DNA from: an uncultured bacterium
Lineage (GTDB): Bacteria; Patescibacteriota; Minisyncoccia; Phycocordibacterales; DATDWN01
Direction: 5' to 3'
Length of the DNA: 64,000 nt
Assembly (NCBI GenBank): GCA_903861205.1
Contig: CAIOTC010000020.1
Span: forward strand, 133,273-197,272
In this document: positions 1 to 64,000 of the stretch, piece by piece
How positions within the stretch are numbered: position 1 is the stretch's first letter
Layout of the letters: every line of letters starts with the position of its first letter
Program-made: the position numbers and the translations under genes
The notes under the pieces: model-generated
Told to the model about the DNA's origin: nothing
What the model saw: only the letters and a program-made list of their open reading frames with translations
Databases searched by the model: none

Positions 1-61
1 ATCAAGTTAATGTCAAACTGTCAATCAGAAAAGATTGCTCACAGGGGTTCGCTCGCCCAGT

Positions 62-197
62 GTTTTTCCTCGGCTCCGCAGGCCTGAAGCTTGGACTTGT
101 CAACGACCCGGAGCGAAGCGCAGGGCTCATTGACAAGTTCAGGCTGAGGATTAGAGACTGCCGTCCGCAGGAGACGGCTGTCGGTCGAGGAAAAATA
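62..197 (+). repeat. family-A structured intergenic element, copy 1
   Basis: Variable closing stem, CCGCAGG, arms CCTGAAGCTTGGACTTGTCAACGACC and GGCTCATTGACAAGTTCAGGC around a variable hairpin, then a 3' hairpin. Confidence 0.6.
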
Positions 198-225
198 CTG
201 GGCGAGCGGACCGTTTTTAAAAATT

Positions 226-1986
226 TTACTCCAGCACCGCTTTGATGCGGCGGACACCCGCAGATACGGCTTCTTCTTTTGTGATGCGGAAGTGGCCGAG
301 AGTGCCGATGTTGTCGACATGCGGACCTCCGCAAAATTCTTTTGAGTGGGCTGTTTCGAGCGAGTCGCCGATGTAATAAATAGAAACTTCGTCGCCATAT
401 TTGTCGCCAAAAATGTGGGCAGCGCCGGTTTTTTCGGCCTCTTCTTTGTTCATTATTATTTTGTGCACCGGAAGTTTCAGCGAAATTTTTTCGTTGACCA
501 AATCTTCCACTTTCTTTTTTTCTTCGTCTGTCATTTTTCGCCCAAAATTAAAATCAAATCGCAGTCGCTCGGCGGTGATGTTACTTCCCTTCTGGGTAAT
601 TTCCGTTTGTAAAATTTCCTCCAGCGCCCGACGCAGTAAATGGGTAGCTGTGTGCAATTTTTTGTTTTCCTCACCCGCATCGGAGAGTCCGCCCTTGAAC
701 ATTCCGGCACTAGATGTTCGAGAAAGTTCCTGGTGTTTCTCCATGTCCTCGAAAAATTTCTTTTCATCAATTTCCACACCCTTTTCTTTTGCCAATTCTT
801 TCGTCATTTCCAGTGGAAAACCGTAAGTAGTAAAAAGTACAAACGGGCTTGTTCCCTTTTCAAATTCTTTCAAACCATTTTCCAAAGTTTTTTCGAATTT
901 TTCTTCTTCTTGGGATAAATTATCAAAAACAAAATTTTTGTTCTTTGAAAGTTCCGGATAAACATCACCAAACATTTCGATGACAACTTCGGCAATATCT
1001 TTGGTAAAAGATTTCATGCCCAGTTGTTTGCCATAACGTACTGCGCGGCGAATCAAGCGGCGTAAAACGTAACCCTGGCCAGTGTTGGACGGCGCGATTC
1101 CTTTTTCGTCGCCCAAAATAAACGTGGCCGCTTTCAAATGATCGGCAATAATGCGCATCGCTTTCACCAAGGTGTCACCTCGGTAAGTTTGTCCGGACAG
1201 CTTTTCAATCTTTTCGATAATCGGCCAGAAAAGTTCTGTGCGGTAATTGTCATCCAGGCCATTGACCACGGCCAAAGTTCTTTCGAGTCCCATTCCGGTG
1301 TCGACATTTTTTTGCGACAGTTGTTCGAATTTTCCGAGAGCGGTTTTATTGTATTGCATGAAAACGTCGTTCCAGATTTCGAGCCAAAGCGAATTATCAT
1401 CGTTGAAACTTTCCGGCACTTTGTCCGGCTCGCCAACCCAATAAAACATTTCCGTGTCCGGTCCGCACGGTCCCGTTTCCCCGGCCGGTCCCCACCAATT
1501 ATTTTTCTTCGGCAGTTTAGCAATTCTTTTTTCCGGAATTCCTAAACTTTTCCATGTTTCAAAAGCTTCATCATCAAAGGGCGCGTCAGAATCGCCCTCA
1601 AAAACAGAAACGGCCAGTCGATTTTTATCCAAGCCCAGCCATTTTGGTGAAGTCAAAAATTCAAAACTGAATTCAATGGCTTCTTTTTTAAAGTATTCTC
1701 CAAGCGACCAGTTGCCGAGCATTTCAAAAAAAGTGTGATGGCAGTAATCGCCGACTTCGTCGATGTCACCTGTTCTGATGCATTTCTGCACGTCGCAAAG
1801 TCGAGCTCCGGCCGGATGTTTTTCACCCAGCAAATATGGCACTAAGGGATGCATTCCAGCAGTGGTAAAAAGAACCGACGGATCATTTTCCGGCACCAAG
1901 GAAGCCGAAGGAATGACGGCGTGACCTTTTTCCTTGAAAAATTGCAGATATTTCTGGCGGATTTCGTTTGATGTCATAACTGACAT
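226..1986 (-). CDS. alaS: alanine--tRNA ligase, short form (catalytic + editing HxxxH/CxxxH domains, lacks long C-terminal C-Ala region)
   Basis: Motifs FTTAGMHPLVPYLLG, CIRTGDIDEVG, HTATHLL and CGGPHV in the 586-aa ORF. Confidence 0.92.
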   Translation of the reverse strand: MSVMTSNEIRQKYLQFFKEKGHAVIPSASLVPENDPSVLFTTAGMHPLVPYLLGEKHPAGARLCDVQKCIRTGDIDEVGDYCHHTFFEMLGNWSLGEYFKKEAIEFSFEFLTSPKWLGLDKNRLAVSVFEGDSDAPFDDEAFETWKSLGIPEKRIAKLPKKNNWWGPAGETGPCGPDTEMFYWVGEPDKVPESFNDDNSLWLEIWNDVFMQYNKTALGKFEQLSQKNVDTGMGLERTLAVVNGLDDNYRTELFWPIIEKIEKLSGQTYRGDTLVKAMRIIADHLKAATFILGDEKGIAPSNTGQGYVLRRLIRRAVRYGKQLGMKSFTKDIAEVVIEMFGDVYPELSKNKNFVFDNLSQEEEKFEKTLENGLKEFEKGTSPFVLFTTYGFPLEMTKELAKEKGVEIDEKKFFEDMEKHQELSRTSSAGMFKGGLSDAGEENKKLHTATHLLRRALEEILQTEITQKGSNITAERLRFDFNFGRKMTDEEKKKVEDLVNEKISLKLPVHKIIMNKEEAEKTGAAHIFGDKYGDEVSIYYIGDSLETAHSKEFCGGPHVDNIGTLGHFRITKEEAVSAGVRRIKAVLE

Positions 1987-2008
1987 TATGACATATTACG
2001 AAAAAAAA

Positions 2009-2416
2009 CTAAACCCCGATTTTCTTTTCTATTTTTAATACCCGCAGATCGATCAATTTCAATTGTTCCCTATTGGCTTTATTATCCGCAATATCATCAA
2101 TCCGTCTTTCAACACCTTGTATTTTATTTGTTAATCTTTCTTCAATATCTTGCAATTCTGTATGCATGTCTTGCATTTCTTTATGCACTTCGCTAAATCC
2201 TCTCGCTGTTGCTATTGCCAAATTATCTATGTCTTTTTTCAACATAACCTCCATTCTATCTGATCTTCTCGCCATCTTCTGGAATTGTAAATCATGCTCA
2301 TTTAATTTCAAATCGATCGAAGTCAGCTTAACATTTACACTATGAAAAACATCATCAATTTTTTCCAAAATAGTTTCTAAAGTTACTTCTTTATTTTTTT
2401 CCTCTTTCTTTTTCAT
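2009..2416 (-). CDS. hypothetical coiled-coil protein
   Basis: 135-aa ORF, heptad-rich, charged, no recognisable motif. Confidence 0.45.
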   Translation of the reverse strand: MKKKEEKNKEVTLETILEKIDDVFHSVNVKLTSIDLKLNEHDLQFQKMARRSDRMEVMLKKDIDNLAIATARGFSEVHKEMQDMHTELQDIEERLTNKIQGVERRIDDIADNKANREQLKLIDLRVLKIEKKIGV

Positions 2417-2456
2417 GTCACTATTTTATCACCTCCCAAACGCGAGTCAACCAAAA

Positions 2457-3065
2457 CTAAATATATTTTTTCAGCACTTGAAAATCTTGGAGCAACGTCG
2501 TTTTGTGCGAACCGTTGTAAAGGGCGACAGCGGGATGATATAGGGGCACGATGTGAATTTCGCCGTAGCTCGTGCTAGCTACGAATTCCTTGCCGTGAAT
2601 TTCACTGATCGGACGGAGCATATCAAAAAGGCCAAATTTGTTCATAACATAACCCATGGAAAATCTGCCCAATGTGGCAATGACTTTCGGCTGGATAATT
2701 TCAATCTGCCTGTCCAGAAACGGCGCATACAAAATAATTTCTTCCGGCAAAGGATCGCGGTTTTCTTGCGGGCGGTCCTTGACCACGTTGGTGATATAAA
2801 CGTCGCTTCTGTTCAGTTTGATCGATTCGAGCATTTCGTCGAGGATTCTGCCGGATTGTCCGCAAAAAGGCCGAGCCGTTTGCGCTTCGTTTTTGCCCGG
2901 AGCTTCGCCGACAAACATGATTTTAGCCATGTGACTTCCCTCTCCGACCACCGGATAATATTTGTTTTCGACGCGATATTTGTAGAGCGGAGAATTTTCG
3001 AAATGCAAAAGTTCCTCGCGAATTTGTTTCAATTTTTCAAATCTTTCTTCAAGGCTAAGGGGCAT
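2457..3065 (-). CDS. uracil-DNA glycosylase, family 4
   Basis: Motifs MFVGEAPGKNE and PFCGQSG typical of family-4 UDG. Confidence 0.82.
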   Translation of the reverse strand: MPLSLEERFEKLKQIREELLHFENSPLYKYRVENKYYPVVGEGSHMAKIMFVGEAPGKNEAQTARPFCGQSGRILDEMLESIKLNRSDVYITNVVKDRPQENRDPLPEEIILYAPFLDRQIEIIQPKVIATLGRFSMGYVMNKFGLFDMLRPISEIHGKEFVASTSYGEIHIVPLYHPAVALYNGSHKTTLLQDFQVLKKYI

Positions 3066-3176
3066 GATGAATTTTTAATTTAAAATTTATAATTTAAAAT
3101 GAATTTAAAATTTTCCAATTTAAAATTTAATCATTGAGAATTCAATAAAAATTCTAAATTAAAAATTGAAAATTTT
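3066..3176. repeat. AT-rich intergenic repeat (aatttttaatttaaaattt...aatgaattt...aaattcatt... family), copy 1
   Basis: Fills the whole gap between consecutive same-strand genes; inverted gaattt/aaattc core. Confidence 0.55.
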
Positions 3177-4064
3177 TCATAGTGCCTTAATTTCTTCCAA
3201 AACTTTTTGTTTTTCATCTTCCGTCAAACCGACAGTATCCAGCAAACCCTGATTTTCGGCGATCGTTTTACAAAGCACAACACCCTGGGCCAAAAGTTCT
3301 TTTTTGGCAAAACCGGAAAGATTGACAAGGCACGTCAATGGGTGAAGTTTGGCCTCCAAAATCATATCGTGCAAATTGCCGTGAACCGGATAGTTCCAGC
3401 CGATCATGACCAAACGATTGCCCTGGTGCGAGCCATATTCAATAGCCGTAGTGGTGAATTTGGTGTTCGTCACCAACCAGCCCTCATCCAGTTTCCTCTC
3501 CTTCCCGCCGTAATTAAATGTCATTTCGCTCAAGTCGTCGAATCTTTCCTTGACGTAAAGTGCGATTTTCAAATCCGATTTTACGCCAAGCTGGTTGTGG
3601 AATTTGGCTTCCACCATGATGAGTTTTTGGTCGTTCCAAGCCACCACGTCGATTTCGTGCTCGACATATTTTCCGCGAACTTTCTGATCAGTTAAAGTCT
3701 CAAAACCTTTTTGCCGAAAAATTTCCGCCACGTAATCCTCGAATGCAAAACCGGACGGCCCGAGCTCCATGATGGCTCGGCGCAGAGAATATGTCACCGA
3801 CATTCTTCGATCTTCCTTGTGCAAAAGCTCGAACGCCCGAATATAAATATCGTGCGTCGTCATGTCGTCGATGATCGAATCTTTTATGTTGCTTATTATC
3901 GCTTCAACTGTGCTACTCGAAGCGCCGGCGTGTTTCAGCGACTGTTCAAGTTTTGTGCTGTCAAACGGCTCGCGCGTTCCATCCGCCTTAATGACAAAAA
4001 TTGATTCACTTTTTGGTTTTAAAATATCGCTTGGTTCAATAACATCTTTTATTTCTGTATCCAT
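3177..4064 (-). CDS. ATP-cone domain protein with C-terminal Mrr/restriction-endonuclease-like domain
   Basis: N-terminal VIKADGTREPFDSTKLEQSL ATP-cone; C-terminal HEIDVVAW...MVEAKFH nuclease-like core. Confidence 0.6.
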   Translation of the reverse strand: MDTEIKDVIEPSDILKPKSESIFVIKADGTREPFDSTKLEQSLKHAGASSSTVEAIISNIKDSIIDDMTTHDIYIRAFELLHKEDRRMSVTYSLRRAIMELGPSGFAFEDYVAEIFRQKGFETLTDQKVRGKYVEHEIDVVAWNDQKLIMVEAKFHNQLGVKSDLKIALYVKERFDDLSEMTFNYGGKERKLDEGWLVTNTKFTTTAIEYGSHQGNRLVMIGWNYPVHGNLHDMILEAKLHPLTCLVNLSGFAKKELLAQGVVLCKTIAENQGLLDTVGLTEDEKQKVLEEIKAL

Positions 4065-4072
4065 ACACTATA

Positions 4073-5233
4073 TTATTGCACAGCATCGATAACTCCGCCA
4101 CCAAGACAAACATCGTTGTCGTACAGCACAGCTGACTGGCCGGGAGCAACACCGTTTTGCGGTTCGTTAAAAAGAATATGCCAGCCATCTGATTCTTTCT
4201 CGATACTGCATTTTTGTTTTTCCTGGCGATAACGGATGCGAACGGAAAATTTCTCTGACACCCGGCGTGAAGTTTCCCAAACACCGGGTGTCGGAGAAAT
4301 TAAATGCAGATCTTTAATGACAACTTCTTTGGTCGAGAAAACCGCCTCACTTTCTGATTCTTTGTTTGCCACTGTGATAGTATTTTTTTCCAAATCTTTT
4401 GCCACCACGAAATACCGCGGATCGTTTGGTGACTTTTTAGTAATTGTAAATCCGTGACGTTCGCCGATGGTGTAAAGAATGGCGCCATCATGAAAACCAA
4501 TGACTTCCCCGTTCGTTTTCAGCACATCACCTTTTTTCGTTTTTATATAATGCGAAAGAAAATCTTTGATGTCCAAATTTTCCAAAAAACAAACGCCCTG
4601 GCTGTCTTTTTTTGTCGCAGTCGACAAACCAAATTTCTTGGCCAATTTTCTGACCTCCGGCTTGGTCAAATCTCCAATTGGAAAAAGTGTGTGAGAAAGT
4701 TGGTCCTGATCTAATGTGTACAGAAAATATGACTGATCTTTGTTTTTATCTTTTCCCTCAAGCAAATTGAAACAGGATTCATGATTCATGATGCATGAAT
4801 GGTGCTGGTTAATTATTCTTGAATCTTGACTCTTGAATCCTGAATCAACCCTTGCGTAGTGCCCCGTAGCCACGAAATCCACGCCAAGATCAAGTGCTTT
4901 TTTCAAAAACACTCCGAATTTCACATATTTGTTGCAAAAAACATCCGGATTTGGCGTTCGTCCGGCGCGATACTCGGCAATCATATAATCCACTACTTCC
5001 TTTTTGTATTCCTTTTCACAATCCAGCGTCATAAAAGGCACACCCAGCGTGGCACAAACCCGCATGGCGCTTCGTCTCTCCTCCTTCCAATCGCATGGCA
5101 ACCACTCCGGATGCCAGACCTTCAAAAACACACCAGTTACGTCATACCCCTGCTTTTTCAGCAACGCCAAAGCCACCGAGCTGTCCACTCCGCCCGAAAC
5201 TCCAACAAGGACTTTTTTGCCTTGACTTTTCAT
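4073..5233 (-). CDS. mnmA: tRNA-specific 2-thiouridylase MnmA (with an internal approx. 45-aa insertion)
   Basis: VLVGVSGGVDSSVA PP-loop, FCNKYVKFG and GHYAR motifs. Confidence 0.9.
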   Translation of the reverse strand: MKSQGKKVLVGVSGGVDSSVALALLKKQGYDVTGVFLKVWHPEWLPCDWKEERRSAMRVCATLGVPFMTLDCEKEYKKEVVDYMIAEYRAGRTPNPDVFCNKYVKFGVFLKKALDLGVDFVATGHYARVDSGFKSQDSRIINQHHSCIMNHESCFNLLEGKDKNKDQSYFLYTLDQDQLSHTLFPIGDLTKPEVRKLAKKFGLSTATKKDSQGVCFLENLDIKDFLSHYIKTKKGDVLKTNGEVIGFHDGAILYTIGERHGFTITKKSPNDPRYFVVAKDLEKNTITVANKESESEAVFSTKEVVIKDLHLISPTPGVWETSRRVSEKFSVRIRYRQEKQKCSIEKESDGWHILFNEPQNGVAPGQSAVLYDNDVCLGGGVIDAVQ

Positions 5234-5270
5234 TTTTGTATAATATACTTATTTTCGGAGGTAAAGGCAA

Positions 5271-5456
5271 ATGACAATTAGAGAATTCCTGGTTTTTATT
5301 TGGACATTGCTTTTTGGTGTTTTTGAAACACTGTATTTTAATCTGACAAAAACGAGTAATACTTCAAAAAATGTATCGCTCGTATCGGGTCTTATTCTGT
5401 ATTTTCTTGTCAGTATTTTGATACTGAAATTTTTCAAAAAAAGTCATAACAAGTGA
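5271..5456 (+). CDS. small membrane protein (hypothetical)
   Basis: 61-aa ORF with two hydrophobic segments, preceded by a GGAGG SD. Confidence 0.3.
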   Translation: MTIREFLVFIWTLLFGVFETLYFNLTKTSNTSKNVSLVSGLILYFLVSILILKFFKKSHNK

Positions 5457-5736
5457 TGGGTAACTTATTCGCGTCGGGTAACCGCCGCGATTTTCTTTTT
5501 CAAAAAATCATAAACGAGTTCGGAACCACACTCGGTGAAGTTGGATTACCAACGTACACCAAGTGAGTTTCCTCCACAACCATCATAATCAGTTCGTTGA
5601 AAAGAATTTCGTCTGGCAAAATTATTATTTCTTTAAAAACAATGGGGTTGGTTTAGTTGTCTGTTGTCATTCCCGCGTATGCGGGAATCTAGGTTTTTAA
5701 GATCTGGATCCCCGCCTGCGCGGGGATGACAAATGC

Positions 5737-6675
5737 CTACTTCAAATACCTCACTTTATTCGCCACATGTTCCGCAAAAGTCACCGCGTAGTGAATCGTG
5801 CCGTCTTTTTCCGTCAAAAAGTACAGATATTTTGTTTTAACTGGCGTAATCGCGGCCAAAATGGAATTTAGCCCAGGATTATTGATCGGCGTCGGCGGCA
5901 AACCTTTATTTATGTACGTATTGTACGGCGAGTCAATTTTTAAATCATCAGCTGTCAGATCGTACGAGTTTTTTTCATTGATATATTTGAACGTCGAATC
6001 AACCTGCAGCGGCATGCCTAGCGCCAGCCTCCTCCACAAAATCCCCGCCACTTTTGGCCTGTCGGCCGGTAATGCTTCGCCCTCCAAAATCGAAGCCATT
6101 TTTATTATATCGCTTTCCGAATGTCCGGAAGCCAAAATTTGTTTTTGCACAGCTGAAATTTTGGCGGCAAAATTATTTTTCATCAGGTCAATAATTTCCT
6201 CCGGTTTGGCGGTAGGCGAAACAAAATATGTGTCCGGAAAAAGATAGCCTTCATTTTTCTCGGCCAATGCTAGAAATTGTTTCTTATCAAATTTTAAAAG
6301 TGTTTTTCCTAAGTAATCAGTAATTTCATATGCGCACCAGCCTTCCGGTATGGTAATTTTGACTGTCTGCAAATGAAACGAACCGTTTATAAGACGATAA
6401 GCCAAAACAAGCGCGTTTTCCTTTTTATCGAGTAAATAATCGCCGGCAATAATTTTGTGTTCCCCGCCCAAAATAATAGCCGAGGTTCTAAACGCAAAAA
6501 CAGATCTGATGACATTTTCATTTTTCAAATTGTTTGAAATTTGCTGGAGCGAATCACCGGCATGAACGGTAAAAACTTCGCCCTGCGGAAAACTGCTCGG
6601 CGGACTGATCAAAAAAATCATGCAAGCAACCAGAATAATTACCGCAAAAAAAATCCAAAATCTTTTTTGGTGCAT
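5737..6675 (-). CDS. mltG: endolytic murein transglycosylase MltG (YceG-like); start is probably the internal Met after the overlap with the upstream gene
   Basis: N-terminal TM segment, YceG-like C-terminus YLYFLTEKDGTIHYAVTFAEH; the long ORF overlaps 6734..7981. Confidence 0.78.
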   Translation of the reverse strand: MHQKRFWIFFAVIILVACMIFLISPPSSFPQGEVFTVHAGDSLQQISNNLKNENVIRSVFAFRTSAIILGGEHKIIAGDYLLDKKENALVLAYRLINGSFHLQTVKITIPEGWCAYEITDYLGKTLLKFDKKQFLALAEKNEGYLFPDTYFVSPTAKPEEIIDLMKNNFAAKISAVQKQILASGHSESDIIKMASILEGEALPADRPKVAGILWRRLALGMPLQVDSTFKYINEKNSYDLTADDLKIDSPYNTYINKGLPPTPINNPGLNSILAAITPVKTKYLYFLTEKDGTIHYAVTFAEHVANKVRYLK

Positions 6676-6733
6676 CAATCCAGACGCATTTATTCGTAGC
6701 CATTCGTAGATTCGAATCATTCGTATATTCGTA

Positions 6734-7981
6734 TTATATCGGCAAGTTTGACGGCGCTTCGGATTTCTTCGAGCCAATGCGTGTGAACGACGGTGAGGTG
6801 GCCAAACCTCCGGCTGGGAAGTGGAAAATCGTCGCTAGTTCCTCAGTGTTCAAAACAAATGACGGTTTTTTGAATTCGTTGTAAAACCAGGCACGATGTT
6901 TATATGAGTTTAACAACTTTCTTTTTTCTTTATCGATTGTTTTCTTTGGCCTTTTTATAAACGGAAAATACTTGTATTCGCCCTCCGGATGCGATTGCGG
7001 TTTAAAACCATTCAAATTGTTTGAGTTGTAATTTTTGAAACCACCCATAATACCAACAGTATTGCCGGCGGAATAAAGGTCTTTGGACGCGGTATATATG
7101 GCACGAATACCGACATCAAAACCAAGTTTAGAAATGCTTCTTTCGATGGCGTGGACAACTTCCTCTTCACCTTTTGTTAAACGTCTAGCTGGCCCCGGCT
7201 TCCCATCTTCGCCCTTCTCGCCTTTTGTTTTTTCAAGAATTTTTTTAATTTCGTCTCCCGCGCCTTTTTCCCACTTTTTATCTATCGGTTTTCCGCCATC
7301 GGGGTTTTTATCTTCCGCTTTGTGTGCACGAATAATAATTTGAATCCATGCTTGGTGTTCTCTGCCGAGAGATCCCATGAATTCTATGAGCGGAGTCATC
7401 GGATCAATTCTGTATTCTTCCTTCGGATCTTTATCCATTCCATAATCAACATATGTTTTTATGGGAAACGGGTCAGGTTTAGTCAGAGCGAACTCTTTGG
7501 CCCACAAACTATTTTTTTCCGGATCATAACTGTAAAGTAAAGTGTAATCCGGCGCTTCATAAACTTCTATGCCGGGAAACTGCGAATACAAACTGGCTTC
7601 GATGACGTTCTTCAAACCTTTGCGAGTCCAAATGAAAAAATGGATCGAGCCATCTATGGAAACAATTTCCAAAGAATACCACGGCCTTGTTTGACCTTTG
7701 AAATTTCTAACCCACCAATCACCCTCCTGGCCTGTTTGGTGCAAACCGTTGAAAAAAATTTCCATGGCCAAAGGCGATTTGAAAATTTCACGCGGGAGTT
7801 TCATTTCCAGCAAAACATATTCTTGCTTGGCAAAAAATTTAGCCCGGACGTATGTAATCCACAACTCCCACAGCAAAATGAAAAGTAGGGCCGGCAACCA
7901 AACAAAAGAGGTTTGGTACAAAATTTTCATCGCCAAAGCAACATGCGGACTTGTGAAAAAGGAGATGAATGGCTGTAACAT
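6734..7981 (-). CDS. hypothetical membrane-anchored protein with Lys/Glu-rich low-complexity segment
   Basis: 415-aa ORF, N-terminal TM helix, no recognisable catalytic motif. Confidence 0.5.
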   Translation of the reverse strand: MLQPFISFFTSPHVALAMKILYQTSFVWLPALLFILLWELWITYVRAKFFAKQEYVLLEMKLPREIFKSPLAMEIFFNGLHQTGQEGDWWVRNFKGQTRPWYSLEIVSIDGSIHFFIWTRKGLKNVIEASLYSQFPGIEVYEAPDYTLLYSYDPEKNSLWAKEFALTKPDPFPIKTYVDYGMDKDPKEEYRIDPMTPLIEFMGSLGREHQAWIQIIIRAHKAEDKNPDGGKPIDKKWEKGAGDEIKKILEKTKGEKGEDGKPGPARRLTKGEEEVVHAIERSISKLGFDVGIRAIYTASKDLYSAGNTVGIMGGFKNYNSNNLNGFKPQSHPEGEYKYFPFIKRPKKTIDKEKRKLLNSYKHRAWFYNEFKKPSFVLNTEELATIFHFPAGGLATSPSFTRIGSKKSEAPSNLPI

Positions 7982-8035
7982 GGTCTAATTATAATACACA
8001 ACAAACAAAAAAGAAAACATGTAAATCTCGTCGAG

Positions 8036-8197
8036 CTCGCATCATTTTCGGAGCATCCGCAGACCTCGAGCATGGTTTTGTCAACGACCCTGTGATATGG
8101 GTGCCCTTTGGGCAATATCACAGGGCTCATTGACAAATTGAGGCCGAGGACAGAGAAAGCCCGTCGCTGGACGGGCTTTCGTCTCCGAAAATGATGT
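8036..8197 (+). repeat. family-A structured intergenic element, copy 2
   Basis: Same architecture; closing stem tcattttcggag/ctccgaaaatga; internal hairpins differ but remain paired. Confidence 0.6.
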
Positions 8198-8220
8198 GAG
8201 TTCGTAAGAGATTTACTCGC

Positions 8221-9270
8221 TTAAGCTACCGCGTATTTGCCTTCTTTTGTTTTCTTGAAATATTTTGGATTCTGGAGATTGACCATGATGGTATTTTCCT
8301 TGACGTATCTTTCTTTCATCACTTTCTCGATAATTTTATCTTTCGGAAGCGGGCCATTTTTCTCCAAAATTTCTTTGATGACATCCTTGACCACACCGCT
8401 CATGTATCCCCACTCTGTCAGCGCGTAAAGTCCTCGGCCAACCAGAACGAATCGCGGATCTTTGATGAGTTCATTGTGTGTCGTGGCCACATGCGCTTTC
8501 TTGCTGAAAAGTTCAGTGATCAGTTTGGCCACTTCGCGGAAATGGATCGGGCTGCCGTGTCGGCGGATAACCAAGTAAGCGTAATCGCGCATGCCTTTTG
8601 CGTTGATGTTCGATGAGCGAGACTTGCCCCATTCGCCGAGCGGATTTTTATCGATCAGCTTGGAAAGTGTCAACCAACGTTTGGCAATTTCCTCGGTTTT
8701 GTATTTGTCGGAAACATCTTTCAAATTTTCCAAAAACTTGGCAACCATGTCTGATTCGAGCAAAATTTCATCGTCTGAAAGGGTACTGTAAAGCTTGCGG
8801 AGCGACTCATGAATTTTCTTTGAAAGCTCTCGGTCCACGTGCCATCGGTGTTTGAATTCGTCATCCTCTTTTTCTTTGATGAATTCTTCGCCGACAACCA
8901 GCATAAAGTGAATATGGTTTTGAGTCGATTTATCTTTGGAAATATGCTTCAAAAAGCTTTCCTCGGAAACCATCGTGCCGAGTTCAACCATGATGTTTTT
9001 GATTTCGTCAAAGGCCGGCTTTTCCTTGGCATATTCTTTCGACTTGCGGATATTGATAATCGAATAGCTTTCGATTTGGCGTACTCTTTCGCGAGTTATT
9101 TTATATTTCTTGCCGATTGCTTCAAGCGTCATACGCTTGGTATCTGCGCCCAAGCCAAAACGTCCGTTAATGACGTCTTGCGCGCGCGCGGAAAGAACGG
9201 ACAGCATCCTCTTCACAACTTGCTTTGGCTTGAATGTTATTGTTGTTTTTTCGCTCATAAAATGTTGCAA
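8221..9270 (-). CDS. DNA-binding protein: sigma-70 region-4-like HTH plus C-terminal HARE-HTH (RpoE-delta-like) domain
   Basis: LSARAQDVINGRFGL...TLEAIGKKYKITRERVRQIE (sigma r4) and FVLVGRGLYALTEWGY (HARE-HTH). Confidence 0.6.
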   Translation of the reverse strand: MQHFMSEKTTITFKPKQVVKRMLSVLSARAQDVINGRFGLGADTKRMTLEAIGKKYKITRERVRQIESYSIINIRKSKEYAKEKPAFDEIKNIMVELGTMVSEESFLKHISKDKSTQNHIHFMLVVGEEFIKEKEDDEFKHRWHVDRELSKKIHESLRKLYSTLSDDEILLESDMVAKFLENLKDVSDKYKTEEIAKRWLTLSKLIDKNPLGEWGKSRSSNINAKGMRDYAYLVIRRHGSPIHFREVAKLITELFSKKAHVATTHNELIKDPRFVLVGRGLYALTEWGYMSGVVKDVIKEILEKNGPLPKDKIIEKVMKERYVKENTIMVNLQNPKYFKKTKEGKYAVA

Positions 9271-9355
9271 AATTATTACTAAGTGCTAATAGTTACAACG
9301 AATGTATGTTATTTGTATCATTATTGACAATTTAAGTCAAGGAGTCACGAAAACC

Positions 9356-9463
9356 GGCTCAAACAATGCTTTTCCGTCGCCAGAATATTTTTCTGCTGAA
9401 AAATTTCTTCCTGCTCGCCTCTTCACGGGCTCCGCAATGCGACGGAAAAGCATTGTTTGAGCC
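9356..9463 (+). repeat. family-B element, copy 1: 66-nt conserved core in the loop of a 25-bp stem
   Basis: Core CGTCGCCAGAATATTTTTCTGCTGAAAAATTTCTTCCTGCTCGCCTCTTCACGGGCTCCGCAATGCGACGG; stem ggctcaaacaatgcttttccg/cggaaaagcattgtttgagcc. Confidence 0.6.
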
Positions 9464-9471
9464 GATTTTTT

Positions 9472-12417
9472 CTAAACTATCACAAAGTTCAGCAACCTAT
9501 CCTGAATATGAATTGTTTTAACAATTTTTTTGCCGGACAGCCACTTATCCACATCCGGCATTTTCTGGGCCAAAGAAACCGCCTCGTCCTGCGTTTGGCC
9601 GGCCGGAACAGTCATTTGGGCTCGCACTTTGCCGTTTATTTGGACGACAAAAGATACTTCGCTTTCTTTCATTTTTTTCGGATCGGCCTTGGGCCATTTT
9701 TGCGCCGATAGAGATTTTTTATTACCAACAACCTGCCACAATTCCTCGGCAATATGCGGAGCAAACGGAGACAGAAGCAAAATCAATTTTTCGTATTGCT
9801 CGCGAGAAACTTTTTCCGCTTTTTCGAATTCATTAACCAAAATCATCATGGCACTAATAGCCGTGTTGAAATGCATCGTCTCGATATCGTCCGTAACTTT
9901 TTGGATTGTTTTGTGGAGTAGAGTTTCTGTCGTAGCTAACGCCTTATTTTTTTCATTGGCAAGGGTGCCCCTTGCCACTTTGAATTGCAGTCGCCACACG
10001 CGTTCCAAAAAGCGTCGCGATCCGGAAATGCTGTTCGTATCCCACGCGATGGCCTGATCAAACGGACCCATAAACATTTCGTAAACGCGCAAAGTATCGG
10101 CGCCGTACATTTTGACAATATCGTCCGGATTTATGACATTTCCGCGCGATTTTGACATTTTTTCGCCATTTTCAGCCAAAATCATGCCGTGCGAGGTGCG
10201 TTTTTGGTAAGGCTCCTTTGTCGGCACGAGTTTCTGATCATACAAAAATTTGTGCCAAAATCGCGAATAAAGCAGATGCAAAGTGGTGTGTTCCATGCCG
10301 CCGTTGTACCAATCAACAGGAGTAAAATATTTTAAATTTTTTGGATCAGCAAATTTTTTGCTATTTTTTGGATCGGCGTAGCGCAGGTAGTACCACGACG
10401 AACCGGCCCAGTTTGGCATTGTGTCCGTTTCTCGCCTGGCTTTGCCGCCACATTGCGGACATTTAGTATTAACCCACGATGAAATGTCAGCCAGCGGAGA
10501 CTCGCCAGTGTCAGTCGGTTTGTAATTTTTCACCTTTGGCAAAACAAGCGGCAAATCTTTTTCCGGAATAGCGATCCAGCCGGGGTTTGCAAGCTCACCT
10601 TCTGAAAATTCTGATTTTGAATTTTTATTGGAAATTGGAAATTGGAAATTGGAAATTCGTTTTTTGCAATTTTCGCAAAAAACGGTCGGTATCGGCTCGC
10701 CCCAATATCTCTGGCGCGAAAAAATCCAATCGCGCAGTTTGAAAGTTTCCACCCATTTTCCTCCGGCGAATTCGGTGATTTTCTTTTTTACATCTTCGCT
10801 AGACAATCCATTGAATTCTCCAGAATTTATCGAAACACCTTCATCGCAAAAAGCATGAACTGGATTATTAAATCGATCGTCCCAAATAAAAAATTCCGCG
10901 CATTTCAAATTTTTGTCTGATTTCAATTCCTGCCAGCTCATCCAAGCGACTTCGTGCTTATTTTTTTCATCTTCAGTCACAATGGCTCTTTTTTCACTAG
11001 CCAACTCGAAAACTATCGTGCTGAAATGTGCCTTTCTGTTTTCATCTTTATGCTCAGCGTAAAAATGACACTCCACCGGACCGCCGAGAGTTTTGATGTA
11101 TTTCAATTCGCTGTAACCTGTCTCCTCCAAAATTTCGCGTCGAGCAGCCTCAATTACGTCTTCACCTCCCTCAACTCCGCCGGTCACAAATGTCGTCCAT
11201 GGAAATTTTTTCCAGCGCAAAGTCAAAATCTTTTTTGTTTTTGGATCGATGATGATGGCGTGAATGGCATTTCTTTCGACGGTTTTTTTGTCCGCTCTCG
11301 GAAGTTCAGTTTGGTCAGTTACTTTTGGCACAATCACTTCGCGAATCGGCAAATTGTACTTTTGGGCAAATTCAAAATCGCGATCATCATGAGCCGGCAC
11401 GGCCATGACGGCACCCGTGCCATAGTCAGCCAAAACGTAGTCGGCAATGAAAATCGGAACCAGCTCACCATTGGCCGGATTTATTACCCTGATGCCTTTC
11501 ATTTCCACGCCGGTTTTTTCTTTCTTGTCATCCATCCTGTCAATGGCCGATTTGGTCGAAACGGATTTTATATAATTTTCGACTTCTTGTCTGTTTTTCA
11601 AAAATTCCAAAAGTTTGCCGACCATTTTGTGTTCGGGAGCCAGCACTATATATGTCACCCCAAAAAGCGTATCAGGGCGCGTGGTAAAAACTTTTATTTT
11701 ATCCTTTTGGCATTGGCAGAAAAAATCAATCTCGGCGCCTTCGCTTCGGCCGATCCAATTTCTCTGCTGCGTTTTTATTTGTGGCAAATAGTCGACGAGG
11801 TCGAGATCCTTGTCCAATCTGTCGGCGTATTTGGTGATAGCCAGCATCCACTGCTCCTTTTCGCGCTTTTCCACCGGCGTGCCGCACCTCTCGCAACAGC
11901 CACCCACCACCTCCTCGTTGGCCAAACCGATTTTATCTTTCGGACACCAATTAATCGACATTTTCTTTTTGTAAGCCAAACCATTTTTGAACATCTGCAG
12001 AAAAATCCACTGCGTCCATTTGTAATATTTTGGGTCAGTCGTGTTTATTTCCCGCGACCAGTCAAAAGACATTCCCAATCCTTTAAATTGTTTTCTGAAA
12101 TTATCGGTATTCGTTTTTGTGACAATGGCTGGTTGAATCCCAGTTTTAATCGCATAATTTTCCGTCGGCAAACCGAAAGCATCCCAACCAATTGGAAAAA
12201 GAACATTAAAATCTTCCATCCTGCGTTTACGAGAGATAACATCCATTGCGGTATAACCGCGAACATGACCGGTGTGAAGTCCGTCACCGGACGGGTACGG
12301 AAATTCCATCAAAGAATAATACTTTTTGCCTTTGCTTTTGGCCTGGAAAGTTTTTTTTCTTTCCCATTCTTTTTGCCATTTTTTTTCAATAGATAGATGG
12401 TTGTACTCTTTTGGCAT
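9472..12417 (-). CDS. leuS: leucine--tRNA ligase carrying an inserted Nudix-hydrolase domain (residues approx. 378-500)
   Basis: HTGHVRGYT (HIGH), TTRPDT editing motif, KMSKS; Nudix box GGVEGGEDVIEAARREILEETGY in the insertion. Confidence 0.93.
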   Translation of the reverse strand: MPKEYNHLSIEKKWQKEWERKKTFQAKSKGKKYYSLMEFPYPSGDGLHTGHVRGYTAMDVISRKRRMEDFNVLFPIGWDAFGLPTENYAIKTGIQPAIVTKTNTDNFRKQFKGLGMSFDWSREINTTDPKYYKWTQWIFLQMFKNGLAYKKKMSINWCPKDKIGLANEEVVGGCCERCGTPVEKREKEQWMLAITKYADRLDKDLDLVDYLPQIKTQQRNWIGRSEGAEIDFFCQCQKDKIKVFTTRPDTLFGVTYIVLAPEHKMVGKLLEFLKNRQEVENYIKSVSTKSAIDRMDDKKEKTGVEMKGIRVINPANGELVPIFIADYVLADYGTGAVMAVPAHDDRDFEFAQKYNLPIREVIVPKVTDQTELPRADKKTVERNAIHAIIIDPKTKKILTLRWKKFPWTTFVTGGVEGGEDVIEAARREILEETGYSELKYIKTLGGPVECHFYAEHKDENRKAHFSTIVFELASEKRAIVTEDEKNKHEVAWMSWQELKSDKNLKCAEFFIWDDRFNNPVHAFCDEGVSINSGEFNGLSSEDVKKKITEFAGGKWVETFKLRDWIFSRQRYWGEPIPTVFCENCKKRISNFQFPISNKNSKSEFSEGELANPGWIAIPEKDLPLVLPKVKNYKPTDTGESPLADISSWVNTKCPQCGGKARRETDTMPNWAGSSWYYLRYADPKNSKKFADPKNLKYFTPVDWYNGGMEHTTLHLLYSRFWHKFLYDQKLVPTKEPYQKRTSHGMILAENGEKMSKSRGNVINPDDIVKMYGADTLRVYEMFMGPFDQAIAWDTNSISGSRRFLERVWRLQFKVARGTLANEKNKALATTETLLHKTIQKVTDDIETMHFNTAISAMMILVNEFEKAEKVSREQYEKLILLLSPFAPHIAEELWQVVGNKKSLSAQKWPKADPKKMKESEVSFVVQINGKVRAQMTVPAGQTQDEAVSLAQKMPDVDKWLSGKKIVKTIHIQDRLLNFVIV
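9957..9979 (-). repeat. in-frame palindromic mini-insert GTGGCAAGGGGCACCCTTGCCA inside leuS (encodes KVARGTLAN)
   Basis: Identical 23-24 nt shared with cysS and recR; perfect 10-bp stem with a 3-nt loop. Confidence 0.75.
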
Positions 12418-12442
12418 TACATTATTCTACACGAAAAATCAT

Positions 12443-13375
12443 CTATTGCAATGGCACCATCGGTACATTTTTATATTGCGAAACTGGAATCGATTCGTCG
12501 AAACAATAATGTCCGGCCGGATGCGCCCACGTATCTCCATTCATGTATGGATATGTCTGAACTTGAACACCGGCGTCTTTCGAATCTTTGTTGAACGTCG
12601 CGCACAACTGATAAGCCTTAGCGCTCTGGCCGATCAAAACGTATTCGTATGGCTTTTGGGTTTGAGAATCAACCGGAATCGAAGAATAATTTACTCCCGA
12701 CAAATCGGAAATTTTATCCGGCAAAGTTCCTTTTGTTTGATAATAATTTTGCACTTGATAATTTATATTTTGCAAATCGGAAACTTTCTGGCTGTCGTAT
12801 TTTATGAGTTGTTGTGAGCGAGGAGAACCAATAATGGCAAATCCCCAAACAATAGAAGCGAGAAGCAAACAAACAGCGCCAACCAACCAAGCTTTTCGCG
12901 ACATCGATGTCAGTTTGTTGCGAATGTCAGAAATATAGAACATGAAAACCATCAAGATGACGACAAAAACAGCCAAAATTTTCATGAGAAAACCGGCGGT
13001 TAATTCCTGGCCATCAAGGAAATAATACAGAACCGTTACCAAATCGCCCGCTAACGTCAATCCGGCGATGAAAAGTGTAATGTAAGTCAGCCAGCGTCGC
13101 ACGCCGAGATTTTTCTTTTCCGGTGCGGTGACATAATCCCTTTCGAGAAGCCACATAAGTAATACGTAAATCGGGAAGAAAATAATGAGCGTAGACAGCG
13201 GAAAACTGATTGAGGCGCTACTACCGTAATAATAAGTGGTGATTTGCGGATAAGCGACATTGATGACAGTGAAAAGCAAATTGAGCAAGGCAATGACTGA
13301 CGTGAATAACGCGACAATGGCGCCAAGATTCAAAAAGAAATCTTTGGCCGATGTTTTTTGTGTTTGTGGTTCCAT
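12443..13375 (-). CDS. hypothetical polytopic membrane protein
   Basis: Multiple hydrophobic helices; probable start MEPQTQK. Confidence 0.5.
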   Translation of the reverse strand: MEPQTQKTSAKDFFLNLGAIVALFTSVIALLNLLFTVINVAYPQITTYYYGSSASISFPLSTLIIFFPIYVLLMWLLERDYVTAPEKKNLGVRRWLTYITLFIAGLTLAGDLVTVLYYFLDGQELTAGFLMKILAVFVVILMVFMFYISDIRNKLTSMSRKAWLVGAVCLLLASIVWGFAIIGSPRSQQLIKYDSQKVSDLQNINYQVQNYYQTKGTLPDKISDLSGVNYSSIPVDSQTQKPYEYVLIGQSAKAYQLCATFNKDSKDAGVQVQTYPYMNGDTWAHPAGHYCFDESIPVSQYKNVPMVPLQ

Positions 13376-13408
13376 AGAATAATAGTTAATTTGTAATAGA
13401 TGTATTAT

Positions 13409-13527
13409 AACACAAAACAAAAACAAACATAATTTTGGAGCACGGATATTTTTCTGCTGAAAAATTCCTCAAGCCTCCGCCCGCCGGCGTCCGGAGTCTC
13501 CAAAATTATGTTTGTTTTTGTTTTGTT
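13409..13527 (+). repeat. family-B element, copy 2 (divergent core, 30-bp perfect stem)
   Basis: Stem aacacaaaacaaaaacaaacataattttggag / ctccaaaattatgtttgtttttgttttgtt; loop keeps ATTTTTCTGCTGAAAAATT. Confidence 0.55.
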
Positions 13528-13528
13528 A

Positions 13529-14566
13529 TCAAATTCTAAACTCCACAACATCACCATCCTTGACCACATACTCCTTCCCTTCCGTTCTCACAAGCCCTTT
13601 TTCGCGGGCCTTCGCGTAGGAGCCGGCAGAGAGCAGTTTGTCCCATTCGATCACTTCGGCACGAATAAATTTGTCGCGGAAGTCGGTGTGAATGGCCATG
13701 CCAGCCACGGGCGCAGTGCTATCGCGAACAATCGTCCAAGCGCGCGACTCGTCCTCACCGGTCGTGAAATATGTCATCAGGTTCAAAGTCTCGTACGCTT
13801 TTTTGATAAGATCGTCAAAACCTTTTTCAAAAATCGGATCAACTTCGACGTACGGCCCGGGAATTCCCGCCTCGTCGGTGGGCAAATTTTCTTTCACTTC
13901 GGTCAAGTTTTTGGCCGCTGCTTCTGAAGCGTTGAGCACATACAAAATTGGCTTCATGCTCAAAAGTTGCAAAAGTTTTACGTATTCGATTTCCTTTTCG
14001 TCCAAACTAGCAAGAACTGTTCTTGCTAGTTTACTGTCCTCTAAAACTTTTTGGATTTTGGCCAGTGCCTCACCCTCTTCGACCGCTTCTTTTTTGTGAG
14101 ATTTGATATCCTTTTGCAGACCGGCGCGGCGTTTTTCCACCGTCTGCAAGTCCGCTAAAATAAGTTCAAGGTTTATGACCTCAATATCGGAGAGCGGATC
14201 GATTTTATTGTGCACGTGAATGATATCTTTGTCCTCGAAAATCCGCACCACCTCAGCGATGGCATCCACCTCACGAATATTCTGCAAAAATTTATTGCCG
14301 AGCCCCTCACCCATCGATGCGCCCTTGACCAGCCCCGCGATGTCGACAAACTCCACCACGGCCGGAATGGTTTTGGCCGACTTGCTGAACTCCGACAATT
14401 TCCACAGTCGATCGTCCGGCACCGGCACAATCCCGACCGACGGATCAATCGTGCAAAAAGGATAATTCTCCGCCGGCACGGCTTTTTTTGTCAGCGCATT
14501 AAAGAGCGTCGACTTGCCGACGTTCGGGAGGCCCACGATTCCTATACTTAGAGCGGAAGACGTCAT
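13529..14566 (-). CDS. ychF: ribosome-binding ATPase YchF (Obg-like)
   Basis: GIVGLPNVGKSTLFNALT G1 motif; TGS-like C-terminus DGDVVEFRI. Confidence 0.92.
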   Translation of the reverse strand: MTSSALSIGIVGLPNVGKSTLFNALTKKAVPAENYPFCTIDPSVGIVPVPDDRLWKLSEFSKSAKTIPAVVEFVDIAGLVKGASMGEGLGNKFLQNIREVDAIAEVVRIFEDKDIIHVHNKIDPLSDIEVINLELILADLQTVEKRRAGLQKDIKSHKKEAVEEGEALAKIQKVLEDSKLARTVLASLDEKEIEYVKLLQLLSMKPILYVLNASEAAAKNLTEVKENLPTDEAGIPGPYVEVDPIFEKGFDDLIKKAYETLNLMTYFTTGEDESRAWTIVRDSTAPVAGMAIHTDFRDKFIRAEVIEWDKLLSAGSYAKAREKGLVRTEGKEYVVKDGDVVEFRI

Positions 14567-16259
14567 TGTTTTTGTTTAAATTATCGTGTTGTGTAGCGTC
14601 CGAGCCATAGCTATATTCAGGACAGAAGAAGACATAAATTTCGCTTAGATTTATTAGACCGTACACTTGCAAGTCATTGGTGCCAGCCAGCACTTTGTTA
14701 ATAACTTGTCTAATAATGGCCTGTTTTGCTTTAAAATTCAAGCCCTTGAGTTTTTGTAATGCTTCCCCTGCAAACATTTTAACCTCGTCTTCGTTCGGTA
14801 ACAGCACATCATCCTTTGTTACGGCTTCCAAATGAGCTTTGTTTATTTGATCTTCAAATGAACGAATTTTTTCTCGCAAGGGTTTTACATATTCTTCAAA
14901 CTTCTCAAGTGTGATAACTTCCTGAGCATATGCTTTGGCAAAGCGGTCCTCTTGCGATCGCAATTTTACGATTTCTTTTTGCGTCAGATCGGTATCAATT
15001 GACATTTTGTTCAGCACATTATTTCCGCGAGTATTTTTCCATCGCTCGATTTGCTCAAGCAGCAAAGTCGGTGAACTCATAACCTCTTTCATTCTTTCCC
15101 ATACAGCCTCGTCGGCAATTCTGGCGTTGATTCCTGGTTGTTTGCATGTCGGAGGAAATGGAAATGTATGGACACGATTGGTGCATCTGTAATAGAGGTG
15201 TTTGCCTTTCTGCACACCTTCCCCTGCCCTTCTGCCACCACAGACACACCAAATCATGCCAGCCAAGAGATATTCGTTTACTTTGTTTCTGCCAAGAGTC
15301 TCAAAATTCTTTTTCAATCGCAATCCAGCCCGTATAAACAAATCTTTGTCTTCGATAATCGCAGGGACTGTTATCGGGTACCATTCAGTTTTTGGTCTCA
15401 TTTTCCTGCTAGTCTTTTTTATTTTCCTGTACTTTTCAAATTTTTTCGGATTTTCTGGAACTACCGCATATGATGCTCCCCAGTATGTCGTGCCGATAAA
15501 AACCTCGTGTCTTAACAATGTGCTGAGAGTGCTTGTACTCCAAACACCTTTAAGACTTTTTCTTGGTTTTATACCAGTTTTTTGCAACTCTCTGACAACA
15601 CCCCTGACAGTCAATCCATCATCAGCAACCATTTTAAATATATTCTTTATAACATTCGCTTCATATTCGTTGATTTCGTAATGACCGACAACATACTCTG
15701 GAGTTCCGCGTTTTCCTTTGTTTGGAATGTAGTTATAGCCGTATGGAGCTTCGCTGGTCAGGACATGGCCATTTTTAACTCTGCTAATTTTTCCTAATCG
15801 AAATCTTTCTTTGATCTTCATGCGTTCATACTCAGCAAAAACACCTCTCATTTTATACATGATGACATCCTCGTCATTTTTTGGTGGAGGTATAGTAACA
15901 AAAAGTACAGGAATCTCCAGCTCCGATAATTCTTCTATTATCAGTTCTTGCCAAGCACCTCGTCTTGCTAATCGATCTGGGTCATAGGTAAGCACGGCAT
16001 CCCAAATTCTCTTTTTTGCATCAATTCGTAACTGATCAAGATCTGGCCGATACAGTATGTCCCCGCTCCATCCCTCGTCTTTGTATGTTTTAACAATTTC
16101 AAAACCGTGTTCTTTGGCATAAGAATTTACTTCTGCTAGTTGGACCTCAATTGTCTGTTGGTCCTCCTGATTTGAGGTTGAGACCCTTGCATACAAGGCT
16201 ACGAATTTGATGTTTTTTTGTGTTAATTCAATCATGGTTTTGTTGTTATATTTTAGCAA
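14499..16259 (-). CDS. large serine recombinase / integrase (resolvase domain + recombinase domain + zinc ribbon); C-terminus overlaps the ychF 5' end by about 68 nt
   Basis: ALYARVSTSNQ catalytic Ser motif; CVCGGRR...YYRCTNR zinc ribbon; long coiled-coil C-terminus. Confidence 0.85.
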   Translation of the reverse strand: MLKYNNKTMIELTQKNIKFVALYARVSTSNQEDQQTIEVQLAEVNSYAKEHGFEIVKTYKDEGWSGDILYRPDLDQLRIDAKKRIWDAVLTYDPDRLARRGAWQELIIEELSELEIPVLFVTIPPPKNDEDVIMYKMRGVFAEYERMKIKERFRLGKISRVKNGHVLTSEAPYGYNYIPNKGKRGTPEYVVGHYEINEYEANVIKNIFKMVADDGLTVRGVVRELQKTGIKPRKSLKGVWSTSTLSTLLRHEVFIGTTYWGASYAVVPENPKKFEKYRKIKKTSRKMRPKTEWYPITVPAIIEDKDLFIRAGLRLKKNFETLGRNKVNEYLLAGMIWCVCGGRRAGEGVQKGKHLYYRCTNRVHTFPFPPTCKQPGINARIADEAVWERMKEVMSSPTLLLEQIERWKNTRGNNVLNKMSIDTDLTQKEIVKLRSQEDRFAKAYAQEVITLEKFEEYVKPLREKIRSFEDQINKAHLEAVTKDDVLLPNEDEVKMFAGEALQKLKGLNFKAKQAIIRQVINKVLAGTNDLQVYGLINLSEIYVFFCPEYSYGSDATQHDNLNKNNDVFRSKYRNRGPPERRQVDAL

Positions 16260-16265
16260 ATAATT

Positions 16266-16481
16266 TTAAATATTGTCTTGTCGACTTATACCCCTATCCT
16301 TCAGCACCTCCTCGAACAGAATGTCAAAAGCGTTATTAATTCGCTCTTCCACATTGTCATCCTCCATCCAATATGTCACATGCAATCCTTGGACCACGGC
16401 AGAATCAAAAGTTACTTTGTCTTTTGCATTTAGCAAATCAACACAGAACACTTCCAACACCTCATTTTCTAAATTACTCAT
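16266..16481 (-). CDS. small acidic hypothetical protein (possible recombination directionality factor)
   Basis: 71-aa ORF immediately upstream of the recombinase. Confidence 0.3.
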   Translation of the reverse strand: MSNLENEVLEVFCVDLLNAKDKVTFDSAVVQGLHVTYWMEDDNVEERINNAFDILFEEVLKDRGISRQDNI

Positions 16482-16559
16482 ATTTTTTTGGTTATTCGCA
16501 GAGTGATTCCTGCCCGCCCGTCGAAAATCAGACGGACAGAGTCACCCCGCGATGGTTTT

Positions 16560-17420
16560 TTAATTTCGGTTGGACTGCCGAGTGTTCCAACTGTCAATGA
16601 ATTCGGCGATTTCGGCGTTGTCCTTCTCCCACCTCGACATCTGGTTTAGGAACAGGTCCATGTCCAGTTTTCGACGGATGGCTTCTTCCAGCCTTTCCGA
16701 TATAATGTTTGGTGGCAGGGCGTCGAGTTCGTACGCGTTTTCAAAGCCGTACCTCTCGACATACTGGCGGGTCCTCGGATCCTTCGGTTTTACTGGATTT
16801 GGCAGCAAATCGTAGTCTGTGATGTCCTCGAAGGTCAGCAGGACTCTTTGAACCTCGACTTCCACATGGAAAACTTCTTCCATCTTGGTTTTGATGTCCC
16901 GTTCAATGTCTAGCCCAGAAGGATCAAAGTCGCCCATGTAGAGAATCACACCTGGCTTGTCCTGCTCCCGTATCCGTTCGGCGGCGTCATACAGAGCCGA
17001 ACTGCTTCGGTAGCCACCGCCAGCCAGCAATGGCACATCGTATTTGTTGATAATATGGCTAATTGCAACGGCTTTTTCGCACCACACTTCCGTATAGTTC
17101 GGTTGTCCTTGCTGTAGGCTTCGTTTGTACGACTGGCCGACAGTCACGAAAAATGACTTTGGGCTTGTCCATGATGGTGTTTTCTCGGGTTGTCGCCTGA
17201 GGTCGATTATACTTTCCCAGGAGACCATTCCTCGCTCGCGAAGCCTCGAAAGCTTGCCCGAGAGGTTAGTGTAGACATTCCTGGCGTTCTTCAGTCCGAT
17301 GGAAACCAGCCGATAGTAGACTTGTCTCAATGTCAGCGGAACGTTGTATTCCGCCAGGATTTTGTTAACTTTTTCCGCCAAATCAACGTTTTTGAACGGA
17401 AATTTATATCGAATTGTCAT
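16560..17420 (-). CDS. stand-alone topoisomerase VI subunit A / Spo11-like protein ('Mini-A'-type)
   Basis: 5Y-CAP motif TLRQVYYRL; Toprim VWCEKAV and MGDFDPSGLDI (DxD). Confidence 0.65.
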   Translation of the reverse strand: MTIRYKFPFKNVDLAEKVNKILAEYNVPLTLRQVYYRLVSIGLKNARNVYTNLSGKLSRLRERGMVSWESIIDLRRQPEKTPSWTSPKSFFVTVGQSYKRSLQQGQPNYTEVWCEKAVAISHIINKYDVPLLAGGGYRSSSALYDAAERIREQDKPGVILYMGDFDPSGLDIERDIKTKMEEVFHVEVEVQRVLLTFEDITDYDLLPNPVKPKDPRTRQYVERYGFENAYELDALPPNIISERLEEAIRRKLDMDLFLNQMSRWEKDNAEIAEFIDSWNTRQSNRN

Positions 17421-17708
17421 AATAGTTTGCAAATTAATGATAATTTTGCGGTCCGTCGCCGCCGATCCAGACTTGTCCAGTTTTTGAAAAAGCAAAAACC
17501 CCATCTATTACGCGGTAGGAATATCCACAGACCTACCACGCAAGAGATGGGGTTCATTGTGGATATTTCCAAAAAAATAGAGAACAATCGCTATTTTGGG
17601 CGTTTTTCGACTAAAATGGTGCCAAAAGTTGCTTTTCCAAAAGAGAACGGTCCGAAGCAGTTTCAGACCTGACCAACACCGAAATAGTTAATATTCATAC
17701 TTGTCATC

Positions 17709-17724
17709 GATTATACTACAGTCC
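17709..17724 (-). promoter_or_regulatory. element-specific promoter motif GGGACTgTAGTATAAT (copy 1), about 290 nt upstream of the Mini-A gene
   Basis: Conserved 16-mer containing a TATAAT -10 box. Confidence 0.45.
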
Positions 17725-17755
17725 CAAAACACTCTCCTAACCAGCTGATTAAGGA

Positions 17756-18130
17756 TTATTTTTCTGAATTTCTGGCCTGAATGTTCGCCAGTTCTTCATA
17801 ACCGAATTTTTCTCGGCATCCGTCGCAGACATTTCGAAGTTCGTCCGTCTGCTTTATTCCCTGTTTGAATAATCCTCGCCAGAAGTGATCAAAACAAAAT
17901 TTTTCTCCACATTCCCAACATTTGGCCAGCGGATTAAGGTAGCTTTGCCTGCTCTTGCATTTTGCACATCGAGAACGCGGTATAGATGCCAGTCTTTGCC
18001 TCTCGCTGACGGTCATTTTCGTTAATACATTTGTCATATGAGTAAAGTTAACTAATTGATAATCTGATTTGAAAATGTTTGTCGGCGGAACGATTTTTTT
18101 AATCAAACTGTCCGCCAACACGATTTTCAT
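17756..18130 (-). CDS. small zinc-ribbon protein (hypothetical)
   Basis: CAKCKS...CWECGEKFC and CDGC Cys pairs. Confidence 0.35.
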   Translation of the reverse strand: MKIVLADSLIKKIVPPTNIFKSDYQLVNFTHMTNVLTKMTVSERQRLASIPRSRCAKCKSRQSYLNPLAKCWECGEKFCFDHFWRGLFKQGIKQTDELRNVCDGCREKFGYEELANIQARNSEK

Positions 18131-18871
18131 AATTTCATTTCATATTTTTCATATTCATTTCCATAGGACGAGCCCCCCTTTCCAGAAAAAAGCTGGAAGT
18201 GGTTATTTTTTCCACGAGATGCCAAACTAGAAAGAAGAGACGCCAAACACGTATGTCGGCTGATTACATTCACATTTGTGCAACCAACACACCTATTGAG
18301 TTCAAAATAGAAATTCTGTGTCCAGCTGGTTGCTTTCACACAATTCCTTTGTTCTTCGTTTTCAAGCAACATCGTTTTATAAATCAAACTCCCATCAACT
18401 CAGTTTCGCATCACTGATCCTTTCCAGCTGTAGTCAAAATCTTGAAAGCGAAGGCACCATTGAAGGTGGACGAAACTTTCAGAAAACCCACTACAAATCC
18501 CGTGTGAAAGCAACGGGCACTTTAACGAAATAGTTGGTCACTTAAATCCCTCACTCTTTAGACTGCCTGGCAGCTTGGGCGACTCGTCGGGGCTCGCTGT
18601 TCCCCAGGCTTTCGCAAGAATGAACGATTCAAATGCTTATGCCATAATTGGCATTTCTTCGATGTTTCAAAGCCACGCTGTTTCTACTGACTTATCCCCA
18701 CCATTTGCAGGACTTTTGATATGGTTGTCCTGATCCATATTTTGAGTTTGAATTGTAAAAAACACATCCACTAAGTCAGCCGAGAAAGCCAACTTTTTTC
18801 TATATAATAGTTAAATATTCATATTTATGGCTTAAACATTGCCTTTTTAGCAAGTTTTACCATTTGGTTTT

Positions 18872-18887
18872 AATTATACTAAAGTCC
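18872..18887 (-). promoter_or_regulatory. promoter motif GGGACTTTAGTATAAT (copy 2), facing a 740-nt ORF-free region
   Basis: Identical 16-mer. Confidence 0.45.
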
Positions 18888-19016
18888 CAAATACTTCTCC
18901 TAATTTTCAGCCAAGCCTGTGGAATTTCAATCCGTGGGAAAGCTAACTGAGACCGATTCGGAGTTTTCCGAGTGATCAAAATAATTCAAAAAACACAAAA
19001 AATTTCAGAATTCGTC

Positions 19017-19577
19017 CTATTTTTCAGACATTCGAGTGATTATGGCCTCCAATGACCGAGCTTCTTCCACAACATCAGTCAAACCGATTTTCAAACAATT
19101 ATTCAGAAACTTTTCGTATCTTTTGGTGTAAACGCTCCGATACCAGATTCTCGAGGTCATTCTTTCTTGTTGGTAAATCAGTTTCAAAATCTTTTTGGCA
19201 CGAATTAAGACTTGTCCTTGTTTGGAATGAGGATTGAAGTTTTGATATTTAATTCCATGACAATTTTTGCAAAGAAAAATATGTCCGTCTGGTAAAAGAA
19301 AAAGCTTGTGGCATCGACAGTCACATTTGTTGCAATGAAAATATGTCCTATCTCCAAAATAGGTTTCCAAAGTTTCGGTTAGGATTTTTTGTGGTGTGTT
19401 TTCACCTACGACTACATTCAAGTAATAATCGTCACCAATCTTTTCATATTGATAATTAATGTCGTGTCGCTCGTAATCTCTGATAATGTTATCGCCAATT
19501 TTTCTTGGTCGAAACCAGCTATCATCAGTGCGTTTTGCTGTAAGGCAAAAACAATTTTCAATATATGGTCCAGTCAT
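19017..19577 (-). CDS. Cys-rich hypothetical protein (zinc-finger-like); start set at the Met 7 nt downstream of a TATAAT box
   Basis: CNKCDCRCHK...CKNCHG; upstream GGGACTTTAGTATAAT motif directly abuts the ATG. Confidence 0.45.
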   Translation of the reverse strand: MTGPYIENCFCLTAKRTDDSWFRPRKIGDNIIRDYERHDINYQYEKIGDDYYLNVVVGENTPQKILTETLETYFGDRTYFHCNKCDCRCHKLFLLPDGHIFLCKNCHGIKYQNFNPHSKQGQVLIRAKKILKLIYQQERMTSRIWYRSVYTKRYEKFLNNCLKIGLTDVVEEARSLEAIITRMSEK

Positions 19578-19584
19578 GCCTAAC

Positions 19585-19600
19585 ATTATACTAAAGTCCC
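19585..19600 (-). promoter_or_regulatory. promoter motif GGGACTTTAGTATAAT (copy 3), 7 nt upstream of the ATG of the Cys-rich gene (leaderless)
   Basis: Identical 16-mer; TATAAT-gttaggc-ATG. Confidence 0.5.
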
Positions 19601-20020
19601 AATATCCGAGAAAAATGTGGAAAATTTGCAGATTGAATTAGAAGTAGCCACCATATCTACACAGGATGATTAGTTCCACCGACGCATGGAGCTTATCCCC
19701 CAGAGCTTTATTCGTCAGTAAAAAAGCTAAAATCTGTCGGAGAATTTTTTTGCCAAAACAATTGTTTACGGCGTGAATAATCCGAGACAACCACCCATGT
19801 TACTTTTCAAATTTGGAGTCGCAGACACAAACGGTACCGCAACCATAGAGGATAACAAATCTCGTATGGTACCAAATAGACCACCCCCCCGCCAGTGCCT
19901 AAGACACTGCGTGACGAGCAAGGGAGCTAAAACTAAGCAGGTGAGAAGTAAAAAATTAAAAATAAAACCAATACTTCTCGCACGACCAGTCATCGTGTGG
20001 TTTTTTTATTATTAATAATT

Positions 20021-20368
20021 ATGATGAAAAGCATAAGCAAAATCATCGAAGATGGTCCTGTCACAGAATATAAAAATTCTCAGGAAACGCTCGCTCTCGT
20101 ATCAGAGCAAATTAAGGCTCGTTGGGGTGAGTCGGAGTTGAAAAACTACGATCCATTCCACAACGCCAGGACATTTCAGTCTTGGCTCAAGTTGGGGTTT
20201 AGGGTCCGCAAAGGTGAGAAAGCCCTTAGGTCGATTACGTATGTGCAAACCACCGATGCTGACGGCAACATAATCAAGAAGTATCGTAGGCCAGTGTACC
20301 TTTTTTATGTAAGGCAGGTCGAGAGAATCGGCGAACGAAAATCATATGAAGAAGACATTGACGATTAG
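20021..20368 (+). CDS. ArdC N-terminal-domain-like (DUF1738-like) ssDNA-binding protein
   Basis: ARTFQSWLKLGFRVRKGEKAL...VYLFYVRQV resembles the ArdC N-terminal domain. Confidence 0.5.
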   Translation: MMKSISKIIEDGPVTEYKNSQETLALVSEQIKARWGESELKNYDPFHNARTFQSWLKLGFRVRKGEKALRSITYVQTTDADGNIIKKYRRPVYLFYVRQVERIGERKSYEEDIDD

Positions 20369-20549
20369 TTACGCCAACCGCTTGTCTGGCACAGGCGGTC
20401 GCAAATACGATTTGTTGCCAGTTCCAAAGGTGCTCCTAGCCAACCACATTTTGAAAAACATAAGTAATTTTTCAATTGGTGACACAGCTACCGTGGAGTA
20501 CTTATTGGACACCATTATCATTCGAAAAATAATCAATTCAAAATTATGA
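20346..20549 (+). CDS. hypothetical small protein
   Basis: 67-aa ORF in the same-strand gene string of the mobile element. Confidence 0.25.
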   Translation: MKKTLTISYANRLSGTGGRKYDLLPVPKVLLANHILKNISNFSIGDTATVEYLLDTIIIRKIINSKL

Positions 20550-21139
20550 ACACTTCTTACAGGCGAGACATTGTCTCGCCGATTCAGTTAAAGAGCAGGC
20601 CGTACGACATCCAAACTAACCGAGCGGTCCAGGATGAAATCAGAAAAAATATTTGCACCCTTCACTTTACCGCAGAATTTGCCGAGGACACGCAGACACT
20701 TCAAGCATTCAAAAACATCCCTGGTGTAGTCGGGTTTATCTGTACTCTGAGAAAAGACGGCAAAGATGGACCGATTTTAGGTTTTGGTCGTGGCATGACA
20801 GTAATCAACAAGCTCAATCGATATCTCGAAAAAACGGTATCATTCGCCGCGAACGCCTCACTGATCGATTCGGTTGTGAGGGCCACAAAAATGTTGGATG
20901 CCCTGCATATCGATTTTACCAAACAAAACACCGCGGCCGAAACGACTGTGACACCAGTTGAGCAAGAAACATACGGTCAGAGAGAAAATGAATTTGTTCC
21001 CATCACACCCAGACAACGCGGATATTTGCTCAAACTTTTGGAAAATATCGGAGCGGATGATTCGGAAATCAACTCGGTCGATGAGATGAGCAAGAGCGAT
21101 GCCGCAGGACGGATTTCTAAACTCGCGGCAACCAGATAA
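20546..21139 (+). CDS. hypothetical protein
   Basis: 197-aa ORF, 4-nt overlap with the upstream ORF (operon-like). Confidence 0.4.
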   Translation: MNTSYRRDIVSPIQLKSRPYDIQTNRAVQDEIRKNICTLHFTAEFAEDTQTLQAFKNIPGVVGFICTLRKDGKDGPILGFGRGMTVINKLNRYLEKTVSFAANASLIDSVVRATKMLDALHIDFTKQNTAAETTVTPVEQETYGQRENEFVPITPRQRGYLLKLLENIGADDSEINSVDEMSKSDAAGRISKLAATR

Positions 21140-21175
21140 CATTACAAATTATCAAAAAATAACTCAAAAACTATC

Positions 21176-21421
21176 ATGATTACAAACACAATGACAGCTA
21201 GTTTTGAAAGCCCAAAAAGAAATTTTGTTTTTCCGCATGTTGATTATGTTGGCAATGACAAACCAATTGATGACAGACAGCGGTCCATTTTACTGGACTT
21301 AATTTTTCAGAAAGCCATTGATTCAACAGAAAGAGAAATGTGGTTAAATCAAGTTGACGGACTATCCAGCGAAGAGGCCGAGTCGTTCATTTTTGCTTTA
21401 ATCACAAATTCCTGGAAGTGA
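21176..21421 (+). CDS. hypothetical small protein
   Basis: 81-aa ORF. Confidence 0.3.
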   Translation: MITNTMTASFESPKRNFVFPHVDYVGNDKPIDDRQRSILLDLIFQKAIDSTEREMWLNQVDGLSSEEAESFIFALITNSWK

Positions 21422-21491
21422 TGGCAAAATAGTCAAACAAAAAGGCGGCACTTCACGGTGTCGTTTTTTTGTGATATTATAATATAGTTTT

Positions 21492-22697
21492 ATGGAAAAT
21501 TTAGAAATCCCCCAAGAACCAATATCGCCAGAAACAATAAAACCACCTATCGTCGAAAAGGAAGTGGCTTTACCACCCACAGAAAGTGCAGAGGAACGAA
21601 AAGAACGCGAGAGCAGAGAATATGAACAATCTTTAGTGGTGGAAAATCCAGAGCTTGTCGGAATAAATTTTGACCAAGATTTTATCGTTGATGCCAGAAA
21701 TTTTTGGCCACAGGAAAAATACCTGCAATACATTCAAGAAAGAGACGGAAATATATCGGAGGAGTTGCAAGCCATCGTCGGAACTAATAAAGCAGAAAAA
21801 ATTATTTCAGAAAACAAAGAAAAAGAAGCTCGCAAAATGACAGAATTTGACGAGTATTTATCTGGCTTTAATGGAAAATTGCAACATGTCAGAATACACC
21901 CAGCTGGTGAATGTTCTCCGCTTACGCCATCTCAAGCTGTCAAAATAAATCCAGACGGAACTTTTGATGTGGCAATATCACCAGAATTCATTGACCAAAT
22001 AAAAAAAGTTGAAGAGCAAACTGATGACATAACCTTAGTGGTCCAATTTTACGACCACCGTCGCGGTAAAGAAAGATCGTCTAATGTGCCAGAAACCCCA
22101 GAACAAACTGAACAATATGTGGCTCTCTGCCAAAAAATTATTGAAAATGCTGGCGAAGGTGTGCAACTTGAAATCGGAAACGAAACAAATATTTCCAGAA
22201 ACACAGCGATAATGTTTGCTGATAAATTACAACACGCCAGCCATGTTAACTCGGTTGAATATGGAAAATTTTTCTTTGACGTGGCCCAAAAAATAAAGGA
22301 GGAAAGTCTTACCACGAAACTTTCAGTTGCTGGCGTTGCTTGTTTTGACCCGACATATTTGAGAGAAGTTTTGGGAGAAATTAAACAATTGCAGGCGGAA
22401 AATAAAATTGAGACACCGCTTGTCGATACAATCAGTTTTCACCCGTACAGGGATAAACCAGAAGGAGGGGCGATTGAAGTAAAAGACGGAAAATTCACGA
22501 TTAGTCAACTGGATTATGACGAACAACTGGAAGAAATGCAAAAAATCGCCTCGGAGTTCGGTGTGAAGTTAAATGTTGGCGAAATAAATTTTCTGTTTTC
22601 TGACCCAGAGCAAGAAACAAAACTTGAAGAAGCGATTTCTTTGACGGCGGAGAAAAAGGTAAAATCTTTCATATATCCCGCTGTTAATGTTCATTAA
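21492..22697 (+). CDS. hypothetical protein, possible TIM-barrel glycoside-hydrolase-like (LEIGNETN motif)
   Basis: QLEIGNETNI resembles the clan GH-A acid/base NE motif; otherwise unassigned. Confidence 0.35.
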   Translation: MENLEIPQEPISPETIKPPIVEKEVALPPTESAEERKERESREYEQSLVVENPELVGINFDQDFIVDARNFWPQEKYLQYIQERDGNISEELQAIVGTNKAEKIISENKEKEARKMTEFDEYLSGFNGKLQHVRIHPAGECSPLTPSQAVKINPDGTFDVAISPEFIDQIKKVEEQTDDITLVVQFYDHRRGKERSSNVPETPEQTEQYVALCQKIIENAGEGVQLEIGNETNISRNTAIMFADKLQHASHVNSVEYGKFFFDVAQKIKEESLTTKLSVAGVACFDPTYLREVLGEIKQLQAENKIETPLVDTISFHPYRDKPEGGAIEVKDGKFTISQLDYDEQLEEMQKIASEFGVKLNVGEINFLFSDPEQETKLEEAISLTAEKKVKSFIYPAVNVH

Positions 22698-22721
22698 ATT
22701 ATTTCAAATGAGTTTTATCAA

Positions 22722-22832
22722 CTATGGGATAATGCTGGGTACCAGTTTTCTGTAAAAGTTTTCGGCGAATGTGGTTTTTCCACGACCAGCATCGCCCAAA
22801 ATCAGAATCTTTTTGTGTTTGTAATCGGACAT
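22722..22832 (-). pseudogene. 36-aa N-terminal remnant of a P-loop NTPase (Walker A GDAGRGKTTFA)
   Basis: MSDYKHKKILILGDAGRGKTTFAENFYRKL then a stop; too short for a functional NTPase. Confidence 0.4.
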
Positions 22833-22839
22833 AAATATG

Positions 22840-23364
22840 TTAGTTCGTTTTCAGTTCCATAATGGCTTTTTCAATAATCGACCTTATAAATTCCGTTTTC
22901 CCTGCATTGTAAGCATCAAAATCCGAGACAAATTTTTCAGCCAGCTGTTTTTTGAGATTTTCGTATTCATTGACTGATTCTGGGTGAGTTTTCAAATAAT
23001 TTCTAAATAAAATATGCTCTTTCCAATATTGACTTGTCGGCTCGGCAAATGATAGGTGATATTTTGGGATATCGTCAATTCTTTTCTGAAAAAATTTTCG
23101 ATCAGGGATTTGTAATTCCAATTCTGGAATGTAAACATATCCAATTTTTTTAAGCGGTTCAACAAAATTCATTACATCGTTCAAATCGTCCGCCATTGCC
23201 ATCATATCGATGACTGGTTTAGCATTTAATCCAGGAACAGAGGTGCTACCAATGTGTTCGATGTTTACATTGCCTGTAACATTTTGGATTACCACCTTTT
23301 CATCGTTGAAAATGGCTGGCCAATTTTCGGAATATTTGTCTACTTGGATTTTTCTATTTTCCAT
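22840..23364 (-). CDS. GrpB family protein (nucleotidyltransferase-fold, UPF0157)
   Basis: NWPAIFNDEK...HIGSTSVPGLNAKPVIDMM. Confidence 0.8.
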   Translation of the reverse strand: MENRKIQVDKYSENWPAIFNDEKVVIQNVTGNVNIEHIGSTSVPGLNAKPVIDMMAMADDLNDVMNFVEPLKKIGYVYIPELELQIPDRKFFQKRIDDIPKYHLSFAEPTSQYWKEHILFRNYLKTHPESVNEYENLKKQLAEKFVSDFDAYNAGKTEFIRSIIEKAIMELKTN

Positions 23365-23366
23365 TT

Positions 23367-24061
23367 TTAGATAGATATTTTCATTCCTGGTCCAATATAT
23401 TCAATTTTGTCACCAACATCCTTTATCGCTTGCCCATCCTGTAATAGATACACCTTCCATGGAAAATCCATTATCGTTTGCAAATATTTTTTTCGCTCAG
23501 TGTATTTTTTCACATTTTCAGATTCGTTACTTTCTTTTTGGTGTGGAAGCAAAATAAAGTCAGTGATTTTTAATCCGACATGGTCAGTTGGATCATTCGG
23601 CTCCCACCAACCAAATCCAATATCTGGCCCAAGTAGACAACTACCAGCACTTGTGCCAATATACACCACACCCTTATCGAGCAAATTTTTCAGATATGTG
23701 TCCAATTTTGATTTCTTCGCCCAGTCAAGCAAATAGTTCACATCGCCACCGCAAACATCGATAATATCCACACTATTCAATTTTTCTTTTATTTTTTCCG
23801 AGTCATCTTTCAAATCTGCAACCACCACATCATATCTTTTTTCTTTTAGTATAAATATTCCTTGCTCGCTTCCACTTTATTTTCGCTGATTAACTTTGCA
23901 ACAAATTTTGTGCTGTCGGTTGAATATGGGCCCCATTCAATAATATCGCCAGCTGTCGGTATTAGTGCGACTTTTAGATTTGTTTTGCCACCAGTGATCT
24001 CTAGAAAGTCTTTTTCCAGAGAGGAACCGATAAAGCCATTTGATGTTAGAAGTAAATTCAT
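23367..24061 (-). pseudogene. pepE: peptidase E / S51 dipeptidase gene split into two ORFs (23846..24061 N-terminal part, 23367..23828 C-terminal part)
   Basis: N-terminal LLLTSNG...ALIPTAG and C-terminal GTSAGS nucleophile motif lie in separate ORFs. Confidence 0.6.
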
Positions 24062-24558
24062 TTATTTAATTTTTCTTTCATCTCCAATGCTCGCTCCACA
24101 AGTCGATCTCCGATTTTTCCCCAGTCAAAATATTTTTTGAAATCTTTTGGATCAATAAGTTTAATTTCTGAAATATCTCCATCTGGATCAGATTCAAAAT
24201 CTCCGTATGGTTCGACGATGGCAAACATTCTAAACTGTCTTTGAATTCTATTTTCTCCTGGTGTCTCGATGTCTTGATAGCCAATACATTCCTGACGGAG
24301 AACTTTCATATTTGATTCTTCTTTTATTTCTCTTACTGAAGCATCCTCGTATGTTTCGCCTTTTTCAATACTTCCACCAGGAGGAGTCCATCTACCATTT
24401 TCATGTCCAACAATTACCAGTTTGTTATTATAAAAACAGAAAGCATGTACGCCATCTAGCATTTTTGGATCTGTTTCAGCGGTTGGCACACCGTCATGAT
24501 AAGTGAAATTGAATATTTTCCCATCATATTCAAATTGTGATTTTATTTCCATATTCAT
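24058..24558 (-). CDS. Nudix hydrolase
   Basis: Nudix box GGSIEKGETYEDASVREIKEESN. Confidence 0.85.
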   Translation of the reverse strand: MNMEIKSQFEYDGKIFNFTYHDGVPTAETDPKMLDGVHAFCFYNNKLVIVGHENGRWTPPGGSIEKGETYEDASVREIKEESNMKVLRQECIGYQDIETPGENRIQRQFRMFAIVEPYGDFESDPDGDISEIKLIDPKDFKKYFDWGKIGDRLVERALEMKEKLNK

Positions 24559-24607
24559 TAGTATAACTTATTATTTTTTGACTTCATAGTTAAACATAGG
24601 TGCTGGC

Positions 24608-24635
24608 TTGACAGAAAGACAAATTCGTGTATAAT
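24608..24635 (+). promoter_or_regulatory. consensus sigma-70-type promoter TTGACA-N16-TATAAT driving the GC-rich cassette
   Basis: cTTGACAgaaagacaaattcgtgTATAATagaca, followed by an SD and an ATG. Confidence 0.55.
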
Positions 24636-24673
24636 AGACATCGGAATAAAAGTTCACCGACATAGGAGATTCA

Positions 24674-24853
24674 ATGCTTAAATACAGGCTTTTCTTGTTG
24701 TTTTGGGTCCTCGTTTGGGGCTGGGTAGCATTTCGTTGCTTCCAAGTTCTGCCCTACAAGACCCCTGGAGTGCTCTGCACGATCAGCGTTTCGCTGGCGA
24801 TGGTGGCATTTGCCATCACTTTTCACAAATCGATGAAGCACCACTTCGACTAA
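24674..24853 (+). CDS. small membrane protein (59 aa, hypothetical)
   Basis: GGAG SD 7 nt upstream; two hydrophobic segments. Confidence 0.35.
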   Translation: MLKYRLFLLFWVLVWGWVAFRCFQVLPYKTPGVLCTISVSLAMVAFAITFHKSMKHHFD

Positions 24854-24866
24854 ACAAGGAGAAACA

Positions 24867-25184
24867 ATGATTCGACTCATAGCGATGCTTTCTTTCTATG
24901 CTGTGGCATTCGTGCCTGGCTGGTTTGCATTCCAGGAGCTTCGTCAGACTTTCTACGAACTCCGTGGCCTGCAAGCTCACTACAGTTTCGCACAAGAGAT
25001 GACCGTTCGTGGTCACATCTTTGCGGCACTGATTCTCATGATAGTCGCCATGGCAATTGCATGGGTCGGCGATCGTGTGAGTGAGACGAAAGAAGAACGC
25101 GAACGCATGAAAAGAATTCGTTTCGAAGAACACGAACGCGAACTTCAAAACTATATGCGTCCTCGGCCACTTCTCCGTAGGTAA
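24867..25184 (+). CDS. hypothetical membrane protein (105 aa)
   Basis: AAGGAGA SD upstream; two TM helices then a charged tail. Confidence 0.4.
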   Translation: MIRLIAMLSFYAVAFVPGWFAFQELRQTFYELRGLQAHYSFAQEMTVRGHIFAALILMIVAMAIAWVGDRVSETKEERERMKRIRFEEHERELQNYMRPRPLLRR

Positions 25185-25330
25185 TGGGTTGAGACCCCAA
25201 GCAACAGTAAAGGAATCTCCAAAACCTGCAACGCAGGTGTCCGACAATCGTCGGACTTCTACCATAGAAAATTTGAAAAAGTTTTCTGCGGTGGGAGCAA
25301 TCCCTTATCTGTTCTTTGAGGAGATAGACG

Positions 25331-25618
25331 ATGAATACGCCGAGTGTCAAAATCAACTTTCGTGGATTCGAGATTTCAATCGGCATGAGCGAATGTTGGG
25401 TCGGTTGCAACATACTGCCCATGCGTCCAGCCATCATGGTTAACAAGGACGGCAAAGAAGTTGCAATGATTTATTCCACTGGCCGTTCCAACACGGACAA
25501 CAATACCACTCTCGAGGTGGATGGCGAAGTACTGTTCGGGGTCATGCGGGAAATCATCAAAAAAGACCCAGTCGGCCCGATTCGGTTGCCTGAAGGTGAT
25601 GGAGCCATCGAGTACTAG
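25331..25618 (+). CDS. hypothetical protein (95 aa)
   Basis: GAGGAG SD upstream; followed by a GGGCGAC/GTCGCCC hairpin terminator. Confidence 0.35.
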   Translation: MNTPSVKINFRGFEISIGMSECWVGCNILPMRPAIMVNKDGKEVAMIYSTGRSNTDNNTTLEVDGEVLFGVMREIIKKDPVGPIRLPEGDGAIEY

Positions 25619-25630
25619 GTGTTCTTTATA

Positions 25631-25660
25631 GGGCGACGCAGTTTGTCGCCCCTTGTATTC
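25631..25660 (+). terminator. intrinsic terminator hairpin gggcgac-gcagttt-gtcgccc
   Basis: 7-bp GC stem immediately after the 25331..25618 stop. Confidence 0.4.
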
Positions 25661-25726
25661 AGATCATAACGAAAGTTGTGATCTGAAATTCAGGAATCAA
25701 GTGTTCTTTCACAAGGAGCTTTAACC

Positions 25727-26116
25727 GTGCGACAAATAGTGACTTTTGATATGGTTCTCATGGCTTGCCAGCTTGAGAGGTTCTACGAGCTGTATCTGCA
25801 CATTCTCGCGGCAACGTGGGCAAATCAAGAGGCCACCTGTCGCAAACTCGGCATGACCGACTATGATCCTCAGTGCATCAAGCTGAGTTACGAGATGGTG
25901 ATCTTCACAATCCGTAAACGTGCTTCTGGTACACTGATGTGGCATGCTTCGCTCGAACGGAGACCCATCCAGCAACCGAGAGGAATAATCATCCTCGGTT
26001 CATCTTCAAAAGATACAATCAGTGAGATTCTGGCGACAATCGAGCCAAGGACGACTGAGCTTGGGATGTTCCTGAAAATGGAGCACTCTGAGGAATCTTC
26101 TGGAGGAATGTACTAG
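25727..26116 (+). CDS. hypothetical protein (129 aa, GTG start)
   Basis: AAGGAG SD 6-7 nt upstream of the GTG. Confidence 0.35.
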   Translation: MRQIVTFDMVLMACQLERFYELYLHILAATWANQEATCRKLGMTDYDPQCIKLSYEMVIFTIRKRASGTLMWHASLERRPIQQPRGIIILGSSSKDTISEILATIEPRTTELGMFLKMEHSEESSGGMY

Positions 26117-26173
26117 TTCGGTTGAACTCGGCGAGCAGTTTTGATACAATTCCAATCAGAAAAAGGAGAGCAC

Positions 26174-26281
26174 ATGGGACAGTTTGGTTCCAAGGGCGGG
26201 CTGGTCAGGTTGGTTCCGCTCAAGAGCAATCGCAAAGAAAAGGATGCCGACAAAAAGGCACCCAAAAAGGCCGCTCAGTAG
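26174..26281 (+). CDS. small peptide (35 aa), paralog of the next ORF; N-terminus MGQFGSKGG
   Basis: AAAGGAGAG SD; shared N-terminal motif with 26292..26420. Confidence 0.35.
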   Translation: MGQFGSKGGLVRLVPLKSNRKEKDADKKAPKKAAQ

Positions 26282-26291
26282 GAGGACTACG

Positions 26292-26420
26292 ATGCCTGGA
26301 TTCGGCTCGAGGGGAGGATTCCGAGACCTAGGGGCTAATGTTAAGCCCACGAGGACGTTTTCTCCGCCCAAACCCGTGCAAAAAGAAACTGCACCGACTA
26401 CTACCAAACCGAAGTCGTAA
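26292..26420 (+). CDS. small peptide (42 aa), N-terminus MPGFGSRGG, Pro/Thr/Lys-rich C-terminus
   Basis: Perfect AGGAGG SD 6 nt upstream; followed by an intrinsic terminator. Confidence 0.35.
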   Translation: MPGFGSRGGFRDLGANVKPTRTFSPPKPVQKETAPTTTKPKS

Positions 26421-26449
26421 CAAATCGGTTGATTCAAAAGAAAGGAGGT

Positions 26450-26481
26450 CCGCCCGCATGTAATGTGCGGGCTTTCGTTTT
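26450..26481 (+). terminator. Rho-independent terminator gcccgca-tgtaatg-tgcgggc + TTTCGTTTT
   Basis: 7-bp GC-rich stem plus U-tract closing the GC-rich cassette. Confidence 0.55.
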
Positions 26482-27202
26482 ATATATTTCCCAAAAATAC
26501 TTTTTCTAAAATTCCAGAATCCATCAAATTTTTAGGCTTGCCTTCAGCCACAATGTTTCCTTTATCCAAAACGTAAGTCCTGTGTGCAATTTCATTTACC
26601 GATTTTAGATTATGCTCAACTATCACAATAGATATTTTACGAGCTTCATTTATGTGTTTTATTTTTTCAAAAACTTCTTTAACAATTTTTGGTGCAAGTC
26701 CGATTGAAGGTTCATCAAGCAGTAGCACTTTTGGATCTGTCATCATTCCACGAGCAATAGCCAACATTTGCTGTTGACCGCCAGAAAGATGTCCTGACAA
26801 TTCTTTCAGTTTTGGTTTGAGTGCTGGAAACAAATCCAAAACTTCCGCGATTCTCTCTTTTATTTCATTTTTTGATTCAACTGTGTAAGCACCGATTTCT
26901 AAATTTTCTTTAACCGTCAAACTGGAGAAAACTCGTCGGCCTTGTGGCACATATGAAATACCTCTGTCTATCATCTCGCGTGTCTCTGGTGAAATTTCCT
27001 TTTCATGCCACAAAACTTTCCCAGAGTGAATTGGAATAAGTCCGAATACAGCTTTCAATATCGTGGATTTACCAGCTCCGTTTGGTCCCATCAATGCCAC
27101 AATTTCACCTTCATCCACAAACATGGAAATACCATCGAGAGCTTTCAAACTTCCGTAGTTCACATGCAAATTATTCAGTTGTAATAATTTTTCTTTGTCC
27201 AT
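26480..27202 (-). CDS. livF: branched-chain amino acid ABC transporter ATP-binding protein LivF
   Basis: GPNGAGKSTILK Walker A, LSGGQQQMLAIARGM signature. Confidence 0.85.
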   Translation of the reverse strand: MDKEKLLQLNNLHVNYGSLKALDGISMFVDEGEIVALMGPNGAGKSTILKAVFGLIPIHSGKVLWHEKEISPETREMIDRGISYVPQGRRVFSSLTVKENLEIGAYTVESKNEIKERIAEVLDLFPALKPKLKELSGHLSGGQQQMLAIARGMMTDPKVLLLDEPSIGLAPKIVKEVFEKIKHINEARKISIVIVEHNLKSVNEIAHRTYVLDKGNIVAEGKPKNLMDSGILEKVFLGNI

Positions 27203-27209
27203 TTCATTT

Positions 27210-27962
27210 TTACTCGCCCAAATAGGCGTCCATGACTTCTCGCTTTGAAAGCACATCATTGGGGATGCCTTCCGCCAAAAGTTTGCCGTTATCCAAAACT
27301 ATTATGTGATCACATAACTCACGAATGATATCTATGTTGTGTTCAACCAAAATCACAGTTTTACCTTGCTCTTTTAGGTGTTGAATCACTCCGATAACAA
27401 TTTTTCTCATCTCTGGAAAAAGCCCAGCAAATGGTTCGTCCAGAAAGAAAATATCACTGTCATCACCGAAGCCGTTGGACATTGCAAGCACCCTGCCTAT
27501 TTCGAGCAGTTTTCTCTGGCCGTATGACAAATTTTTAGCTAGGTCATTTCTCTTTTCCCACAAATCAACTTTTTTCAAAACTTCCTCCGCTCTTTCAAGA
27601 TGGAATTTTTTGTGCGTTTCAAACAGTGAAGAAAAAACATTTCTTTTTGTTAGGACAACAAAAATATTGTCCAAAACGGGCATTTGCTCGAACAATCTAA
27701 CTTCCTGAAATGTTCGTGTTATGCCGTAGTCAGATACCTCGTGAGGCAAGATTTTTGAAATTTCTTCTTTGGATGAAATAACAAACGAACCGCCATCAAT
27801 TTGAATGACGCCAGTCAGCAAATTGATCAGAGTTGATTTGCCAGAGCCATTCGGCCCGATCAATCCAGTGATTTTTCCTTTTTCAAAACCAACCGAAAGC
27901 CCATCGACGGCATATACTCCATCAAAATGTTTCGTTATTTTTTTGGTTTCGAGAATGTTCAT
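27210..27962 (-). CDS. livG: branched-chain amino acid ABC transporter ATP-binding protein LivG
   Basis: GPNGSGKSTLINLLTG, LSYGQRKLLEIGRVLA. Confidence 0.85.
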   Translation of the reverse strand: MNILETKKITKHFDGVYAVDGLSVGFEKGKITGLIGPNGSGKSTLINLLTGVIQIDGGSFVISSKEEISKILPHEVSDYGITRTFQEVRLFEQMPVLDNIFVVLTKRNVFSSLFETHKKFHLERAEEVLKKVDLWEKRNDLAKNLSYGQRKLLEIGRVLAMSNGFGDDSDIFFLDEPFAGLFPEMRKIVIGVIQHLKEQGKTVILVEHNIDIIRELCDHIIVLDNGKLLAEGIPNDVLSKREVMDAYLGE

Positions 27963-28825
27963 AGTTTGTATTCACCAATTAGTCCTTGTGGTCTGTACAA
28001 CATCAATAATATCAAAATTAAGCCATATGTGACTTGTCGCATTTGGGCTGCAATATCGCTCGGAAATCCGACAAAACGTAATGCTTCTGGCAAAATAACC
28101 AGGCAAACCGCTCCTATAACAGCACCTTTATTGTTTGCCAGTCCACCGAGAATGATAATTGCCAAAATGAAAATTGATTCCGAAAGTGCAAAACTTGTTG
28201 GATCAACATATGTGATATAGGATGCAAAAAGTGCACCAGCTATAGACGCAATCATCGCTCCGATAACAAAAATTGTCAGTTTGAAAAACAGCGTGTTGTA
28301 TCCGAAAACTTCAATGGCTTTTTCATCTTCTCGTATGGCTTTGAGCACTCTGCCGAAAGACGAACGGGTGATAAATTGTGAAATAAAGTAAACAAGCAAC
28401 GCGAACACTGCAACCATAATCAGAAAATAAAAGTTATTGCTGAAATCAATATTAAACAAAACTGGCTTTGCGATTCCTGGAATGCCAAGCGGTCCTCGTG
28501 TCAAAGATTGCCAGTTCAAAAATATGCTGTAAACAATAATGTTGAAGCCAAACGAACCGAGAGCAAAATAATCGCCATCAAATTTGGAAAGAACATAGCC
28601 GATGGCCAAACTGACGACACCTGTGATTATCATTCCAATAACAATCGACAGAAAAAAGTTCATGCCGAACGAAGTCAGAAGGATGGCTGTGACATACGCC
28701 CCGATTCCATAAAATGCCGCTTGCGTGATGGAGAGTAGTCCTGTGTAGCCAACGATAAGGTTAAGCGATAATGCCAGTATCGAGTAAATTCCTATTAGGA
28801 TTGCAATGTGTACGAAGTAGTCCAT
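27959..28825 (-). CDS. livM: branched-chain amino acid ABC transporter permease LivM
   Basis: Polytopic permease adjacent to livG with a 4-nt overlap. Confidence 0.8.
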   Translation of the reverse strand: MDYFVHIAILIGIYSILALSLNLIVGYTGLLSITQAAFYGIGAYVTAILLTSFGMNFFLSIVIGMIITGVVSLAIGYVLSKFDGDYFALGSFGFNIIVYSIFLNWQSLTRGPLGIPGIAKPVLFNIDFSNNFYFLIMVAVFALLVYFISQFITRSSFGRVLKAIREDEKAIEVFGYNTLFFKLTIFVIGAMIASIAGALFASYITYVDPTSFALSESIFILAIIILGGLANNKGAVIGAVCLVILPEALRFVGFPSDIAAQMRQVTYGLILILLMLYRPQGLIGEYKL

Positions 28826-28826
28826 G

Positions 28827-29696
28827 TTATTGTTTTTTGCCTAAAATTCCGTTTGGTCTAAACAAAAGGAAAAGTATGAGCACACCGAAAGAAATTGCGT
28901 CTTTCCATTCACCAGATATTTTCCAAATGCCAAAGTTTTCGATAAAGCCGAGCAGAAACGCTCCGATAACTCCGCCATAAATATTGCCAACCCCACCAAT
29001 AATAGAAGCAATCACACCTTTCAGTAGCAGAGAGAAACCCATTGTCGGCTCTATGCCAGTGTCAAAGCCAACTAGGATGCCAGCCAGCCCAGCGATGCAT
29101 GATCCAATGAAAAATACTTTGCTGATAATTCCGTCAGTGTTAATACCAACCATTTTAGCCACTTCAGAATCGTCCGAAACCGCTTTTATTGCTTTGCCAA
29201 ATTTTGTAAATCGTAAAGTCAGGACTAGTCCAAACATGATCAAAATACTGGGTGCAAGTGCAATGAGTTGAACACCAGTAATAACACCGCCGAATATTTG
29301 AAATGTTTGTGTGCTTATGGTTGCAGGAAAAACTTGGAACTGGCTTGAAAACAAAATTGCGATTATCGCCTGTAGTGTGGTCATAACTCCGAGAGCCGCA
29401 ACCATAAAGACCATGCTCGATGCTTTTCTGGCTCGCAGTTTTTTGTAGACCGCTTTTTCAACCAAATATCCGACAAGTCCAGCAATTAAAACTCCGAGCA
29501 AAATGCTGATATAAATATCAAAGCCAAGTGTTCTGGAAAAATAAAAAACGGCATACCCACCAACAGCCGTCAGTACGCCATATCCGAGATCGAAGAATTT
29601 TGCGGTCCCGTAGATGAGGTTGAAACCCAAAGCAACCATTGAGTAAATAGCCCCTGCGATAATACTATTTACTATGAGTTGCGGAATAATGTCCAT
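28827..29696 (-). CDS. livH: branched-chain amino acid ABC transporter permease LivH
   Basis: Polytopic permease, LivH-like. Confidence 0.8.
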   Translation of the reverse strand: MDIIPQLIVNSIIAGAIYSMVALGFNLIYGTAKFFDLGYGVLTAVGGYAVFYFSRTLGFDIYISILLGVLIAGLVGYLVEKAVYKKLRARKASSMVFMVAALGVMTTLQAIIAILFSSQFQVFPATISTQTFQIFGGVITGVQLIALAPSILIMFGLVLTLRFTKFGKAIKAVSDDSEVAKMVGINTDGIISKVFFIGSCIAGLAGILVGFDTGIEPTMGFSLLLKGVIASIIGGVGNIYGGVIGAFLLGFIENFGIWKISGEWKDAISFGVLILFLLFRPNGILGKKQ

Positions 29697-29756
29697 GTGT
29701 ATTTATTATGACATTTTATACAAAATATGTGTAGTGTCATGGATTTAAAGCGACCA

Positions 29757-29785
29757 TTGACATAGCTTATGTAAAGGTGTATAAT
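29757..29785 (+). promoter_or_regulatory. consensus promoter TTGACA-N17-TATAAT, shares the GTGTATAATAGA -10 region with the promoter at 24608
   Basis: cattgacatagcttatgtaaaggtgtataatagaaa followed by an AAGGAGA SD. Confidence 0.55.
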
Positions 29786-29822
29786 AGAAAGTAGAAAAGT
29801 TCAATTTCAAGGAGAATACACA

Positions 29823-30674
29823 ATGAAGATTTTGGCTGAAGAAGGAATCGCTAATACTCTGGGAACCATGTTCTCGGATCTCAACAACAAAGACTTCTAC
29901 ATTGTCCAACTGGAACCAGCGGGTTCTGGCTACAACAGGCAGGACATCCACGGCCTCGACACAACACTCGAAATTGTCGACAAAGGTCTTCCGATCGTCA
30001 TGCTCGGCTGGCTTACACCAGCCATGTACATCGACAAGAAATCCGAGAAGTGGTTTGCGGCGACGGGTTATCCGAATGTGATATTCCTTCGATTACCCGC
30101 AACTTCGGAAGAAGTACTTGCTGCAATCGAGATGGTGAAGACCAGCAACCGCCCCTCTGATCCTCTGGCGATTGCTTTACTCGGCGTTGCTCAAACGAAC
30201 AGCGATATTGGAATTCTGCACCATGACCTCTATTCCGCTGAACGGGATGCTGATCGTATGACGCAGTGGGAAAAGAGGGCACGAAAAGTTTTCGGCGACA
30301 AGAATCAAGCCGAACTCATCTCGCTCGTCATGGAAGCTGCACCGACGCGAAACTCTTCCAGCAAGCTTGCTGGACAGAAATTCCCCGATGTCTGCATTGA
30401 TGTTGAGGGAACAATCCTGACCACTGACGGCCAGATCCGCTCCGAGGTTATCACCATGGCTGAAGAAAAAGCTGACGGCGGTCCGATCACGGTGTGGACT
30501 GGTGGCGACATCCACATACTCTCACAGCAACTTCGCAAAGCTGGCATTCTCTATAAAATCATTTCGAAAGAGATGATGCGAGGTGCCACAGTTCGAGTGG
30601 TGATCGACGACCAACCCGAAGTCGCCTTCAAAAGTGAGTATGGAATCGATTGCGAAGAGTATATTCAAGTCTAG
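29823..30674 (+). CDS. hypothetical protein (283 aa; C-terminal HAD-like DVEGT motif is weak), inserted opposite to the liv operon
   Basis: Own promoter, SD and terminator; GC about 50 % versus about 40 % in the surroundings. Confidence 0.45.
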   Translation: MKILAEEGIANTLGTMFSDLNNKDFYIVQLEPAGSGYNRQDIHGLDTTLEIVDKGLPIVMLGWLTPAMYIDKKSEKWFAATGYPNVIFLRLPATSEEVLAAIEMVKTSNRPSDPLAIALLGVAQTNSDIGILHHDLYSAERDADRMTQWEKRARKVFGDKNQAELISLVMEAAPTRNSSSKLAGQKFPDVCIDVEGTILTTDGQIRSEVITMAEEKADGGPITVWTGGDIHILSQQLRKAGILYKIISKEMMRGATVRVVIDDQPEVAFKSEYGIDCEEYIQV

Positions 30675-30697
30675 AGTTCGTTTCGACGGACTAAAGC

Positions 30698-30735
30698 AAA
30701 GCCCCCAGTTTTTTGCTGAGGGCTTTTTCTTTTAA
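30698..30735 (+). terminator. intrinsic terminator aaagcccccag-ttttttg-ctgagggcttttt
   Basis: Imperfect 10-bp stem + U-tract right after the 29823..30674 stop. Confidence 0.45.
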
Positions 30736-31817
30736 TATACTGCTTTCACGTACTGCTGATTTTTTGCCATCTGAAGTTCAAGCTGATACACGACAGTATG
30801 ATCCTGCAAAAAACTGAAATTGCCGATTGCTGGATTTGTGTATGTGTAATTGAAAACTGCTGTTGTCACATCTTTTCCAGGATTGGCTTCCATAGCTTTG
30901 ACTACATAAGTAGTCATGTCATAACCGAGAGCGGAAACATAGTCGGGAGCTTTGTTGTATTTTGCCGTATACATTGCTGTGTAATTAGCGGAGAATTGAC
31001 TTGGTGCGATGCCAGGAGCAAATGTTCCTTCCGCAAATGTGCCAAACTGCTGCAAGTTTTTGTTATCAACATCGATAAAAGTAATCGCGGTCTCTTTGTA
31101 GCCGAGCTGTCGCAACTCTTTCACTATTTCCAATGCGTCAGTTGGGTTGTCCATCGTCACAAACACCGCATCCGCTTTGCTTGCCACTATTTTCGTAGCG
31201 AAGGTCCTATAGTCACCAGCAGAACTTGGTGCAAGATCGTTATAAACAACAGTGTAGCCAGCAGTTGTTGCCTTTCTTACCATTCCATCACGAGATTGAA
31301 TGCCAAAATCGCTGTTTGCGTCAATCAGTGCCATTGTTTTGATTACTTTCTTTTGAATCATTGGCACAACAGTATCGAGCTGTTTGTCAGCATTCGGATA
31401 ACCACAGAAAACATTTGTCAACGGTTTGAACGAATCGCTACAGAACGAAAAGGAAAATACATCTTTATTTGCTTTCAAAGCCAGCGGAGCAACAGCAATT
31501 GTTTCGTCAGGAGAATATGTACCAATGATCACATCGACTTTATCAACATTCAAAAGTTTTGAAGCGGCGGACACTGCATCCGTTGGTTTTGAGTGACTAT
31601 CCTCAATAACAAACTGCACACCATCCTTTTCCAGTTGAGCTTGTGCTAACTGTTCACCTTGATACAACTTTTCTCCCGTGATGGAGAGATCACCAGTAAG
31701 TGGCAAGATGACACCAATCTTCAAACCTGATGGACTTGTTGGTTTGGAATTTTTGAAAAGAAAAAATCCACCAACAACCACTAAAACAACGACCACCGCA
31801 ATGACTATTTTTTTCAT
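30732..31817 (-). CDS. livJ: branched-chain amino acid ABC transporter substrate-binding protein (LivJ/LivK-like)
   Basis: N-terminal TM/signal, type-I periplasmic binding fold motifs, operon position. Confidence 0.78.
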   Translation of the reverse strand: MKKIVIAVVVVLVVVGGFFLFKNSKPTSPSGLKIGVILPLTGDLSITGEKLYQGEQLAQAQLEKDGVQFVIEDSHSKPTDAVSAASKLLNVDKVDVIIGTYSPDETIAVAPLALKANKDVFSFSFCSDSFKPLTNVFCGYPNADKQLDTVVPMIQKKVIKTMALIDANSDFGIQSRDGMVRKATTAGYTVVYNDLAPSSAGDYRTFATKIVASKADAVFVTMDNPTDALEIVKELRQLGYKETAITFIDVDNKNLQQFGTFAEGTFAPGIAPSQFSANYTAMYTAKYNKAPDYVSALGYDMTTYVVKAMEANPGKDVTTAVFNYTYTNPAIGNFSFLQDHTVVYQLELQMAKNQQYVKAVY

Positions 31818-32411
31818 AAAAATTGATTATTAATAATTTGTAAAATCTGCCATATATTGTAGCAAAATTGTGGTCCGAATATCAAATAGTCGTATCAGTG
31901 CCAAAATTCCAATTCTCCCCTTTTAGAAAACCATAATCCACTCCCCTTTTCATAGGATTTGGAATTTGGACAGTAAATTCAAATGGAATCTGTTTGAAAC
32001 AGTTTTTCAGGCAATCACGGCTAACTTTGGCGTGTTGTCTTGCGTTCGCCCCATTCCAAGATTTAAAGATGCCATGACATAACTATGGCTTTTTTCCACC
32101 TAAAATTCAAGTTCATGTCCTCATTTTGCATTTATTTTTTGGAGGGCTTTTTATCATATTCAGCTAAAGCTGACCATGTCTTTGAATAATAAGAGATCAG
32201 ATCAACAGTATTTTTGCCATATGATTTTATTTTTTTATTTTTCTTTTCTTTCATACTCCCAGTATAATAAATTTTTGAAAAAAAGAAAGCCTCCAGCTTG
32301 TCTTGCGAAACCTTGCGGCAAAGTTTAAAAAAATAAGCGGCTCTAGCCGTACTCTTGTTGGGCGGCTTGTTTTATGTCCTTTTTTGTTATAGCATTGCCA
32401 CCGGAGGCCAC

Positions 32412-32933
32412 ATGCCGAAAGAAGCCATAAGTATATTGGTTCATGATTACAAAGTGAGATTTGGTGGACATGGAGAAAAACCTCATGTCATTATCACTCT
32501 GAACAAAAACGAACCTCAGAATATAAAACTTCTGATCGCCGAATTTACGCTTGGAATGGCCAACGGCCAAACCACAACCAAAATCGCTTTCTCAACCGAC
32601 GGGCTTTTGACGGACAGCGTCGAAAAACTTTCCGTGGTTGTGTCTATCCAGTGTGATGCCACGGAGTATCAAAAAAGAAGTCTCAATATAACTGGCGACG
32701 CAATGGCTGTGTGTTGCATCAGTTCTCAACATCCAGCAAACCTAGTTCGTGCCTTGTACCAAAGTTGTCAGCGTATGATACAGGCAGAGAGTAAAATTCC
32801 TGTGATCATTACAAACCACAAGGAAAAAGCAATCTGTGTTCTCGCTGCCAGTAAAGTATCCGAATTTTCCTGGAAAGATCACTGGCGAGAAATGGAACTT
32901 GCTCGTCACACTGGAAACGAGACCATTAATTGA
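32412..32933 (+). CDS. hypothetical protein
   Basis: GGAGG SD 7 nt upstream of the ATG at 32412; no recognisable domain. Confidence 0.35.
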   Translation: MPKEAISILVHDYKVRFGGHGEKPHVIITLNKNEPQNIKLLIAEFTLGMANGQTTTKIAFSTDGLLTDSVEKLSVVVSIQCDATEYQKRSLNITGDAMAVCCISSQHPANLVRALYQSCQRMIQAESKIPVIITNHKEKAICVLAASKVSEFSWKDHWREMELARHTGNETIN

Positions 32934-33084
32934 AGTTTCTTCGTTAGATCAAAACGCAGTATCGCTCTAGCTTCGGTCAGAGCGATTTTTTTATATTTAT
33001 CCAATAAAATTTTCCATCCCAAACCCACTTCTTTTCAAAACCATTTCAGCATGTTCTAAAAATTTGGTAGCGCTGCCGTGACTA

Positions 33085-33780
33085 TTAATGTCCAGCTAAT
33101 AATATTTTAATGTGGTCGAGGACGTTTTGGGAAGCAGATTGGTAGTCGGAAACAGAGAGTCCCCGCAAGAATGGTTCTTGCGGAAAAAGTTCTTGTGGAA
33201 AAATTGGTTTGCCGATTGTTATGATTACTTTTCTTTGGCGGGTAAAAAATTCTCTCCAGGACATGTGGAAAAATGTATCGATAGCAATGGGCACGACCGT
33301 GGCCTGCGTGGCGTGTGCCAAAAATCCGAGGCCCCCGCGAGCCGGATTCATGTGGCCGTCGCGCGTACATTTACCCTCCGGAAAAATTTGGACAGTACTT
33401 CCTGATTTTAAAGCTACGACAAAATCTGCCAAAGAAACGGAATAATCTTTATACCCGGAATAAACAGAATATCCGCCAAGCACGCTAAAAAAAGCTCCGC
33501 CGTATATGTATCCTCTCCAGCCTATCGTTTTATATTTTTCTTTTGGTTTGGCGACATAATAAATTGGCCACATTGGTGAAAAAAAAGGCAATACCTGCGG
33601 CATCGCCGTTACATCTAGCTCACATGTATGATTTGAAGCCAAAATTATCGGTCCGGTCAAACCTAAAAGATTTTCTCGCCCGCGAATTTCAATGCGAACG
33701 AATATTTTGTACAAAATAAAAAAAACAACATAACCGATTTTCTGAAAAATTATTGGGGAATAATAATGGAAAGATCTCAT
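33085..33780 (-). CDS. plsC: 1-acyl-sn-glycerol-3-phosphate acyltransferase
   Basis: NHTCELD (HxxxxD) and IFPEGKCTRDG motifs. Confidence 0.8.
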   Translation of the reverse strand: MRSFHYYSPIIFQKIGYVVFFILYKIFVRIEIRGRENLLGLTGPIILASNHTCELDVTAMPQVLPFFSPMWPIYYVAKPKEKYKTIGWRGYIYGGAFFSVLGGYSVYSGYKDYSVSLADFVVALKSGSTVQIFPEGKCTRDGHMNPARGGLGFLAHATQATVVPIAIDTFFHMSWREFFTRQRKVIITIGKPIFPQELFPQEPFLRGLSVSDYQSASQNVLDHIKILLAGH

Positions 33781-33874
33781 TAAATTTTTAATTTTTAATT
33801 TAAAATGGATTTTTAAATTTAAAAATTAATAATTGAAAATTCATTTTAAATTTTAAATTCTAAATTTTAAATTA
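33781..33874. repeat. AT-rich intergenic repeat, copy 2
   Basis: Same motif set; sits between plsC and the MacB permease. Confidence 0.55.
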
Positions 33875-35125
33875 TTATTCGTAGCGGAGCGCTTCTATCG
33901 GATCCATCTTTGCTGCCGAGCGTGCCGGAAAAACTCCGAAAAATATTCCGATGACGGCCGAAACACCGAAGCCCAAAACGATAGCATAAAACGGCACGGA
34001 AAATGCCCAGGCCAAATGGGCCGAGGCGGCGGCAATGGAAACCACCCAGCCCAGGAACGCGCCGAAAGCGATGCCAACAATCCCGCCAAAAATTGTCACC
34101 AAAACAGCTTCAAGCAAAAATTCGTTCAAAATGTCCGCTTCTCGCGCGCCAAGCGCTTTTTTGAGTCCGATTTCGGACGTGCGCTCGGTCACCACCACGT
34201 ACATGATGTTCATAATCCCAACTCCGCCGACCAAGAGCGAGATGGCCGCGATGGCGATGAGTAGATACGTGATACCGTTAAAAATGGTGTTAAACGTGTC
34301 CATGGCTTGTGCTTGCGATTGCACGACAAAGTCGTCTTTGGCCGGATCGGTGATGTTGTGATTGTGCTCCATGAGTGAATTTATTTGGGCGATGGTCGAA
34401 TCGGCCGCGTTCAAATCGGACAGTTCCACGATGCCAACTGAAATGTAATCGATGCCGAGCATTTTTCTCTGGGCCGTAACAAGTGGCATAAAAACAATGT
34501 TGTCCGACTCGGAAAGCGCGCCCTGCGTTTCGTAAACGCCGACCACTTGAAAATTTAAATTGCCGAGACGCAAAAGTTTGCCGATCGGATCGTCCTGACC
34601 AAAAAGATCCTTAGCGATCGTAGCCCCGAGAATCACCACTTGCGCGCCACCGGTATCCTCGGCTTGCGTGTAAAAGCGACCCTCGGCTAATTTGGTTTTG
34701 TCGATGTTGAAACGCTCAGCCGACGCGCCGTAATAAATAGTGCTTTTTTTGTTATCGCGATAACTGGCAAGGGCTTGCCCGGTAACAATGCCGTAGTCGT
34801 CAACCACACCGGAAAGTTTTTTGATATCGTCGAGATCGCGCTGTTTGAAACTGCTCACAACCACGCCGGAAAAAGCCGAGGAGAGGCCGGCTTGCGAAGC
34901 CGAGGCGGCCCGATTTTTGGTCGTTGGCGGAACGCGAATTTTGATGAAAAGCGTGTTACTGCCGAAAGCTTCGACTTGCGCGTTGATGAGCGAACGGAAG
35001 CCGGCGCCGGCCGAGAGCACTAAAATAACCGTGCTGATGCCAATGATAATCCCGAGCATGGTCAAAGCCGTCCGACCGGGATTCGAACGCAAGGCTTTGA
35101 TGGATTGTTTCAAGGCGGTAAGCAT
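33875..35125 (-). CDS. ABC transporter permease, MacB/FtsX family
   Basis: N-terminal TM, large periplasmic domain, C-terminal FtsX 3-TM bundle. Confidence 0.85.
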   Translation of the reverse strand: MLTALKQSIKALRSNPGRTALTMLGIIIGISTVILVLSAGAGFRSLINAQVEAFGSNTLFIKIRVPPTTKNRAASASQAGLSSAFSGVVVSSFKQRDLDDIKKLSGVVDDYGIVTGQALASYRDNKKSTIYYGASAERFNIDKTKLAEGRFYTQAEDTGGAQVVILGATIAKDLFGQDDPIGKLLRLGNLNFQVVGVYETQGALSESDNIVFMPLVTAQRKMLGIDYISVGIVELSDLNAADSTIAQINSLMEHNHNITDPAKDDFVVQSQAQAMDTFNTIFNGITYLLIAIAAISLLVGGVGIMNIMYVVVTERTSEIGLKKALGAREADILNEFLLEAVLVTIFGGIVGIAFGAFLGWVVSIAAASAHLAWAFSVPFYAIVLGFGVSAVIGIFFGVFPARSAAKMDPIEALRYE

Positions 35126-35216
35126 GGTGGAAAATTTTTAATTTTTAATTTAAAATTTTTAATGAATTTTTAAATTAAAATTTGATCATTGCAAATTCAT
35201 TTTAAATTTTAAATTG
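35126..35216. repeat. AT-rich intergenic repeat, copy 3
   Basis: Between the two tandem permease genes. Confidence 0.55.
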
Positions 35217-36488
35217 TTATTCATATCTCAGTGCCTCAATCGGATCGAGTTTCGCCGCTTTGTACGACGGATACAAACCGAAAATAACGCCTGTCAAAAT
35301 GGAAACCCCGACAGCAGAAATAATCGACATTGGCGAAATAACAAAAGCCCAATCGTAACCGAGATATTGCATCAAAATGGCCATGAGGAAAGAAACAATC
35401 GCGCCGAGAACAATTCCGATGAATCCTCCGATCGATGTCAGTGTGCCGGCCTCGAGCAAAAATTGGTTTCGGACATTTGAATTCGTCGCGCCAACCGCTT
35501 TGCGCAAACCGATCTCGCGTGTTCTCTCGGCCACCGTCACCAGCATAATATTGAGAATGCCGATACCGCCGACGAGAAGCGCGATGGCCGCCATCGACGT
35601 CAAAAATAAACTCAAAGCCGAGGTGATGGTGGTGAGCAGCGAAACCGCCGTGGCCGTACTGCGCACAGTAAAATCGATATTGTCGATACTTTGAATGTGA
35701 TGTGTCTGCGACAAAACTCTGGTAACGTCGGCAATAGTTTGATCGATATTTTCCGAGGCATCAACTTTCAAATTGATGGCTTGCAAATAATGGATGCCGA
35801 GAAGCTGTCCTTGGCCAATGGCTATTGGCAAAAAAACTTGGTCGTCTTGGTCCTGGAAAAAAACTGTACCGCGAGGAGTGACCACGCCGACAACGCGCAG
35901 TGGAACTCCGCCGGGTTGCGACTGCGAAGCACTGCGAACTTTGACCACTTGTCCAATCGGATCAACACCGGTGCCGGCGAAAAGTTCGTTGGCCACCGTT
36001 GAACCGAGCACGACAACATTGGCTCCCCCGTCAGCGTCTTGCGGCGCCATGAATTGGCCTTCTTGCATCGTAATATTGACCACTTTGGTGTAACCGGAAT
36101 CGGTCCCGACGAAATTTGTGTCCGCGGTTTTGTTTTGCCAAGCCACGGTCACCGTTCCGCGCACCAAGGAGTTGACCGCGACTGAATGCGGAACATTTGT
36201 CGGACTACGCAGAGCGTCGGCGTCAGTGTTAACAAGCGAGGTTGTAATAATTCCGTAAACTTGCGCCGGCGGACCTTTCGGATCGCTCGCGCCCGGTTGG
36301 ATGGAAAGTAAATTCGAACCAAGCTTGTTGACCTGACCAAGCACCAGAGTCTGCGCTCCGGCGCCGAGAGAAATGATAATAATAACTCCAGCCACCCCAA
36401 TAACAATACCGAGCATGGTCAAAAACGACCGGCCCTTGCGCGCCATTAAATTGCGAATGGTCATTTTGATGGTGGAAAGAAAGTTCAT
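35217..36488 (-). CDS. ABC transporter permease, MacB/FtsX family (tandem paralog)
   Basis: Same architecture as 33875..35125; C-terminus KLDPIEALRYE shared. Confidence 0.85.
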   Translation of the reverse strand: MNFLSTIKMTIRNLMARKGRSFLTMLGIVIGVAGVIIIISLGAGAQTLVLGQVNKLGSNLLSIQPGASDPKGPPAQVYGIITTSLVNTDADALRSPTNVPHSVAVNSLVRGTVTVAWQNKTADTNFVGTDSGYTKVVNITMQEGQFMAPQDADGGANVVVLGSTVANELFAGTGVDPIGQVVKVRSASQSQPGGVPLRVVGVVTPRGTVFFQDQDDQVFLPIAIGQGQLLGIHYLQAINLKVDASENIDQTIADVTRVLSQTHHIQSIDNIDFTVRSTATAVSLLTTITSALSLFLTSMAAIALLVGGIGILNIMLVTVAERTREIGLRKAVGATNSNVRNQFLLEAGTLTSIGGFIGIVLGAIVSFLMAILMQYLGYDWAFVISPMSIISAVGVSILTGVIFGLYPSYKAAKLDPIEALRYE

Positions 36489-36605
36489 AAATACAAATTT
36501 TTAATTTAAAATTTAGAATTTAGAATGAATTTAAAATGACAAAATTTAAAAATTTAAAATTCTAAATTTATTTTAAATTATAAATTCTAAATTTTAAATT
36601 GTATT
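36489..36605. repeat. AT-rich intergenic repeat, copy 4
   Basis: Between the permease and the ABC ATPase. Confidence 0.55.
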
Positions 36606-37322
36606 TTACTTCTTCAACACTCCATCAGCCGTGGCGATTGTGCGCTTGGTCACTTTTTCATCGCCGACAATCATGCCGTCTTTGATGTGAATGATGCGTT
36701 TGGCGTGATTGGCCGTGTCCATTTCGTGAGTGACCAATATAATAGTGTGTCCTTTGTTGTTGAGCTCCTGCAAAATGGACAACACGGAATTGCCGGATTT
36801 CGAATCAAGATTTCCTGTCGGTTCGTCGGCAAAAATAACGGCCGGGTCGCACACGAGAGCGCGAGCGATGGCCACGCGCTGTTTTTCGCCGCCGGAAATT
36901 TGGTTGGTGAAAAATTCCAAACGATGCGACAGCCCGACAGCCGCCAGCGCTTTTTTGGCCAAGTCTTCCTGGTTTAATTTTTTGCTGTAAATGAGTGGCA
37001 ACCGGACGTTGTCAAGAACTGTCGTGCGTGGTAAAAGGTTGAACGATTGGAAAACGAAACCAATACGCTCGTTGCGGAGTTTGGCCAAATAATCTTTGTC
37101 GAAATTTTTGGTGTCGCGGCCTTCAAACTCAAAAAGTCCGGATGTCGGCCGATCGAGAAAACTCAAAATGTGCATCAAGGTCGATTTGCCGGATCCGGAC
37201 GGTCCCATGATGGCCACGAATTCACCGAGCTCCATGTTGAAATCGACGCCGTGCAAAACCGGAGTCAAAACTCCTTCGTTCTCGTAATCCTTTTTCAGAT
37301 TTTCTACGTGGATTAAACTCAT
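36606..37322 (-). CDS. ABC transporter ATP-binding protein (MacB/LolD-type)
   Basis: [39 protein letters not shown]. Confidence 0.9.
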
Positions 37323-37449
37323 AAGTATACTAATCTGCGAATAATTCTCCCTTTCCTAAAGGGAGTGGCCGAAGGCCGAGGGATTTTTTAATTTCAAAAT
37401 CCTCCGCCCTGCGGGCACCTCCTTTAAAAAAGGAGGAGTGATGCTGTGT

Positions 37450-39000
37450 TTATTTAATATATGTGACTATTTCCTGACCTTCCGTCAACCCAGACAAAAC
37501 TTCCGTAAATCCGCCATCCGCTTCCAGCCCGGTCGTCACTTCCACTTCGTGGTAAGTTTTCTTTTTCGGATCATCGATCACTTTGACATAACGTTTTTCA
37601 GATCGATTAACGATCGCTCCGGACGGAATAGCCAGAACACCTTTTTTCTCCGCCACCAAAATAGTCATGTTGGCGGTCATGCCCGGTTTGACTTGCGGAA
37701 TATTTTCGAGCGAGCCGGTCACTTTGTAATCAACCACGCCAGAAATAACAGTTGAGGCCGGATTGACGGTCAGAACTGTGCTTTTGAAATGCTGGTACGG
37801 ACCGAGCGCGTCGAACGTGTTGTCGATCGTCTGTCCGACGCCGACGGAGGCAATGTCCGCTTCGCTGACCAGTGCTTCGGTGTGCAACTGTCCGACATTT
37901 TGAAGCTTCATCGCTTCTTTCATGGCTTGAGCTTGTTCGCCGAGTTTGACATCCACCTGCGTAATCGTTCCGTTTGCCGGCGCGACCAAAACGGTGTTGT
38001 CCAAAATAACTTGAGCGGCTTGAACTTGCGCCGCCGCAATATCGACATCTTCCTGCCTGGCCGGCGCTTGCTTCAAAGATAACGCCGCCTGCGCCTGACT
38101 CAAGCTGGCCTGCGCGCTTTTAACCGCCTGACTGTAGGTTGTGACGGCCGTGTAAGCAGCGTCCACAGTTGATTTGCCAGAAACAACCGAGGCGGCATCG
38201 GACGAAACAGTCGCTTGACTACCACCGGAAGTGACCTGTGTGTACGATGTTAAAAGACTGATGACGTCCGTCATGTAATTACTCACAGCAAAAAGATTGG
38301 CGAGCGAATCCGTTGTCACTTTGTCAACGCTGCTTTCGGACAAAGTGGAAATTTCTGTCTGCCATAAAACCAGAGACGAATTGATCGCCGCTCTTTCACT
38401 ATTCACGCTACTTGCCAATTGCTGATTGGTTATAACCGTGCCGGGAATGCCGAACTGCGGATTGGATGATTGAGAGTTCGAAAACAAAGCGTTCGTGTTG
38501 GACAGTACGGCCGTGTTGGCGTTGTTGTATGCAGTGGAAAGCCCATTAAACAAATTTTGTTTGGCATTCGAAAGCGCGGTTGTCGCGGTGTCAACGGCAG
38601 CCTGACTAACAGCCACGTCCTGCGGAGTCGCGGCCGCTTTCACTTTTTCATAACTCGCTTTGGCCGAGGCCAGAGAGGCCAGGGCGCTGCTTTGATCGAG
38701 CACGGCCAGCGTTTCCCCCGCCCCCACTTTATCGCCTTCTTTGACGTTGATTCGTCTGACAATTCCGCCCGTCTGGAAGCCCAAATCGAGGTCGGTCGAG
38801 CTGACAACCTGTCCGGTGGTCAAAACGGTTTTCTCGATGTCCATTCGCTTGACAAAATCAGTCTGAATGTTACCGCCGGCTGATTTTCGGCCAAATAAAA
38901 ACCACCCTCCAAAAAGGACGAGAAGTATAATTACGGTCCAAATTATTTTTTTTCTGGTAAAAAAAGCCTTAACTCGTTCAATAAATGTTTGTAGTTGCAT
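37450..39000 (-). CDS. efflux periplasmic adaptor subunit (HlyD/MacA-like) with long Ser/Ala/Thr-rich coiled-coil hairpin
   Basis: N-terminal TM, lipoyl/beta-barrel motifs, very long alpha-helical insertion. Confidence 0.72.
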   Translation of the reverse strand: MQLQTFIERVKAFFTRKKIIWTVIILLVLFGGWFLFGRKSAGGNIQTDFVKRMDIEKTVLTTGQVVSSTDLDLGFQTGGIVRRINVKEGDKVGAGETLAVLDQSSALASLASAKASYEKVKAAATPQDVAVSQAAVDTATTALSNAKQNLFNGLSTAYNNANTAVLSNTNALFSNSQSSNPQFGIPGTVITNQQLASSVNSERAAINSSLVLWQTEISTLSESSVDKVTTDSLANLFAVSNYMTDVISLLTSYTQVTSGGSQATVSSDAASVVSGKSTVDAAYTAVTTYSQAVKSAQASLSQAQAALSLKQAPARQEDVDIAAAQVQAAQVILDNTVLVAPANGTITQVDVKLGEQAQAMKEAMKLQNVGQLHTEALVSEADIASVGVGQTIDNTFDALGPYQHFKSTVLTVNPASTVISGVVDYKVTGSLENIPQVKPGMTANMTILVAEKKGVLAIPSGAIVNRSEKRYVKVIDDPKKKTYHEVEVTTGLEADGGFTEVLSGLTEGQEIVTYIK

Positions 39001-39016
39001 GAAAAAAGTATAACAT

Positions 39017-39415
39017 TTATTTTAATCCTTTACAATTCGCTGCTGGGGAATAACCCTTGGCCTTAGCCGCCTCCACTGAGGCGAAGGTGACGATATTTTC
39101 CGGTTTGATATTTTTGACACCACCGCACCACGGAAAATAATATTTAGTGCCATTTTTGGAAGCGACGACTTGGCCGGATTCTCCGGCTTGTGCCGAATCA
39201 TTTCCCAAAGGGGTCCCCTTTGGGAAAACAGCGGAAACTGCACTGGCCGCCTGTCCATTTTCCGGCTGAATTATGCGAATCGGAGTATGTCTATCCTCTA
39301 TGGCAGACAGCCGGCCCAAACAGAAGAAAATACCGGCAATTACCAGGCAAAGTATGAGCGTATAAAACGGCGCCACCCGAGACTTTACATTTTCCACCAA
39401 ATCGTTTATACTCAT
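39017..39415 (-). CDS. hypothetical membrane-anchored protein with C-terminal Cys-containing small domain
   Basis: TM helix, then YYFPWCGG...FASVEAAKAKGYSPAANC. Confidence 0.4.
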   Translation of the reverse strand: MSINDLVENVKSRVAPFYTLILCLVIAGIFFCLGRLSAIEDRHTPIRIIQPENGQAASAVSAVFPKGTPLGNDSAQAGESGQVVASKNGTKYYFPWCGGVKNIKPENIVTFASVEAAKAKGYSPAANCKGLK

Positions 39416-39450
39416 GTGGTTACATTTTAACAAAAAATTTCTTACGAGCC

Positions 39451-39540
39451 AACACTTTTCCGTCGCCAGAATAATTTTCTGCTGAAAATTTTCTTCCTCC
39501 TCGCCTCTTCACGGGCTCCGGAATGCGCCGTAAAAGTGTT
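39451..39540 (+). repeat. family-B element, copy 3, between divergent genes 39017..39415 and rpmA
   Basis: Near-identical core; stem aacacttttccg/cgtaaaagtgtt. Confidence 0.55.
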
Positions 39541-39582
39541 ACCTCGACAAAATTTTTATTTTTCAAATATAACTTATTTACC

Positions 39583-39855
39583 ATGGCACATAAAAAGTCA
39601 GCTGGAACAACAAAAAACGGGCGAGATTCCGGACCAAAATATCTCGGCGTCAAAATCACTGAAGGAGACAAAGCTCTGGCAGGCTCTGTTATTATTCGCC
39701 AGCGCGGAACGGATGTTTTGGCCGGCAAAAATGTCGGCATGGGCAAGGATCACACCCTTTTCGCACTCGCCGCAGGCACCGTCAAATTCTCCACAAAACG
39801 CAAAACTCATTTCGACTCGTCAGTCAAAACCAAAAAAGTCGTCAGCGTTGTCTAA
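39583..39855 (+). CDS. rpmA: 50S ribosomal protein L27
   Basis: [24 protein letters not shown]. Confidence 0.9.
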
Positions 39856-39881
39856 AACATTCCCCGAAAGGGGTTTGTTTT

Positions 39882-41123
39882 TTACAAAAACAGCAAATTA
39901 CGATCCACTTCGTCGGCTTCGGTGCCTTTGACTTTGCGCTTCAACGCTTTGTGAGTGGAAGCGAGGTAAACAACGCGCTTGCCGAATTTGTCTTCAAGCG
40001 AGTCGATCTGTTTGTGGATTGTTTCGAACTTTCGCGCCTTGTCCGTTTCGCCAAACAAATCCGCCTGCGAGACAGACTCCGGGGCAAGCTCCTGCAAAGT
40101 GACACCAGCTGTCCGGTACAAAACGCCGGGTCGGTGCATTTTGGAAAAATATTTGCGTGCCAAAGAAATCAGAGTTTCCGGAGCATTTGTCGGCGATGAA
40201 AGAACGGCCGAAAAAGCGTCGTACCTGAAATTTTGGGTTTTGAGAAAAAAAGAAATTTTGCGCGGAACCAGTTTATAATGCCGAGCCTTGGCGCAAGCTT
40301 CCTCGATATGTTTCGAAAGTTGTGAAAGCAAAAAATTTTTGTCGTTTGTTGGCGGATGAAATGTCCGTGTTTTTTGAACCGATGAATAAACGGTTTTCGG
40401 CTCCGGATCGATTTCCAAAACGTAAACGCCGTTGAGCTCCAACCAAATGATTTCGTACGGCTTGGAAAGATTTTCTTTGACCCATGAAATATTTTTTCCA
40501 ACGAAGTCCTGGGCCGTGACAATCCCCCTACTTTTCAAAAATTTGGAAGTTTGCGGACCGATGCCCCAGATTTTTTCGATCGGCGTTTTGGACAGAAATT
40601 CCGGCGCTGTCTTTTTTTCAATGACAGAAAGTCCGTCCGGCTTTTTCCATTTCGACGCCACCTTGGCCAAAACTTTTGTCGGCGCCAATCCCACCGAAAC
40701 CGACAAACCGAGCTCGCTGACCACTTCGCGTTTAATCCGCTCGGCGATTTGCAAATATGTCATACGAAGCGTTCGATCGAGACCCGTTAGCTCGGCAAAA
40801 CATTCGTCGATGCTATATTCCTCGACATCATCCGCGTATCGGCGAACGATCTGGAACATGTCGTTCGAATATTTTGCGTACGAAGCGTAATCCCCCGGCA
40901 AAATCAATACGTTGGGAAATTCTTTTTTCAATTTAAATATTGGCATTCCGCGCACAATACCGAGTGCCTTGGCTTCGTATGAAAGCGCCGAAACGATTCC
41001 GCGTTCCTCGCCTGTCACCACCGTTCGTCCGCGCAAAGCCGGATTTTTGGCCACCTCGCAAGCCACGAAAAAAGCGTCGCCATCCATGTGGAAAATAACT
41101 TTGTCTCGCGGGATAGTTTTCAT
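39882..41123 (-). CDS. dinB: DNA polymerase IV (Y-family)
   Basis: FHMDGDAFFVACE, SIDECFAELTG catalytic motifs. Confidence 0.9.
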   Translation of the reverse strand: MKTIPRDKVIFHMDGDAFFVACEVAKNPALRGRTVVTGEERGIVSALSYEAKALGIVRGMPIFKLKKEFPNVLILPGDYASYAKYSNDMFQIVRRYADDVEEYSIDECFAELTGLDRTLRMTYLQIAERIKREVVSELGLSVSVGLAPTKVLAKVASKWKKPDGLSVIEKKTAPEFLSKTPIEKIWGIGPQTSKFLKSRGIVTAQDFVGKNISWVKENLSKPYEIIWLELNGVYVLEIDPEPKTVYSSVQKTRTFHPPTNDKNFLLSQLSKHIEEACAKARHYKLVPRKISFFLKTQNFRYDAFSAVLSSPTNAPETLISLARKYFSKMHRPGVLYRTAGVTLQELAPESVSQADLFGETDKARKFETIHKQIDSLEDKFGKRVVYLASTHKALKRKVKGTEADEVDRNLLFL

Positions 41124-41202
41124 CCCTCTATTATAGGTGAACTATCGTTCACCGTCAAAACCTCTTCACTTTGTTTTAATATCCAATTCTCCCATTTGCA
41201 AA

Positions 41203-41228
41203 ATCATTCGCCGTTGATGGCGAATGAT
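41203..41228. promoter_or_regulatory. palindrome ATCATTCGCC-N6-GGCGAATGAT followed by T5 (copy 1)
   Basis: Same palindrome flanks the ArsR-family gene at both ends. Confidence 0.4.
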
Positions 41229-41251
41229 TTTTGATTTAATTTTATTGATTT

Positions 41252-41515
41252 TTATTTTTTCCAGCGTTCGAGCATCGGAATTCGGCTAGTATAGAACCAT
41301 GCCATGAATCGGCCGTAGCCCATTTCACGCAATTTCTTTTTGCAAAATTCTTGCATTTGCGGCGCTGTGCAATCCGTCCAAGTAAACGCGCCGTTTTGAT
41401 AACAATAACTGCAATACATCGTCGATTTACTTCCGTCGGCGTTCGTTCCCCCGCCGGCCGGATCTTTTTCCAAAGGCATGTCACAGCTTTGGCAATTTTT
41501 GTATGTTTTTTCCAT
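41252..41515 (-). CDS. putative zinc-ribbon domain protein
   Basis: CQSCDMPL...YCSYCYQNGAF. Confidence 0.6.
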   Translation of the reverse strand: MEKTYKNCQSCDMPLEKDPAGGGTNADGSKSTMYCSYCYQNGAFTWTDCTAPQMQEFCKKKLREMGYGRFMAWFYTSRIPMLERWKK

Positions 41516-41552
41516 ACTATTATTTATTAGTTGCTAATTACTAACAATAATT

Positions 41553-42116
41553 TTACCTCGTCTCGTAACCCTGCACAAGCTCGCCGATTTCCATATTTTT
41601 TTCGTCCAAATGAACCCAGATGCTTTTCCCGAGCGACGGTTGAACAGCAAAACTCTCGCCTGGATTTCTGTCAGCGTAGTTAACCACCGCTACGCCTTTT
41701 TGAATTTCGATATTTTGCGGAGCGATTCTGTCGCCGACAAACATGGCGTTTGTCCCTTTGTACACACCGCCTTTATTTATTGCCTCAACCACGTAAAAAA
41801 ATGTTCCGCTGCCACCAGAGTTCTCGGTCAAATACATCACTGCGTCACTCACTCCATCGCCATTTAGGTCGCCGTAAACCGGCTGGCCGAAAACCGCCAC
41901 ATTATCTTTTTCCGCTTTGCCGTTTACCAGCCTAAAATATTTTCCGGCAACATTGTAAGTGATATTGAGCGGATCGTTTTTGACCGTTTTCGTTTTGTCA
42001 TATTTCAAAATAAAATTGACCACATTCCCAACCCACAATTTCTGCGTGGCTAAAAGTCCGAGCCCGATGATTATCAAAACCAAAAGCACGATTTGAAGCG
42101 TTTTGTTGTTTGTCAT
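41553..42116 (-). CDS. hypothetical membrane-anchored protein
   Basis: N-terminal TM, soluble beta-rich domain. Confidence 0.45.
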   Translation of the reverse strand: MTNNKTLQIVLLVLIIIGLGLLATQKLWVGNVVNFILKYDKTKTVKNDPLNITYNVAGKYFRLVNGKAEKDNVAVFGQPVYGDLNGDGVSDAVMYLTENSGGSGTFFYVVEAINKGGVYKGTNAMFVGDRIAPQNIEIQKGVAVVNYADRNPGESFAVQPSLGKSIWVHLDEKNMEIGELVQGYETR

Positions 42117-42299
42117 GCGAGTATTATATCACATCCAAACCGCAACCATCGTGAGTAAAATTTTTCAAATATTCATCGCAGAAATTTTCTCTTTCGTCGC
42201 CTTTCAAAAAGTCCGGAGCAAAAACTTTTATTTTGTAAGGCATTATGGTCAGTTTGGTTTTGCTTCCGTCAAATTCAACTCCAACGACGACTTCTCGTA

Positions 42300-43030
42300 C
42301 CCTGTCGAGGCCTGATTCTCTCGGTGCGGCCTGCATTAATCCCCACCACGACGATTCTGGCCGGCGTGCACGGCTCCTACAACGCCGTCTGGGTGAAGGG
42401 CGTTTACGGGGAAGATACGTTCTACTATGGCCGCGGCGCGGGATCGCGGCCCACCGGTGTAGCGGTGGCGAGCGACCTGATGCGGGTGGCGCGCGAGATT
42501 CGCAACGGCAGCCCGCAGCGCGTCTCGCCGTTCGCGCACGAGCGGCTGGGCGAATACAAGCCCGTCCCGGTGACGGTGCAGCGGCGCGGCCGCCGGCCCG
42601 GCAACGCGCGCGAGCTGCGCAACGCGGTGGCGCCTTCCCGGCCGCTGCACACCTGTGCCGGACAATCACACCGGCCTCGCGGCAAGCGGCCTGATTTCAG
42701 TAGTTTAGAATGTGGAATCGCGGTTGCATCACAGGCCGCAACGGCGAGCCAGCCGCGCGCGATACGCTCGTCGGTGCGGCTGGTGACCGGGTAAGACGAG
42801 GCCTCCCCGCGCGTGCCGTCGGCGCGGCTGTATCGCACGGTCGCCGTGAAGGTGCGGTGGCGGGCTTGATATCGCGGTGCACGATGCCGCGGCCAAGCCG
42901 CACCTGGCGCCGTCAGCGATCCGGCTGCCCGGCGGGCGCAGCGACGGGTTGTTGGTGAAAGCCAGGTCGGTATTCGAGCTCGCCGCCAGGCTTGGGCGAG
43001 GGTGGCGTCGTCCGCCATTACAGCCCACTC
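42300..43030. other. approx. 0.7-kb foreign DNA segment with about 70 % GC embedded in a 40 % GC genome
   Basis: Abrupt composition shift; long spurious ORFs on both strands typical of high-GC DNA. Confidence 0.7.
42324..42500 (+). pseudogene. C-terminal catalytic-domain fragment of a homoserine dehydrogenase from a high-GC donor (70 % GC)
   Basis: ILAGVHGSYNAVWVKGVYGEDTFYYGRGAGSRPTGVAVASDLMRVAREI matches the HSD FYGRGAG..PTA.AV..D region; no ACT domain follows. Confidence 0.45.
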
Positions 43031-43186
43031 ACTACCCGCCCATATTCCATTGCCAAAGTATACGCTCTTTGTTTGTAATGAAGAACATAAGTCCACCGGC
43101 TGCTGCGCAGAAGCAGAAACAACAACGCAGAAAGTAAGGCCAGCCCGCAAGAATAGTGATGTGCACATGTAATAGTTCTCCACTAG

Positions 43187-44047
43187 CTAATTGGATAGAG
43201 TATCCATATTGAACGAACACGCCGTATTTTGAATGTTGTCTGGTAGTAGGGTAAACACTTGTCCGTTGGTGCGAGCAGCTGCCGTGTCATGAGCTTTGAT
43301 TCTGTCGGTGGTATTAAGCATCTGTGCTAGCACTTGTCTCCAAATTCCCTGGTTACGTTTTCCCAGATAGTCTAAGCACTCAATTGAGTCGATCTCTGCT
43401 ACACCCGCATCAGTTGCCTGTTGATCAGTCTGCGAAAGTAACGCATGTTGGATAGCCACGGCCTGCTCTTTCAGTGCCTCTCGGTGACGAGCAGAATCCG
43501 GCGCCGAAAAGATAATCAGTCGCTGAACATCATCCCTCACGCCATCACCGTCTGAGTCTATACCGGCAATGGTCGCTTTTCCCGCCACGCCAGGATCGGG
43601 TGGAAGCACGACTGGAATGGTCGTCGGTGCCAAGGCAGCAAACTGAAGGACTGGCGACAACACTCGCTTCAATTGTCCTGGAAAGGCGGCGGACACTTGA
43701 AAGTTGAAGGAGGCCGGCTGAGCCTCGTTGAGCGTGAGGACAGCTGTGAAGACCTTATCCCCAGCCTTCACATCCCCTGCTTTCCCGTTATCCCCCATCG
43801 TGGCGACAATGGTCTGTACGCCGGCTGAGTTAAGCCGAAGCAGATTAACGCCCGTAGGGATAGCAGACGGCGTGCCGGAAAGATCCACGGTGAACGTCAC
43901 TTGAGTCGGCGTGTTAACCACGACAAGACCGGGCGTTGCGATTGGCGCAGCAATCGTGGGCGGATTTTGCCCATACAGCAGAATCCCGCCCAGCACGAGG
44001 CAAGCGACAAGACCGCACCCGAAGAATAGAACAGATTTGTATTTCAT
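43187..44047 (-). CDS. hypothetical secreted protein (signal peptide; about 55 % GC)
   Basis: MKYKSVLFFGCGLVACLVLGG signal/TM; composition differs from the host. Confidence 0.5.
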   Translation of the reverse strand: MKYKSVLFFGCGLVACLVLGGILLYGQNPPTIAAPIATPGLVVVNTPTQVTFTVDLSGTPSAIPTGVNLLRLNSAGVQTIVATMGDNGKAGDVKAGDKVFTAVLTLNEAQPASFNFQVSAAFPGQLKRVLSPVLQFAALAPTTIPVVLPPDPGVAGKATIAGIDSDGDGVRDDVQRLIIFSAPDSARHREALKEQAVAIQHALLSQTDQQATDAGVAEIDSIECLDYLGKRNQGIWRQVLAQMLNTTDRIKAHDTAAARTNGQVFTLLPDNIQNTACSFNMDTLSN

Positions 44048-44051
44048 ATTC

Positions 44052-44327
44052 TTAAGGAGTAAATGCCCGTTGCCGGGCTGCTACCGCGACCGCGGTAAGC
44101 ATGGTTAGTAATAAAACAATGGACGACGGTTCCGGCACCGTTGTTATCGTGGCGTCATCCATTACAAATGAGTTGCCTACGTCCGGAGCTCCCGTAATCA
44201 TAACACTGGAGATTCCGTTTGCGAAATCCACAGACAAAAACTCGTTCGGGGTGCCGCCAGTGTCGGATGATGTGAAGTTGCTGTCGAACGCCGAGACACA
44301 TGACACAGTCAAGCAAGCCAACGCCAC
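44052..44327 (-). CDS. PEP-CTERM sorting-signal protein (possibly 5'-truncated; GTG start, no good signal peptide)
   Basis: C-terminus TVPEPSSIVLLLTMLTAVAVAARQR = PEP motif + TM + basic tail. Confidence 0.45.
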   Translation of the reverse strand: MALACLTVSCVSAFDSNFTSSDTGGTPNEFLSVDFANGISSVMITGAPDVGNSFVMDDATITTVPEPSSIVLLLTMLTAVAVAARQRAFTP

Positions 44328-44508
44328 AATGAAAAACGCCAGGAAGGCTATGGGAAAGCTGAATAATGTTCAGCAGGTCGCCGTTCTCGCCGGCCCAGGT
44401 CTCATGGTTGCCGGCTTCGTCGCCGGTTCAATGTCAGCCAAAGTGACTAAACCGGAGGATCTGCCATAGTCCAGGCCGTCCCAACCGCCCCGCGCCCGTC
44501 ACCAGACG

Positions 44509-44575
44509 GACCCCGCGGGGCTTTTTCAATTTTAAAAAAACCCGCCCTGCGACAGGTTCTGTCAAAGCGGGCGGT
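44509..44575. terminator. convergent terminator pair: ccccgcgggg+TTTTT (plus strand) and cccgccctgcgacaggttctgtcaaagcgggcgg preceded by A7 (minus strand)
   Basis: GC-rich hairpins with a U-tract on each strand downstream of 44592..45203. Confidence 0.5.
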
Positions 44576-44591
44576 CAATTATTTATAGGTG

Positions 44592-45203
44592 TTACAACCC
44601 AAATTTTTTCAGTCGTGAACGAATAGCGCCGGGGTTGCGGCCGAACATAACAGAAAGTTCCTTTATTGTCTTACTTTTCTCAATTCCTAGTTTTTCCAAC
44701 TCAATATCCTCCTCACCCGTCCATGGTTTGTAAGCGTTTTGATACTTCGCTCGTTGCTTTTCCAAAATTTCAAAAAATTTTTTAGGTAGAAACGTATTCA
44801 TAATTTTAATATTGCCTTCCAATATTATAGGAGTCATGCCGCGAATTTCGTCGGCAAAAATACAGTCAGGAATAGGGTTGTAAAGAAAAATTTTTTTATT
44901 CAGCAAAAAAGCGTTATGGATCTCCAGAAAAGTTGCGCCTCCGATATAATTCTGAATCCCTTTCTTTTCTAAATTTAAAACCAAAATCGCATCATGTCGA
45001 GAAATTATCTCGTAATCTTTTTTGAGCATTTCCTTTTTCCAATTTTCACTTTCCTCTTTACTTTTATTTTTCATTTCCTCTTCCATTCCCGGGGAATCAT
45101 AACCGTTCGGCATAGTTAGTTTATGCCCCATGGATTCAAGCTCCGGAACAATTTCCGGTATTTTGTGGTAATGATATTTGCTGGCACAAATAAAAATTTT
45201 CAT
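44592..45203 (-). CDS. nucleoside 2-deoxyribosyltransferase-like (Rossmann) domain protein with C-terminal HTH-like tail
   Basis: IGGATFLEIHNAF resembles the NDT DSGTxFExG motif; C-terminal TIKELSVMFGRNPGAIRSRLKKFG. Confidence 0.4.
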   Translation of the reverse strand: MKIFICASKYHYHKIPEIVPELESMGHKLTMPNGYDSPGMEEEMKNKSKEESENWKKEMLKKDYEIISRHDAILVLNLEKKGIQNYIGGATFLEIHNAFLLNKKIFLYNPIPDCIFADEIRGMTPIILEGNIKIMNTFLPKKFFEILEKQRAKYQNAYKPWTGEEDIELEKLGIEKSKTIKELSVMFGRNPGAIRSRLKKFGL

Positions 45204-45267
45204 AAATATATTTTATCACACCTGGATTAAAGGTATCTGACTACGTTTTCCGAGGTGTTCATTAATT

Positions 45268-45984
45268 TTAAAACATCAGACTGGATCTGTGCAAAAAATT
45301 AATATTATAAAAGATTTCAAGAAAAGATATGAACGATGTGATATGTGATTTTATTTGTTCTCTTGAAATTTTCGGACCTACTACGGATTTTTCAAATAGT
45401 TTTGGAAAATCTTCTATAAACCCCGGGTGTAATTTATCAAATTCAAACATCCCCATTTGTCCACAAATTTCCAAAAATACTCCGGCAACCCCGACAGAAT
45501 CAAGTGTGGTTCTTTTATCTAATTTTAAATTTTTTACATATTTATCATACTTTGGCATAACTTCATCAAACGCCCATTTCATATAACCATCCAGATTTTT
45601 CTCAGCATATTCAAAATGTTGCTTGAACATTTTTTCTTGTTCTGTAAGTTTTGATTCATCCACATTTTCTTCCAATTCTCCGTCTTTTACACCTTCAAAA
45701 AATTTATCTTGAGGCGAAGCACCTTTTAAAATTTTCTGGGGAAAAGCATTCCACGCATCATTAAAAAGCATCATAGCTTTTTCAAAATCTTTTTCGTTTA
45801 TTTCCGCCGGCAACTTATTCATCATAAACTGAAAATAATCTTTTGAAATAGAGCTGGTTGGTTTATCAAAATTAAAAATAAAATCTTTCAGCCATTCTAC
45901 CGAAACACCTTTTATTTTAATTTTACTTAAAAAAACCGCCAAATCTTTCTCAACTTTTTTAGGATTTAATTTTTCAAATTTCAT
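45268..45984 (-). CDS. hypothetical protein
   Basis: About 238-aa ORF, no recognisable motif. Confidence 0.4.
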   Translation of the reverse strand: MKFEKLNPKKVEKDLAVFLSKIKIKGVSVEWLKDFIFNFDKPTSSISKDYFQFMMNKLPAEINEKDFEKAMMLFNDAWNAFPQKILKGASPQDKFFEGVKDGELEENVDESKLTEQEKMFKQHFEYAEKNLDGYMKWAFDEVMPKYDKYVKNLKLDKRTTLDSVGVAGVFLEICGQMGMFEFDKLHPGFIEDFPKLFEKSVVGPKISREQIKSHITSFISFLEIFYNINFLHRSSLMF

Positions 45985-46135
45985 ATTTAGACAATTTTTT
46001 CTATCCAATCATCCCCCGCCAAATTCTCAATCATTTCCGTCCCCAAATCATCCAGAATCCCCGCATCCGTAAATGCACCCCTCACCGCCCGCATTTTGTA
46101 TTTGGTTTCAGGCATATTGGCATAAATCATACATT

Positions 46136-46447
46136 TTAATCATCAAGCTCACTATCTGTAAACTGGCTTTTGATTACCGCTTTTCTATATTTTAAAATTT
46201 CTAACTCTTTTTTATATTCAGAATTTTTGTTTTCCTCCATTGTTATCATATTTTCCAAAGCTAAAATCGAATATTTAAAATCCTCTTTTAGATTTTCTTT
46301 TATATCATCCATACTTAAAGATCTATTTTCAACTTTTAGTTTTGCGTTTAAGATTTCAAGTTCTTCATCAGACTCCTTGATTTCCCGATCCTTGTTGATA
46401 ATTTCTTTTTCAGTGTCATCAATAAATTGTTGTTTGATATTTTTCAT
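46136..46447 (-). CDS. hypothetical coiled-coil protein
   Basis: 103-aa, Lys/Glu-rich heptads. Confidence 0.35.
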   Translation of the reverse strand: MKNIKQQFIDDTEKEIINKDREIKESDEELEILNAKLKVENRSLSMDDIKENLKEDFKYSILALENMITMEENKNSEYKKELEILKYRKAVIKSQFTDSELDD

Positions 46448-46480
46448 GTATTTAAAATTAATAATTTATCATTGATATTT

Positions 46481-47572
46481 TTATTTTCCTGATTTTCTTC
46501 GGTTGCAATCCTTGCACAACATCTGACAATTTTCGGAAATCGTTTTTCCACCCTCGTGCCATGGTGTTATGTGATCCGCTTCCATTTCTCCTATTTCAAA
46601 ATGTTCTCTGCATTTTACACAAATTCCTTTTTGTTTTTCATATGCTTCCCTCTTTTGGTTTGGAGTAAAGTCACGAATTGAAAGATATTTTTCCTGTCTC
46701 GTTAAAACATAAGGATAAATACCGGATTTTTTAGTCACATCTTCGTCCTGCATTAATTTAATAATTTCTTTTTCAAGTTTCTTTAGATCAAGTTTCTTGT
46801 CCTTGAATTGGTTGTATAGTTCACCCCAATTCACACCCGCCATTTCCCTTCGATAATTTACAAACATTTTCCGTACCCACGCAATTACATTTTGAAAGTA
46901 TTGCCATAGTTCGTCAGAGTTTTTATTGTGCTGATGTTTTGCCATGTAGTCGGCCACATTACCATTATTGATCCACAATAGTGCGGTCTCCAAATATTCT
47001 TGCCTGATTGGTGAGCCGGTCACTAATTGCCCGCCATCACTGGCCAATAGGTATGCCGCGCAGTTTGATTTACTAAATTTGAGCTTTGCGTCAGAAAGCC
47101 ACGGACCAGTATAGACTGCATTCAAAAGCTCCTGTGGTGTAAGCTTTTCACCTGCCGTATTAATCACTTCAAACCAGTCAATTCTCTCTTTATCAGTACC
47201 ATCACAAAAATAGATCATCAATTCGTAATCCAAAATCAGATTCTGTTCTTCTTTTGTGAGATTGTGAAAAAAACGATCGTGTATGGAAAAGTCGCCGTTG
47301 ACATACTGACAAATACTTAGAGTGCGTTGCTGACCATCGAGGAGCTCATAACTTCCGGAACTGTTTTCTATCCAATACATAACATTGAGTGGAAACTTAT
47401 GACTCACAGTCTTTATTACGGCATTGCGTTGCTCCGGTTTGTAGACAAATTCGCGCTGATATTTTGGTCGGATATCAAGCTTGCCTTTGTAGGCGACGAC
47501 ACCCTCCTCATCACTATCTTTGTAGCCAGCAAATACCTCACGAACAGTAATTTTGTGTAGGTTAATTTTCAT
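46481..47572 (-). CDS. DUF262 (ParB-like, DGQQR) + HNH endonuclease fusion; GmrSD-like type IV restriction-type nuclease
   Basis: SYELLDGQQRTLSI; C-terminal EADHITPWHEGGKTISENCQMLCKDCNRRK. Confidence 0.75.
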   Translation of the reverse strand: MKINLHKITVREVFAGYKDSDEEGVVAYKGKLDIRPKYQREFVYKPEQRNAVIKTVSHKFPLNVMYWIENSSGSYELLDGQQRTLSICQYVNGDFSIHDRFFHNLTKEEQNLILDYELMIYFCDGTDKERIDWFEVINTAGEKLTPQELLNAVYTGPWLSDAKLKFSKSNCAAYLLASDGGQLVTGSPIRQEYLETALLWINNGNVADYMAKHQHNKNSDELWQYFQNVIAWVRKMFVNYRREMAGVNWGELYNQFKDKKLDLKKLEKEIIKLMQDEDVTKKSGIYPYVLTRQEKYLSIRDFTPNQKREAYEKQKGICVKCREHFEIGEMEADHITPWHEGGKTISENCQMLCKDCNRRKSGK

Positions 47573-48126
47573 TAGTTTCCCTTATGCAAATCCTCTTCTT
47601 CGTAATAGTACGATTGCTCAATGCCCTTCATGTAAACTTCGCGATCGTCTATTTTGTCAGTCAAAGAGCCGCGCAGAAGTTCGCGGATTTCCAAACTGTT
47701 AATGGGACTGCGTTGCATGGCGTTCAGATAATCCTGTTTGTCAACTTTGGCCCAATCGACGCACTTCTTCAGATTCTTTTTCAAAATCAAATCCAACCAA
47801 ATCCGCATGCTTCGGCCGTTGCCCTCCATAAAAGGATGTGCGATGTTCATTTCCACGTATTTGACCACTATCTCTTCAAAGGTATGCTCGGGCATTTTCT
47901 CTACCTTAGCCAAACTTTCCACCAGATATAAATGAGAGGCAAAGCGAAAACCGCCCTTGCTCAAATCTTTATCGCGAATTTCTCCAGCAAAGCCATACAG
48001 ACCGCCAAAGAGATGGGTATGGATCTGTTGCAAGCCCCTGGTGGTGCCGACTTCAAAACTATCGATCTCCCGACTGCCAAAAAGTTTTATAGCTCGCTCT
48101 TTACTGATTGCATCAATATTTTCCAT
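47572..48126 (-). CDS. Fic/Doc family protein (AMPylation-type Fic domain)
   Basis: [12 protein letters not shown] = HPFx(D/E)GNGR Fic motif. Confidence 0.85.
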
Positions 48127-48166
48127 AGTTTAATTATACCATATTTACACCTCCTCTGCCACTTCG

Positions 48167-48198
48167 CGAACAGTAATTTTGTGTGGGTTGATTTTCAT
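48167..48198 (-). repeat. duplicate of the 5' end (first 12 codons) of the DUF262-HNH gene, giving a 17-codon dead-end ORF upstream of fic
   Basis: cgaacagtaattttgtgtGggttGattttcat vs cgaacagtaattttgtgtAggttAattttcat at 47541-47572. Confidence 0.7.
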
Positions 48199-48204
48199 GT
48201 TATT

Positions 48205-48720
48205 TTATTTCACAATCTTAACTAGGTCATTTTGATCTTTTACAGATTTCAAAATACCAAATAAAACATCTAAATATTTCTTAATTTCTTTATATTCATT
48301 ACCATAAATCATTCGCATTTTCCCAAAAATATAGTCATACCTGATATCTATAAAGTCTTCTATCCTTATTTCTGTATCTTTTGTAGTTTCCATTATATAT
48401 TGAGTATCACTTTTAGTAATTTTTTTAATTCCTATTTTCAACAATTCATTGTCACCCAATTATTTTTTAATATTTAATAAATTATGAGACAAACTTGTTA
48501 GCTTCTTTTTCAGATCGTTCTCATTTAAAAACGATCCCAACATAACAACTCTTGATTTCAAAAATAATTCAACATTGTAAGAAAGTAGGATATAGATTGA
48601 TCTTATAAAAGCGGGGTCTGTTTCCTGATTATCATATAGATAATCTTGAAGAAATGTTAAGCCTGTAGATGATCCTGTTGTTAGCCGAAAAGCTATTTTA
48701 TATTTTTCTTCATTACTCAT
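48205..48720 (-). pseudogene. about 170-codon AT-rich reading frame interrupted by one in-frame TAA (annotated ORFs 48460..48720 and 48205..48459)
   Basis: Both ORFs share a frame and abut with no gap; the second uses a TTG start right after the stop. Confidence 0.3.
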
Positions 48721-48724
48721 AAAA

Positions 48725-49792
48725 TTATTTTTTTACTTTCTTATTTCGTATTAAAATTCTTGCGAACGGATGTTTACCTAATACAGTTTCATCTTTACCA
48801 CCACCGTTCAAAAAACCCAACAATTTAAACTGCTCTGGATTATACTTATCAATAAAGGTTTTTGGAACTGCGATTGCCCCGTCATAATCTAATGGTATTT
48901 CTGCAACCTTTGAAACCTCAATAATATCTTGGTAGTCATACTTCGGATATTCTTTAGTTGTATATTTTTTATAAAGTATTAGTTTTTCATGACGCTTTGA
49001 AGTATCAAGATTTGTAAACCAAACTATGCTACCCATACTAAAAAACTTCGTGCCCTTTTCAATTTTTATTCTTGACTCTGTCTCAATATCATAATCATCA
49101 GGAACCTGAAACCACTTTGTGCCACCATTATCATAACCAAGCCACAACTTATTTTCTTGGATAAGTTTGAAAGTTTCTTTGTATGTGATAGCGTTCTGGC
49201 TACCTAAAATCAAAAACTTTTTATCATATTCCACCAACTGCGCGACATATTCCCGAAACAAAGAAAATGGTGGATTTGTCACCACAATGTCAGCCTGTTT
49301 TAGCAGTTCTATACTTTCTTTACTTCTAAAGTCCCCTTCACCCTCCAATGGAGTCCACTCATTATTTTTATTCGCCTTGAGTTGTTCGGCAATATCACGC
49401 AAGTCAAATGCGCCGTCGCCATCCATATCATCCACCTCACTCACAATGAATTTGTTCGCGGTTACTTTAGGACGACCTTTGGGCGTATCTAATACCTTGT
49501 CGTCGCCGAATAGTCCGAGTTGTGTGTTGGCAATGGGAGATGGTTTGTAGCTAGTAGCGATAAGTTTTTTTAATCCGAGAGCGTTGAATTTTGAAGCGAA
49601 GTATTTGAAAAAATTACTCTCAAATGGGTCATCACAGTTGCAATACACCACCTTGCCGCGAAATTGTTCTTTGTAATGTTTTAGCTCCTTTTCAATATCA
49701 ACAAGCTGGGTATAAAACTCATCTTTCTTTGCAACGTTTGCTTTGTGCAGGTTGTTATTTAATGATTTCTTTTCCATAAATTTCATGTCCAA
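48725..49792 (-). CDS. adenine-specific DNA methyltransferase (NPPF motif; EcoRI-methylase-like family), orphan
   Basis: DEFYTQL, VVTNPPFS (motif IV), DYDGAIAVPKTF. Confidence 0.6.
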   Translation of the reverse strand: MDMKFMEKKSLNNNLHKANVAKKDEFYTQLVDIEKELKHYKEQFRGKVVYCNCDDPFESNFFKYFASKFNALGLKKLIATSYKPSPIANTQLGLFGDDKVLDTPKGRPKVTANKFIVSEVDDMDGDGAFDLRDIAEQLKANKNNEWTPLEGEGDFRSKESIELLKQADIVVTNPPFSLFREYVAQLVEYDKKFLILGSQNAITYKETFKLIQENKLWLGYDNGGTKWFQVPDDYDIETESRIKIEKGTKFFSMGSIVWFTNLDTSKRHEKLILYKKYTTKEYPKYDYQDIIEVSKVAEIPLDYDGAIAVPKTFIDKYNPEQFKLLGFLNGGGKDETVLGKHPFARILIRNKKVKK

Positions 49793-49889
49793 ACTCTACC
49801 ACTTTTAACCTAATCATTCAATATGCAAATTAAAAGTTAGGGCCTTAACTTTTAATTTGGTGAGTGTCTATTAAAAGTTTTAGATCTTT

Positions 49890-49957
49890 CAGATTCACGC
49901 AGAAAGCCAAAAATCGCGTGAATTTGGGTCAAAAGTGACCCAAATTCACGCTTTTTT
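49890..49957. terminator. bidirectional terminator: perfect 16-bp palindrome gcgtgaatttgggtca-aaag-tgacccaaattcacgc with U-tracts on both sides
   Basis: TTTTTTC follows the plus-strand hairpin; GATTTTTGG follows on the minus strand, downstream of the 50010..50306 gene. Confidence 0.6.
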
Positions 49958-50009
49958 CAAAACAAAAAGCCCTCGTCCGTTCGGATTTGGGCCTAATAAA
50001 CATTTTGTT

Positions 50010-50306
50010 TTACGGTTCTGGAATAAGTTCGCAAACATCTCTTTTAAAAACAAGGTAGTGACCAAGAGTCAACTGTTTCCAAAATGCAGCGGCGGAAATT
50101 CTTTCTGCCGATTTGAGAGCTTCAATAGCCTTGCTAGTTAGAACCATGTAACCGCCCCTGTTAGCGGAACCAATGCCTAATTCGGATGGCGGATTTTTAG
50201 AAATATCCCTGTTTGTTGCAAGCGGAATTTCAATACCGACCCATTGTTCCCTTATACTCAGCGGAGCAAACCCCGGCGGGACGGCTACTATTCGAATTCG
50301 AGCCAT
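50010..50306 (-). CDS. hypothetical protein (98 aa)
   Basis: Preceded by the conserved leader AGTGGTAGAGTTCTGGGCGGAAAGGGG. Confidence 0.4.
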   Translation of the reverse strand: MARIRIVAVPPGFAPLSIREQWVGIEIPLATNRDISKNPPSELGIGSANRGGYMVLTSKAIEALKSAERISAAAFWKQLTLGHYLVFKRDVCELIPEP

Positions 50307-50315
50307 TTTCGTATT

Positions 50316-50342
50316 CCCCTTTCCGCCCAGAACTCTACCACT
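50316..50342 (-). promoter_or_regulatory. conserved 27-nt leader AGTGGTAGAGTTCTGGGCGGAAAGGGG upstream of the 50010..50306 gene
   Basis: Identical copy at 51412-51438 upstream of the next Cys-rich gene; GGAAAGGGG may act as an RBS. Confidence 0.45.
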
Positions 50343-50410
50343 CCGTCAGCACAAAATCAAGAAACATTTTCAAAAATAAAACCGCCCTGATTGATGTCAG
50401 AACGGCCGAT

Positions 50411-50866
50411 TCATTCTCTTATCTTCTTTGCCAGAACAGCTAGTTTATTGTCGTCTTCTTTTTTGTAGTCGTGTGAGGAAATATAACCTTCATATTTTTC
50501 GAAATATTTGTCCACATTTGATTTAACCGGTTTCCATTCACCCATATTTGCCGTGCCGTGCATCGGAAAAAGTTTGGCATGAATATGGTCAATCCCAAAT
50601 CCCTCAAAGATCATGCCCGTTCTTCCAACATCATCAAGTTTTGAATCAATCAGTTTTGCAACTTTTCTGGCCGCAATAACCAGATCTGCCAAAACTTGGT
50701 CTGGCAAATCAAACGCGTAACTCGGATAGTGTTCCTTGGTGATTACAACCGAAAATCCTTCGGTGTTTGGATTTCGAGAAAGAAAAGCCATATGCTTTTC
50801 ATCTTCCCAAACTTTATGACAAGGCAATTCACCTCTCACAATTTTACAAAATGTACAATTTTCCAT
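50411..50866 (-). CDS. HIT family (histidine triad) hydrolase
   Basis: CTFCKIVRGELP, HIHAKLFP histidine triad. Confidence 0.8.
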   Translation of the reverse strand: MENCTFCKIVRGELPCHKVWEDEKHMAFLSRNPNTEGFSVVITKEHYPSYAFDLPDQVLADLVIAARKVAKLIDSKLDDVGRTGMIFEGFGIDHIHAKLFPMHGTANMGEWKPVKSNVDKYFEKYEGYISSHDYKKEDDNKLAVLAKKIRE

Positions 50867-50963
50867 ACTTTTAATATACCACCTTTTCCTCCTTTTTTCA
50901 ACTACAAACAAAAAGGGCGCTGTGGGCGGCCCTTGGATTTCGCGGGTGGGGAAAATAGAAAAG

Positions 50964-51407
50964 TTAGACTCGACAAATCAAACACTCGCATGTTTTTTCT
51001 TTTTTCACCCAATCGATTATGTGCTCGATACTGACTTTGTCCCTTATTGCTCTGCTTGCGACAAAACGCAAAATAGCGATGTCTTCGCTGCTTCCCGTCA
51101 CTTGTGCAGAAACTTTTGCAGACCTTCTAAGGCGCTTCCGATCGTACTCATCTATGGAATTTTTTACCTTCTCCGCCACTTCATTCGCTCTCCTATGCTC
51201 AAACTTTACAAGCTCCTCTATGCAAAAAAGACAAGCTGTGGTTTGATCCTCAAAACCAACACACGGCACATTATGCCTTTCGCAGTACAAGCCGTTCTTT
51301 TTCGAGCAATCAACACAAGAAAACACGGCCAGACCACCATCCGGCGACCGAACCGGCACCAAAATTGCACGACTCATGTCTCCGTTATTGCAAAAATGGC
51401 AATTCAT
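50964..51407 (-). CDS. Cys-rich hypothetical protein
   Basis: CHFCNNG, CVDCSKK, CLFC, CECLIC pairs; same conserved leader upstream. Confidence 0.4.
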   Translation of the reverse strand: MNCHFCNNGDMSRAILVPVRSPDGGLAVFSCVDCSKKNGLYCERHNVPCVGFEDQTTACLFCIEELVKFEHRRANEVAEKVKNSIDEYDRKRLRRSAKVSAQVTGSSEDIAILRFVASRAIRDKVSIEHIIDWVKKEKTCECLICRV

Positions 51408-51411
51408 ACGT

Positions 51412-51438
51412 CCCCTTTCCGCCCAGAACTCTACCACT
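51412..51438 (-). promoter_or_regulatory. conserved 27-nt leader AGTGGTAGAGTTCTGGGCGGAAAGGGG upstream of the 50964..51407 gene
   Basis: Second copy, ending 4 nt before ATGAATTGC. Confidence 0.45.
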
Positions 51439-51515
51439 AACCCGACTTTCAGTCAAAAGTTTCAAACAGAAGTTTTTACCATAATTTATATTTATAATAC
51501 TGATATTCCCTTATT

Positions 51516-51539
51516 TCATTCGCCTTGGACGGCGAATGA
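51516..51539. promoter_or_regulatory. palindrome TCATTCGCC-N6-GGCGAATGA just downstream of the ArsR-family gene stop
   Basis: Copy 2. Confidence 0.4.
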
Positions 51540-51543
51540 AATT

Positions 51544-51822
51544 TTAGAAATTTGAGATAATTGCACGAGTAGTTACTGATAGGTCATCAGATATTTTATA
51601 TAACACGAAATGACCGTCGTATTGGCGATTCAAAATTCCCTTTTTTGCGAGAAATAGCAAATGTTTTGAAATAGCTTTGAATGATGCACCTGTGCCGTCT
51701 GCTATTTCGCCGACCGATCCGCTTTTCTTTTCCTTCAGAAATTTCAAAATTGTTAGCCGATGTTCATTGGCGAAAATTTCAAATATTTCTTTCAGTTCTT
51801 TAACTTCTTTAGAAATCATCAC
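51544..51822 (-). CDS. ArsR/SmtB family transcriptional regulator
   Basis: FANEHRLTILKFL...GSVGEIADGTGASFKAISKHLLFLAKKGIL wHTH. Confidence 0.8.
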   Translation of the reverse strand: MMISKEVKELKEIFEIFANEHRLTILKFLKEKKSGSVGEIADGTGASFKAISKHLLFLAKKGILNRQYDGHFVLYKISDDLSVTTRAIISNF

Positions 51823-51826
51823 ACAT

Positions 51827-51852
51827 TTAATATAACATCATTCGCCGTCTAC
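51827..51852. promoter_or_regulatory. palindrome ATCATTCGCC-N4-GGCGAATGAT immediately upstream of the ArsR-family gene start (candidate operator)
   Basis: Copy 3; 5 nt from the start codon. Confidence 0.45.
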
Positions 51853-51912
51853 GGCGAATGATGTTTGTGGGGGAAAATTGTCTGTCACTTGTCACCTGCC
51901 ATCTGCGATCTA

Positions 51913-52317
51913 CTATCTGTTCAGATATGTGACAGTTAGTTGCAGTACCGTGGCGAAAGAAACCCAGAGGAGATATGGGATTTGCATGTAGGCAATCCAC
52001 GGGATGATGGGAAAAATTGCGAATGTTGCCCAGATGAGAGTGGCAAGAACAAGCAAAACATCCGCGGCGGCGAGATAATAATTTTTGAGACCAAACAGAA
52101 AGTAAGTGAAGGAAAAGTTGAAAACAAGATTGAGAACGAACGGCAATGCTATGGTTGCCGGAATTTGATGTGCCAGAGTTTTGTAAAAAACCGCGCCGAA
52201 CGAAATGGCAATAAGACAATATAGAAACGTCCAAACCGGACCAAAGATCCACGCCGGCGGCGCCCACGACGGCTTTTTAAATTCTCTGTAAGATTCGTAC
52301 GTTTTCATTCCTTTCAC
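51913..52317 (-). CDS. tspO: TspO/MBR family tryptophan-rich sensory protein
   Basis: PSWAPPAWIFGPVWTFLY, 5 TM helices. Confidence 0.82.
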   Translation of the reverse strand: MKGMKTYESYREFKKPSWAPPAWIFGPVWTFLYCLIAISFGAVFYKTLAHQIPATIALPFVLNLVFNFSFTYFLFGLKNYYLAAADVLLVLATLIWATFAIFPIIPWIAYMQIPYLLWVSFATVLQLTVTYLNR

Positions 52318-52682
52318 TTATTTTTAAGATTTTTTTTGTTTTGGAATAGAAGAACGATAAAATAGATAACTGAAAATAGTGATGATAACACCAGAGCCAT
52401 GAGTGTGCGATCAAAGCAAACTATACCAGAGCATAGAGGTTCAACCTTTGATAATAAAATAAAATCTATAACACCAAAAATTATAACTGTTAAAAAAACT
52501 AACTTGGGTTTGATGTTTTTCAAAAAACCAGCCAAGAACAACAATAATGTTAGTGGTAGTAAAGTCCCAAACATCGGATGAAATAATTCTGTGTTATAGA
52601 TGCTAAAATAACTAATGTTTAAATAAATAACTAACATAACTAAAACAAACAACATTGTGGGAAAAATAAATATTTTTTTCAT
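52314..52682 (-). CDS. hypothetical small membrane protein
   Basis: Three hydrophobic helices. Confidence 0.4.
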   Translation of the reverse strand: MKKIFIFPTMLFVLVMLVIYLNISYFSIYNTELFHPMFGTLLPLTLLLFLAGFLKNIKPKLVFLTVIIFGVIDFILLSKVEPLCSGIVCFDRTLMALVLSSLFSVIYFIVLLFQNKKNLKNK

Positions 52683-52683
52683 A

Positions 52684-55314
52684 TCAACTTAAATTATCTA
52701 ATAATCCATTCAATAAATCAAGCAGAAGTTGTGCATCGGTTTTTGATAATCGTTTTGGTTTCGGTTTTTTTGGATCAGGTTTTGACAATTTATTTTCCAA
52801 AACAGTTTTGAATCTGTCAGCTTTCAGTTTAGCTTTGTCCACTTTTCCTTTTTGGATTGACTTGATTATGTTATCAACTCTTTTATCAAAAGCGTTCTTT
52901 TTGGTTTGAGTCAGATCCAGGGAATCAATTGTAGTCTGCATGATTTGCAAATATGTAATTGGATCAAAAGTGGAATTTGGAGTGAGAGTGAAATCTGTTT
53001 TACCATCTCCAGTCACATCCAGGGTCATCTGTGGCACGCCATTCTGGCTTTCAGTTATTTCCGCTTGCGTTTGTGTGGTTACTGGAATATCGATAAATGA
53101 AGATGTACTGGACTGTCCATTTGGACTTACAGTTTCTGCATCAAAAGTAAACGTCCCGACATCCGTGCCTTGAATTATTATTTTTTGCACACCATCTTGA
53201 GGAATATTGAGATACTTGCCCTCGCCAAATTCGTAATATCCGGAGTTTGGTATATTTTCTTCCGTGTAGCAAATATCCGTTGTTGGCGGACACACTTTGC
53301 CCGTGTGATTTCCACTTGCGTCGTATGCATCAAGCGTTACCGGCGAATGAACCGAGAGACGAAGGCGGTTTTTTATATCAATCGGAGAAGTGGTACTTAG
53401 ATATGTAGAAGATATTTTAGTAGATTGAATTATACTTGAAACAAAATCAAGGAGTGGCTGGACTTCTAAAATATTCTTGTGTTCATTTTTTGGATCAAGC
53501 GGAAATTTATCGTTGTTGTATTTAAACATATTCACCCACCACCTCTCCCCTTCCATTCCCAACGCACTCGGGGTCACCACAGTCTTGTCACCGTCAGATG
53601 TAAAGATTGGTTTTTCATCAAGAATAAATTTTCCGGTACATCCATTGTCGGTCGCATATGAACAAGTCGTGCTTGCGTTGTATTGAAAACCGGCAATGGT
53701 ATCCAACCCCCAACCGGCTATTTGAATAAGACGAATATTTGATGGCAAAGTCATCTTGTCAATCCGGTTATGTGTAGCATCTGCTTGTGTCAAAAAATTC
53801 GTGCCGAGTTTGATGGGCTTCAAAGTATCAAGCGTGCCTGGATTTGTTCTGCCGTCGCTACCAGCCAAAAAACTGTTTTCGGAATCATAATCTGAAATAC
53901 TCTGACCATACCACTTGATATCATTTGTCATATATGGATCAAGGGTGTTCGGCACAAAATATGTGACCGGTGTGGAAACATGATTGTAATATTCTCGACT
54001 GGGCAAGAGTGTATAACCCCCGGGCATGTTGCGACCCAGCTCGCGAGCAGTCGGAGTGTTGAGAAGCAAACCAAGTCCCAAGTCCTGATCATATCCGTGG
54101 AGAAGCGCGGGAATAGCCGTCGGTGTGCCAAACTGAGGCACTGCCACAAGCATGACGGTATCGATGTGATCTATCAAACTATTTCTCCCGGCTATTTTGT
54201 CATCCTCAAGTTTTTTCAAAAGTAATTTCGCGACAATACCGCCGTTACTGTGCGCCACGATCGTGACCTTGCCGGTATTTGACGAATTTACCAACGACTG
54301 CAACGTATCCAAAAGAGAAATCTCGCTAGCAATATCATCCGGACTTTGCCGCCAATCATAGGCAAAAGCTCGCCACTCCGCCATCTTTTTTGACGAGGTC
54401 GTCTCCACTAAACTATCCATCGTTTTGGCAAAACTTTTATAAATATTCTGACCCAAAAATCCCATCCAAAACGGCACATTTGATTCTAGTATAATATCTC
54501 GCGTGTAAATATTTGGATTTATACTTTGACCGGAAGAGTTTAGGTACAGATCAACCCCATCGCTATTCCAGTTTGGCTCCCACAGTTGGTCCTCGATAGG
54601 CACACCTAAAATGGTTTTTGTTGTATACAACCGACTGGCCTCGAGGCCAGGCAAAAAGAGCACATTGGAGTAACCTGTCACAGGCGGTGTGTACTGACCA
54701 GTCAGCGTGGCCGAGACGGTTATTTTGTTTTGCACGACAGCGTACGCAACATTTTGGTCAAATAATTTCTTAACCAAAACGGGCGGATCGACGGAATACA
54801 CAGAAATATTGCAAGTAAATGTTTGGCCCTTGAGCGATTGCGGAAGCGGATCACCGTTTATTTCCGGATTGTAGTCTGCCGGGCACTGGCCTTCGAAACA
54901 CGGTGAAGTGATGGTAATGTTCCAATTGTCGGAAGTGTCACTCGCGCCATTTATTTCACCTGTTGCGTCTGTGTTGTAAAAATCACTGGCATTTTGTTCA
55001 AAACCGATTTCGGTCGACTCTTCATTTTTCGGCGACAAAGATATGTAGGGACAAAGATCGTTATCGTAATAATTTGAACGGCTGATGCGATATTTTGCTC
55101 CGCCTATTGCATAGTTAAAATACGGAATATATTTTGGATCGAGAGAAATGGAAAACGGCGTAGTGGTGCTTTGAAGCGAGTCAAGATAGAGACCGCCAAT
55201 AGACGAAATATTAACGACATAGTTCGCAAAAAACGCAGTGGCAAACGGCGCAACAAAGAAAAATATGAGGATCGAAAAAATCACATAGGCCAACCTCAAA
55301 TACAACTTTTTCAT
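52684..55314 (-). CDS. large secreted protein with alpha/beta-hydrolase (lipase/PGAP1-like GxSxG) domain
   Basis: N-terminal TM/signal; VTIVAHSNGGIVAKLLL nucleophile elbow. Confidence 0.55.
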   Translation of the reverse strand: MKKLYLRLAYVIFSILIFFFVAPFATAFFANYVVNISSIGGLYLDSLQSTTTPFSISLDPKYIPYFNYAIGGAKYRISRSNYYDNDLCPYISLSPKNEESTEIGFEQNASDFYNTDATGEINGASDTSDNWNITITSPCFEGQCPADYNPEINGDPLPQSLKGQTFTCNISVYSVDPPVLVKKLFDQNVAYAVVQNKITVSATLTGQYTPPVTGYSNVLFLPGLEASRLYTTKTILGVPIEDQLWEPNWNSDGVDLYLNSSGQSINPNIYTRDIILESNVPFWMGFLGQNIYKSFAKTMDSLVETTSSKKMAEWRAFAYDWRQSPDDIASEISLLDTLQSLVNSSNTGKVTIVAHSNGGIVAKLLLKKLEDDKIAGRNSLIDHIDTVMLVAVPQFGTPTAIPALLHGYDQDLGLGLLLNTPTARELGRNMPGGYTLLPSREYYNHVSTPVTYFVPNTLDPYMTNDIKWYGQSISDYDSENSFLAGSDGRTNPGTLDTLKPIKLGTNFLTQADATHNRIDKMTLPSNIRLIQIAGWGLDTIAGFQYNASTTCSYATDNGCTGKFILDEKPIFTSDGDKTVVTPSALGMEGERWWVNMFKYNNDKFPLDPKNEHKNILEVQPLLDFVSSIIQSTKISSTYLSTTSPIDIKNRLRLSVHSPVTLDAYDASGNHTGKVCPPTTDICYTEENIPNSGYYEFGEGKYLNIPQDGVQKIIIQGTDVGTFTFDAETVSPNGQSSTSSFIDIPVTTQTQAEITESQNGVPQMTLDVTGDGKTDFTLTPNSTFDPITYLQIMQTTIDSLDLTQTKKNAFDKRVDNIIKSIQKGKVDKAKLKADRFKTVLENKLSKPDPKKPKPKRLSKTDAQLLLDLLNGLLDNLS

Positions 55315-55400
55315 GTTGTATTAATTTTAACAAACAAAAAACTTCATGAAAATGAAGCTTTTTGTTTGACTGTGGATAACAATATTGAAAACGCGTCAAA

Positions 55401-55844
55401 TTATTCCGCTTCAATAATTACTGTCACTTCAGCTCTTTTGCCCAGAGCTTCGACTGTCACTTTGTGTTCTCCTACAGTTTTGAGCGGCTTTTCCAAAACA
55501 ACCGTTTCCGGATCGAGGTTCAAGTGTGTTTGTTTGAAAATTTCTTCAATCAAAGTTTCCTTGCCGATGCCGGCGAACAAGTGGCCTTTTTCGTTGGCCT
55601 TGCCTTTAATGGTCACCGTCGCAGCGCGCAAAGCGTCCAAACTTTTGACCAAAAGTTCCGCCTGAATTTTTTTCTCGGCGCCTTCTTTTGATTTCATCTG
55701 TTCGATTTTTTGGATCGACTGCGGAGTAGCCGCCTCCACCAATCCGCGCGGAATGAGAAAATTGAGCGCGTGTCCGTCGGAAACGTCTTTAATATCGTAC
55801 TTGTGACCAAGTTTAGGAACTTCTTTGAGTAATATGACTTTCAT
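55401..55844 (-). CDS. rplI: 50S ribosomal protein L9
   Basis: MKVILLKEVPKLG...ALNFLIPRGLA. Confidence 0.9.
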   Translation of the reverse strand: MKVILLKEVPKLGHKYDIKDVSDGHALNFLIPRGLVEAATPQSIQKIEQMKSKEGAEKKIQAELLVKSLDALRAATVTIKGKANEKGHLFAGIGKETLIEEIFKQTHLNLDPETVVLEKPLKTVGEHKVTVEALGKRAEVTVIIEAE

Positions 55845-55957
55845 AATATTAGGAATAATTTTTAATTTTTAATTTAGAATTTTTAATGAATTTTTAATTT
55901 TTAAGTTTTGTCATTTTAAATTCATTTTAAATTAAAAATTTTAAATTTTAAATTATT
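55845..55957. repeat. AT-rich intergenic repeat, copy 5
   Basis: Between rplI and ctpA. Confidence 0.55.
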
Positions 55958-57310
55958 TTACTTATCTAATATTTCCACCGCTTTTTCCATCTGCGTATCT
56001 TCCCCTTTCAAAAACTTTGCCTCGTCCAACTTGACCACCACGTCCGGCGTCAAACCTTGGTGTGAAATCGAAATGCCGTTCGGTGTCAGCCATTTAGCGA
56101 TGGTTACTTTGAGTGATGTGTTGTCGGTGATCGACACCAATTCCTGGACCGAACCTTTGCCGAACGATTGCTCGCCGACTAAAGTGGCCACGCCATTGTC
56201 ATGCAAAGCGCCAGCCAAAATTTCCGAAGCGCTGGCCGATCCACCGTCGATGAGCACTACCAATTTGAGTTGGTCGCTGAAAATGTTGTAACCTTTGCTG
56301 CGATAAACGGTGTTGTCGGTGTTGTTGCGGAAGTCCTCGCTGACAACCGTCTTGCCCGCCGGCAAAAACCAGCTGGCCATATCGATCGCCGCTTCCAAAT
56401 ATCCGCCGGGGTTGCCACGCAAGTCGATAATCAGTTTTGATTTGCCCGACTCGACAAACGATCGCAAAGAGTTGCGAAAAAGATCAGGAGAAATAGCGTT
56501 GAAACTGTACAAATGAATAACATACACGTCGCCAGTGTTGTCCGGACTCTTTCCGGACGCGCCAGAGTTGCTTGACAGTGCGCCTTTGGTTTCGGTGTCG
56601 ATGGTTGGCAGGTCGATAACATCGCGAACGATGGAAATTTCAAACGGATCTGCCACACCGTCGCGAACGATGAGTAGTTTGACAGTCGTGCCTTTTGGAC
56701 CACGAATCAGTTTGATGGAATCTTCGGTGGAAAGTTTAGCTGTCGGCGTTTTGTCAACCTGAACCACTTTGTCGCCCGCTTTCACTCCGGCTTTTTGGGC
56801 CGGCGAACCTTTCAGCGGAGAAATGACGGTGAGGACGTTGTCGCGAATGCCGACTTCCATGCCAACACCCTCGAAGTTACCGCTGATTTCTTCATTGAAA
56901 TTTTTGTTTTCAACGGGCGGGAAAAAAGTTGTGTAAGGATCGCCCAGAGAATCCACCATGCCGGAAATCGCGCCCCAAACGCGGGCTTGATCATCCACGT
57001 TAGTTGTGGTCGTGCTGTTTGTTGGTACATATTTTTCGTTGATCGTCTGCCAAGCTTTCCAAAACGGCGCAAAGTCAACATTGGTCACGCCATTTGCGTC
57101 TTTGTCAGTTACATTCGCTACTTTCGCTTCGGCCGGTGTGTAATCGCGTCCCAGAAAAAAACCGGAGGAAAAAATGGCAAGCACCACAACCGCGCCAACA
57201 AAATATTTCGGCTGTTTCGCCAACCCCCAAACTTTCAACGCACCATTTTTAATTTTCGCTTTTATATTCTGCATTCCGTTCATTATCGCAAAGTTTAACG
57301 AAGTGGTCAA
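55958..57310 (-). CDS. ctpA: carboxyl-terminal processing protease (S41 family)
   Basis: PDZ (GVKAGDKVVQVD), DLRGNPGGYL, LIDGGSASASEI. Confidence 0.85.
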   Translation of the reverse strand: MTTSLNFAIMNGMQNIKAKIKNGALKVWGLAKQPKYFVGAVVVLAIFSSGFFLGRDYTPAEAKVANVTDKDANGVTNVDFAPFWKAWQTINEKYVPTNSTTTTNVDDQARVWGAISGMVDSLGDPYTTFFPPVENKNFNEEISGNFEGVGMEVGIRDNVLTVISPLKGSPAQKAGVKAGDKVVQVDKTPTAKLSTEDSIKLIRGPKGTTVKLLIVRDGVADPFEISIVRDVIDLPTIDTETKGALSSNSGASGKSPDNTGDVYVIHLYSFNAISPDLFRNSLRSFVESGKSKLIIDLRGNPGGYLEAAIDMASWFLPAGKTVVSEDFRNNTDNTVYRSKGYNIFSDQLKLVVLIDGGSASASEILAGALHDNGVATLVGEQSFGKGSVQELVSITDNTSLKVTIAKWLTPNGISISHQGLTPDVVVKLDEAKFLKGEDTQMEKAVEILDK

Positions 57311-57326
57311 ACTTTAACTTACAACA

Positions 57327-57444
57327 CAAAATCAGAAAGAATCACTTTTCCGTCGCCAGAATAATTTTCTGCTGAAAATTTTCTTCCTGCTCATGTCTTC
57401 ACGCATTCCGCAATGCGCCGGAAAAGTGATTCTTTCTGATTTTG
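57327..57444 (+). repeat. family-B element, copy 4
   Basis: Core about 95 % identical to copy 1; stem caaaatcagaaagaatcacttttccg/cggaaaagtgattctttctgattttg. Confidence 0.6.
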
Positions 57445-57568
57445 TTAGTGGTGATTTTGTATTCGTATTTCAAAGTTTAACCTTGAAAAAAGTTGTCACA
57501 GAAAAACCCGCTCACCGTAGTGGCAGGAATTCCTGTCGCTGGTGGGCGGGGGGTCATATAACGATGAG

Positions 57569-57796
57569 CTACTTATTACGATGTCGGCGTGGGAGGATGG
57601 TATACACAACCACGCGTACAATTTTTGGACCAGGACAACAACCCAAATCGAATTGATGACCTTCGCCATCGTTAATATACTTGTCCGCCAATGAATGAAT
57701 TGTGATGTTGCCCAATCCATTCACCTGGTCGTCCAAATATTCCAACGACTCGGTCAATCCGTTTGCTACCCCAACTTTAAAACTCTTTACTCTCAT
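57569..57796 (-). CDS. small hypothetical protein (75 aa) lying between two inverted family-B repeat copies
   Basis: GGTGGAGG SD 7 nt upstream of the ATG. Confidence 0.3.
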   Translation of the reverse strand: MRVKSFKVGVANGLTESLEYLDDQVNGLGNITIHSLADKYINDGEGHQFDLGCCPGPKIVRVVVYTILPRRHRNK

Positions 57797-57950
57797 GACT
57801 ACGCCTCCACCTATAATCATACACCATGTAGTGTAAAAAAGTCAACCCGCTTAAACAAATTCCAAAGGTCTGGCCTTTGGTGCCCAATTTCCCAAGGCCA
57901 GACCTTGGGTGCGAATCCGAAATCACCACTAAGCAAATTTTGTTGAGGAA

Positions 57951-58037
57951 ATTCATTTTGGGCGCATTGCGGAGCCCGTGAAGAGGCGAGCAGGAAGAAA
58001 TTTTTCAGCAGAAAAATATTCTGGCGACCAAAATGAG
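57951..58037 (-). repeat. family-B element, copy 5 (reverse orientation; inverted relative to copy 4, about 500 bp away)
   Basis: Reverse complement is identical to the copy-1 core over about 70 nt. Confidence 0.6.
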
Positions 58038-58107
58038 TTTCCTCGTAAGAAATTTGCGGTATCGAAGTAGTTTGCGGAAACGGTACGAGACAATATATAA
58101 TGTATTT

Positions 58108-59022
58108 ATGCTAAACACATACAAATACAACGGCGAAACGTGGGTTGATATTGACAACGGCACAGCGGAAGAAATCCGCGAAATCGTGGACCGCTACAAA
58201 ATCCACCCATTCGTGGCTCGCGAACTTTCGGCCGGCACACGCAAACCGCGCATCGAATTCCACAACAATTATATTTATTGCATTCTCCACTTCCCCGCCT
58301 GGAAACACAGCCATGGTAAGGAACAAAACCAGGAAGTCGACTTCATCATCGGCAAAAATTTACTCATCACCGCGCGATACGACACCATCGACGCCTTGCA
58401 CAAATTCAGCAAAACTTTGGAGGTCAAGGAAATTTTGGAAAAGGAAAATGCGGAGACGGGCAGTCACATTATTTTTGTGAACATGCTTCGCGAACTTTAC
58501 GCCGGACTTTTTGACGAGTTGGAATACATTGAGGATTTGACCGACGACATCACAGCGCAGATTTTTCACGGCAAGGAGCGCGATATGGTTGTTTCCATTT
58601 CCGAAGTCACTCGCACACTGCTCAACTTCAAACGCGTGACGGAACTCCACCGCGAAGTGCTCGAAGCTCTCCACCGCCACGGCGAAACGGTTTTCGGAAA
58701 TGATTTTGCGCGAGACATTGAATCAATCACCTTGGAATACATGAGGATCAATTCCGCCATCAGATCAAACTTGGAAGTTTTGCACGAACTGCGCGACACC
58801 AACGATTCGCTCCTTTCCACCAAGCAGAACGAGACGATAAAACAGCTAACCATTTTGGGCGCGGTCATTTTGCCGCTGACCATCATCAGCCAGCTTTTCG
58901 GAATGAGCATCAAAAATTTTCCGCTTCAGAACAACCCGAACGCTTTTTGGATTATTCTGGCGCTGATGTGTACGGTCGGGCTTATTACGGCGGTTTACGC
59001 GAGACATAAAAAGTGGATATGA
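58108..59022 (+). CDS. CorA-family divalent cation transporter (GMN motif variant GMS)
   Basis: C-terminal two TM helices with LFGMSIKNFP; annotated ORF start at 58033 overlaps a repeat. Confidence 0.7.
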   Translation: MLNTYKYNGETWVDIDNGTAEEIREIVDRYKIHPFVARELSAGTRKPRIEFHNNYIYCILHFPAWKHSHGKEQNQEVDFIIGKNLLITARYDTIDALHKFSKTLEVKEILEKENAETGSHIIFVNMLRELYAGLFDELEYIEDLTDDITAQIFHGKERDMVVSISEVTRTLLNFKRVTELHREVLEALHRHGETVFGNDFARDIESITLEYMRINSAIRSNLEVLHELRDTNDSLLSTKQNETIKQLTILGAVILPLTIISQLFGMSIKNFPLQNNPNAFWIILALMCTVGLITAVYARHKKWI

Positions 59023-59133
59023 TCGCTTCGCTCAAATTTTTAATTTAAAATTTAGAATTTAAATTGAATTTAAAATTTCTAAATTTTGAAATTGAAAATT
59101 AATTGCAAAATTTTAAATTCTAAATTTTAAATT
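59023..59133. repeat. AT-rich intergenic repeat, copy 6
   Basis: Between the CorA-like gene and cysS. Confidence 0.55.
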
Positions 59134-60564
59134 ATGTCTGAACTATATTTACACAACACCTTAACAGGAAAGAAAGATAAATTTACTCCCATCACCGATG
59201 GCTTCGTCGGCATTTATTCCTGCGGGCCGACGGTGTATTGGAACCAGCACATCGGGCACATGTACGCTTACGTTCAGTGGGATTGTTTGGTGCGTTCGCT
59301 GAATTACCTCGGTTACAAAACAAAATGGGTCATGAACTTGACCGATGTCGGACACCTGACCGGCGACAATCTCGGCGATGCCGACACCGGCGAAGACAAA
59401 ATGGAAAAAGGGGCCGAGCGAGAAGGCAAAACTGTTTGGGAAATTGCTGACAAATATATTGCGCAATTTAAAGAGAGTATGACGCTTCTCAACATCACCA
59501 CGCCTGATGTTTTGTGCCGTGCCACCGAACACATTCCCGAGCAGATCGAACTCATCAAAAAAATCGATAAAAACGGTTTTGCTTATCCGACCAAAACCGG
59601 ACTTGTTTTCGACACGCAAAAATTTCCCAGCTACGCTGATTTCGCTCATTTGAATCTGGAGGACCAGCACGCCGGCAGCCGCGTGGAAGTCGACGAAGAA
59701 AAGAAAAAGCCGTGGGATTTTTTGCTTTGGATTACCAACCAGCCGAATCACATTATGAAATGGGAATCGCCGTGGGGCGTCGGCTTTCCCGGCTGGCACA
59801 TCGAGTGCACGGCCATGTCGACCAAGTACCTCGGCGATACTTTTGATATTCACACCGGAGGCAAGGAACACATTCCAGTCCATCACACCAACGAAATCAC
59901 CCAAGCTTTTGGAGCGTTCGGACATGGAACGGCCAACTACTGGCTACACAACGAATGGATGAATATTGACGGACAAAAAATCAGCAAATCGCTCGGCAAT
60001 TCCATTTTGGTTTCGGATTTGATGGCGCGCGGATTCGATCCACTTTCCTTGCGATATTTAATAATGACCACGCACTACAAAACCGGCCTCAATTTCACTT
60101 GGGAAAGTTTGGAAGCGGCGCAGACAGCGTATTTCAAATTGCGCGATTTTGTTGCTGATTTGAAAGACGAAGTGGCAAGGGGCACCCTTGCCACAAATAC
60201 TGAAGTTTTTGAAAAAAATAAAAAAGATTTTTCGGAATGCCTCGCCGATGATTTAAACATCGCCAAAGGCATCGGGATTGTCTGGCAAATCGTCAAGTCA
60301 AAAGAAATCGACGACAAAACAAAACTGGATTTGATTTTAGATTTCGACAAAGTACTGGGACTTAAGCTAGACGAAGCAAGTTTACGACACTTAGTGTCGT
60401 ATAATGTAGAAATTCCAGCTGAGGTTGCCACACTCGTTTCCGCCCGCGACAACGCCCGCGCCGAAAAAGATTTTGCCAAAAGCGACGAGTTGCGCGCCAA
60501 AATCGAATCACTTGGATTTGAAGTAAAAGATACTCCGGAAGGAACAAGAGTTAAAAAAATATGA
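59134..60564 (+). CDS. cysS: cysteine--tRNA ligase
   Basis: [14 protein letters not shown] (HIGH), KISKSLGN (KMSKS), Zn-binding Cys. Confidence 0.93.
60171..60194 (+). repeat. in-frame palindromic mini-insert inside cysS (encodes EVARGTLAT)
   Basis: agtggcaaggggcacccttgccac. Confidence 0.75.
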
Positions 60565-60565
60565 C

Positions 60566-60934
60566 TCAGCGTTTGCTGAGTCTTTTTTTACCGCCGAACT
60601 TTTTATGTTCTCTGAATTCAATACAGCCCTTTGGTAGAACAGTAATCAATTCTCTTTTTACTTCACAATAAACGATCGGCAAAGGAACAACGATACCATT
60701 TCTGTTTGTATGATTAACCATAACACACGTTGGTATGCAGCCATCACGCTTGACGGCGCACATCGAGCCACAATGTTTTCTGTTTCTGGCAATAACGAAG
60801 TACCTCCCTTTTTCAATCCGACTGACTATTTTCCTGGCGTCTGATGGATCCAGAACTAGTCTGTGATGTTCCAGAGCTCTTTTGATAAAATGCTCCAAAT
60901 GCGTTTCCGGGAAATTCACTTGATTATCCGCCAT
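60566..60934 (-). CDS. hypothetical protein
   Basis: 122-aa ORF with several Cys and a basic C-terminus. Confidence 0.4.
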   Translation of the reverse strand: MADNQVNFPETHLEHFIKRALEHHRLVLDPSDARKIVSRIEKGRYFVIARNRKHCGSMCAVKRDGCIPTCVMVNHTNRNGIVVPLPIVYCEVKRELITVLPKGCIEFREHKKFGGKKRLSKR

Positions 60935-61037
60935 AAAACCTCCTTAATATAGGCTACGCTTTTCTCCCCAGCTTGTCCACCCATTTTGCACTTCTGTCTA
61001 GTGGCGCGGGAAAATCCGGGCGTGGTAGAATGCTTGC

Positions 61038-62429
61038 ATGGTTCAGACAATCAACTCGTTTCAAATGGGAAATCCACGACTGCGAATTCCGCCGCAAAAC
61101 CTCGAGGCAGAGATGGCTTTTCTCGGCTCGGTCATGTTGCGGCCCGAAGCGCTTTACGACGTGACCGATATCGTCTCGCCGGATTCTTTTTACTCCGACA
61201 AACATCGCATCATTTTCGAAACAATGATGGAACTTTTCAGCAAGCACGCACCGATCGACATGCTTTCCGTTTCAGCCAAGCTTTCCGAAAAAGGTTGGCT
61301 CGATCAAATCGGTGGCAACACTTATTTGACCGAGTTGGTTTCCGTCGTGCCATCATCCGCCAACATCGCCTATTACGCCCAGATCATTCAGAAAAAATAT
61401 ATGATGCGCCGGTTGATCGAAGCTTCCGATCATATCAACCAAATCGGCTACGATGAAAATCAGGAACTCGAGGAGTCACTGGACCAAGCCGAGAAAAAAC
61501 TTTTCGAGGTGACCAACTTTACCACCTCGCACAAATTTACTCCGCTCAAGGACGAACTTGACGAAGCCTGGGAACGCCTCGACAGATTGCACAACGACAC
61601 AGGCGGCATGCGCGGAATTTCCACCGGTTTTGCAGAACTGGACAACAAACTTTCCGGATTTCAGAAATCGGATTTGATTATTTTGGCGGCCAGACCTTCG
61701 ATGGGAAAAACTTCGTTGGCTCTCGATATCGCTCGCCAGAGCGCGGTCAACCACAACACTTCCGTCGGTATTTTTTCGCTCGAAATGAGTTCGCAGCAGC
61801 TCGTTGACCGCATGATGGCCGCACAAGCCAACGTTGACGCTTGGAAAATGCGCACAGGAAAACTTTCCATTCAAACGGACTTCGAACCGATCCGCGAAGC
61901 GATGAATAAACTCTCGGCCGCGCCGATTTATATCGACGACCAGCCGGGAAATAATATTTTGAAAATGCGCTCCATTGCCCGCCGTTTGAAAAGCGAAAAG
62001 AGTTTGGATTTGATCATTGTCGACTACCTTCAACTAATGGTTCCGCAAACCAAAAACGACAACGTCGTTCAGCAAATTACTGAGATTTCCCACTCGCTCA
62101 AAAATCTGGCGCGCGAGTTGAACATTCCGGTGCTGGCGCTTTCCCAACTTTCTCGAGCCGTCGAACAACGCGGCGGCCGTCCTCGTCTGTCCGACTTGCG
62201 CGACTCCGGATCCATCGAGCAAGATGCCGACATCGTCATGTTTATTCATCGCGAGGATAAATATAAAGAGGAAAGCGAAAAAACAAACATCGCCGAAATT
62301 TTGATCGAGAAGCACCGCAACGGCGAGACGGGTAAAGTGGATTTGTATTTCAACGACAAAAAGGCGACGTTTCAGAGTATGGATAAAAGTAAGTATGGCG
62401 GCGCGGAGAAGGAGTTTTCGGAGTTCTAG
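61038..62429 (+). CDS. dnaB: replicative DNA helicase DnaB
   Basis: LPPQNLEAEMAFLGSVM, GARPSMGKTSLALD Walker A, RecA-like motifs. Confidence 0.92.
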   Translation: MVQTINSFQMGNPRLRIPPQNLEAEMAFLGSVMLRPEALYDVTDIVSPDSFYSDKHRIIFETMMELFSKHAPIDMLSVSAKLSEKGWLDQIGGNTYLTELVSVVPSSANIAYYAQIIQKKYMMRRLIEASDHINQIGYDENQELEESLDQAEKKLFEVTNFTTSHKFTPLKDELDEAWERLDRLHNDTGGMRGISTGFAELDNKLSGFQKSDLIILAARPSMGKTSLALDIARQSAVNHNTSVGIFSLEMSSQQLVDRMMAAQANVDAWKMRTGKLSIQTDFEPIREAMNKLSAAPIYIDDQPGNNILKMRSIARRLKSEKSLDLIIVDYLQLMVPQTKNDNVVQQITEISHSLKNLARELNIPVLALSQLSRAVEQRGGRPRLSDLRDSGSIEQDADIVMFIHREDKYKEESEKTNIAEILIEKHRNGETGKVDLYFNDKKATFQSMDKSKYGGAEKEFSEF

Positions 62430-62431
62430 AC

Positions 62432-62597
62432 GGCACAAATTTTTGAAAAAGTATTTTATTTTTGTCGCCACTCGCTCTCTCCTGCGGAGAGCTCGTTCTC
62501 GTCCTCGGCCTGAACTTGTCAATGAGCCAGGCTCCAAAAGCCTGGTCGTTGACAAGTCCAAGCTTCAGGCCTGCGGATGCGCCAAAAATAAAATACT
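62432..62597 (-). repeat. family-A structured intergenic element, copy 3 (reverse orientation) between dnaB and recR
   Basis: Reverse complement matches copies 1 and 2; closing stem aagtattttatttttg/caaaaataaaatactt. Confidence 0.6.
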
Positions 62598-62642
62598 TTT
62601 TCAAAAATTTGCTTAGTGGTTAATTTTAACTATAATCATCTC

Positions 62643-63278
62643 ATGGACAGCACCGCCAAACTTATCGAACTATTCAAAGAATTTCCGGGGATTGGGCCGA
62701 GGCAGGCTAAACGGTTTGTTTATTTTTTGCTTACGAGACCGAATGGTTATGCCAGTGAGCTTTCAAAGCTGATTGGCGAGGTTAAGTCGCATGTAGTGTG
62801 TTGCGACACATGTTTTAGATTTTTTGCCAGAAATGGAAATCCGGTGACAACATGCCCTGTCTGCCGAGATGAAAAACGAGACGGAAAAACTTTGATGATT
62901 GTTTCGCACGATGTCGATTTTGAAAATATTGAAAAAACCGGAAGTTACAACGGCTACTATTTCATTCTCGGCGGAACAGTGCCGATCCTGGAAAAAAATC
63001 CGGAAAAAAGAATCCGTCAAAAAGATTTGCTGGAATTGATTGAAAAAAAAGTGGCAAGGGGCACCCTTGCCACTGAAGGACTTTCGGAAATTATTATTGC
63101 CTTGAATTACAATCCTGAAGGCGAAAATACTCTGACTTACCTTTCGCAAATTTTGCGACCACTGGCCGAAAAACACAACATCAAAATTTCCACCCTCGGC
63201 CGCGGACTTTCTACCGGCACCGAGTTGGAATACTCCGACTCCGACACCATCAAAAACGCCCTGAAAAACCGCCAATAA
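62643..63278 (+). CDS. recR: recombination protein RecR
   Basis: HhH (FPGIGPRQAKR), C4 zinc finger CDTC...CPVC, Toprim. Confidence 0.9.
   Translation: MDSTAKLIELFKEFPGIGPRQAKRFVYFLLTRPNGYASELSKLIGEVKSHVVCCDTCFRFFARNGNPVTTCPVCRDEKRDGKTLMIVSHDVDFENIEKTGSYNGYYFILGGTVPILEKNPEKRIRQKDLLELIEKKVARGTLATEGLSEIIIALNYNPEGENTLTYLSQILRPLAEKHNIKISTLGRGLSTGTELEYSDSDTIKNALKNRQ
63050..63073 (+). repeat. in-frame palindromic mini-insert inside recR (encodes KVARGTLAT)
   Basis: agtggcaaggggcacccttgccac. Confidence 0.75.
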
Positions 63279-63382
63279 AATCCGTCGCTAATAATAAGGC
63301 TCTTTTTCGTTGACACCCGGTGTCCAAAAACTGGGTTGTTTTTTGGGTGAAAATGTGTAATCTTATCTGCAGGAGGTTCTTT

Positions 63383-63598
63383 ATGGCACGACAATTGACC
63401 CCTTGGGAGATTGCGCGAAAAAAACAGCAGGACGATGAGCAGGAAAGATTACGGCAACAAAAAAGAAAGGAATTCGCCGAAAAATGGAAATCTCTTCCTC
63501 CTGAGGAACAAGCAGGAATTATATTCGATATCATGGAAGATGTTGGAAGAGCCAGAAGTAGCGCCGCACGAGCAAATCTATACCACATGAGATTTTAG
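63383..63598 (+). CDS. small hypothetical protein
   Basis: GGAGG SD upstream of MARQLTPWEI. Confidence 0.3.
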   Translation: MARQLTPWEIARKKQQDDEQERLRQQKRKEFAEKWKSLPPEEQAGIIFDIMEDVGRARSSAARANLYHMRF

Positions 63599-63646
63599 TA
63601 CCAAAATGCACTCCCCGCGGAGTGCAATTTTTTTACAAATTTGAGA

Positions 63647-63964
63647 TTATTTAATGCTCTCAATCGTTACTTTGAACCATGGTTGGCGATGACCATTCTT
63701 CTTGAAATAGCGGGATTTTTGTTTGTATTTGATGACCTCAACCGTCTTGTTTCGGCCGATTTCGGAGAGTGTTCCGGCCACTTTTGCGCCAGTGATGAAT
63801 GGAGTACCGATGGTTGTGTCTTTGCCGTCTTCCACGAGCAGAACCTGGTCGAAAGTTACCTTGTCGCCCACCTTCAAATCGCCCTTGATTTTCTCAATTT
63901 TAACCGTGTCCCCTTTTGAGACTTTGTATTGCTTGCCGCCTGTTGCTATTATTGCAAATTCCAT
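63647..63964 (-). CDS. rplU: 50S ribosomal protein L21
   Basis: MEFAIIATGGKQYKVSKGD... Confidence 0.9.
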   Translation of the reverse strand: MEFAIIATGGKQYKVSKGDTVKIEKIKGDLKVGDKVTFDQVLLVEDGKDTTIGTPFITGAKVAGTLSEIGRNKTVEVIKYKQKSRYFKKNGHRQPWFKVTIESIK

Positions 63965-64000
63965 AGTTTCTACATAGTAGCGAAAATCACAGGAAATTGC

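What the first reader, a model, noticed from the sequence alone, without database searches (positions are those of the whole stretch)
42120..44590. Foreign or chimeric block: 70 % GC segment with a homoserine-dehydrogenase fragment, then 55 % GC secreted and PEP-CTERM-tail genes; possible HGT from a host or an assembly chimera
At about 42300-43030 GC rises abruptly to about 70 %. The plus-strand translation carries the homoserine dehydrogenase catalytic-domain motif ...FYYGRGAGSRPTGVAVASDLMRVAREI, but no ACT domain follows, so it is a gene fragment. The flanking low-GC sequence at 42124-42330 still encodes an in-frame host-like C-terminal peptide on the minus strand (...LTIMPYKIKVFAPDFLKGDERENFCDEYLKNFTHDGCGLDVI), as if a native gene had been disrupted. 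Next come a 286-aa secreted protein (about 55 % GC) and a short ORF ending in a textbook PEP-CTERM sorting signal (VPEPSSIVLLLTMLTAVAVAARQR), which belongs to exosortase systems of Gram-negative bacteria. That ORF lacks a proper start and signal peptide, a plus-strand ORF overlaps it, and a plus-strand terminator follows. High-GC actinobacterial-type DNA inside a putative episymbiont genome could reflect host-to-symbiont transfer. It could equally be a metagenome mis-assembly.
Basis: partly seen in the sequence, partly recalled or inferred. Interest (0 to 1): 0.65.

Follow-up and report, generated by a model that had tools for sequence, protein, structure and literature searches.

The report
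Foreign DNA patchwork in Parcubacteria chromosome
A 2-kb stretch of a tiny candidate-phyla-radiation (CPR) bacterium's chromosome is a real, non-chimeric patchwork of broken gene pieces from unrelated bacteria that replaced part of a native gene; it is most likely a repair or DNA-uptake scar, not a new system.

Summary
GC jumps from about 42% to about 70% at 42309 and stays above background until about 44527. No other 300-bp window in the 64 kb exceeds 57% GC.

The block is not an assembly chimera. Nine contigs from other samples and assemblers (ENA per-sample assemblies, megahit, Logan) are 99.6-100% identical to the window and span both junctions.

The anatomy is:
- A native CapA-like gene reduced to its last 59 codons.
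- A 282-bp internal piece of a homoserine dehydrogenase gene with sharp breakpoints. Its closest named relatives are Bryobacteraceae (Acidobacteriota), not Actinobacteria.
- 428 bp of unassignable 70%-GC DNA.
- A 1345-bp slice of a conserved three-gene PEP-CTERM cassette. Only the middle 286-aa secreted protein is intact.
- About 165 bp of uncertain origin ending in a terminator.

The host is a Parcubacteria-type Patescibacterium. Thirty-nine related genomes lack the block at their DinB loci.

The best explanation is a deletion repaired by capturing several unrelated foreign DNA fragments, probably DNA taken up from the environment and joined by illegitimate recombination. The result is largely non-functional. 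The mechanism is inferred, not shown. This is genuine cross-phylum transfer of an ordinary kind and of modest interest.

The parts
42124..42308 (-). Native remnant: the last ~59 codons (C-terminal tail) of a CapA/PGA_cap-family gene. Gene callers extend it to a 70-aa ORF (42124-42336), which borrows an ATG from the antisense of the foreign homoserine dehydrogenase piece.
   Evidence: An exhaustive phmmer search finds five relatives besides the query's own 70-aa ORF. The two long ones align at their C-termini (P0213 residues 275-325 of 328; P0215 residues 266-310 of 323). Both have the PGA_cap domain at residues ~35-264. GC is 38%, like the host. The stop lies 8 bp from the start of the next native gene.
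42309..42590 (+). Piece A: a 282-bp internal fragment of a homoserine dehydrogenase (hom) gene, covering the end of the catalytic domain. There is no NAD-binding domain and no ACT domain. GC is 69%.
   Evidence: Pfam and NCBIfam hits. Protein identity is 81-89% to metagenomic homoserine dehydrogenases. Nucleotide identity is at most 83.7%. Across 79 blastn alignments to the 80 hom loci, homology starts at 42308-42313 in 74 and ends between 42562 and 42591. Named relatives are Bryobacteraceae.
42591..43018 (.). Piece B: 428 bp of 71%-GC DNA of unknown origin. A 23-bp AT-rich patch at 42694-42716 may mark an internal join. The 247/252-aa minus-strand ORF called across it is probably spurious here.
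   Evidence: None of the six frames hits Pfam, NCBIfam or PDB. There is no Rfam hit. It has no similarity to 736 kb around 80 hom relatives or to the cassette relatives. The codon-position GC phase changes along it.
43019..43183 (-). Piece C, part 1: the 5' end (signal peptide plus ~35 residues) of the third cassette gene, a large secreted protein in relatives. It is truncated after ~55 codons.
   Evidence: tblastn against L052_275 residues 25-60 gives 50% identity (E 2e-6), and against L010_757 residues 7-52 gives E 6e-4. Homology stops at ~43019.
43187..44047 (-). Piece C, part 2: an intact 286-aa gene of unknown function. It has a TM/signal helix, an Ig-like sandwich and a helical domain with an invariant DSDGDGVRDD loop. 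GC is 53%.
   Evidence: It is a full-length member of a ~280-290-aa family (121 hits, best non-self 65%; a partial hit reaches 75%). AF2 model pLDDT is 92.8. Only generic Ig-like folds match in PDB.
44052..44369 (-). Piece C, part 3: the 3' half of a ~200-aa PEP-CTERM protein gene (residues ~96-199). The signal peptide and N-terminal half are missing. An in-frame stop lies at 44370-44372.
   Evidence: PF07589, TIGR02595 and NF038129 positions 123-194 of 194. tblastn against L011_199 residues 96-182, L053_67 and L054_204. Stop position. A 9-bp in-frame deletion variant (44143-44151) occurs in contig L004.
44373..44527 (+). Piece D: ~155 bp at 60-63% GC. It holds the 3' end of a plus-strand reading frame (stop at 44467-44469) and a strong plus-strand intrinsic terminator hairpin (44487-44521) followed by a T-run. 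Origin is uncertain (foreign or native).
   Evidence: RNA fold -25.3 kcal/mol with a U-tail. There are no family or PDB hits apart from a weak NCBIfam TsaD match (E 0.03) that PDB phmmer did not support. There is no match in related loci.
44530..44575 (-). Native minus-strand intrinsic terminator of the intact 203-aa gene (44592-45203). It marks the resumption of host sequence.
   Evidence: The fold shows a CCGCCCGC...GCAGGGCGG hairpin followed by U7 on the minus strand. The 203-aa gene and this junction are present in L001, L002, L005 and L135.

Best explanation
This is a genuine chromosomal scar in a Parcubacteria-type Patescibacterium. It most likely comes from stratified lakes, but that is inferred from the sample names only.

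A deletion removed the first ~265 codons of a native CapA-like gene, together with whatever lay between that gene and the 203-aa gene. The gap was closed with about 2.05-2.2 kb of unrelated foreign DNA joined end to end. The pieces are:
- a 282-bp internal piece of an Acidobacteriota-like hom gene;
- about 430 bp of unidentified 70%-GC DNA;
- a 1.35-kb slice cut out of a three-gene PEP-CTERM cassette from a different, ~50-55% GC Gram-negative donor;
- possibly a fourth short piece.

The joins are abrupt and fall in the middle of genes. No recombinase, tRNA gene or flanking repeat is present. The most likely route is therefore non-homologous (illegitimate or end-joining type) capture of DNA fragments, plausibly taken up through the competence machinery that CPR bacteria carry.

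The insert has no coherent function. The homoserine dehydrogenase and PEP-CTERM pieces cannot make working proteins. Only the 286-aa secreted protein is intact, and its expression is unproven.

What is shown: the block is real, it has a foreign and mosaic origin, the genes are truncated, and the block is absent from relatives' DinB loci.

What is inferred: the uptake and joining mechanism, whether it was a single event, and the lack of function.
For: Real DNA: contigs L001, L002, L003, L005, L007, L008 and L135 are 99.98-100% identical to the window, and L004 is 99.6%. Together they cover 40310-45257 and cross every internal and external junction. An in-frame 9-bp indel variant inside the block in one sample shows that it segregates in a natural population.

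Foreign and mosaic:
- GC is 69-71% for pieces A and B and 52% for piece C, against 42% for the host.
- Piece A is 81-89% identical in protein to acidobacterial-type homoserine dehydrogenases, with homology switching on and off within 1-3 bp.
- Piece C reproduces the gene order [~200-aa PEP-CTERM protein]-[~285-aa protein]-[large secreted protein] seen in L010, L011/L012 and L054, and in part on the shorter contigs L052 and L053. In the window both outer genes are cut off.
- 736 kb around 80 hom relatives contains nothing like pieces B, C or D.

Native gene truncated.

No mobile-element hallmarks: there are no tRNA genes, no flanking direct or inverted repeats, and no recombinase in the scanned ORFs nearer than the serine recombinase at 14.5-16.3 kb.

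Host lineage and absence from relatives: DinB is at most 74% identical to Ca. Taylorbacteria, Zambryskibacteria and Minisyncoccia MAGs. None of their 39 loci contains any part of the block.

Competence: com genes are conserved across CPR and natural transformation has been shown in Saccharibacteria (PMC10633639). HGT into Patescibacteria from other phyla is documented (PMC12455944).
Against: - No donor sequence closer than ~84% nucleotide identity (piece A) or ~76% (piece C) was found. Junction microhomology cannot be examined, and the age and number of events are unknown.
- No 'empty-site' relative was recovered, because synteny upstream of the 187-aa gene is not conserved in the nearest genomes.
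- Piece B and piece D are unidentified. Piece D might be native.
- The block adjoins a low-GC defence-type island (GmrSD-HNH, Fic, EcoRI-type methyltransferase). In relatives the cassette sits beside mobile-element genes. Delivery by a mobile element is therefore not excluded.
- Competence genes were not looked for in this genome.
- Read-level coverage could not be inspected.
Confidence: 0.6

Rival explanations
1. The mosaic was assembled elsewhere, on a plasmid, ICE or phage, or in an intermediate bacterium that had collected fragments from earlier hosts. It then entered this genome as one piece, possibly together with the adjacent low-GC defence island, and the carrier element has since decayed.
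For: - The block abuts a 5-kb low-GC island with GmrSD-HNH, Fic and an EcoRI-type methyltransferase.
- In relatives the PEP-CTERM cassette lies next to Replic_Relax, integrase and transposase genes (L010) or next to ParA (L054).
- The C-terminal domain of the 286-aa family has distant relatives (33-37% identity) on two IMG/VR viral contigs.
Against: - There is no integrase, transposase, att-like repeat or tRNA at either edge.
- GC values of 70%, 52% and 35% sit side by side with no shared backbone.
- None of the contigs carrying relatives of piece A or piece C has the other pieces nearby.
- The plasmid database gives no hit.
- The 203-aa neighbour has no viral relatives.
Confidence: 0.22
2. 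Metagenome mis-assembly: reads from a high-GC organism and a PEP-CTERM-bearing organism were wrongly threaded into a CPR contig.
For: - The compositional steps are abrupt and made of gene fragments, which is what a chimera would look like in a single assembly.
- Two contigs end at the same base, 42276, 33 bp from the left junction.
Against: - Nine contigs from at least four BioSamples and three pipelines reproduce both outer junctions and all inner joins at 99.6-100% identity.
- No repeats are shared between the flanks that could mislead an assembler.
- The two contigs ending at 42276 may be two assemblies of one sample, and one end of L006 coincides with the 9-bp indel. The ends therefore fit population variation or coverage gaps.
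Confidence: 0.03
3. Host-to-symbiont transfer: the high-GC DNA comes from the bacterium on which this episymbiont lives, so the block marks the host.
For: - Cultivated Saccharibacteria live on Actinobacteria (PMC10633639).
- Physical contact would favour DNA transfer.
- Piece A is clearly from a high-GC bacterium.
Against: - The closest named relatives of piece A are Acidobacteriota (Bryobacteraceae), not Actinobacteria. Solved homoserine dehydrogenases score only 41-49 bits; from memory, entry 6dzs among them is mycobacterial.
- Piece C comes from a different, ~50-55% GC lineage, so at least one donor is not the host.
- The recipient is a Parcubacteria-type organism with no known host.
- Fragments of housekeeping genes give no benefit that would point to a special relationship.
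Confidence: 0.1
4. Adaptive acquisition: the insert persists because the intact 286-aa secreted Ig-like/helical protein is expressed and useful to the CPR cell, for example at its surface. The surrounding fragments are hitch-hiking debris.
For: - The 286-aa ORF is full-length and keeps all 15 invariant family residues, which are listed by their positions in the window protein.
- The model is confident.
- A sigma-70-like site with an extended -10 lies ~150 nt upstream (44225-44197).
- The block is identical across samples.
Against: - In donors the gene is translationally coupled to the PEP-CTERM gene, which is headless here, and no Shine-Dalgarno sequence precedes it.
- The unameliorated GC suggests the insert may simply be too young to have decayed.
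- Promoter-like hits are only about twice the shuffle expectation.
- No expression data are available.
Confidence: 0.12

Closest known systems
Illegitimate integration of foreign DNA in naturally transformable bacteria: homology-facilitated illegitimate recombination, short-patch double illegitimate recombination, and filler-DNA capture at double-strand-break repair (named from my own knowledge of the Acinetobacter/Streptococcus literature, not retrieved here)
   Same: - Short (~0.15-1.3 kb) pieces of unrelated DNA are joined at abrupt, mid-gene breakpoints.
- Resident sequence was lost at the same time.
- No site-specific recombination hallmarks are present.
- The recipient belongs to a radiation with conserved com genes, and competence has been shown in one member.
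   Different: - Junction microhomologies, an anchoring homologous arm and the competence genes of this genome were not testable.
- Several fragments from different phyla concatenated at one site is unusual for the laboratory examples I recall.
Cross-phylum HGT and genomic islands in Patescibacteria (PMC12455944)
   Same: - It is a compositionally deviant, lineage-specific insert in a CPR genome, next to a defence-gene island.
- The donors are phylogenetically distant bacteria.
   Different: - Reported events are whole genes or multi-gene islands detected by gene-tree or composition methods.
- Here most of the insert is gene fragments with no coding potential. Acidobacteriota do not appear among that paper's donor phyla (0 occurrences).
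PEP-CTERM/exosortase protein-sorting cassettes of Gram-negative bacteria (PF07589, TIGR02595, NF038129)
   Same: - The fragment has the C-terminal VPEP motif, a hydrophobic helix and a basic tail.
- The conserved neighbour gene order matches relatives.
   Different: - The signal peptide and N-terminal half are missing.
- The recipient is a CPR bacterium, and no exosortase was found or expected.
- The piece is a relic, not a working sorting substrate.
Homoserine dehydrogenase (hom/thrA; PF00742 plus ACT domain)
   Same: About 93 codons are 81-89% identical to the end of the catalytic domain of acidobacterial-type enzymes.
   Different: The NAD-binding domain, most of the catalytic domain and the ACT domain are absent. 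It cannot be an enzyme.

Membership tests
Homoserine dehydrogenase gene | Complete catalytic domain (PF00742, 173 positions) preceded by an NAD-binding domain | tested here: not met
   Only PF00742 positions 122-173 and NF004976 positions 265-329 of 430 are matched. DNA homology starts abruptly at 42309.
Homoserine dehydrogenase gene | C-terminal ACT regulatory domain, as in the closest relatives | tested here: not met
   Relatives continue '...QKRPYYLRFRV.DRPG...'. The window diverges at 42590 in all 8 relatives displayed base by base, and blastn homology ends at or before 42591 in all 79 alignments.
PEP-CTERM / exosortase substrate | C-terminal PEP motif followed by a hydrophobic helix and a basic cluster | tested here: met
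   VPEPSSIVLLLTMLTAVAVAARQR; PF07589 21.5 bits (cut-off 20.7); TIGR02595 22.4 bits (cut-off 16).
PEP-CTERM / exosortase substrate | N-terminal signal peptide and a full-length mature domain | tested here: not met
   It aligns only to residues ~96-199 of ~200-aa relatives. An in-frame stop lies at 44370-44372 and there is no homology upstream.
PEP-CTERM / exosortase substrate | Exosortase (EpsH/Xrt) encoded in the same genome | not tested
   Only 64 kb of the ~232-kb contig is available. About 30 window ORFs were scanned and none is an exosortase.
CapA / PGA_cap metallophosphatase (the truncated native gene) | PGA_cap catalytic domain (PF09587) | tested here: not met
   Full-length relatives P0213 and P0215 have PGA_cap at residues ~35-264. 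The window keeps only the equivalent of residues ~270-328.
Assembly chimera | Junctions unsupported outside the one assembly | tested here: not met
   Both outer junctions and all inner joins recur in 9 contigs from other samples and assemblers at 99.6-100% identity.
Integrase-mediated genomic island / prophage | Recombinase gene at an edge, tRNA or att direct repeats flanking the insert | tested here: not met
   There is no tRNA in the window and no flanking repeats around 42.3-44.6 kb or 42.3-49.8 kb. The nearest recombinase found is at 14.5-16.3 kb.
Integrase-mediated genomic island / prophage | Compositional deviation and absence from related genomes | tested here: met
   GC z-scores are +4.4 to +4.7 for pieces A and B. 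No part of the block occurs in 39 related DinB loci.
Illegitimate recombination of taken-up DNA | Abrupt mid-gene breakpoints joining unrelated sequences, with loss of resident DNA | tested here: met
   Homology to hom relatives begins and ends within 1-3 bp. The cassette genes are cut at ~43019 and ~44369. The CapA-like gene has lost ~265 codons.
Illegitimate recombination of taken-up DNA | Microhomology at junctions; competence (comEC/dprA) or end-joining genes in the genome | not testable with these tools
   No donor above 84% nucleotide identity is available, and the rest of the genome is not available. Competence in CPR is known only from the literature.

The most novel reading that the evidence does not exclude
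The block is a natural 'fossil' of multi-fragment environmental DNA capture. Several short, degraded DNA pieces from at least two other phyla were taken up by a Parcubacterium and ligated together into one chromosomal break. That would be in-situ evidence that uncultivated CPR bacteria import and illegitimately integrate random community DNA. It would also mean such scars could be mined across CPR genomes as a record of which organisms they live next to, here a Bryobacterales-like acidobacterium.
Probability: 0.35. Interest if true: 0.55.

Novelty: new member of a known kind. Interest (0 to 1): 0.3.

Why it matters
CPR/Patescibacteria genomes are small and streamlined, so 2 kb of mostly dead foreign DNA stands out. 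It shows that an abrupt GC anomaly in a CPR MAG need not be an assembly or binning artefact.

It also gives a concrete example of cross-phylum DNA entering such a genome as fragments rather than as useful genes. That fits the idea that these cells import community DNA through their competence machinery.

If similar scars are common, their donors could hint at the physical neighbours or hosts of uncultivated Parcubacteria. As a single case with unidentified exact donors, it is an anecdote, not a discovery of a new system.

Tried and rejected
- **Piece B as the continuation of hom (ACT domain).** tblastn with ACT-containing relatives found nothing beyond 42590. One gapped in-frame alignment was unconvincing. 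All 8 relatives displayed base by base diverge at the same position, and blastn homology ends at or before 42591 in all 79 alignments.
- **Piece B as a Ser/Thr kinase fragment or a short-chain dehydrogenase fragment.** These were suggested by the minus-frame 'GIVHRDIKP' and the plus-frame 'GGLDIAVHDAAA'. Neither has Pfam, NCBIfam or PDB support.
- **Piece B as DNA neighbouring hom in the donor.** There is no blastn hit in 736 kb around 80 hom relatives, and only scattered weak tblastx hits of the kind compositional bias produces.
- **Piece D as a tsaD fragment.** The NCBIfam match is E 0.03 only, and PDB phmmer finds nothing at E <= 10.
- **Plasmid origin.** A distant blastn of the whole block against PLSDB gave only 33-72-bp GC-rich chance matches.
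- **RNA genes in the block.** There is no Rfam hit even at E <= 1.
- **An empty-site relative.** In 39 GTDB species with DinB relatives, only two carry the 187-aa neighbour, and their upstream genes differ. The pre-insertion state could not be reconstructed.
- **Organism names through cluster look-up.** None were returned.
- **A word-index search for the native peptide.** It found only itself. The exhaustive phmmer search was needed.
- **A function for the 286-aa protein from structure.** Only generic Ig-like matches were found.
Full report

Yes. In 300-bp windows GC rises from 0.38-0.44 to 0.70-0.72 at about 42300, stays near 0.70 to about 43020, runs at 0.46-0.58 to about 44550, and then drops to 0.30-0.36. 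Outside 42000-44600 the 611 windows average 0.423 (sd 0.061) and none exceeds 0.567. The 70% stretch is therefore 4.4-4.7 sd out and unique in the 64 kb.

- The plus-strand ORF 42324-42794 matches only the end of the homoserine dehydrogenase catalytic domain (PF00742 positions 122-173 of 173; NF004976 positions 265-329 of 430).
- The ORF 44052-44327(-) carries a PEP-CTERM signal above the Pfam and TIGRFAM cut-offs. It aligns to the last 72 positions of the 194-position NF038129 family.

**2. Chimera or real DNA?**

Exact-protein look-ups for the 286-aa, 187-aa and 203-aa genes returned contigs from other samples and pipelines: ENA 'BUCK21-1' per-sample scaffolds from four BioSamples, megahit k141 contigs, and Logan assemblies of ERR4193245 and ERR4193360.

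blastn shows these contigs are 99.6-100% identical to the window:

| Contig | Window span |
|---|---|
| L001 | 40310-44857 |
| L002 | 41128-44833 |
| L003 | 41585-44565 |
| L007 | 40594-43728 |
| L008 | 41332-42772 |
| L005 | 43052-45257 |
| L135 | 43973-45253 |

Every junction, outer and inner, is therefore reproduced several times.

L004 carries an in-frame 9-bp deletion at 44143-44151, and L006 ends exactly there. The block is polymorphic within a natural population. L004 and L006 also both end at 42276; I could not resolve whether that is a second variant or a coverage gap.

The sample names suggest the stratified-lake dataset of Buck et al. (bioRxiv 10.1101/2020.11.12.379446). I could not confirm the accessions, so the habitat is an inference.

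**3. Anatomy**

*(a) 42124-42308(-), GC 38%.* The word-index search found only the peptide itself. An exhaustive phmmer search over 1.8 billion representatives found five relatives. The two long ones (P0213, 328 aa; P0215, 323 aa) align at their extreme C-termini and carry a PGA_cap (CapA) domain at residues ~35-264. The window therefore keeps only the tail of a CapA-like gene. The 70-aa ORF that gene callers report borrows its start codon from the antisense of the foreign DNA.

*(b) Piece A, 42309-42590(+).*
- Protein relatives are 81-89% identical. The best nucleotide identity is 83.7%.
- Across 79 blastn alignments to the 80 hom loci fetched from metagenomes, homology begins at 42308-42313 in 74 and ends between 42562 and 42591.
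- In base-by-base alignments of eight of these relatives the switch from about 82% identity to noise takes 1-3 bp at each end.
- Relatives continue into an ACT domain ('YYLRFRV.DRPG'). The window does not.
- The only named relatives are Bryobacteraceae MAG proteins, which are Acidobacteriota.
- Solved homoserine dehydrogenases score only 41-49 bits. From memory, one of them (6dzs) is mycobacterial.
- 'Actinobacterial-type' is therefore not supported.

*(c) Piece B, 42591-43018, GC 71%.*
- It gave nothing in any frame against Pfam, NCBIfam or PDB.
- It gave nothing in Rfam and nothing in the flanks of hom or cassette relatives.
- The codon-position GC phase changes along it, and a 23-bp AT-rich patch sits at 42694-42716. 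It may itself be composite.
- The 247/252-aa ORF called across it is the kind of long spurious frame that 70%-GC DNA produces.

*(d) Piece C, 43019-44369(-), GC 52%.*
- The 286-aa protein is a full-length member of a ~280-290-aa family (121 hits; best full-length non-self 65%, one partial hit 75%).
- In relatives it is preceded by a ~200-aa PEP-CTERM protein and followed by a large secreted protein (L010, L011/L012 and L054; in part on the shorter contigs L052 and L053).
- The window aligns to residues ~96-199 of the first gene, to all of the second, and to only the first ~55 residues of the third.
- An in-frame stop sits at 44370-44372.
- The cassette relatives have 50-56% GC. Some lie beside relaxase, integrase, transposase or ParA genes.

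*(e) Piece D, 44373-44527, GC ~63%.* It ends a plus-strand frame and carries a strong plus-strand terminator. Its origin is unresolved.

*(f) 44530-44575.* This is the minus-strand terminator of the intact native 203-aa gene.

**4. Host and surroundings**

- The window carries AlaRS, LeuRS, CysRS, DnaB, DinB and MacB/HlyD-type transporter genes.
- DinB is at most 74% identical to MAGs labelled Ca. Taylorbacteria, Zambryskibacteria, Minisyncoccia, Paceibacterota and Parcubacteria. The host is a Parcubacteria-type Patescibacterium.
- None of the 39 related loci contains any piece of the block. Only two carry the 187-aa neighbour, and their upstream genes differ, so no empty site could be reconstructed.
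- To the right of the block lies a 5-kb, 30-35% GC island with GmrSD-HNH, Fic and an EcoRI-type methyltransferase.
- The window has no tRNA genes, the insert has no flanking repeats, and no recombinase was found nearer than 14.5-16.3 kb.

**5. Mechanism**

Shown:
- a deletion of native DNA;
- replacement by at least three unrelated foreign pieces with abrupt mid-gene joins;
- at least two compositionally and phylogenetically distinct sources;
- no site-specific recombination hallmarks;
- persistence in a wild population.

Inferred: the pieces were free DNA fragments that were taken up and joined by illegitimate recombination or end-joining at a chromosomal break. This is plausible because com genes are conserved across CPR and natural transformation has been demonstrated in Saccharibacteria (PMC10633639). 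HGT into Patescibacteria from other phyla has also been reported (PMC12455944).

Delivery as a pre-assembled mosaic on a mobile element is the main rival. A host-derived origin could apply to at most one piece. The hom and PEP-CTERM fragments cannot be functional.

The 286-aa gene is intact and models confidently (pLDDT 92.8) as a TM helix, an Ig-like sandwich and a helical domain with an invariant DSDGDGVRDD loop. PDB fold matches are generic. It has lost its upstream coupled gene and has no evident ribosome-binding site. Only a consensus-level promoter-like site lies upstream.

**6. Comparison with known systems, and novelty**

This is not a homoserine dehydrogenase gene, a working PEP-CTERM substrate, an integrase-type island or a chimera; defining features of each were tested and not met. 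It behaves like the products of illegitimate integration of foreign DNA known from transformable bacteria, and it falls within the documented phenomenon of HGT into CPR genomes.

What is slightly unusual is the concatenation of several short, non-functional fragments from different phyla in a streamlined genome. I rate it a new member of a known kind, with interest about 0.3.

**7. Verdict**

- The chimera alternative is refuted.
- The 'actinobacterial/host' reading is not supported.
- The best explanation is a foreign-DNA capture scar: confidence 0.6 for the overall statement, about 0.95 that the block is real and foreign, and about 0.4-0.5 for the uptake and end-joining mechanism.

Noticed in passing
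window 9472-12417 (-): The 981-aa leucyl-tRNA synthetase carries a NUDIX hydrolase domain (residues 382-501) inserted right after the editing domain. This is an unusual domain combination and may be worth a separate look.
   Followed up: no
window 44592-49792: This is a low-GC (30-35%) island directly right of the block. It holds two unknown genes (203 and 246 aa), a GmrSD_N+HNH nuclease (46481-47572), a Fic/DOC protein (47572-48126) and an EcoRI-type adenine methyltransferase (48725-49792). It looks like a defence or variable island. One relative (L023) also has the methyltransferase and GmrSD genes upstream of DinB.
   Followed up: partly
window 47535-47572 and 48161-48198: The first 38 nt of the GmrSD-HNH gene (start codon included) are repeated at 89% identity 626 bp upstream. 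The two copies bracket the Fic gene, as if Fic had been inserted with duplication of the gene start, or a second truncated copy exists (family D5).
   Followed up: no
window 41204-41227, 51516-51539, 51838-51861 (weaker copy 40332-40365): A palindromic hairpin, CATTCGCCG-N6-CGGCGAATG, recurs in intergenic positions (D1/I1/I2/I19). It looks like a REP-like or shared terminator element of this genome.
   Followed up: no
window 50315-50342 and 51411-51438: An exact 28-nt direct repeat (TCCCCTTTCCGCCCAGAACTCTACCACT) occurs 1096 bp apart (D9). Its meaning is unknown.
   Followed up: no
window 14499-16259 (-): A 586-aa large serine recombinase (Resolvase + Recombinase + Zn_ribbon_recom). It suggests an integrated element elsewhere in the window.
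   Followed up: no
L010 3396-10849; L054 310-5807; L136, L137: The three-gene cassette (~200-aa PEP-CTERM protein, ~285-aa Ig-like/helical protein with invariant LPPDPG...GIDSDGDGVRDDVQR and two invariant Cys, then a large secreted protein) recurs in diverse bacteria. It often sits beside mobile-element genes: Replic_Relax, integrase and DDE transposase in L010, and ParA in L054. The C-terminal domain of the middle protein has 33-37% relatives on two IMG/VR viral contigs. The family has no Pfam annotation.
   Followed up: partly
window 44143-44151 (contig L004); contig ends at 42276 (L004, L006) and 44143 (L006): A 9-bp in-frame deletion variant inside the PEP-CTERM relic is present in one sample. 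Two contigs stop at the same base, 33 bp left of the hom junction. This could mark a second haplotype at the left junction.
   Followed up: partly

Follow-up and report, generated by a model that had tools for sequence, protein, structure and literature searches.

Probable scar of homology-assisted recombination beside a Fic toxin gene embedded in a type II restriction-modification operon of an uncultured Patescibacteriota bacterium

The locus described here lies in a 64-kb stretch of DNA from an uncultured Patescibacteriota bacterium, hereafter the window, whose positions are used throughout. It consists of the methyltransferase (M) and nuclease (R) genes of a restriction-modification (R-M) operon, with a fic gene, a short copy of the nuclease-gene start and an AT-rich insert between them, all on the minus strand and listed below in the direction of transcription.

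48725-49792, minus strand: M gene, an M.EcoRI-family N6-adenine methyltransferase, its product ending in FARILIRNKKVKK and a stop
48199-48724, minus strand: AT-rich insert (24-27% GC), filling exactly the interval from the M stop to the stub ATG
48145-48198, minus strand: nuclease stub (the "decoy" ORF of the preliminary description), 17 codons (MKINPHKITVREVAEEV) plus TAA (48147-48145), made up of nuclease nt 1-39 (48198-48160) followed by GCAGAGGAGGTG and TAA
48159-48165, minus strand: junction heptamer GAAGTGG, equal to nuclease nt 34-40 and at the same time the leftmost part of the conserved region upstream of Fic
48133-48162, minus strand: predicted Fic promoter from a promoter scan, with a -35-like GTGGCA (48162-48157), an 18-nt spacer and TG-n-TATAAT
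48133-48141, minus strand: extended -10 of that predicted promoter, TG at 48141-48140 and TATAAT at 48138-48133
47572-48126, minus strand: fic, an NmFic-type (class III) AMP-transferase of 184 aa with C-terminal SYYYEE
47534-47572, minus strand: gene copy of the repeat, codons 1-13 of the intact nuclease gene
46481-47572, minus strand: R gene, DUF262 (GmrSD_N, DGQQR motif) plus C-terminal HNH nuclease, 363 aa, intact

The M product matched Pfam EcoRI_methylase (E=1.3e-133) and PADLOC MTase_II (E=3e-122). Mechanical ORF calling places its start at a TTG, but translation probably begins at an ATG, that of codon 3 or 6; its C-terminal motif (ARILIRNKKVKK and a stop) also ends the methylases that lie directly 5' of the nuclease in related loci. 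The R product matched Pfam GmrSD_N (E=3e-20) and HNH (E=5e-12), as well as PADLOC REase_II PDLC03418 over its full length (E=6e-133), and has more than 8000 homologues at 75-85% identity, mainly in Patescibacteria MAGs and spread over hundreds of genomes. These family assignments identify a type II R-M operon that pairs an M.EcoRI-family methylase with a DUF262-HNH nuclease, its sequence-specific modification and cleavage activity being predicted.

The Fic product matched Pfam Fic, the NCBIfam NmFic equivalog NF046029 (289.7 bits, cut-off 230), PADLOC PDC-S04 (E=2e-90) and the PDB entries of NmFic, 3s6a/2g03 (E=1e-76 over residues 1-177). Its catalytic motif HPFxEGNGRSxR fits the class III consensus HxFx(D/E)GNGRxxR, and its C-terminal helix SYYYEE, set against the inhibitory motif (S/T)xxxE(G/N), keeps the serine and the inhibitory glutamate, the final residue being E where NmFic has G. 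The window Fic further differs from NmFic in a 7-residue extra tail that reaches the nuclease ATG and in the position of its gene inside an R-M operon. The fic TAA and the nuclease ATG overlap by one base (TAATG). Upstream, the predicted -10 box ends 6 nt 5' of the Fic ATG, suggesting that the Fic mRNA is probably leaderless, and the core A-ATATG-TATAA- was kept in all eight loci aligned. The nuclease is predicted to be transcribed from the Fic promoter and to be translationally coupled to Fic via TAATG. By analogy with embedded toxins of other R-M operons, Fic may act as a second-line toxin.

The AT-rich insert is a pseudogene of a protein of ~172 aa, split by an in-frame TAA (48460-48462) into ORFs of 86 and 84 codons. 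The 86-aa half aligned with residues 1-86 of proteins of 165-180 aa (48 representatives; 77% for P0253) and the 84-aa half with P0253 residues 88-165 (69%); neither half had a match in Pfam, PADLOC, NCBIfam or PHROG.

To place this arrangement among its relatives, we compared the M-R interval across related GTDB operons. The M stop and the R ATG were at most 10 nt apart in 57 of the 76 operons and exactly 1 nt apart in 43, no operon had a gap of 11-300 nt, and the other 19 carried 0.35-1.9 kb of cargo located exactly at the junction. Among the uninterrupted junctions is that of L049 (L numbers denote related loci and contigs), whose M C-terminal type is that of the window. On this comparison the ancestral state would be M stop, 1 nt and nuclease ATG. 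In the window, the interval is occupied by the AT-rich pseudogene and by fic with its own extended -10 promoter; over the window and its relatives the kinds of cargo included Fic, RhuM, Bro-N, an AbiEii-like AAA_21 ATPase and DUF4145. Some inserts were bracketed by copies of the junction (~21 nt in L026, ~20 nt in L044, 14 nt in L045), and L096 and L100 held two-cassette arrays with a copy of the nuclease 5' end after each cassette.

Such recurrent occupation, bracketing and serial arrangement are what one would expect if a recombinase inserted cassettes at an att-like site, either the M-R junction or the nuclease 5' end, in the manner of an integron. We consider this very improbable. No transposase or integrase gene was present among the ORFs scanned at 41.5-57 kb, the only recombinase seen being a serine recombinase at 14499-16259, 31 kb away, and no conserved recombinase neighbour appeared in the gene tables of related loci. 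The borders of the insert, in which Fic is the sole ORF, showed no inverted repeats, attC-like or other, and the junction positions vary between loci. Integron gene cassettes are promoterless and depend on IntI/attI and attC, whereas none of these was found near the window fic, which, like the other cassettes, has its own predicted promoter. A tRNA/integrase integration target was likewise rejected, no tRNA being found in the 64-kb window.

A repeat search identified a single standout direct repeat on the minus strand, 38 nt long (47535-47572 and 48161-48198), with 34 of 38 positions identical (89%) and a start-to-start spacing of 626. Extended to the coding register it covers 39 nt (47534-47572 and 48160-48198) with five differences, all transitions (ATC/ATT, CCA/CTA, CGC/CGT, GAA/GAG and GTG/GTA), four of them synonymous third-position changes and the remaining one P/L. 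The longest exact run is 18 nt, and the differences cluster on both sides of that core. A 32-nt probe with up to three mismatches matched only these two sites in the 64 kb and nothing in 100 shuffles; this shuffle test, together with the lack of any second copy of the nuclease's own 5' end in 80 related nuclease loci, ruled out a chance origin. The duplicated nuclease-gene start reported in the preliminary description was thereby confirmed, as were the 17-codon ORF and the position of fic between the copies; the single C/T mismatch given there proved to be five differences, and the 625 bp to be 626.

The stub ATG has kept the A-rich surroundings of the true nuclease start, and the 17-codon ORF ends 18 nt 5' of the Fic ATG, an arrangement that could in principle serve as a leader peptide, uORF or attenuator for fic and the nuclease. 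We regard such a function as scarcely credible. The predicted Fic promoter sits 3' of most of the stub, the surrounding RNA had no Rfam match and folded no better than shuffles (z=-0.23), and the length, frame and end point of the stub were unconserved in related loci, the stub of L089 lacking the ATG part altogether. For annotation, the 17-codon ORF is best treated as a scar, neither as a gene nor as a switch.

Further stubs of this kind were found beside Fic genes in relatives. Fic adjoins the nuclease gene in three further independent loci (L089, L096 and L100), all with a nuclease 5' stub, and stubs above the null, which reached at most 12 in the anchored test and 28 bits in blastn-short, occurred only where Fic lies near R (the window, L089, L096/97 and L100, the last with two stubs), a sample of about five independent Fic-plus-R loci; none was seen in 80 Fic-less related loci. 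No Fic gene lay within 4 kb of the nuclease in 80 GTDB loci and most Fic relatives reside in other contexts, which ruled out Fic and the nuclease as a generally conserved pair. The extent of the stub varied by locus (39, 24, 84 and about 13-23 nt, and codons 8-15; overall about 12-84 nt), and so did the left junctions. The window Fic was nearest to those of L101 and L088 (95% and 93%), loci without R, and 79% identical to that of L096, whereas the window R was nearest to that of L096 (87%) and only 68% identical to that of L089, whose Fic is 87% identical. Since stub lengths and left junctions vary and the Fic and nuclease trees conflict, the events must have recurred independently; a single ancestral stub-Fic-nuclease module was ruled out by the differing left junctions, the allele-specific stubs and the Fic/nuclease incongruence.

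Each stub was then compared with 84 nuclease alleles, and its closest allele was the R of its own locus in four of five cases, ruling out the stub as a remnant of an unrelated old allele. Pooled over four loci, 17 of 19 stub-versus-gene differences were synonymous third-position changes (P=6e-7; one L100 difference, common to stubs f1 and f2, entered twice), and in the f2 stub of L100 all eight were. This pattern indicates that the copies represent two functional alleles, donor and resident, rather than a target duplication followed by decay. It bears on a classical duplicative insertion, in which a transposition-like event or staggered cut would have duplicated ~35-39 nt of target and the upstream copy decayed neutrally. 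A single inserted gene between direct repeats has that appearance, and insertion with long target duplication is known around R-M genes (PMC2853133). Neutral decay, however, would spread differences evenly over codon positions, the length of the duplication is inconstant between loci, and there are neither terminal inverted repeats nor a transposase, making this explanation improbable. The earlier proposal that fic inserted by a mechanism duplicating about 35 nt of target thus stands as regards an inserted unit with a footprint and falls as regards a plain duplication, given the inter-allelic differences and the range of stub lengths.

Evidence of exchange was not confined to the repeat. Different nearest relatives were found for the M N-terminal segment, the M C-terminal segment, R aa 14-267, R aa 284-363 and Fic, so that at least four alleles contribute to the mosaic structure of the operon and recombination does occur there, by whatever route the DNA enters. 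Fic units that are not followed by R still end in the start of R (TRATGAAA...), as in L088 (33 nt), L098 and L101, and the Fic-stop/ATG junction is identical in the window, L089, L088 and L098. A strict junction pattern, requiring an ending in KGN and a stop, retrieved one extra contig in a metagenome scan, L095, a copy of L088. The pattern had no match in viral contigs, and a viral origin was not supported.

These Fic units outside R loci also bear on the possibility that the cassette is reversible, the 38-nt copies serving as recombination sites through which a ~626-bp Fic circle would be excised and re-integrated at similar nuclease 5' ends, altering nuclease expression. In L088, L098 and L101 their right flank has R nt 1-12/33 and their left flank R-like sequence, as would be predicted for a circle opened again or for a unit moving together with its arms. 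A Campbell crossover between circle and resident gene would give two chimeric inter-allelic copies, as seen, with differences at both ends of an identical core such as the 18-nt one, and the assembly contig L001 starts exactly at the nuclease ATG. Efficient RecA recombination, however, usually requires ~23-27 bp of identity, more than the 18 nt available here; a single hopping circle would leave one junction everywhere, whereas left junctions and stub lengths differ per locus; and no recombinase gene lies nearby. Seven same-population contigs from several metagenome assemblies were identical over the region and all carried fic (consensus sequences, in which rare excision could go unseen, and hence a weak test); the stub-spanning contigs L084, L085, L086 and L087 were identical at the stub, the 12 mismatches of L086 being confined to its contig ends. 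Looking up contigs that encode exactly the same nuclease, Fic or 86-aa ORF product revealed no Fic-less variant of the population, and none of the same-population contigs offered a conspecific empty site. On balance, we consider a reversible cassette rather unlikely. The preliminary description had envisaged an ON/OFF switch in which excision of fic restores an intact nuclease gene. With fic present the nuclease ORF is already complete, so excision would turn nothing on, and an ON/OFF switch is not supported.

The reading we favour, with a probability of roughly 0.65, is that the duplicated start is the scar of a homology-assisted recombination that embedded a Fic toxin unit in the R-M operon. 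The tight M-R junction would have been opened by recombination, and a compact Fic unit, comprising about 45 nt of promoter and the 184-codon NmFic-type gene, would have been joined directly before the nuclease ATG, the conserved nuclease 5' end acting as the homologous partner of the exchange. On this account fic would now be flanked by the 5' ends of two nuclease alleles, one resident and one brought with the Fic unit: the upstream end would have been cut off after about 33-40 nt, leaving the non-functional 17-codon stub, while the downstream end would run on into the intact nuclease. We infer that the route could equally be HFIR-like, with taken-up DNA joined by homology on one side and by microhomology on the other, or an 'ends-in', Campbell-like homologous integration in which the Fic unit travels between two nuclease-derived arms, the predicted products being near-identical. 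The event may have occurred in the lineage of the window or been imported ready-made from a donor. The heptamer GAAGTGG at the junction would have arisen as a microhomology join or been inherited as the tail of an older stub. In the alignment, its counterparts at the left end of the Fic upstream region are GAAGTAG in L101 and GAGGTGG in L098, and older decayed stubs may exist there, the local-alignment statistics being modest and post hoc and the shared GA(A/G)GT(G/A)G fitting both readings.

Several known systems resemble this locus in part. In the minimal mobile elements of Neisseria and the PeSL promoter cassettes, or mini-circles, of T4-type phages, single genes or small cassettes are exchanged between conserved flanks without dedicated mobility genes. 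The minimal mobile elements leave no duplication, unlike the locus in the window. In PeSL a promoter-bearing repeat flanks each cassette; those repeats are regulatory elements, whereas the repeat in the window is a fragment of the neighbouring gene. Insertion with long target duplication was reportedly described by Nobusato et al. in 2000. Its repeats exceed 30 bp and vary in length, the inserts lack mobility genes, and most cases come from bacteria capable of natural transformation (Furuta, Abe & Kobayashi 2010, NAR, PMC2853133). The window shares with these cases an insert between direct repeats of more than 30 bp (38 nt here), the lack of mobile-element genes and the link to R-M. There, however, the R-M genes are the insert and the repeats are near-identical, whereas in the window the R-M operon is the target, fic is the insert, and the repeat is a nuclease 5' coding end whose copies differ like alleles.

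HFIR-type displacement leaves gene remnants in T6SS effector-immunity arrays (Kirchberger et al. 2017, PMC5361080), a paper that also cites the Rhs/CDI orphan toxin arrays as displacement arrays. Common to those arrays and our locus are a conserved anchor segment, incoming modules that displace the resident one, and the accumulation of remnants and serial arrays; the T6SS/Rhs arrays later spread by ordinary homologous recombination. The window shows two traits of this type, a conserved anchor beside the import and a remnant that differs from the other copy as alleles do. It departs from them in polarity, with 5' stubs lying 5' of an intact gene rather than 3' orphan modules lying 3' of a constant 5' region, in cargo that is unrelated to the anchor gene, and in its setting in an R-M operon of CPR bacteria. 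Natural competence has been shown in Saccharibacteria (PMC10633639).

PrrC (EcoprrI), RloC, Fic/Doc and RhuM toxins embedded in R-M operons have been described previously (Anantharaman et al. 2013, PMC3710099), and the M-R cargo found here is of the same kinds. Those cases are mostly type I hsd operons, with the route of arrival unaddressed, whereas the present one is a two-gene type II operon with visible insertion footprints. A broader, tentative view, which we consider rather unlikely, is that the tight M-R junction of this very widespread CPR operon serves as a recombinase-free 'landing pad' for small promoter-bearing, probably leaderless toxin or defence cassettes. These cassettes (Fic, a second Fic type, Bro-N, RhuM, the AbiEii-like ATPase, DUF4145 and others) would carry short methylase-3' and nuclease-5' arms and integrate by homology into any similar operon, giving rise to integron-like arrays with a copy of the nuclease start after each cassette; the embedded toxin may ride on, or guard, the R-M system.

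In summary, the stub-Fic-nuclease layout appears, from comparison of the loci, to be the footprint of a gene entry, and similar leftovers adjoin Fic genes of three or more other genomes. Toxin and second-line defence genes in R-M operons are well known and their entry route is not; here the footprints are legible as nuclease-start stubs, allele-type differences and cassettes with their own minimal promoter, and about a quarter of related operons carry cargo at this junction. CPR bacteria have small genomes and are thought to rely on DNA uptake. The locus offers a testable model for gene gain without mobility genes in these bacteria, and the duplicated gene start provides a simple sequence signature by which such events may be found elsewhere.

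The preliminary description had noticed that the start of a DUF262-HNH nuclease gene reappears upstream as a cut-off copy (the stub) inside a 17-codon open reading frame (ORF), with fic in between, and this was borne out by a repeat search and by the ORF coordinates. All relevant genes lie on the minus strand, and the fic TAA and the nuclease ATG overlap by one base (TAATG).

Features of the fic locus in the window
47572 to 46481, minus strand: DUF262-HNH nuclease gene (R), 363 aa
48126 to 47572, minus strand: fic, 184 aa
48198 to 48145, minus strand: 17-codon ORF, MKINPHKITVREVAEEV followed by a stop
48199-48724, minus strand: AT-rich insert of 526 bp, 24-27% GC, filling the interval from the methylase stop to the stub ATG
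48725-49792, minus strand: M.EcoRI-family methylase gene (M), 355 aa (Pfam E=1e-133; PADLOC MTase_II)

The search returned a single outstanding direct repeat, 47535-47572 versus 48161-48198 (38 nt, 34/38 identical, spacing 626), and a scan of the 64 kb with a 32-nt probe at ≤3 mismatches found these two sites only, with none from 100 shuffles. In codon register the copies share 39 nt with five differences, four at synonymous third positions and one P/L change; their identity is 89% and their longest exact run 18 nt. The layout described earlier thus stands, while its mismatch count (one listed, four or five present) and its spacing (625) required correction.

The nuclease carries GmrSD_N (DUF262) and HNH domains and is covered over its full length by the PADLOC type II restriction enzyme model (E=6e-133). 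Fic is an NmFic-type (class III) AMP-transferase that exceeds the NCBIfam equivalog cut-off, matches NmFic in the PDB (E=1e-76) and retains the 12-residue catalytic motif and a C-terminal SYYYEE; in PADLOC it falls under PDC-S04, a candidate single-gene system. The window is chromosomal, carrying LeuRS, AlaRS, CysRS, DnaB and DinB, and tRNA and Rfam searches of it returned nothing. Its leucyl-tRNA synthetase (9472-12417, minus strand) has a NUDIX domain inserted after the editing domain (residues 382-501). The 42-52 kb portion is a compositional mosaic of same-strand genes, in which 42200-43200 reaches 60-70% GC against about 30-48% in the genome otherwise; a 252-aa ORF within this stretch (42425-43183) has no Pfam or PHROG match.

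The nuclease belongs to a huge family, with 75-85% identity over hundreds of genomes, mostly of CPR bacteria (the Patescibacteria group). Judging by the organisms named for the closest homologues of nuclease and Fic, the host of the window is probably a member of this group too. We surveyed the methylase-nuclease (M-R) junction in 80 GTDB species-representative loci, of which 76 have the methylase within the flanking sequence covered. The methylase stop lies ≤10 nt from the nuclease ATG in 57/76, with exactly one nucleotide between the genes in 43/76 (...AAAAAATAAT|ATGAAAAT...); the gap measures 352-1922 nt in 19/76, and none of the 76 has a gap of 11-300 nt. The methylase of the window ends as in its relatives (...FARILIRNKKVKK and stop), and is followed by two units in place of the nuclease ATG, the AT-rich segment and then the stub-Fic segment. 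The earlier view of fic as a cassette is therefore right in outline, since the tight junction of the relatives has been opened here, with fic as one of two inserted units. The AT-rich insert codes for a ~172-aa product from a small family without known function (48 representatives, typically 165-180 aa) and is interrupted by an in-frame TAA at 48460-48462; it was probably a cassette that inserted earlier and became a pseudogene. The sequence at its right end (AAATAAAATAAC) is similar to that of the methylase 3' end (AAAAAAATAAT).

Among the 80 GTDB loci, none has Fic within 4 kb of the nuclease, and none has a second copy of its own nuclease 5' end (null maxima: anchored extension test, 12; blastn-short, 28 bits). 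When we started instead from relatives of Fic, each locus with the 184-aa Fic at or near this nuclease had nuclease 5' fragments; the preliminary description had asked whether other Fic genes sit in the same kind of 5'-end duplication, and such fragments are present in L089, L100 and L096/L097.

Loci related to the window through Fic
L089: Fic-TAATG-nuclease; ~130 nt upstream of Fic, a match (22/23) to codons 8-15 of the L089 nuclease
L100: methylase, two ORFs, 24-nt stub, Fic-184, 84-nt stub, a second Fic type (289 aa), nuclease
L096/L097: ~13-nt stub, Fic, ~23-nt stub, Bro-N, nuclease
L088/L095: derived, without nuclease; Fic, the initial 33 nt of the nuclease gene, and a further cassette
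L098/L099: derived, without nuclease; Fic-TAATG-ATGAAAATCAAC fused to a TspO-like ORF
L101: derived, without nuclease; Fic-TAATGAAAGTGAAC

The 289-aa Fic of L100 (3586-4455) is unrelated to Fic-184, and its stop overlaps the nuclease ATG (ATATGA); that two Fic types occupy this position may indicate that linkage of Fic to the nuclease is selected for. Its promoter (TTGACA-N-TATACT) ends 6 nt before the ATG. In L096, the Fic unit cuts off a RhuM-like gene (4693-5040), whose 5' end (AAATCCAAAGCCCCCCAA) recurs after the next nuclease stub (5587-5604), and a 42-aa ORF just upstream, ending ...IKKVKDKK and a stop, resembles the remnant of a methylase C-terminus; the whole has the look of nested scars.

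The stub-Fic-nuclease loci are independent events, because left junctions and stub lengths differ in every locus, in 4/5 cases the allele (of 84 compared) that a stub matches best comes from the same locus, and Fic and nuclease identities are incongruent. The window Fic is closest to those of L101 (95%) and L088 (93%) and most distant from that of L096 (79%), whereas the window nuclease is closest to that of L096 (87%) and most distant from that of L089 (68%), although the L089 Fic is 87% identical. The operon is a recombination mosaic, with a separate nearest relative for each of five parts (methylase N-terminal, methylase C-terminal (specificity), nuclease aa 14-267, nuclease aa 284-363, and Fic).

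Pooling the window, L100 (two stubs), L089 and L096, 17/19 differences between stub and gene are synonymous third-position changes (binomial P=6e-7, one L100 difference shared by both stubs being counted twice), as are 8/8 in the 84-nt L100 stub. This pattern means that stub and present gene start diverged while both belonged to working genes; of the two alleles one was resident and one incoming, unless the copies are chimeras of them. Copying in place followed by decay would not be expected to give it, and the repeat is thus not the plain duplication of about 35 nt of target proposed earlier.

A core, A-ATATG-TATAA-, is common to all eight loci aligned upstream of Fic, and is exactly AAATATGGTATAAT in five. 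In the window, a promoter scan found GTGGCA, 18 nt and TG-n-TATAAT, ending 6 nt before the Fic ATG, from which a self-contained promoter and, probably, a leaderless mRNA are predicted for the Fic unit. A near-identical promoter-plus-start occurs twice in L088 (1021-1040, TATGGTATAATTAAACTATG; 1625-1644, TATGATATAATTAATTTATG), in two different neighbouring cassettes, for Fic and an AdoMet decarboxylase-like gene; both have a nuclease 5' stub in front of them, suggesting a common format of stub, extended -10 and leaderless ATG. Homology between the window, L101 and L098 extends further upstream, as far as GA(A/G)GT(G/A)G. The window heptamer, GAAGTGG (48165-48159), continues the stub in register as nuclease nt 34-40, and is either the microhomology of an illegitimate join or what is left of an earlier stub that came along with the Fic unit. 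In post hoc local alignments of the sequence upstream of Fic with the nuclease, the score of L101 (29/39) was reached in 1/200 and 4/300 shuffles, that of L088 in 1/200 and 3/300, and that of L098 in 8/200 and 46/300; two control loci were not significant. This lends modest support, as a lead, to older decayed nuclease-like sequence upstream of Fic in loci without the nuclease.

No transposase, integrase, inverted repeats or tRNA target was found at or near the locus. Our conclusion is that homology-assisted recombination at the conserved nuclease 5' end left the stub behind as a scar. A large serine recombinase (Resolvase, Recombinase and Zn_ribbon_recom; 14499-16259, minus strand) lies 31 kb from stub and fic, with no link found. 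Two routes fit the data. In one, resembling homology-facilitated illegitimate recombination (HFIR), DNA carrying promoter, Fic and a partial nuclease would pair with the resident nuclease on one side and be joined by microhomology inside the first ~40 nt of the nuclease gene on the other. In the second, a Fic unit with nuclease-derived arms on both sides would integrate by 'ends-in', Campbell-like homologous recombination; this corresponds to the mobility suggested earlier. In its favour, Fic units retain nuclease-derived tails where no nuclease is present; against it, no two loci have a left junction in common. As precedents, 'insertion with long target duplication' has been described around R-M genes, mostly in species that are competent and with no mobility genes involved (PMC2853133), HFIR-type displacement arrays are known from T6SS and Rhs loci (PMC5361080), and natural competence has been described in Saccharibacteria (PMC10633639).

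Excision of fic had been proposed to restore an intact promoter-proximal nuclease gene, as a possible ON/OFF mechanism; no support for such a switch emerged. The nuclease ORF is already complete with fic present and is predicted to be translationally coupled to it through TAATG, so that turning the nuclease on does not require excision. The repeats, at 89% identity with 18 nt exact, also speak against a switch, as do seven same-population contigs from several assemblies, all with fic; those spanning the stub are identical there, mismatches occur only at contig ends, and these consensus assemblies would be compatible with rare excision. RNA folding of the stub region shows nothing unusual. Breaks at the nuclease gene borders occur in independent metagenome assemblies, L001 starting exactly at the ATG (47572) and L002 and L003, from different samples, both ending at 46438, 43 nt beyond the stop, which may reflect graph branching among many community nuclease alleles or strain heterogeneity.

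The earlier interpretation is thus borne out in part: the repeat at this locus is an insertion footprint that belongs to a recurrent pattern, related to recombination scars described before. The 19 relatives with wide gaps carry, as cargo between M and R, Bro-N, RhuM, an AbiEii-like AAA_21 ATPase, T5orf172, DUF2130, DUF4145 and unknown ORFs. Several inserts begin at the nuclease ATG position, L026 keeping 12 nt of nuclease fused to a cargo ORF, and in 10/19 the true ATG is preceded by an A-rich duplicate of the methylase 3' end (~21 nt in L026, ~20 nt in L044, 14 nt in L045). These copies are only suggestive as brackets of the inserts, because the motif is rich in A and selection for translation may maintain it. 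The cargo types at this junction match a known theme, that of R-M operons harbouring toxins as additional defence (PrrC/RloC, Fic/Doc and RhuM; PMC3710099). By analogy, Fic in the window may serve as a back-up toxin of the R-M operon, and the R-M junction possibly offers small defence cassettes of CPR bacteria a general landing pad that works without a recombinase.
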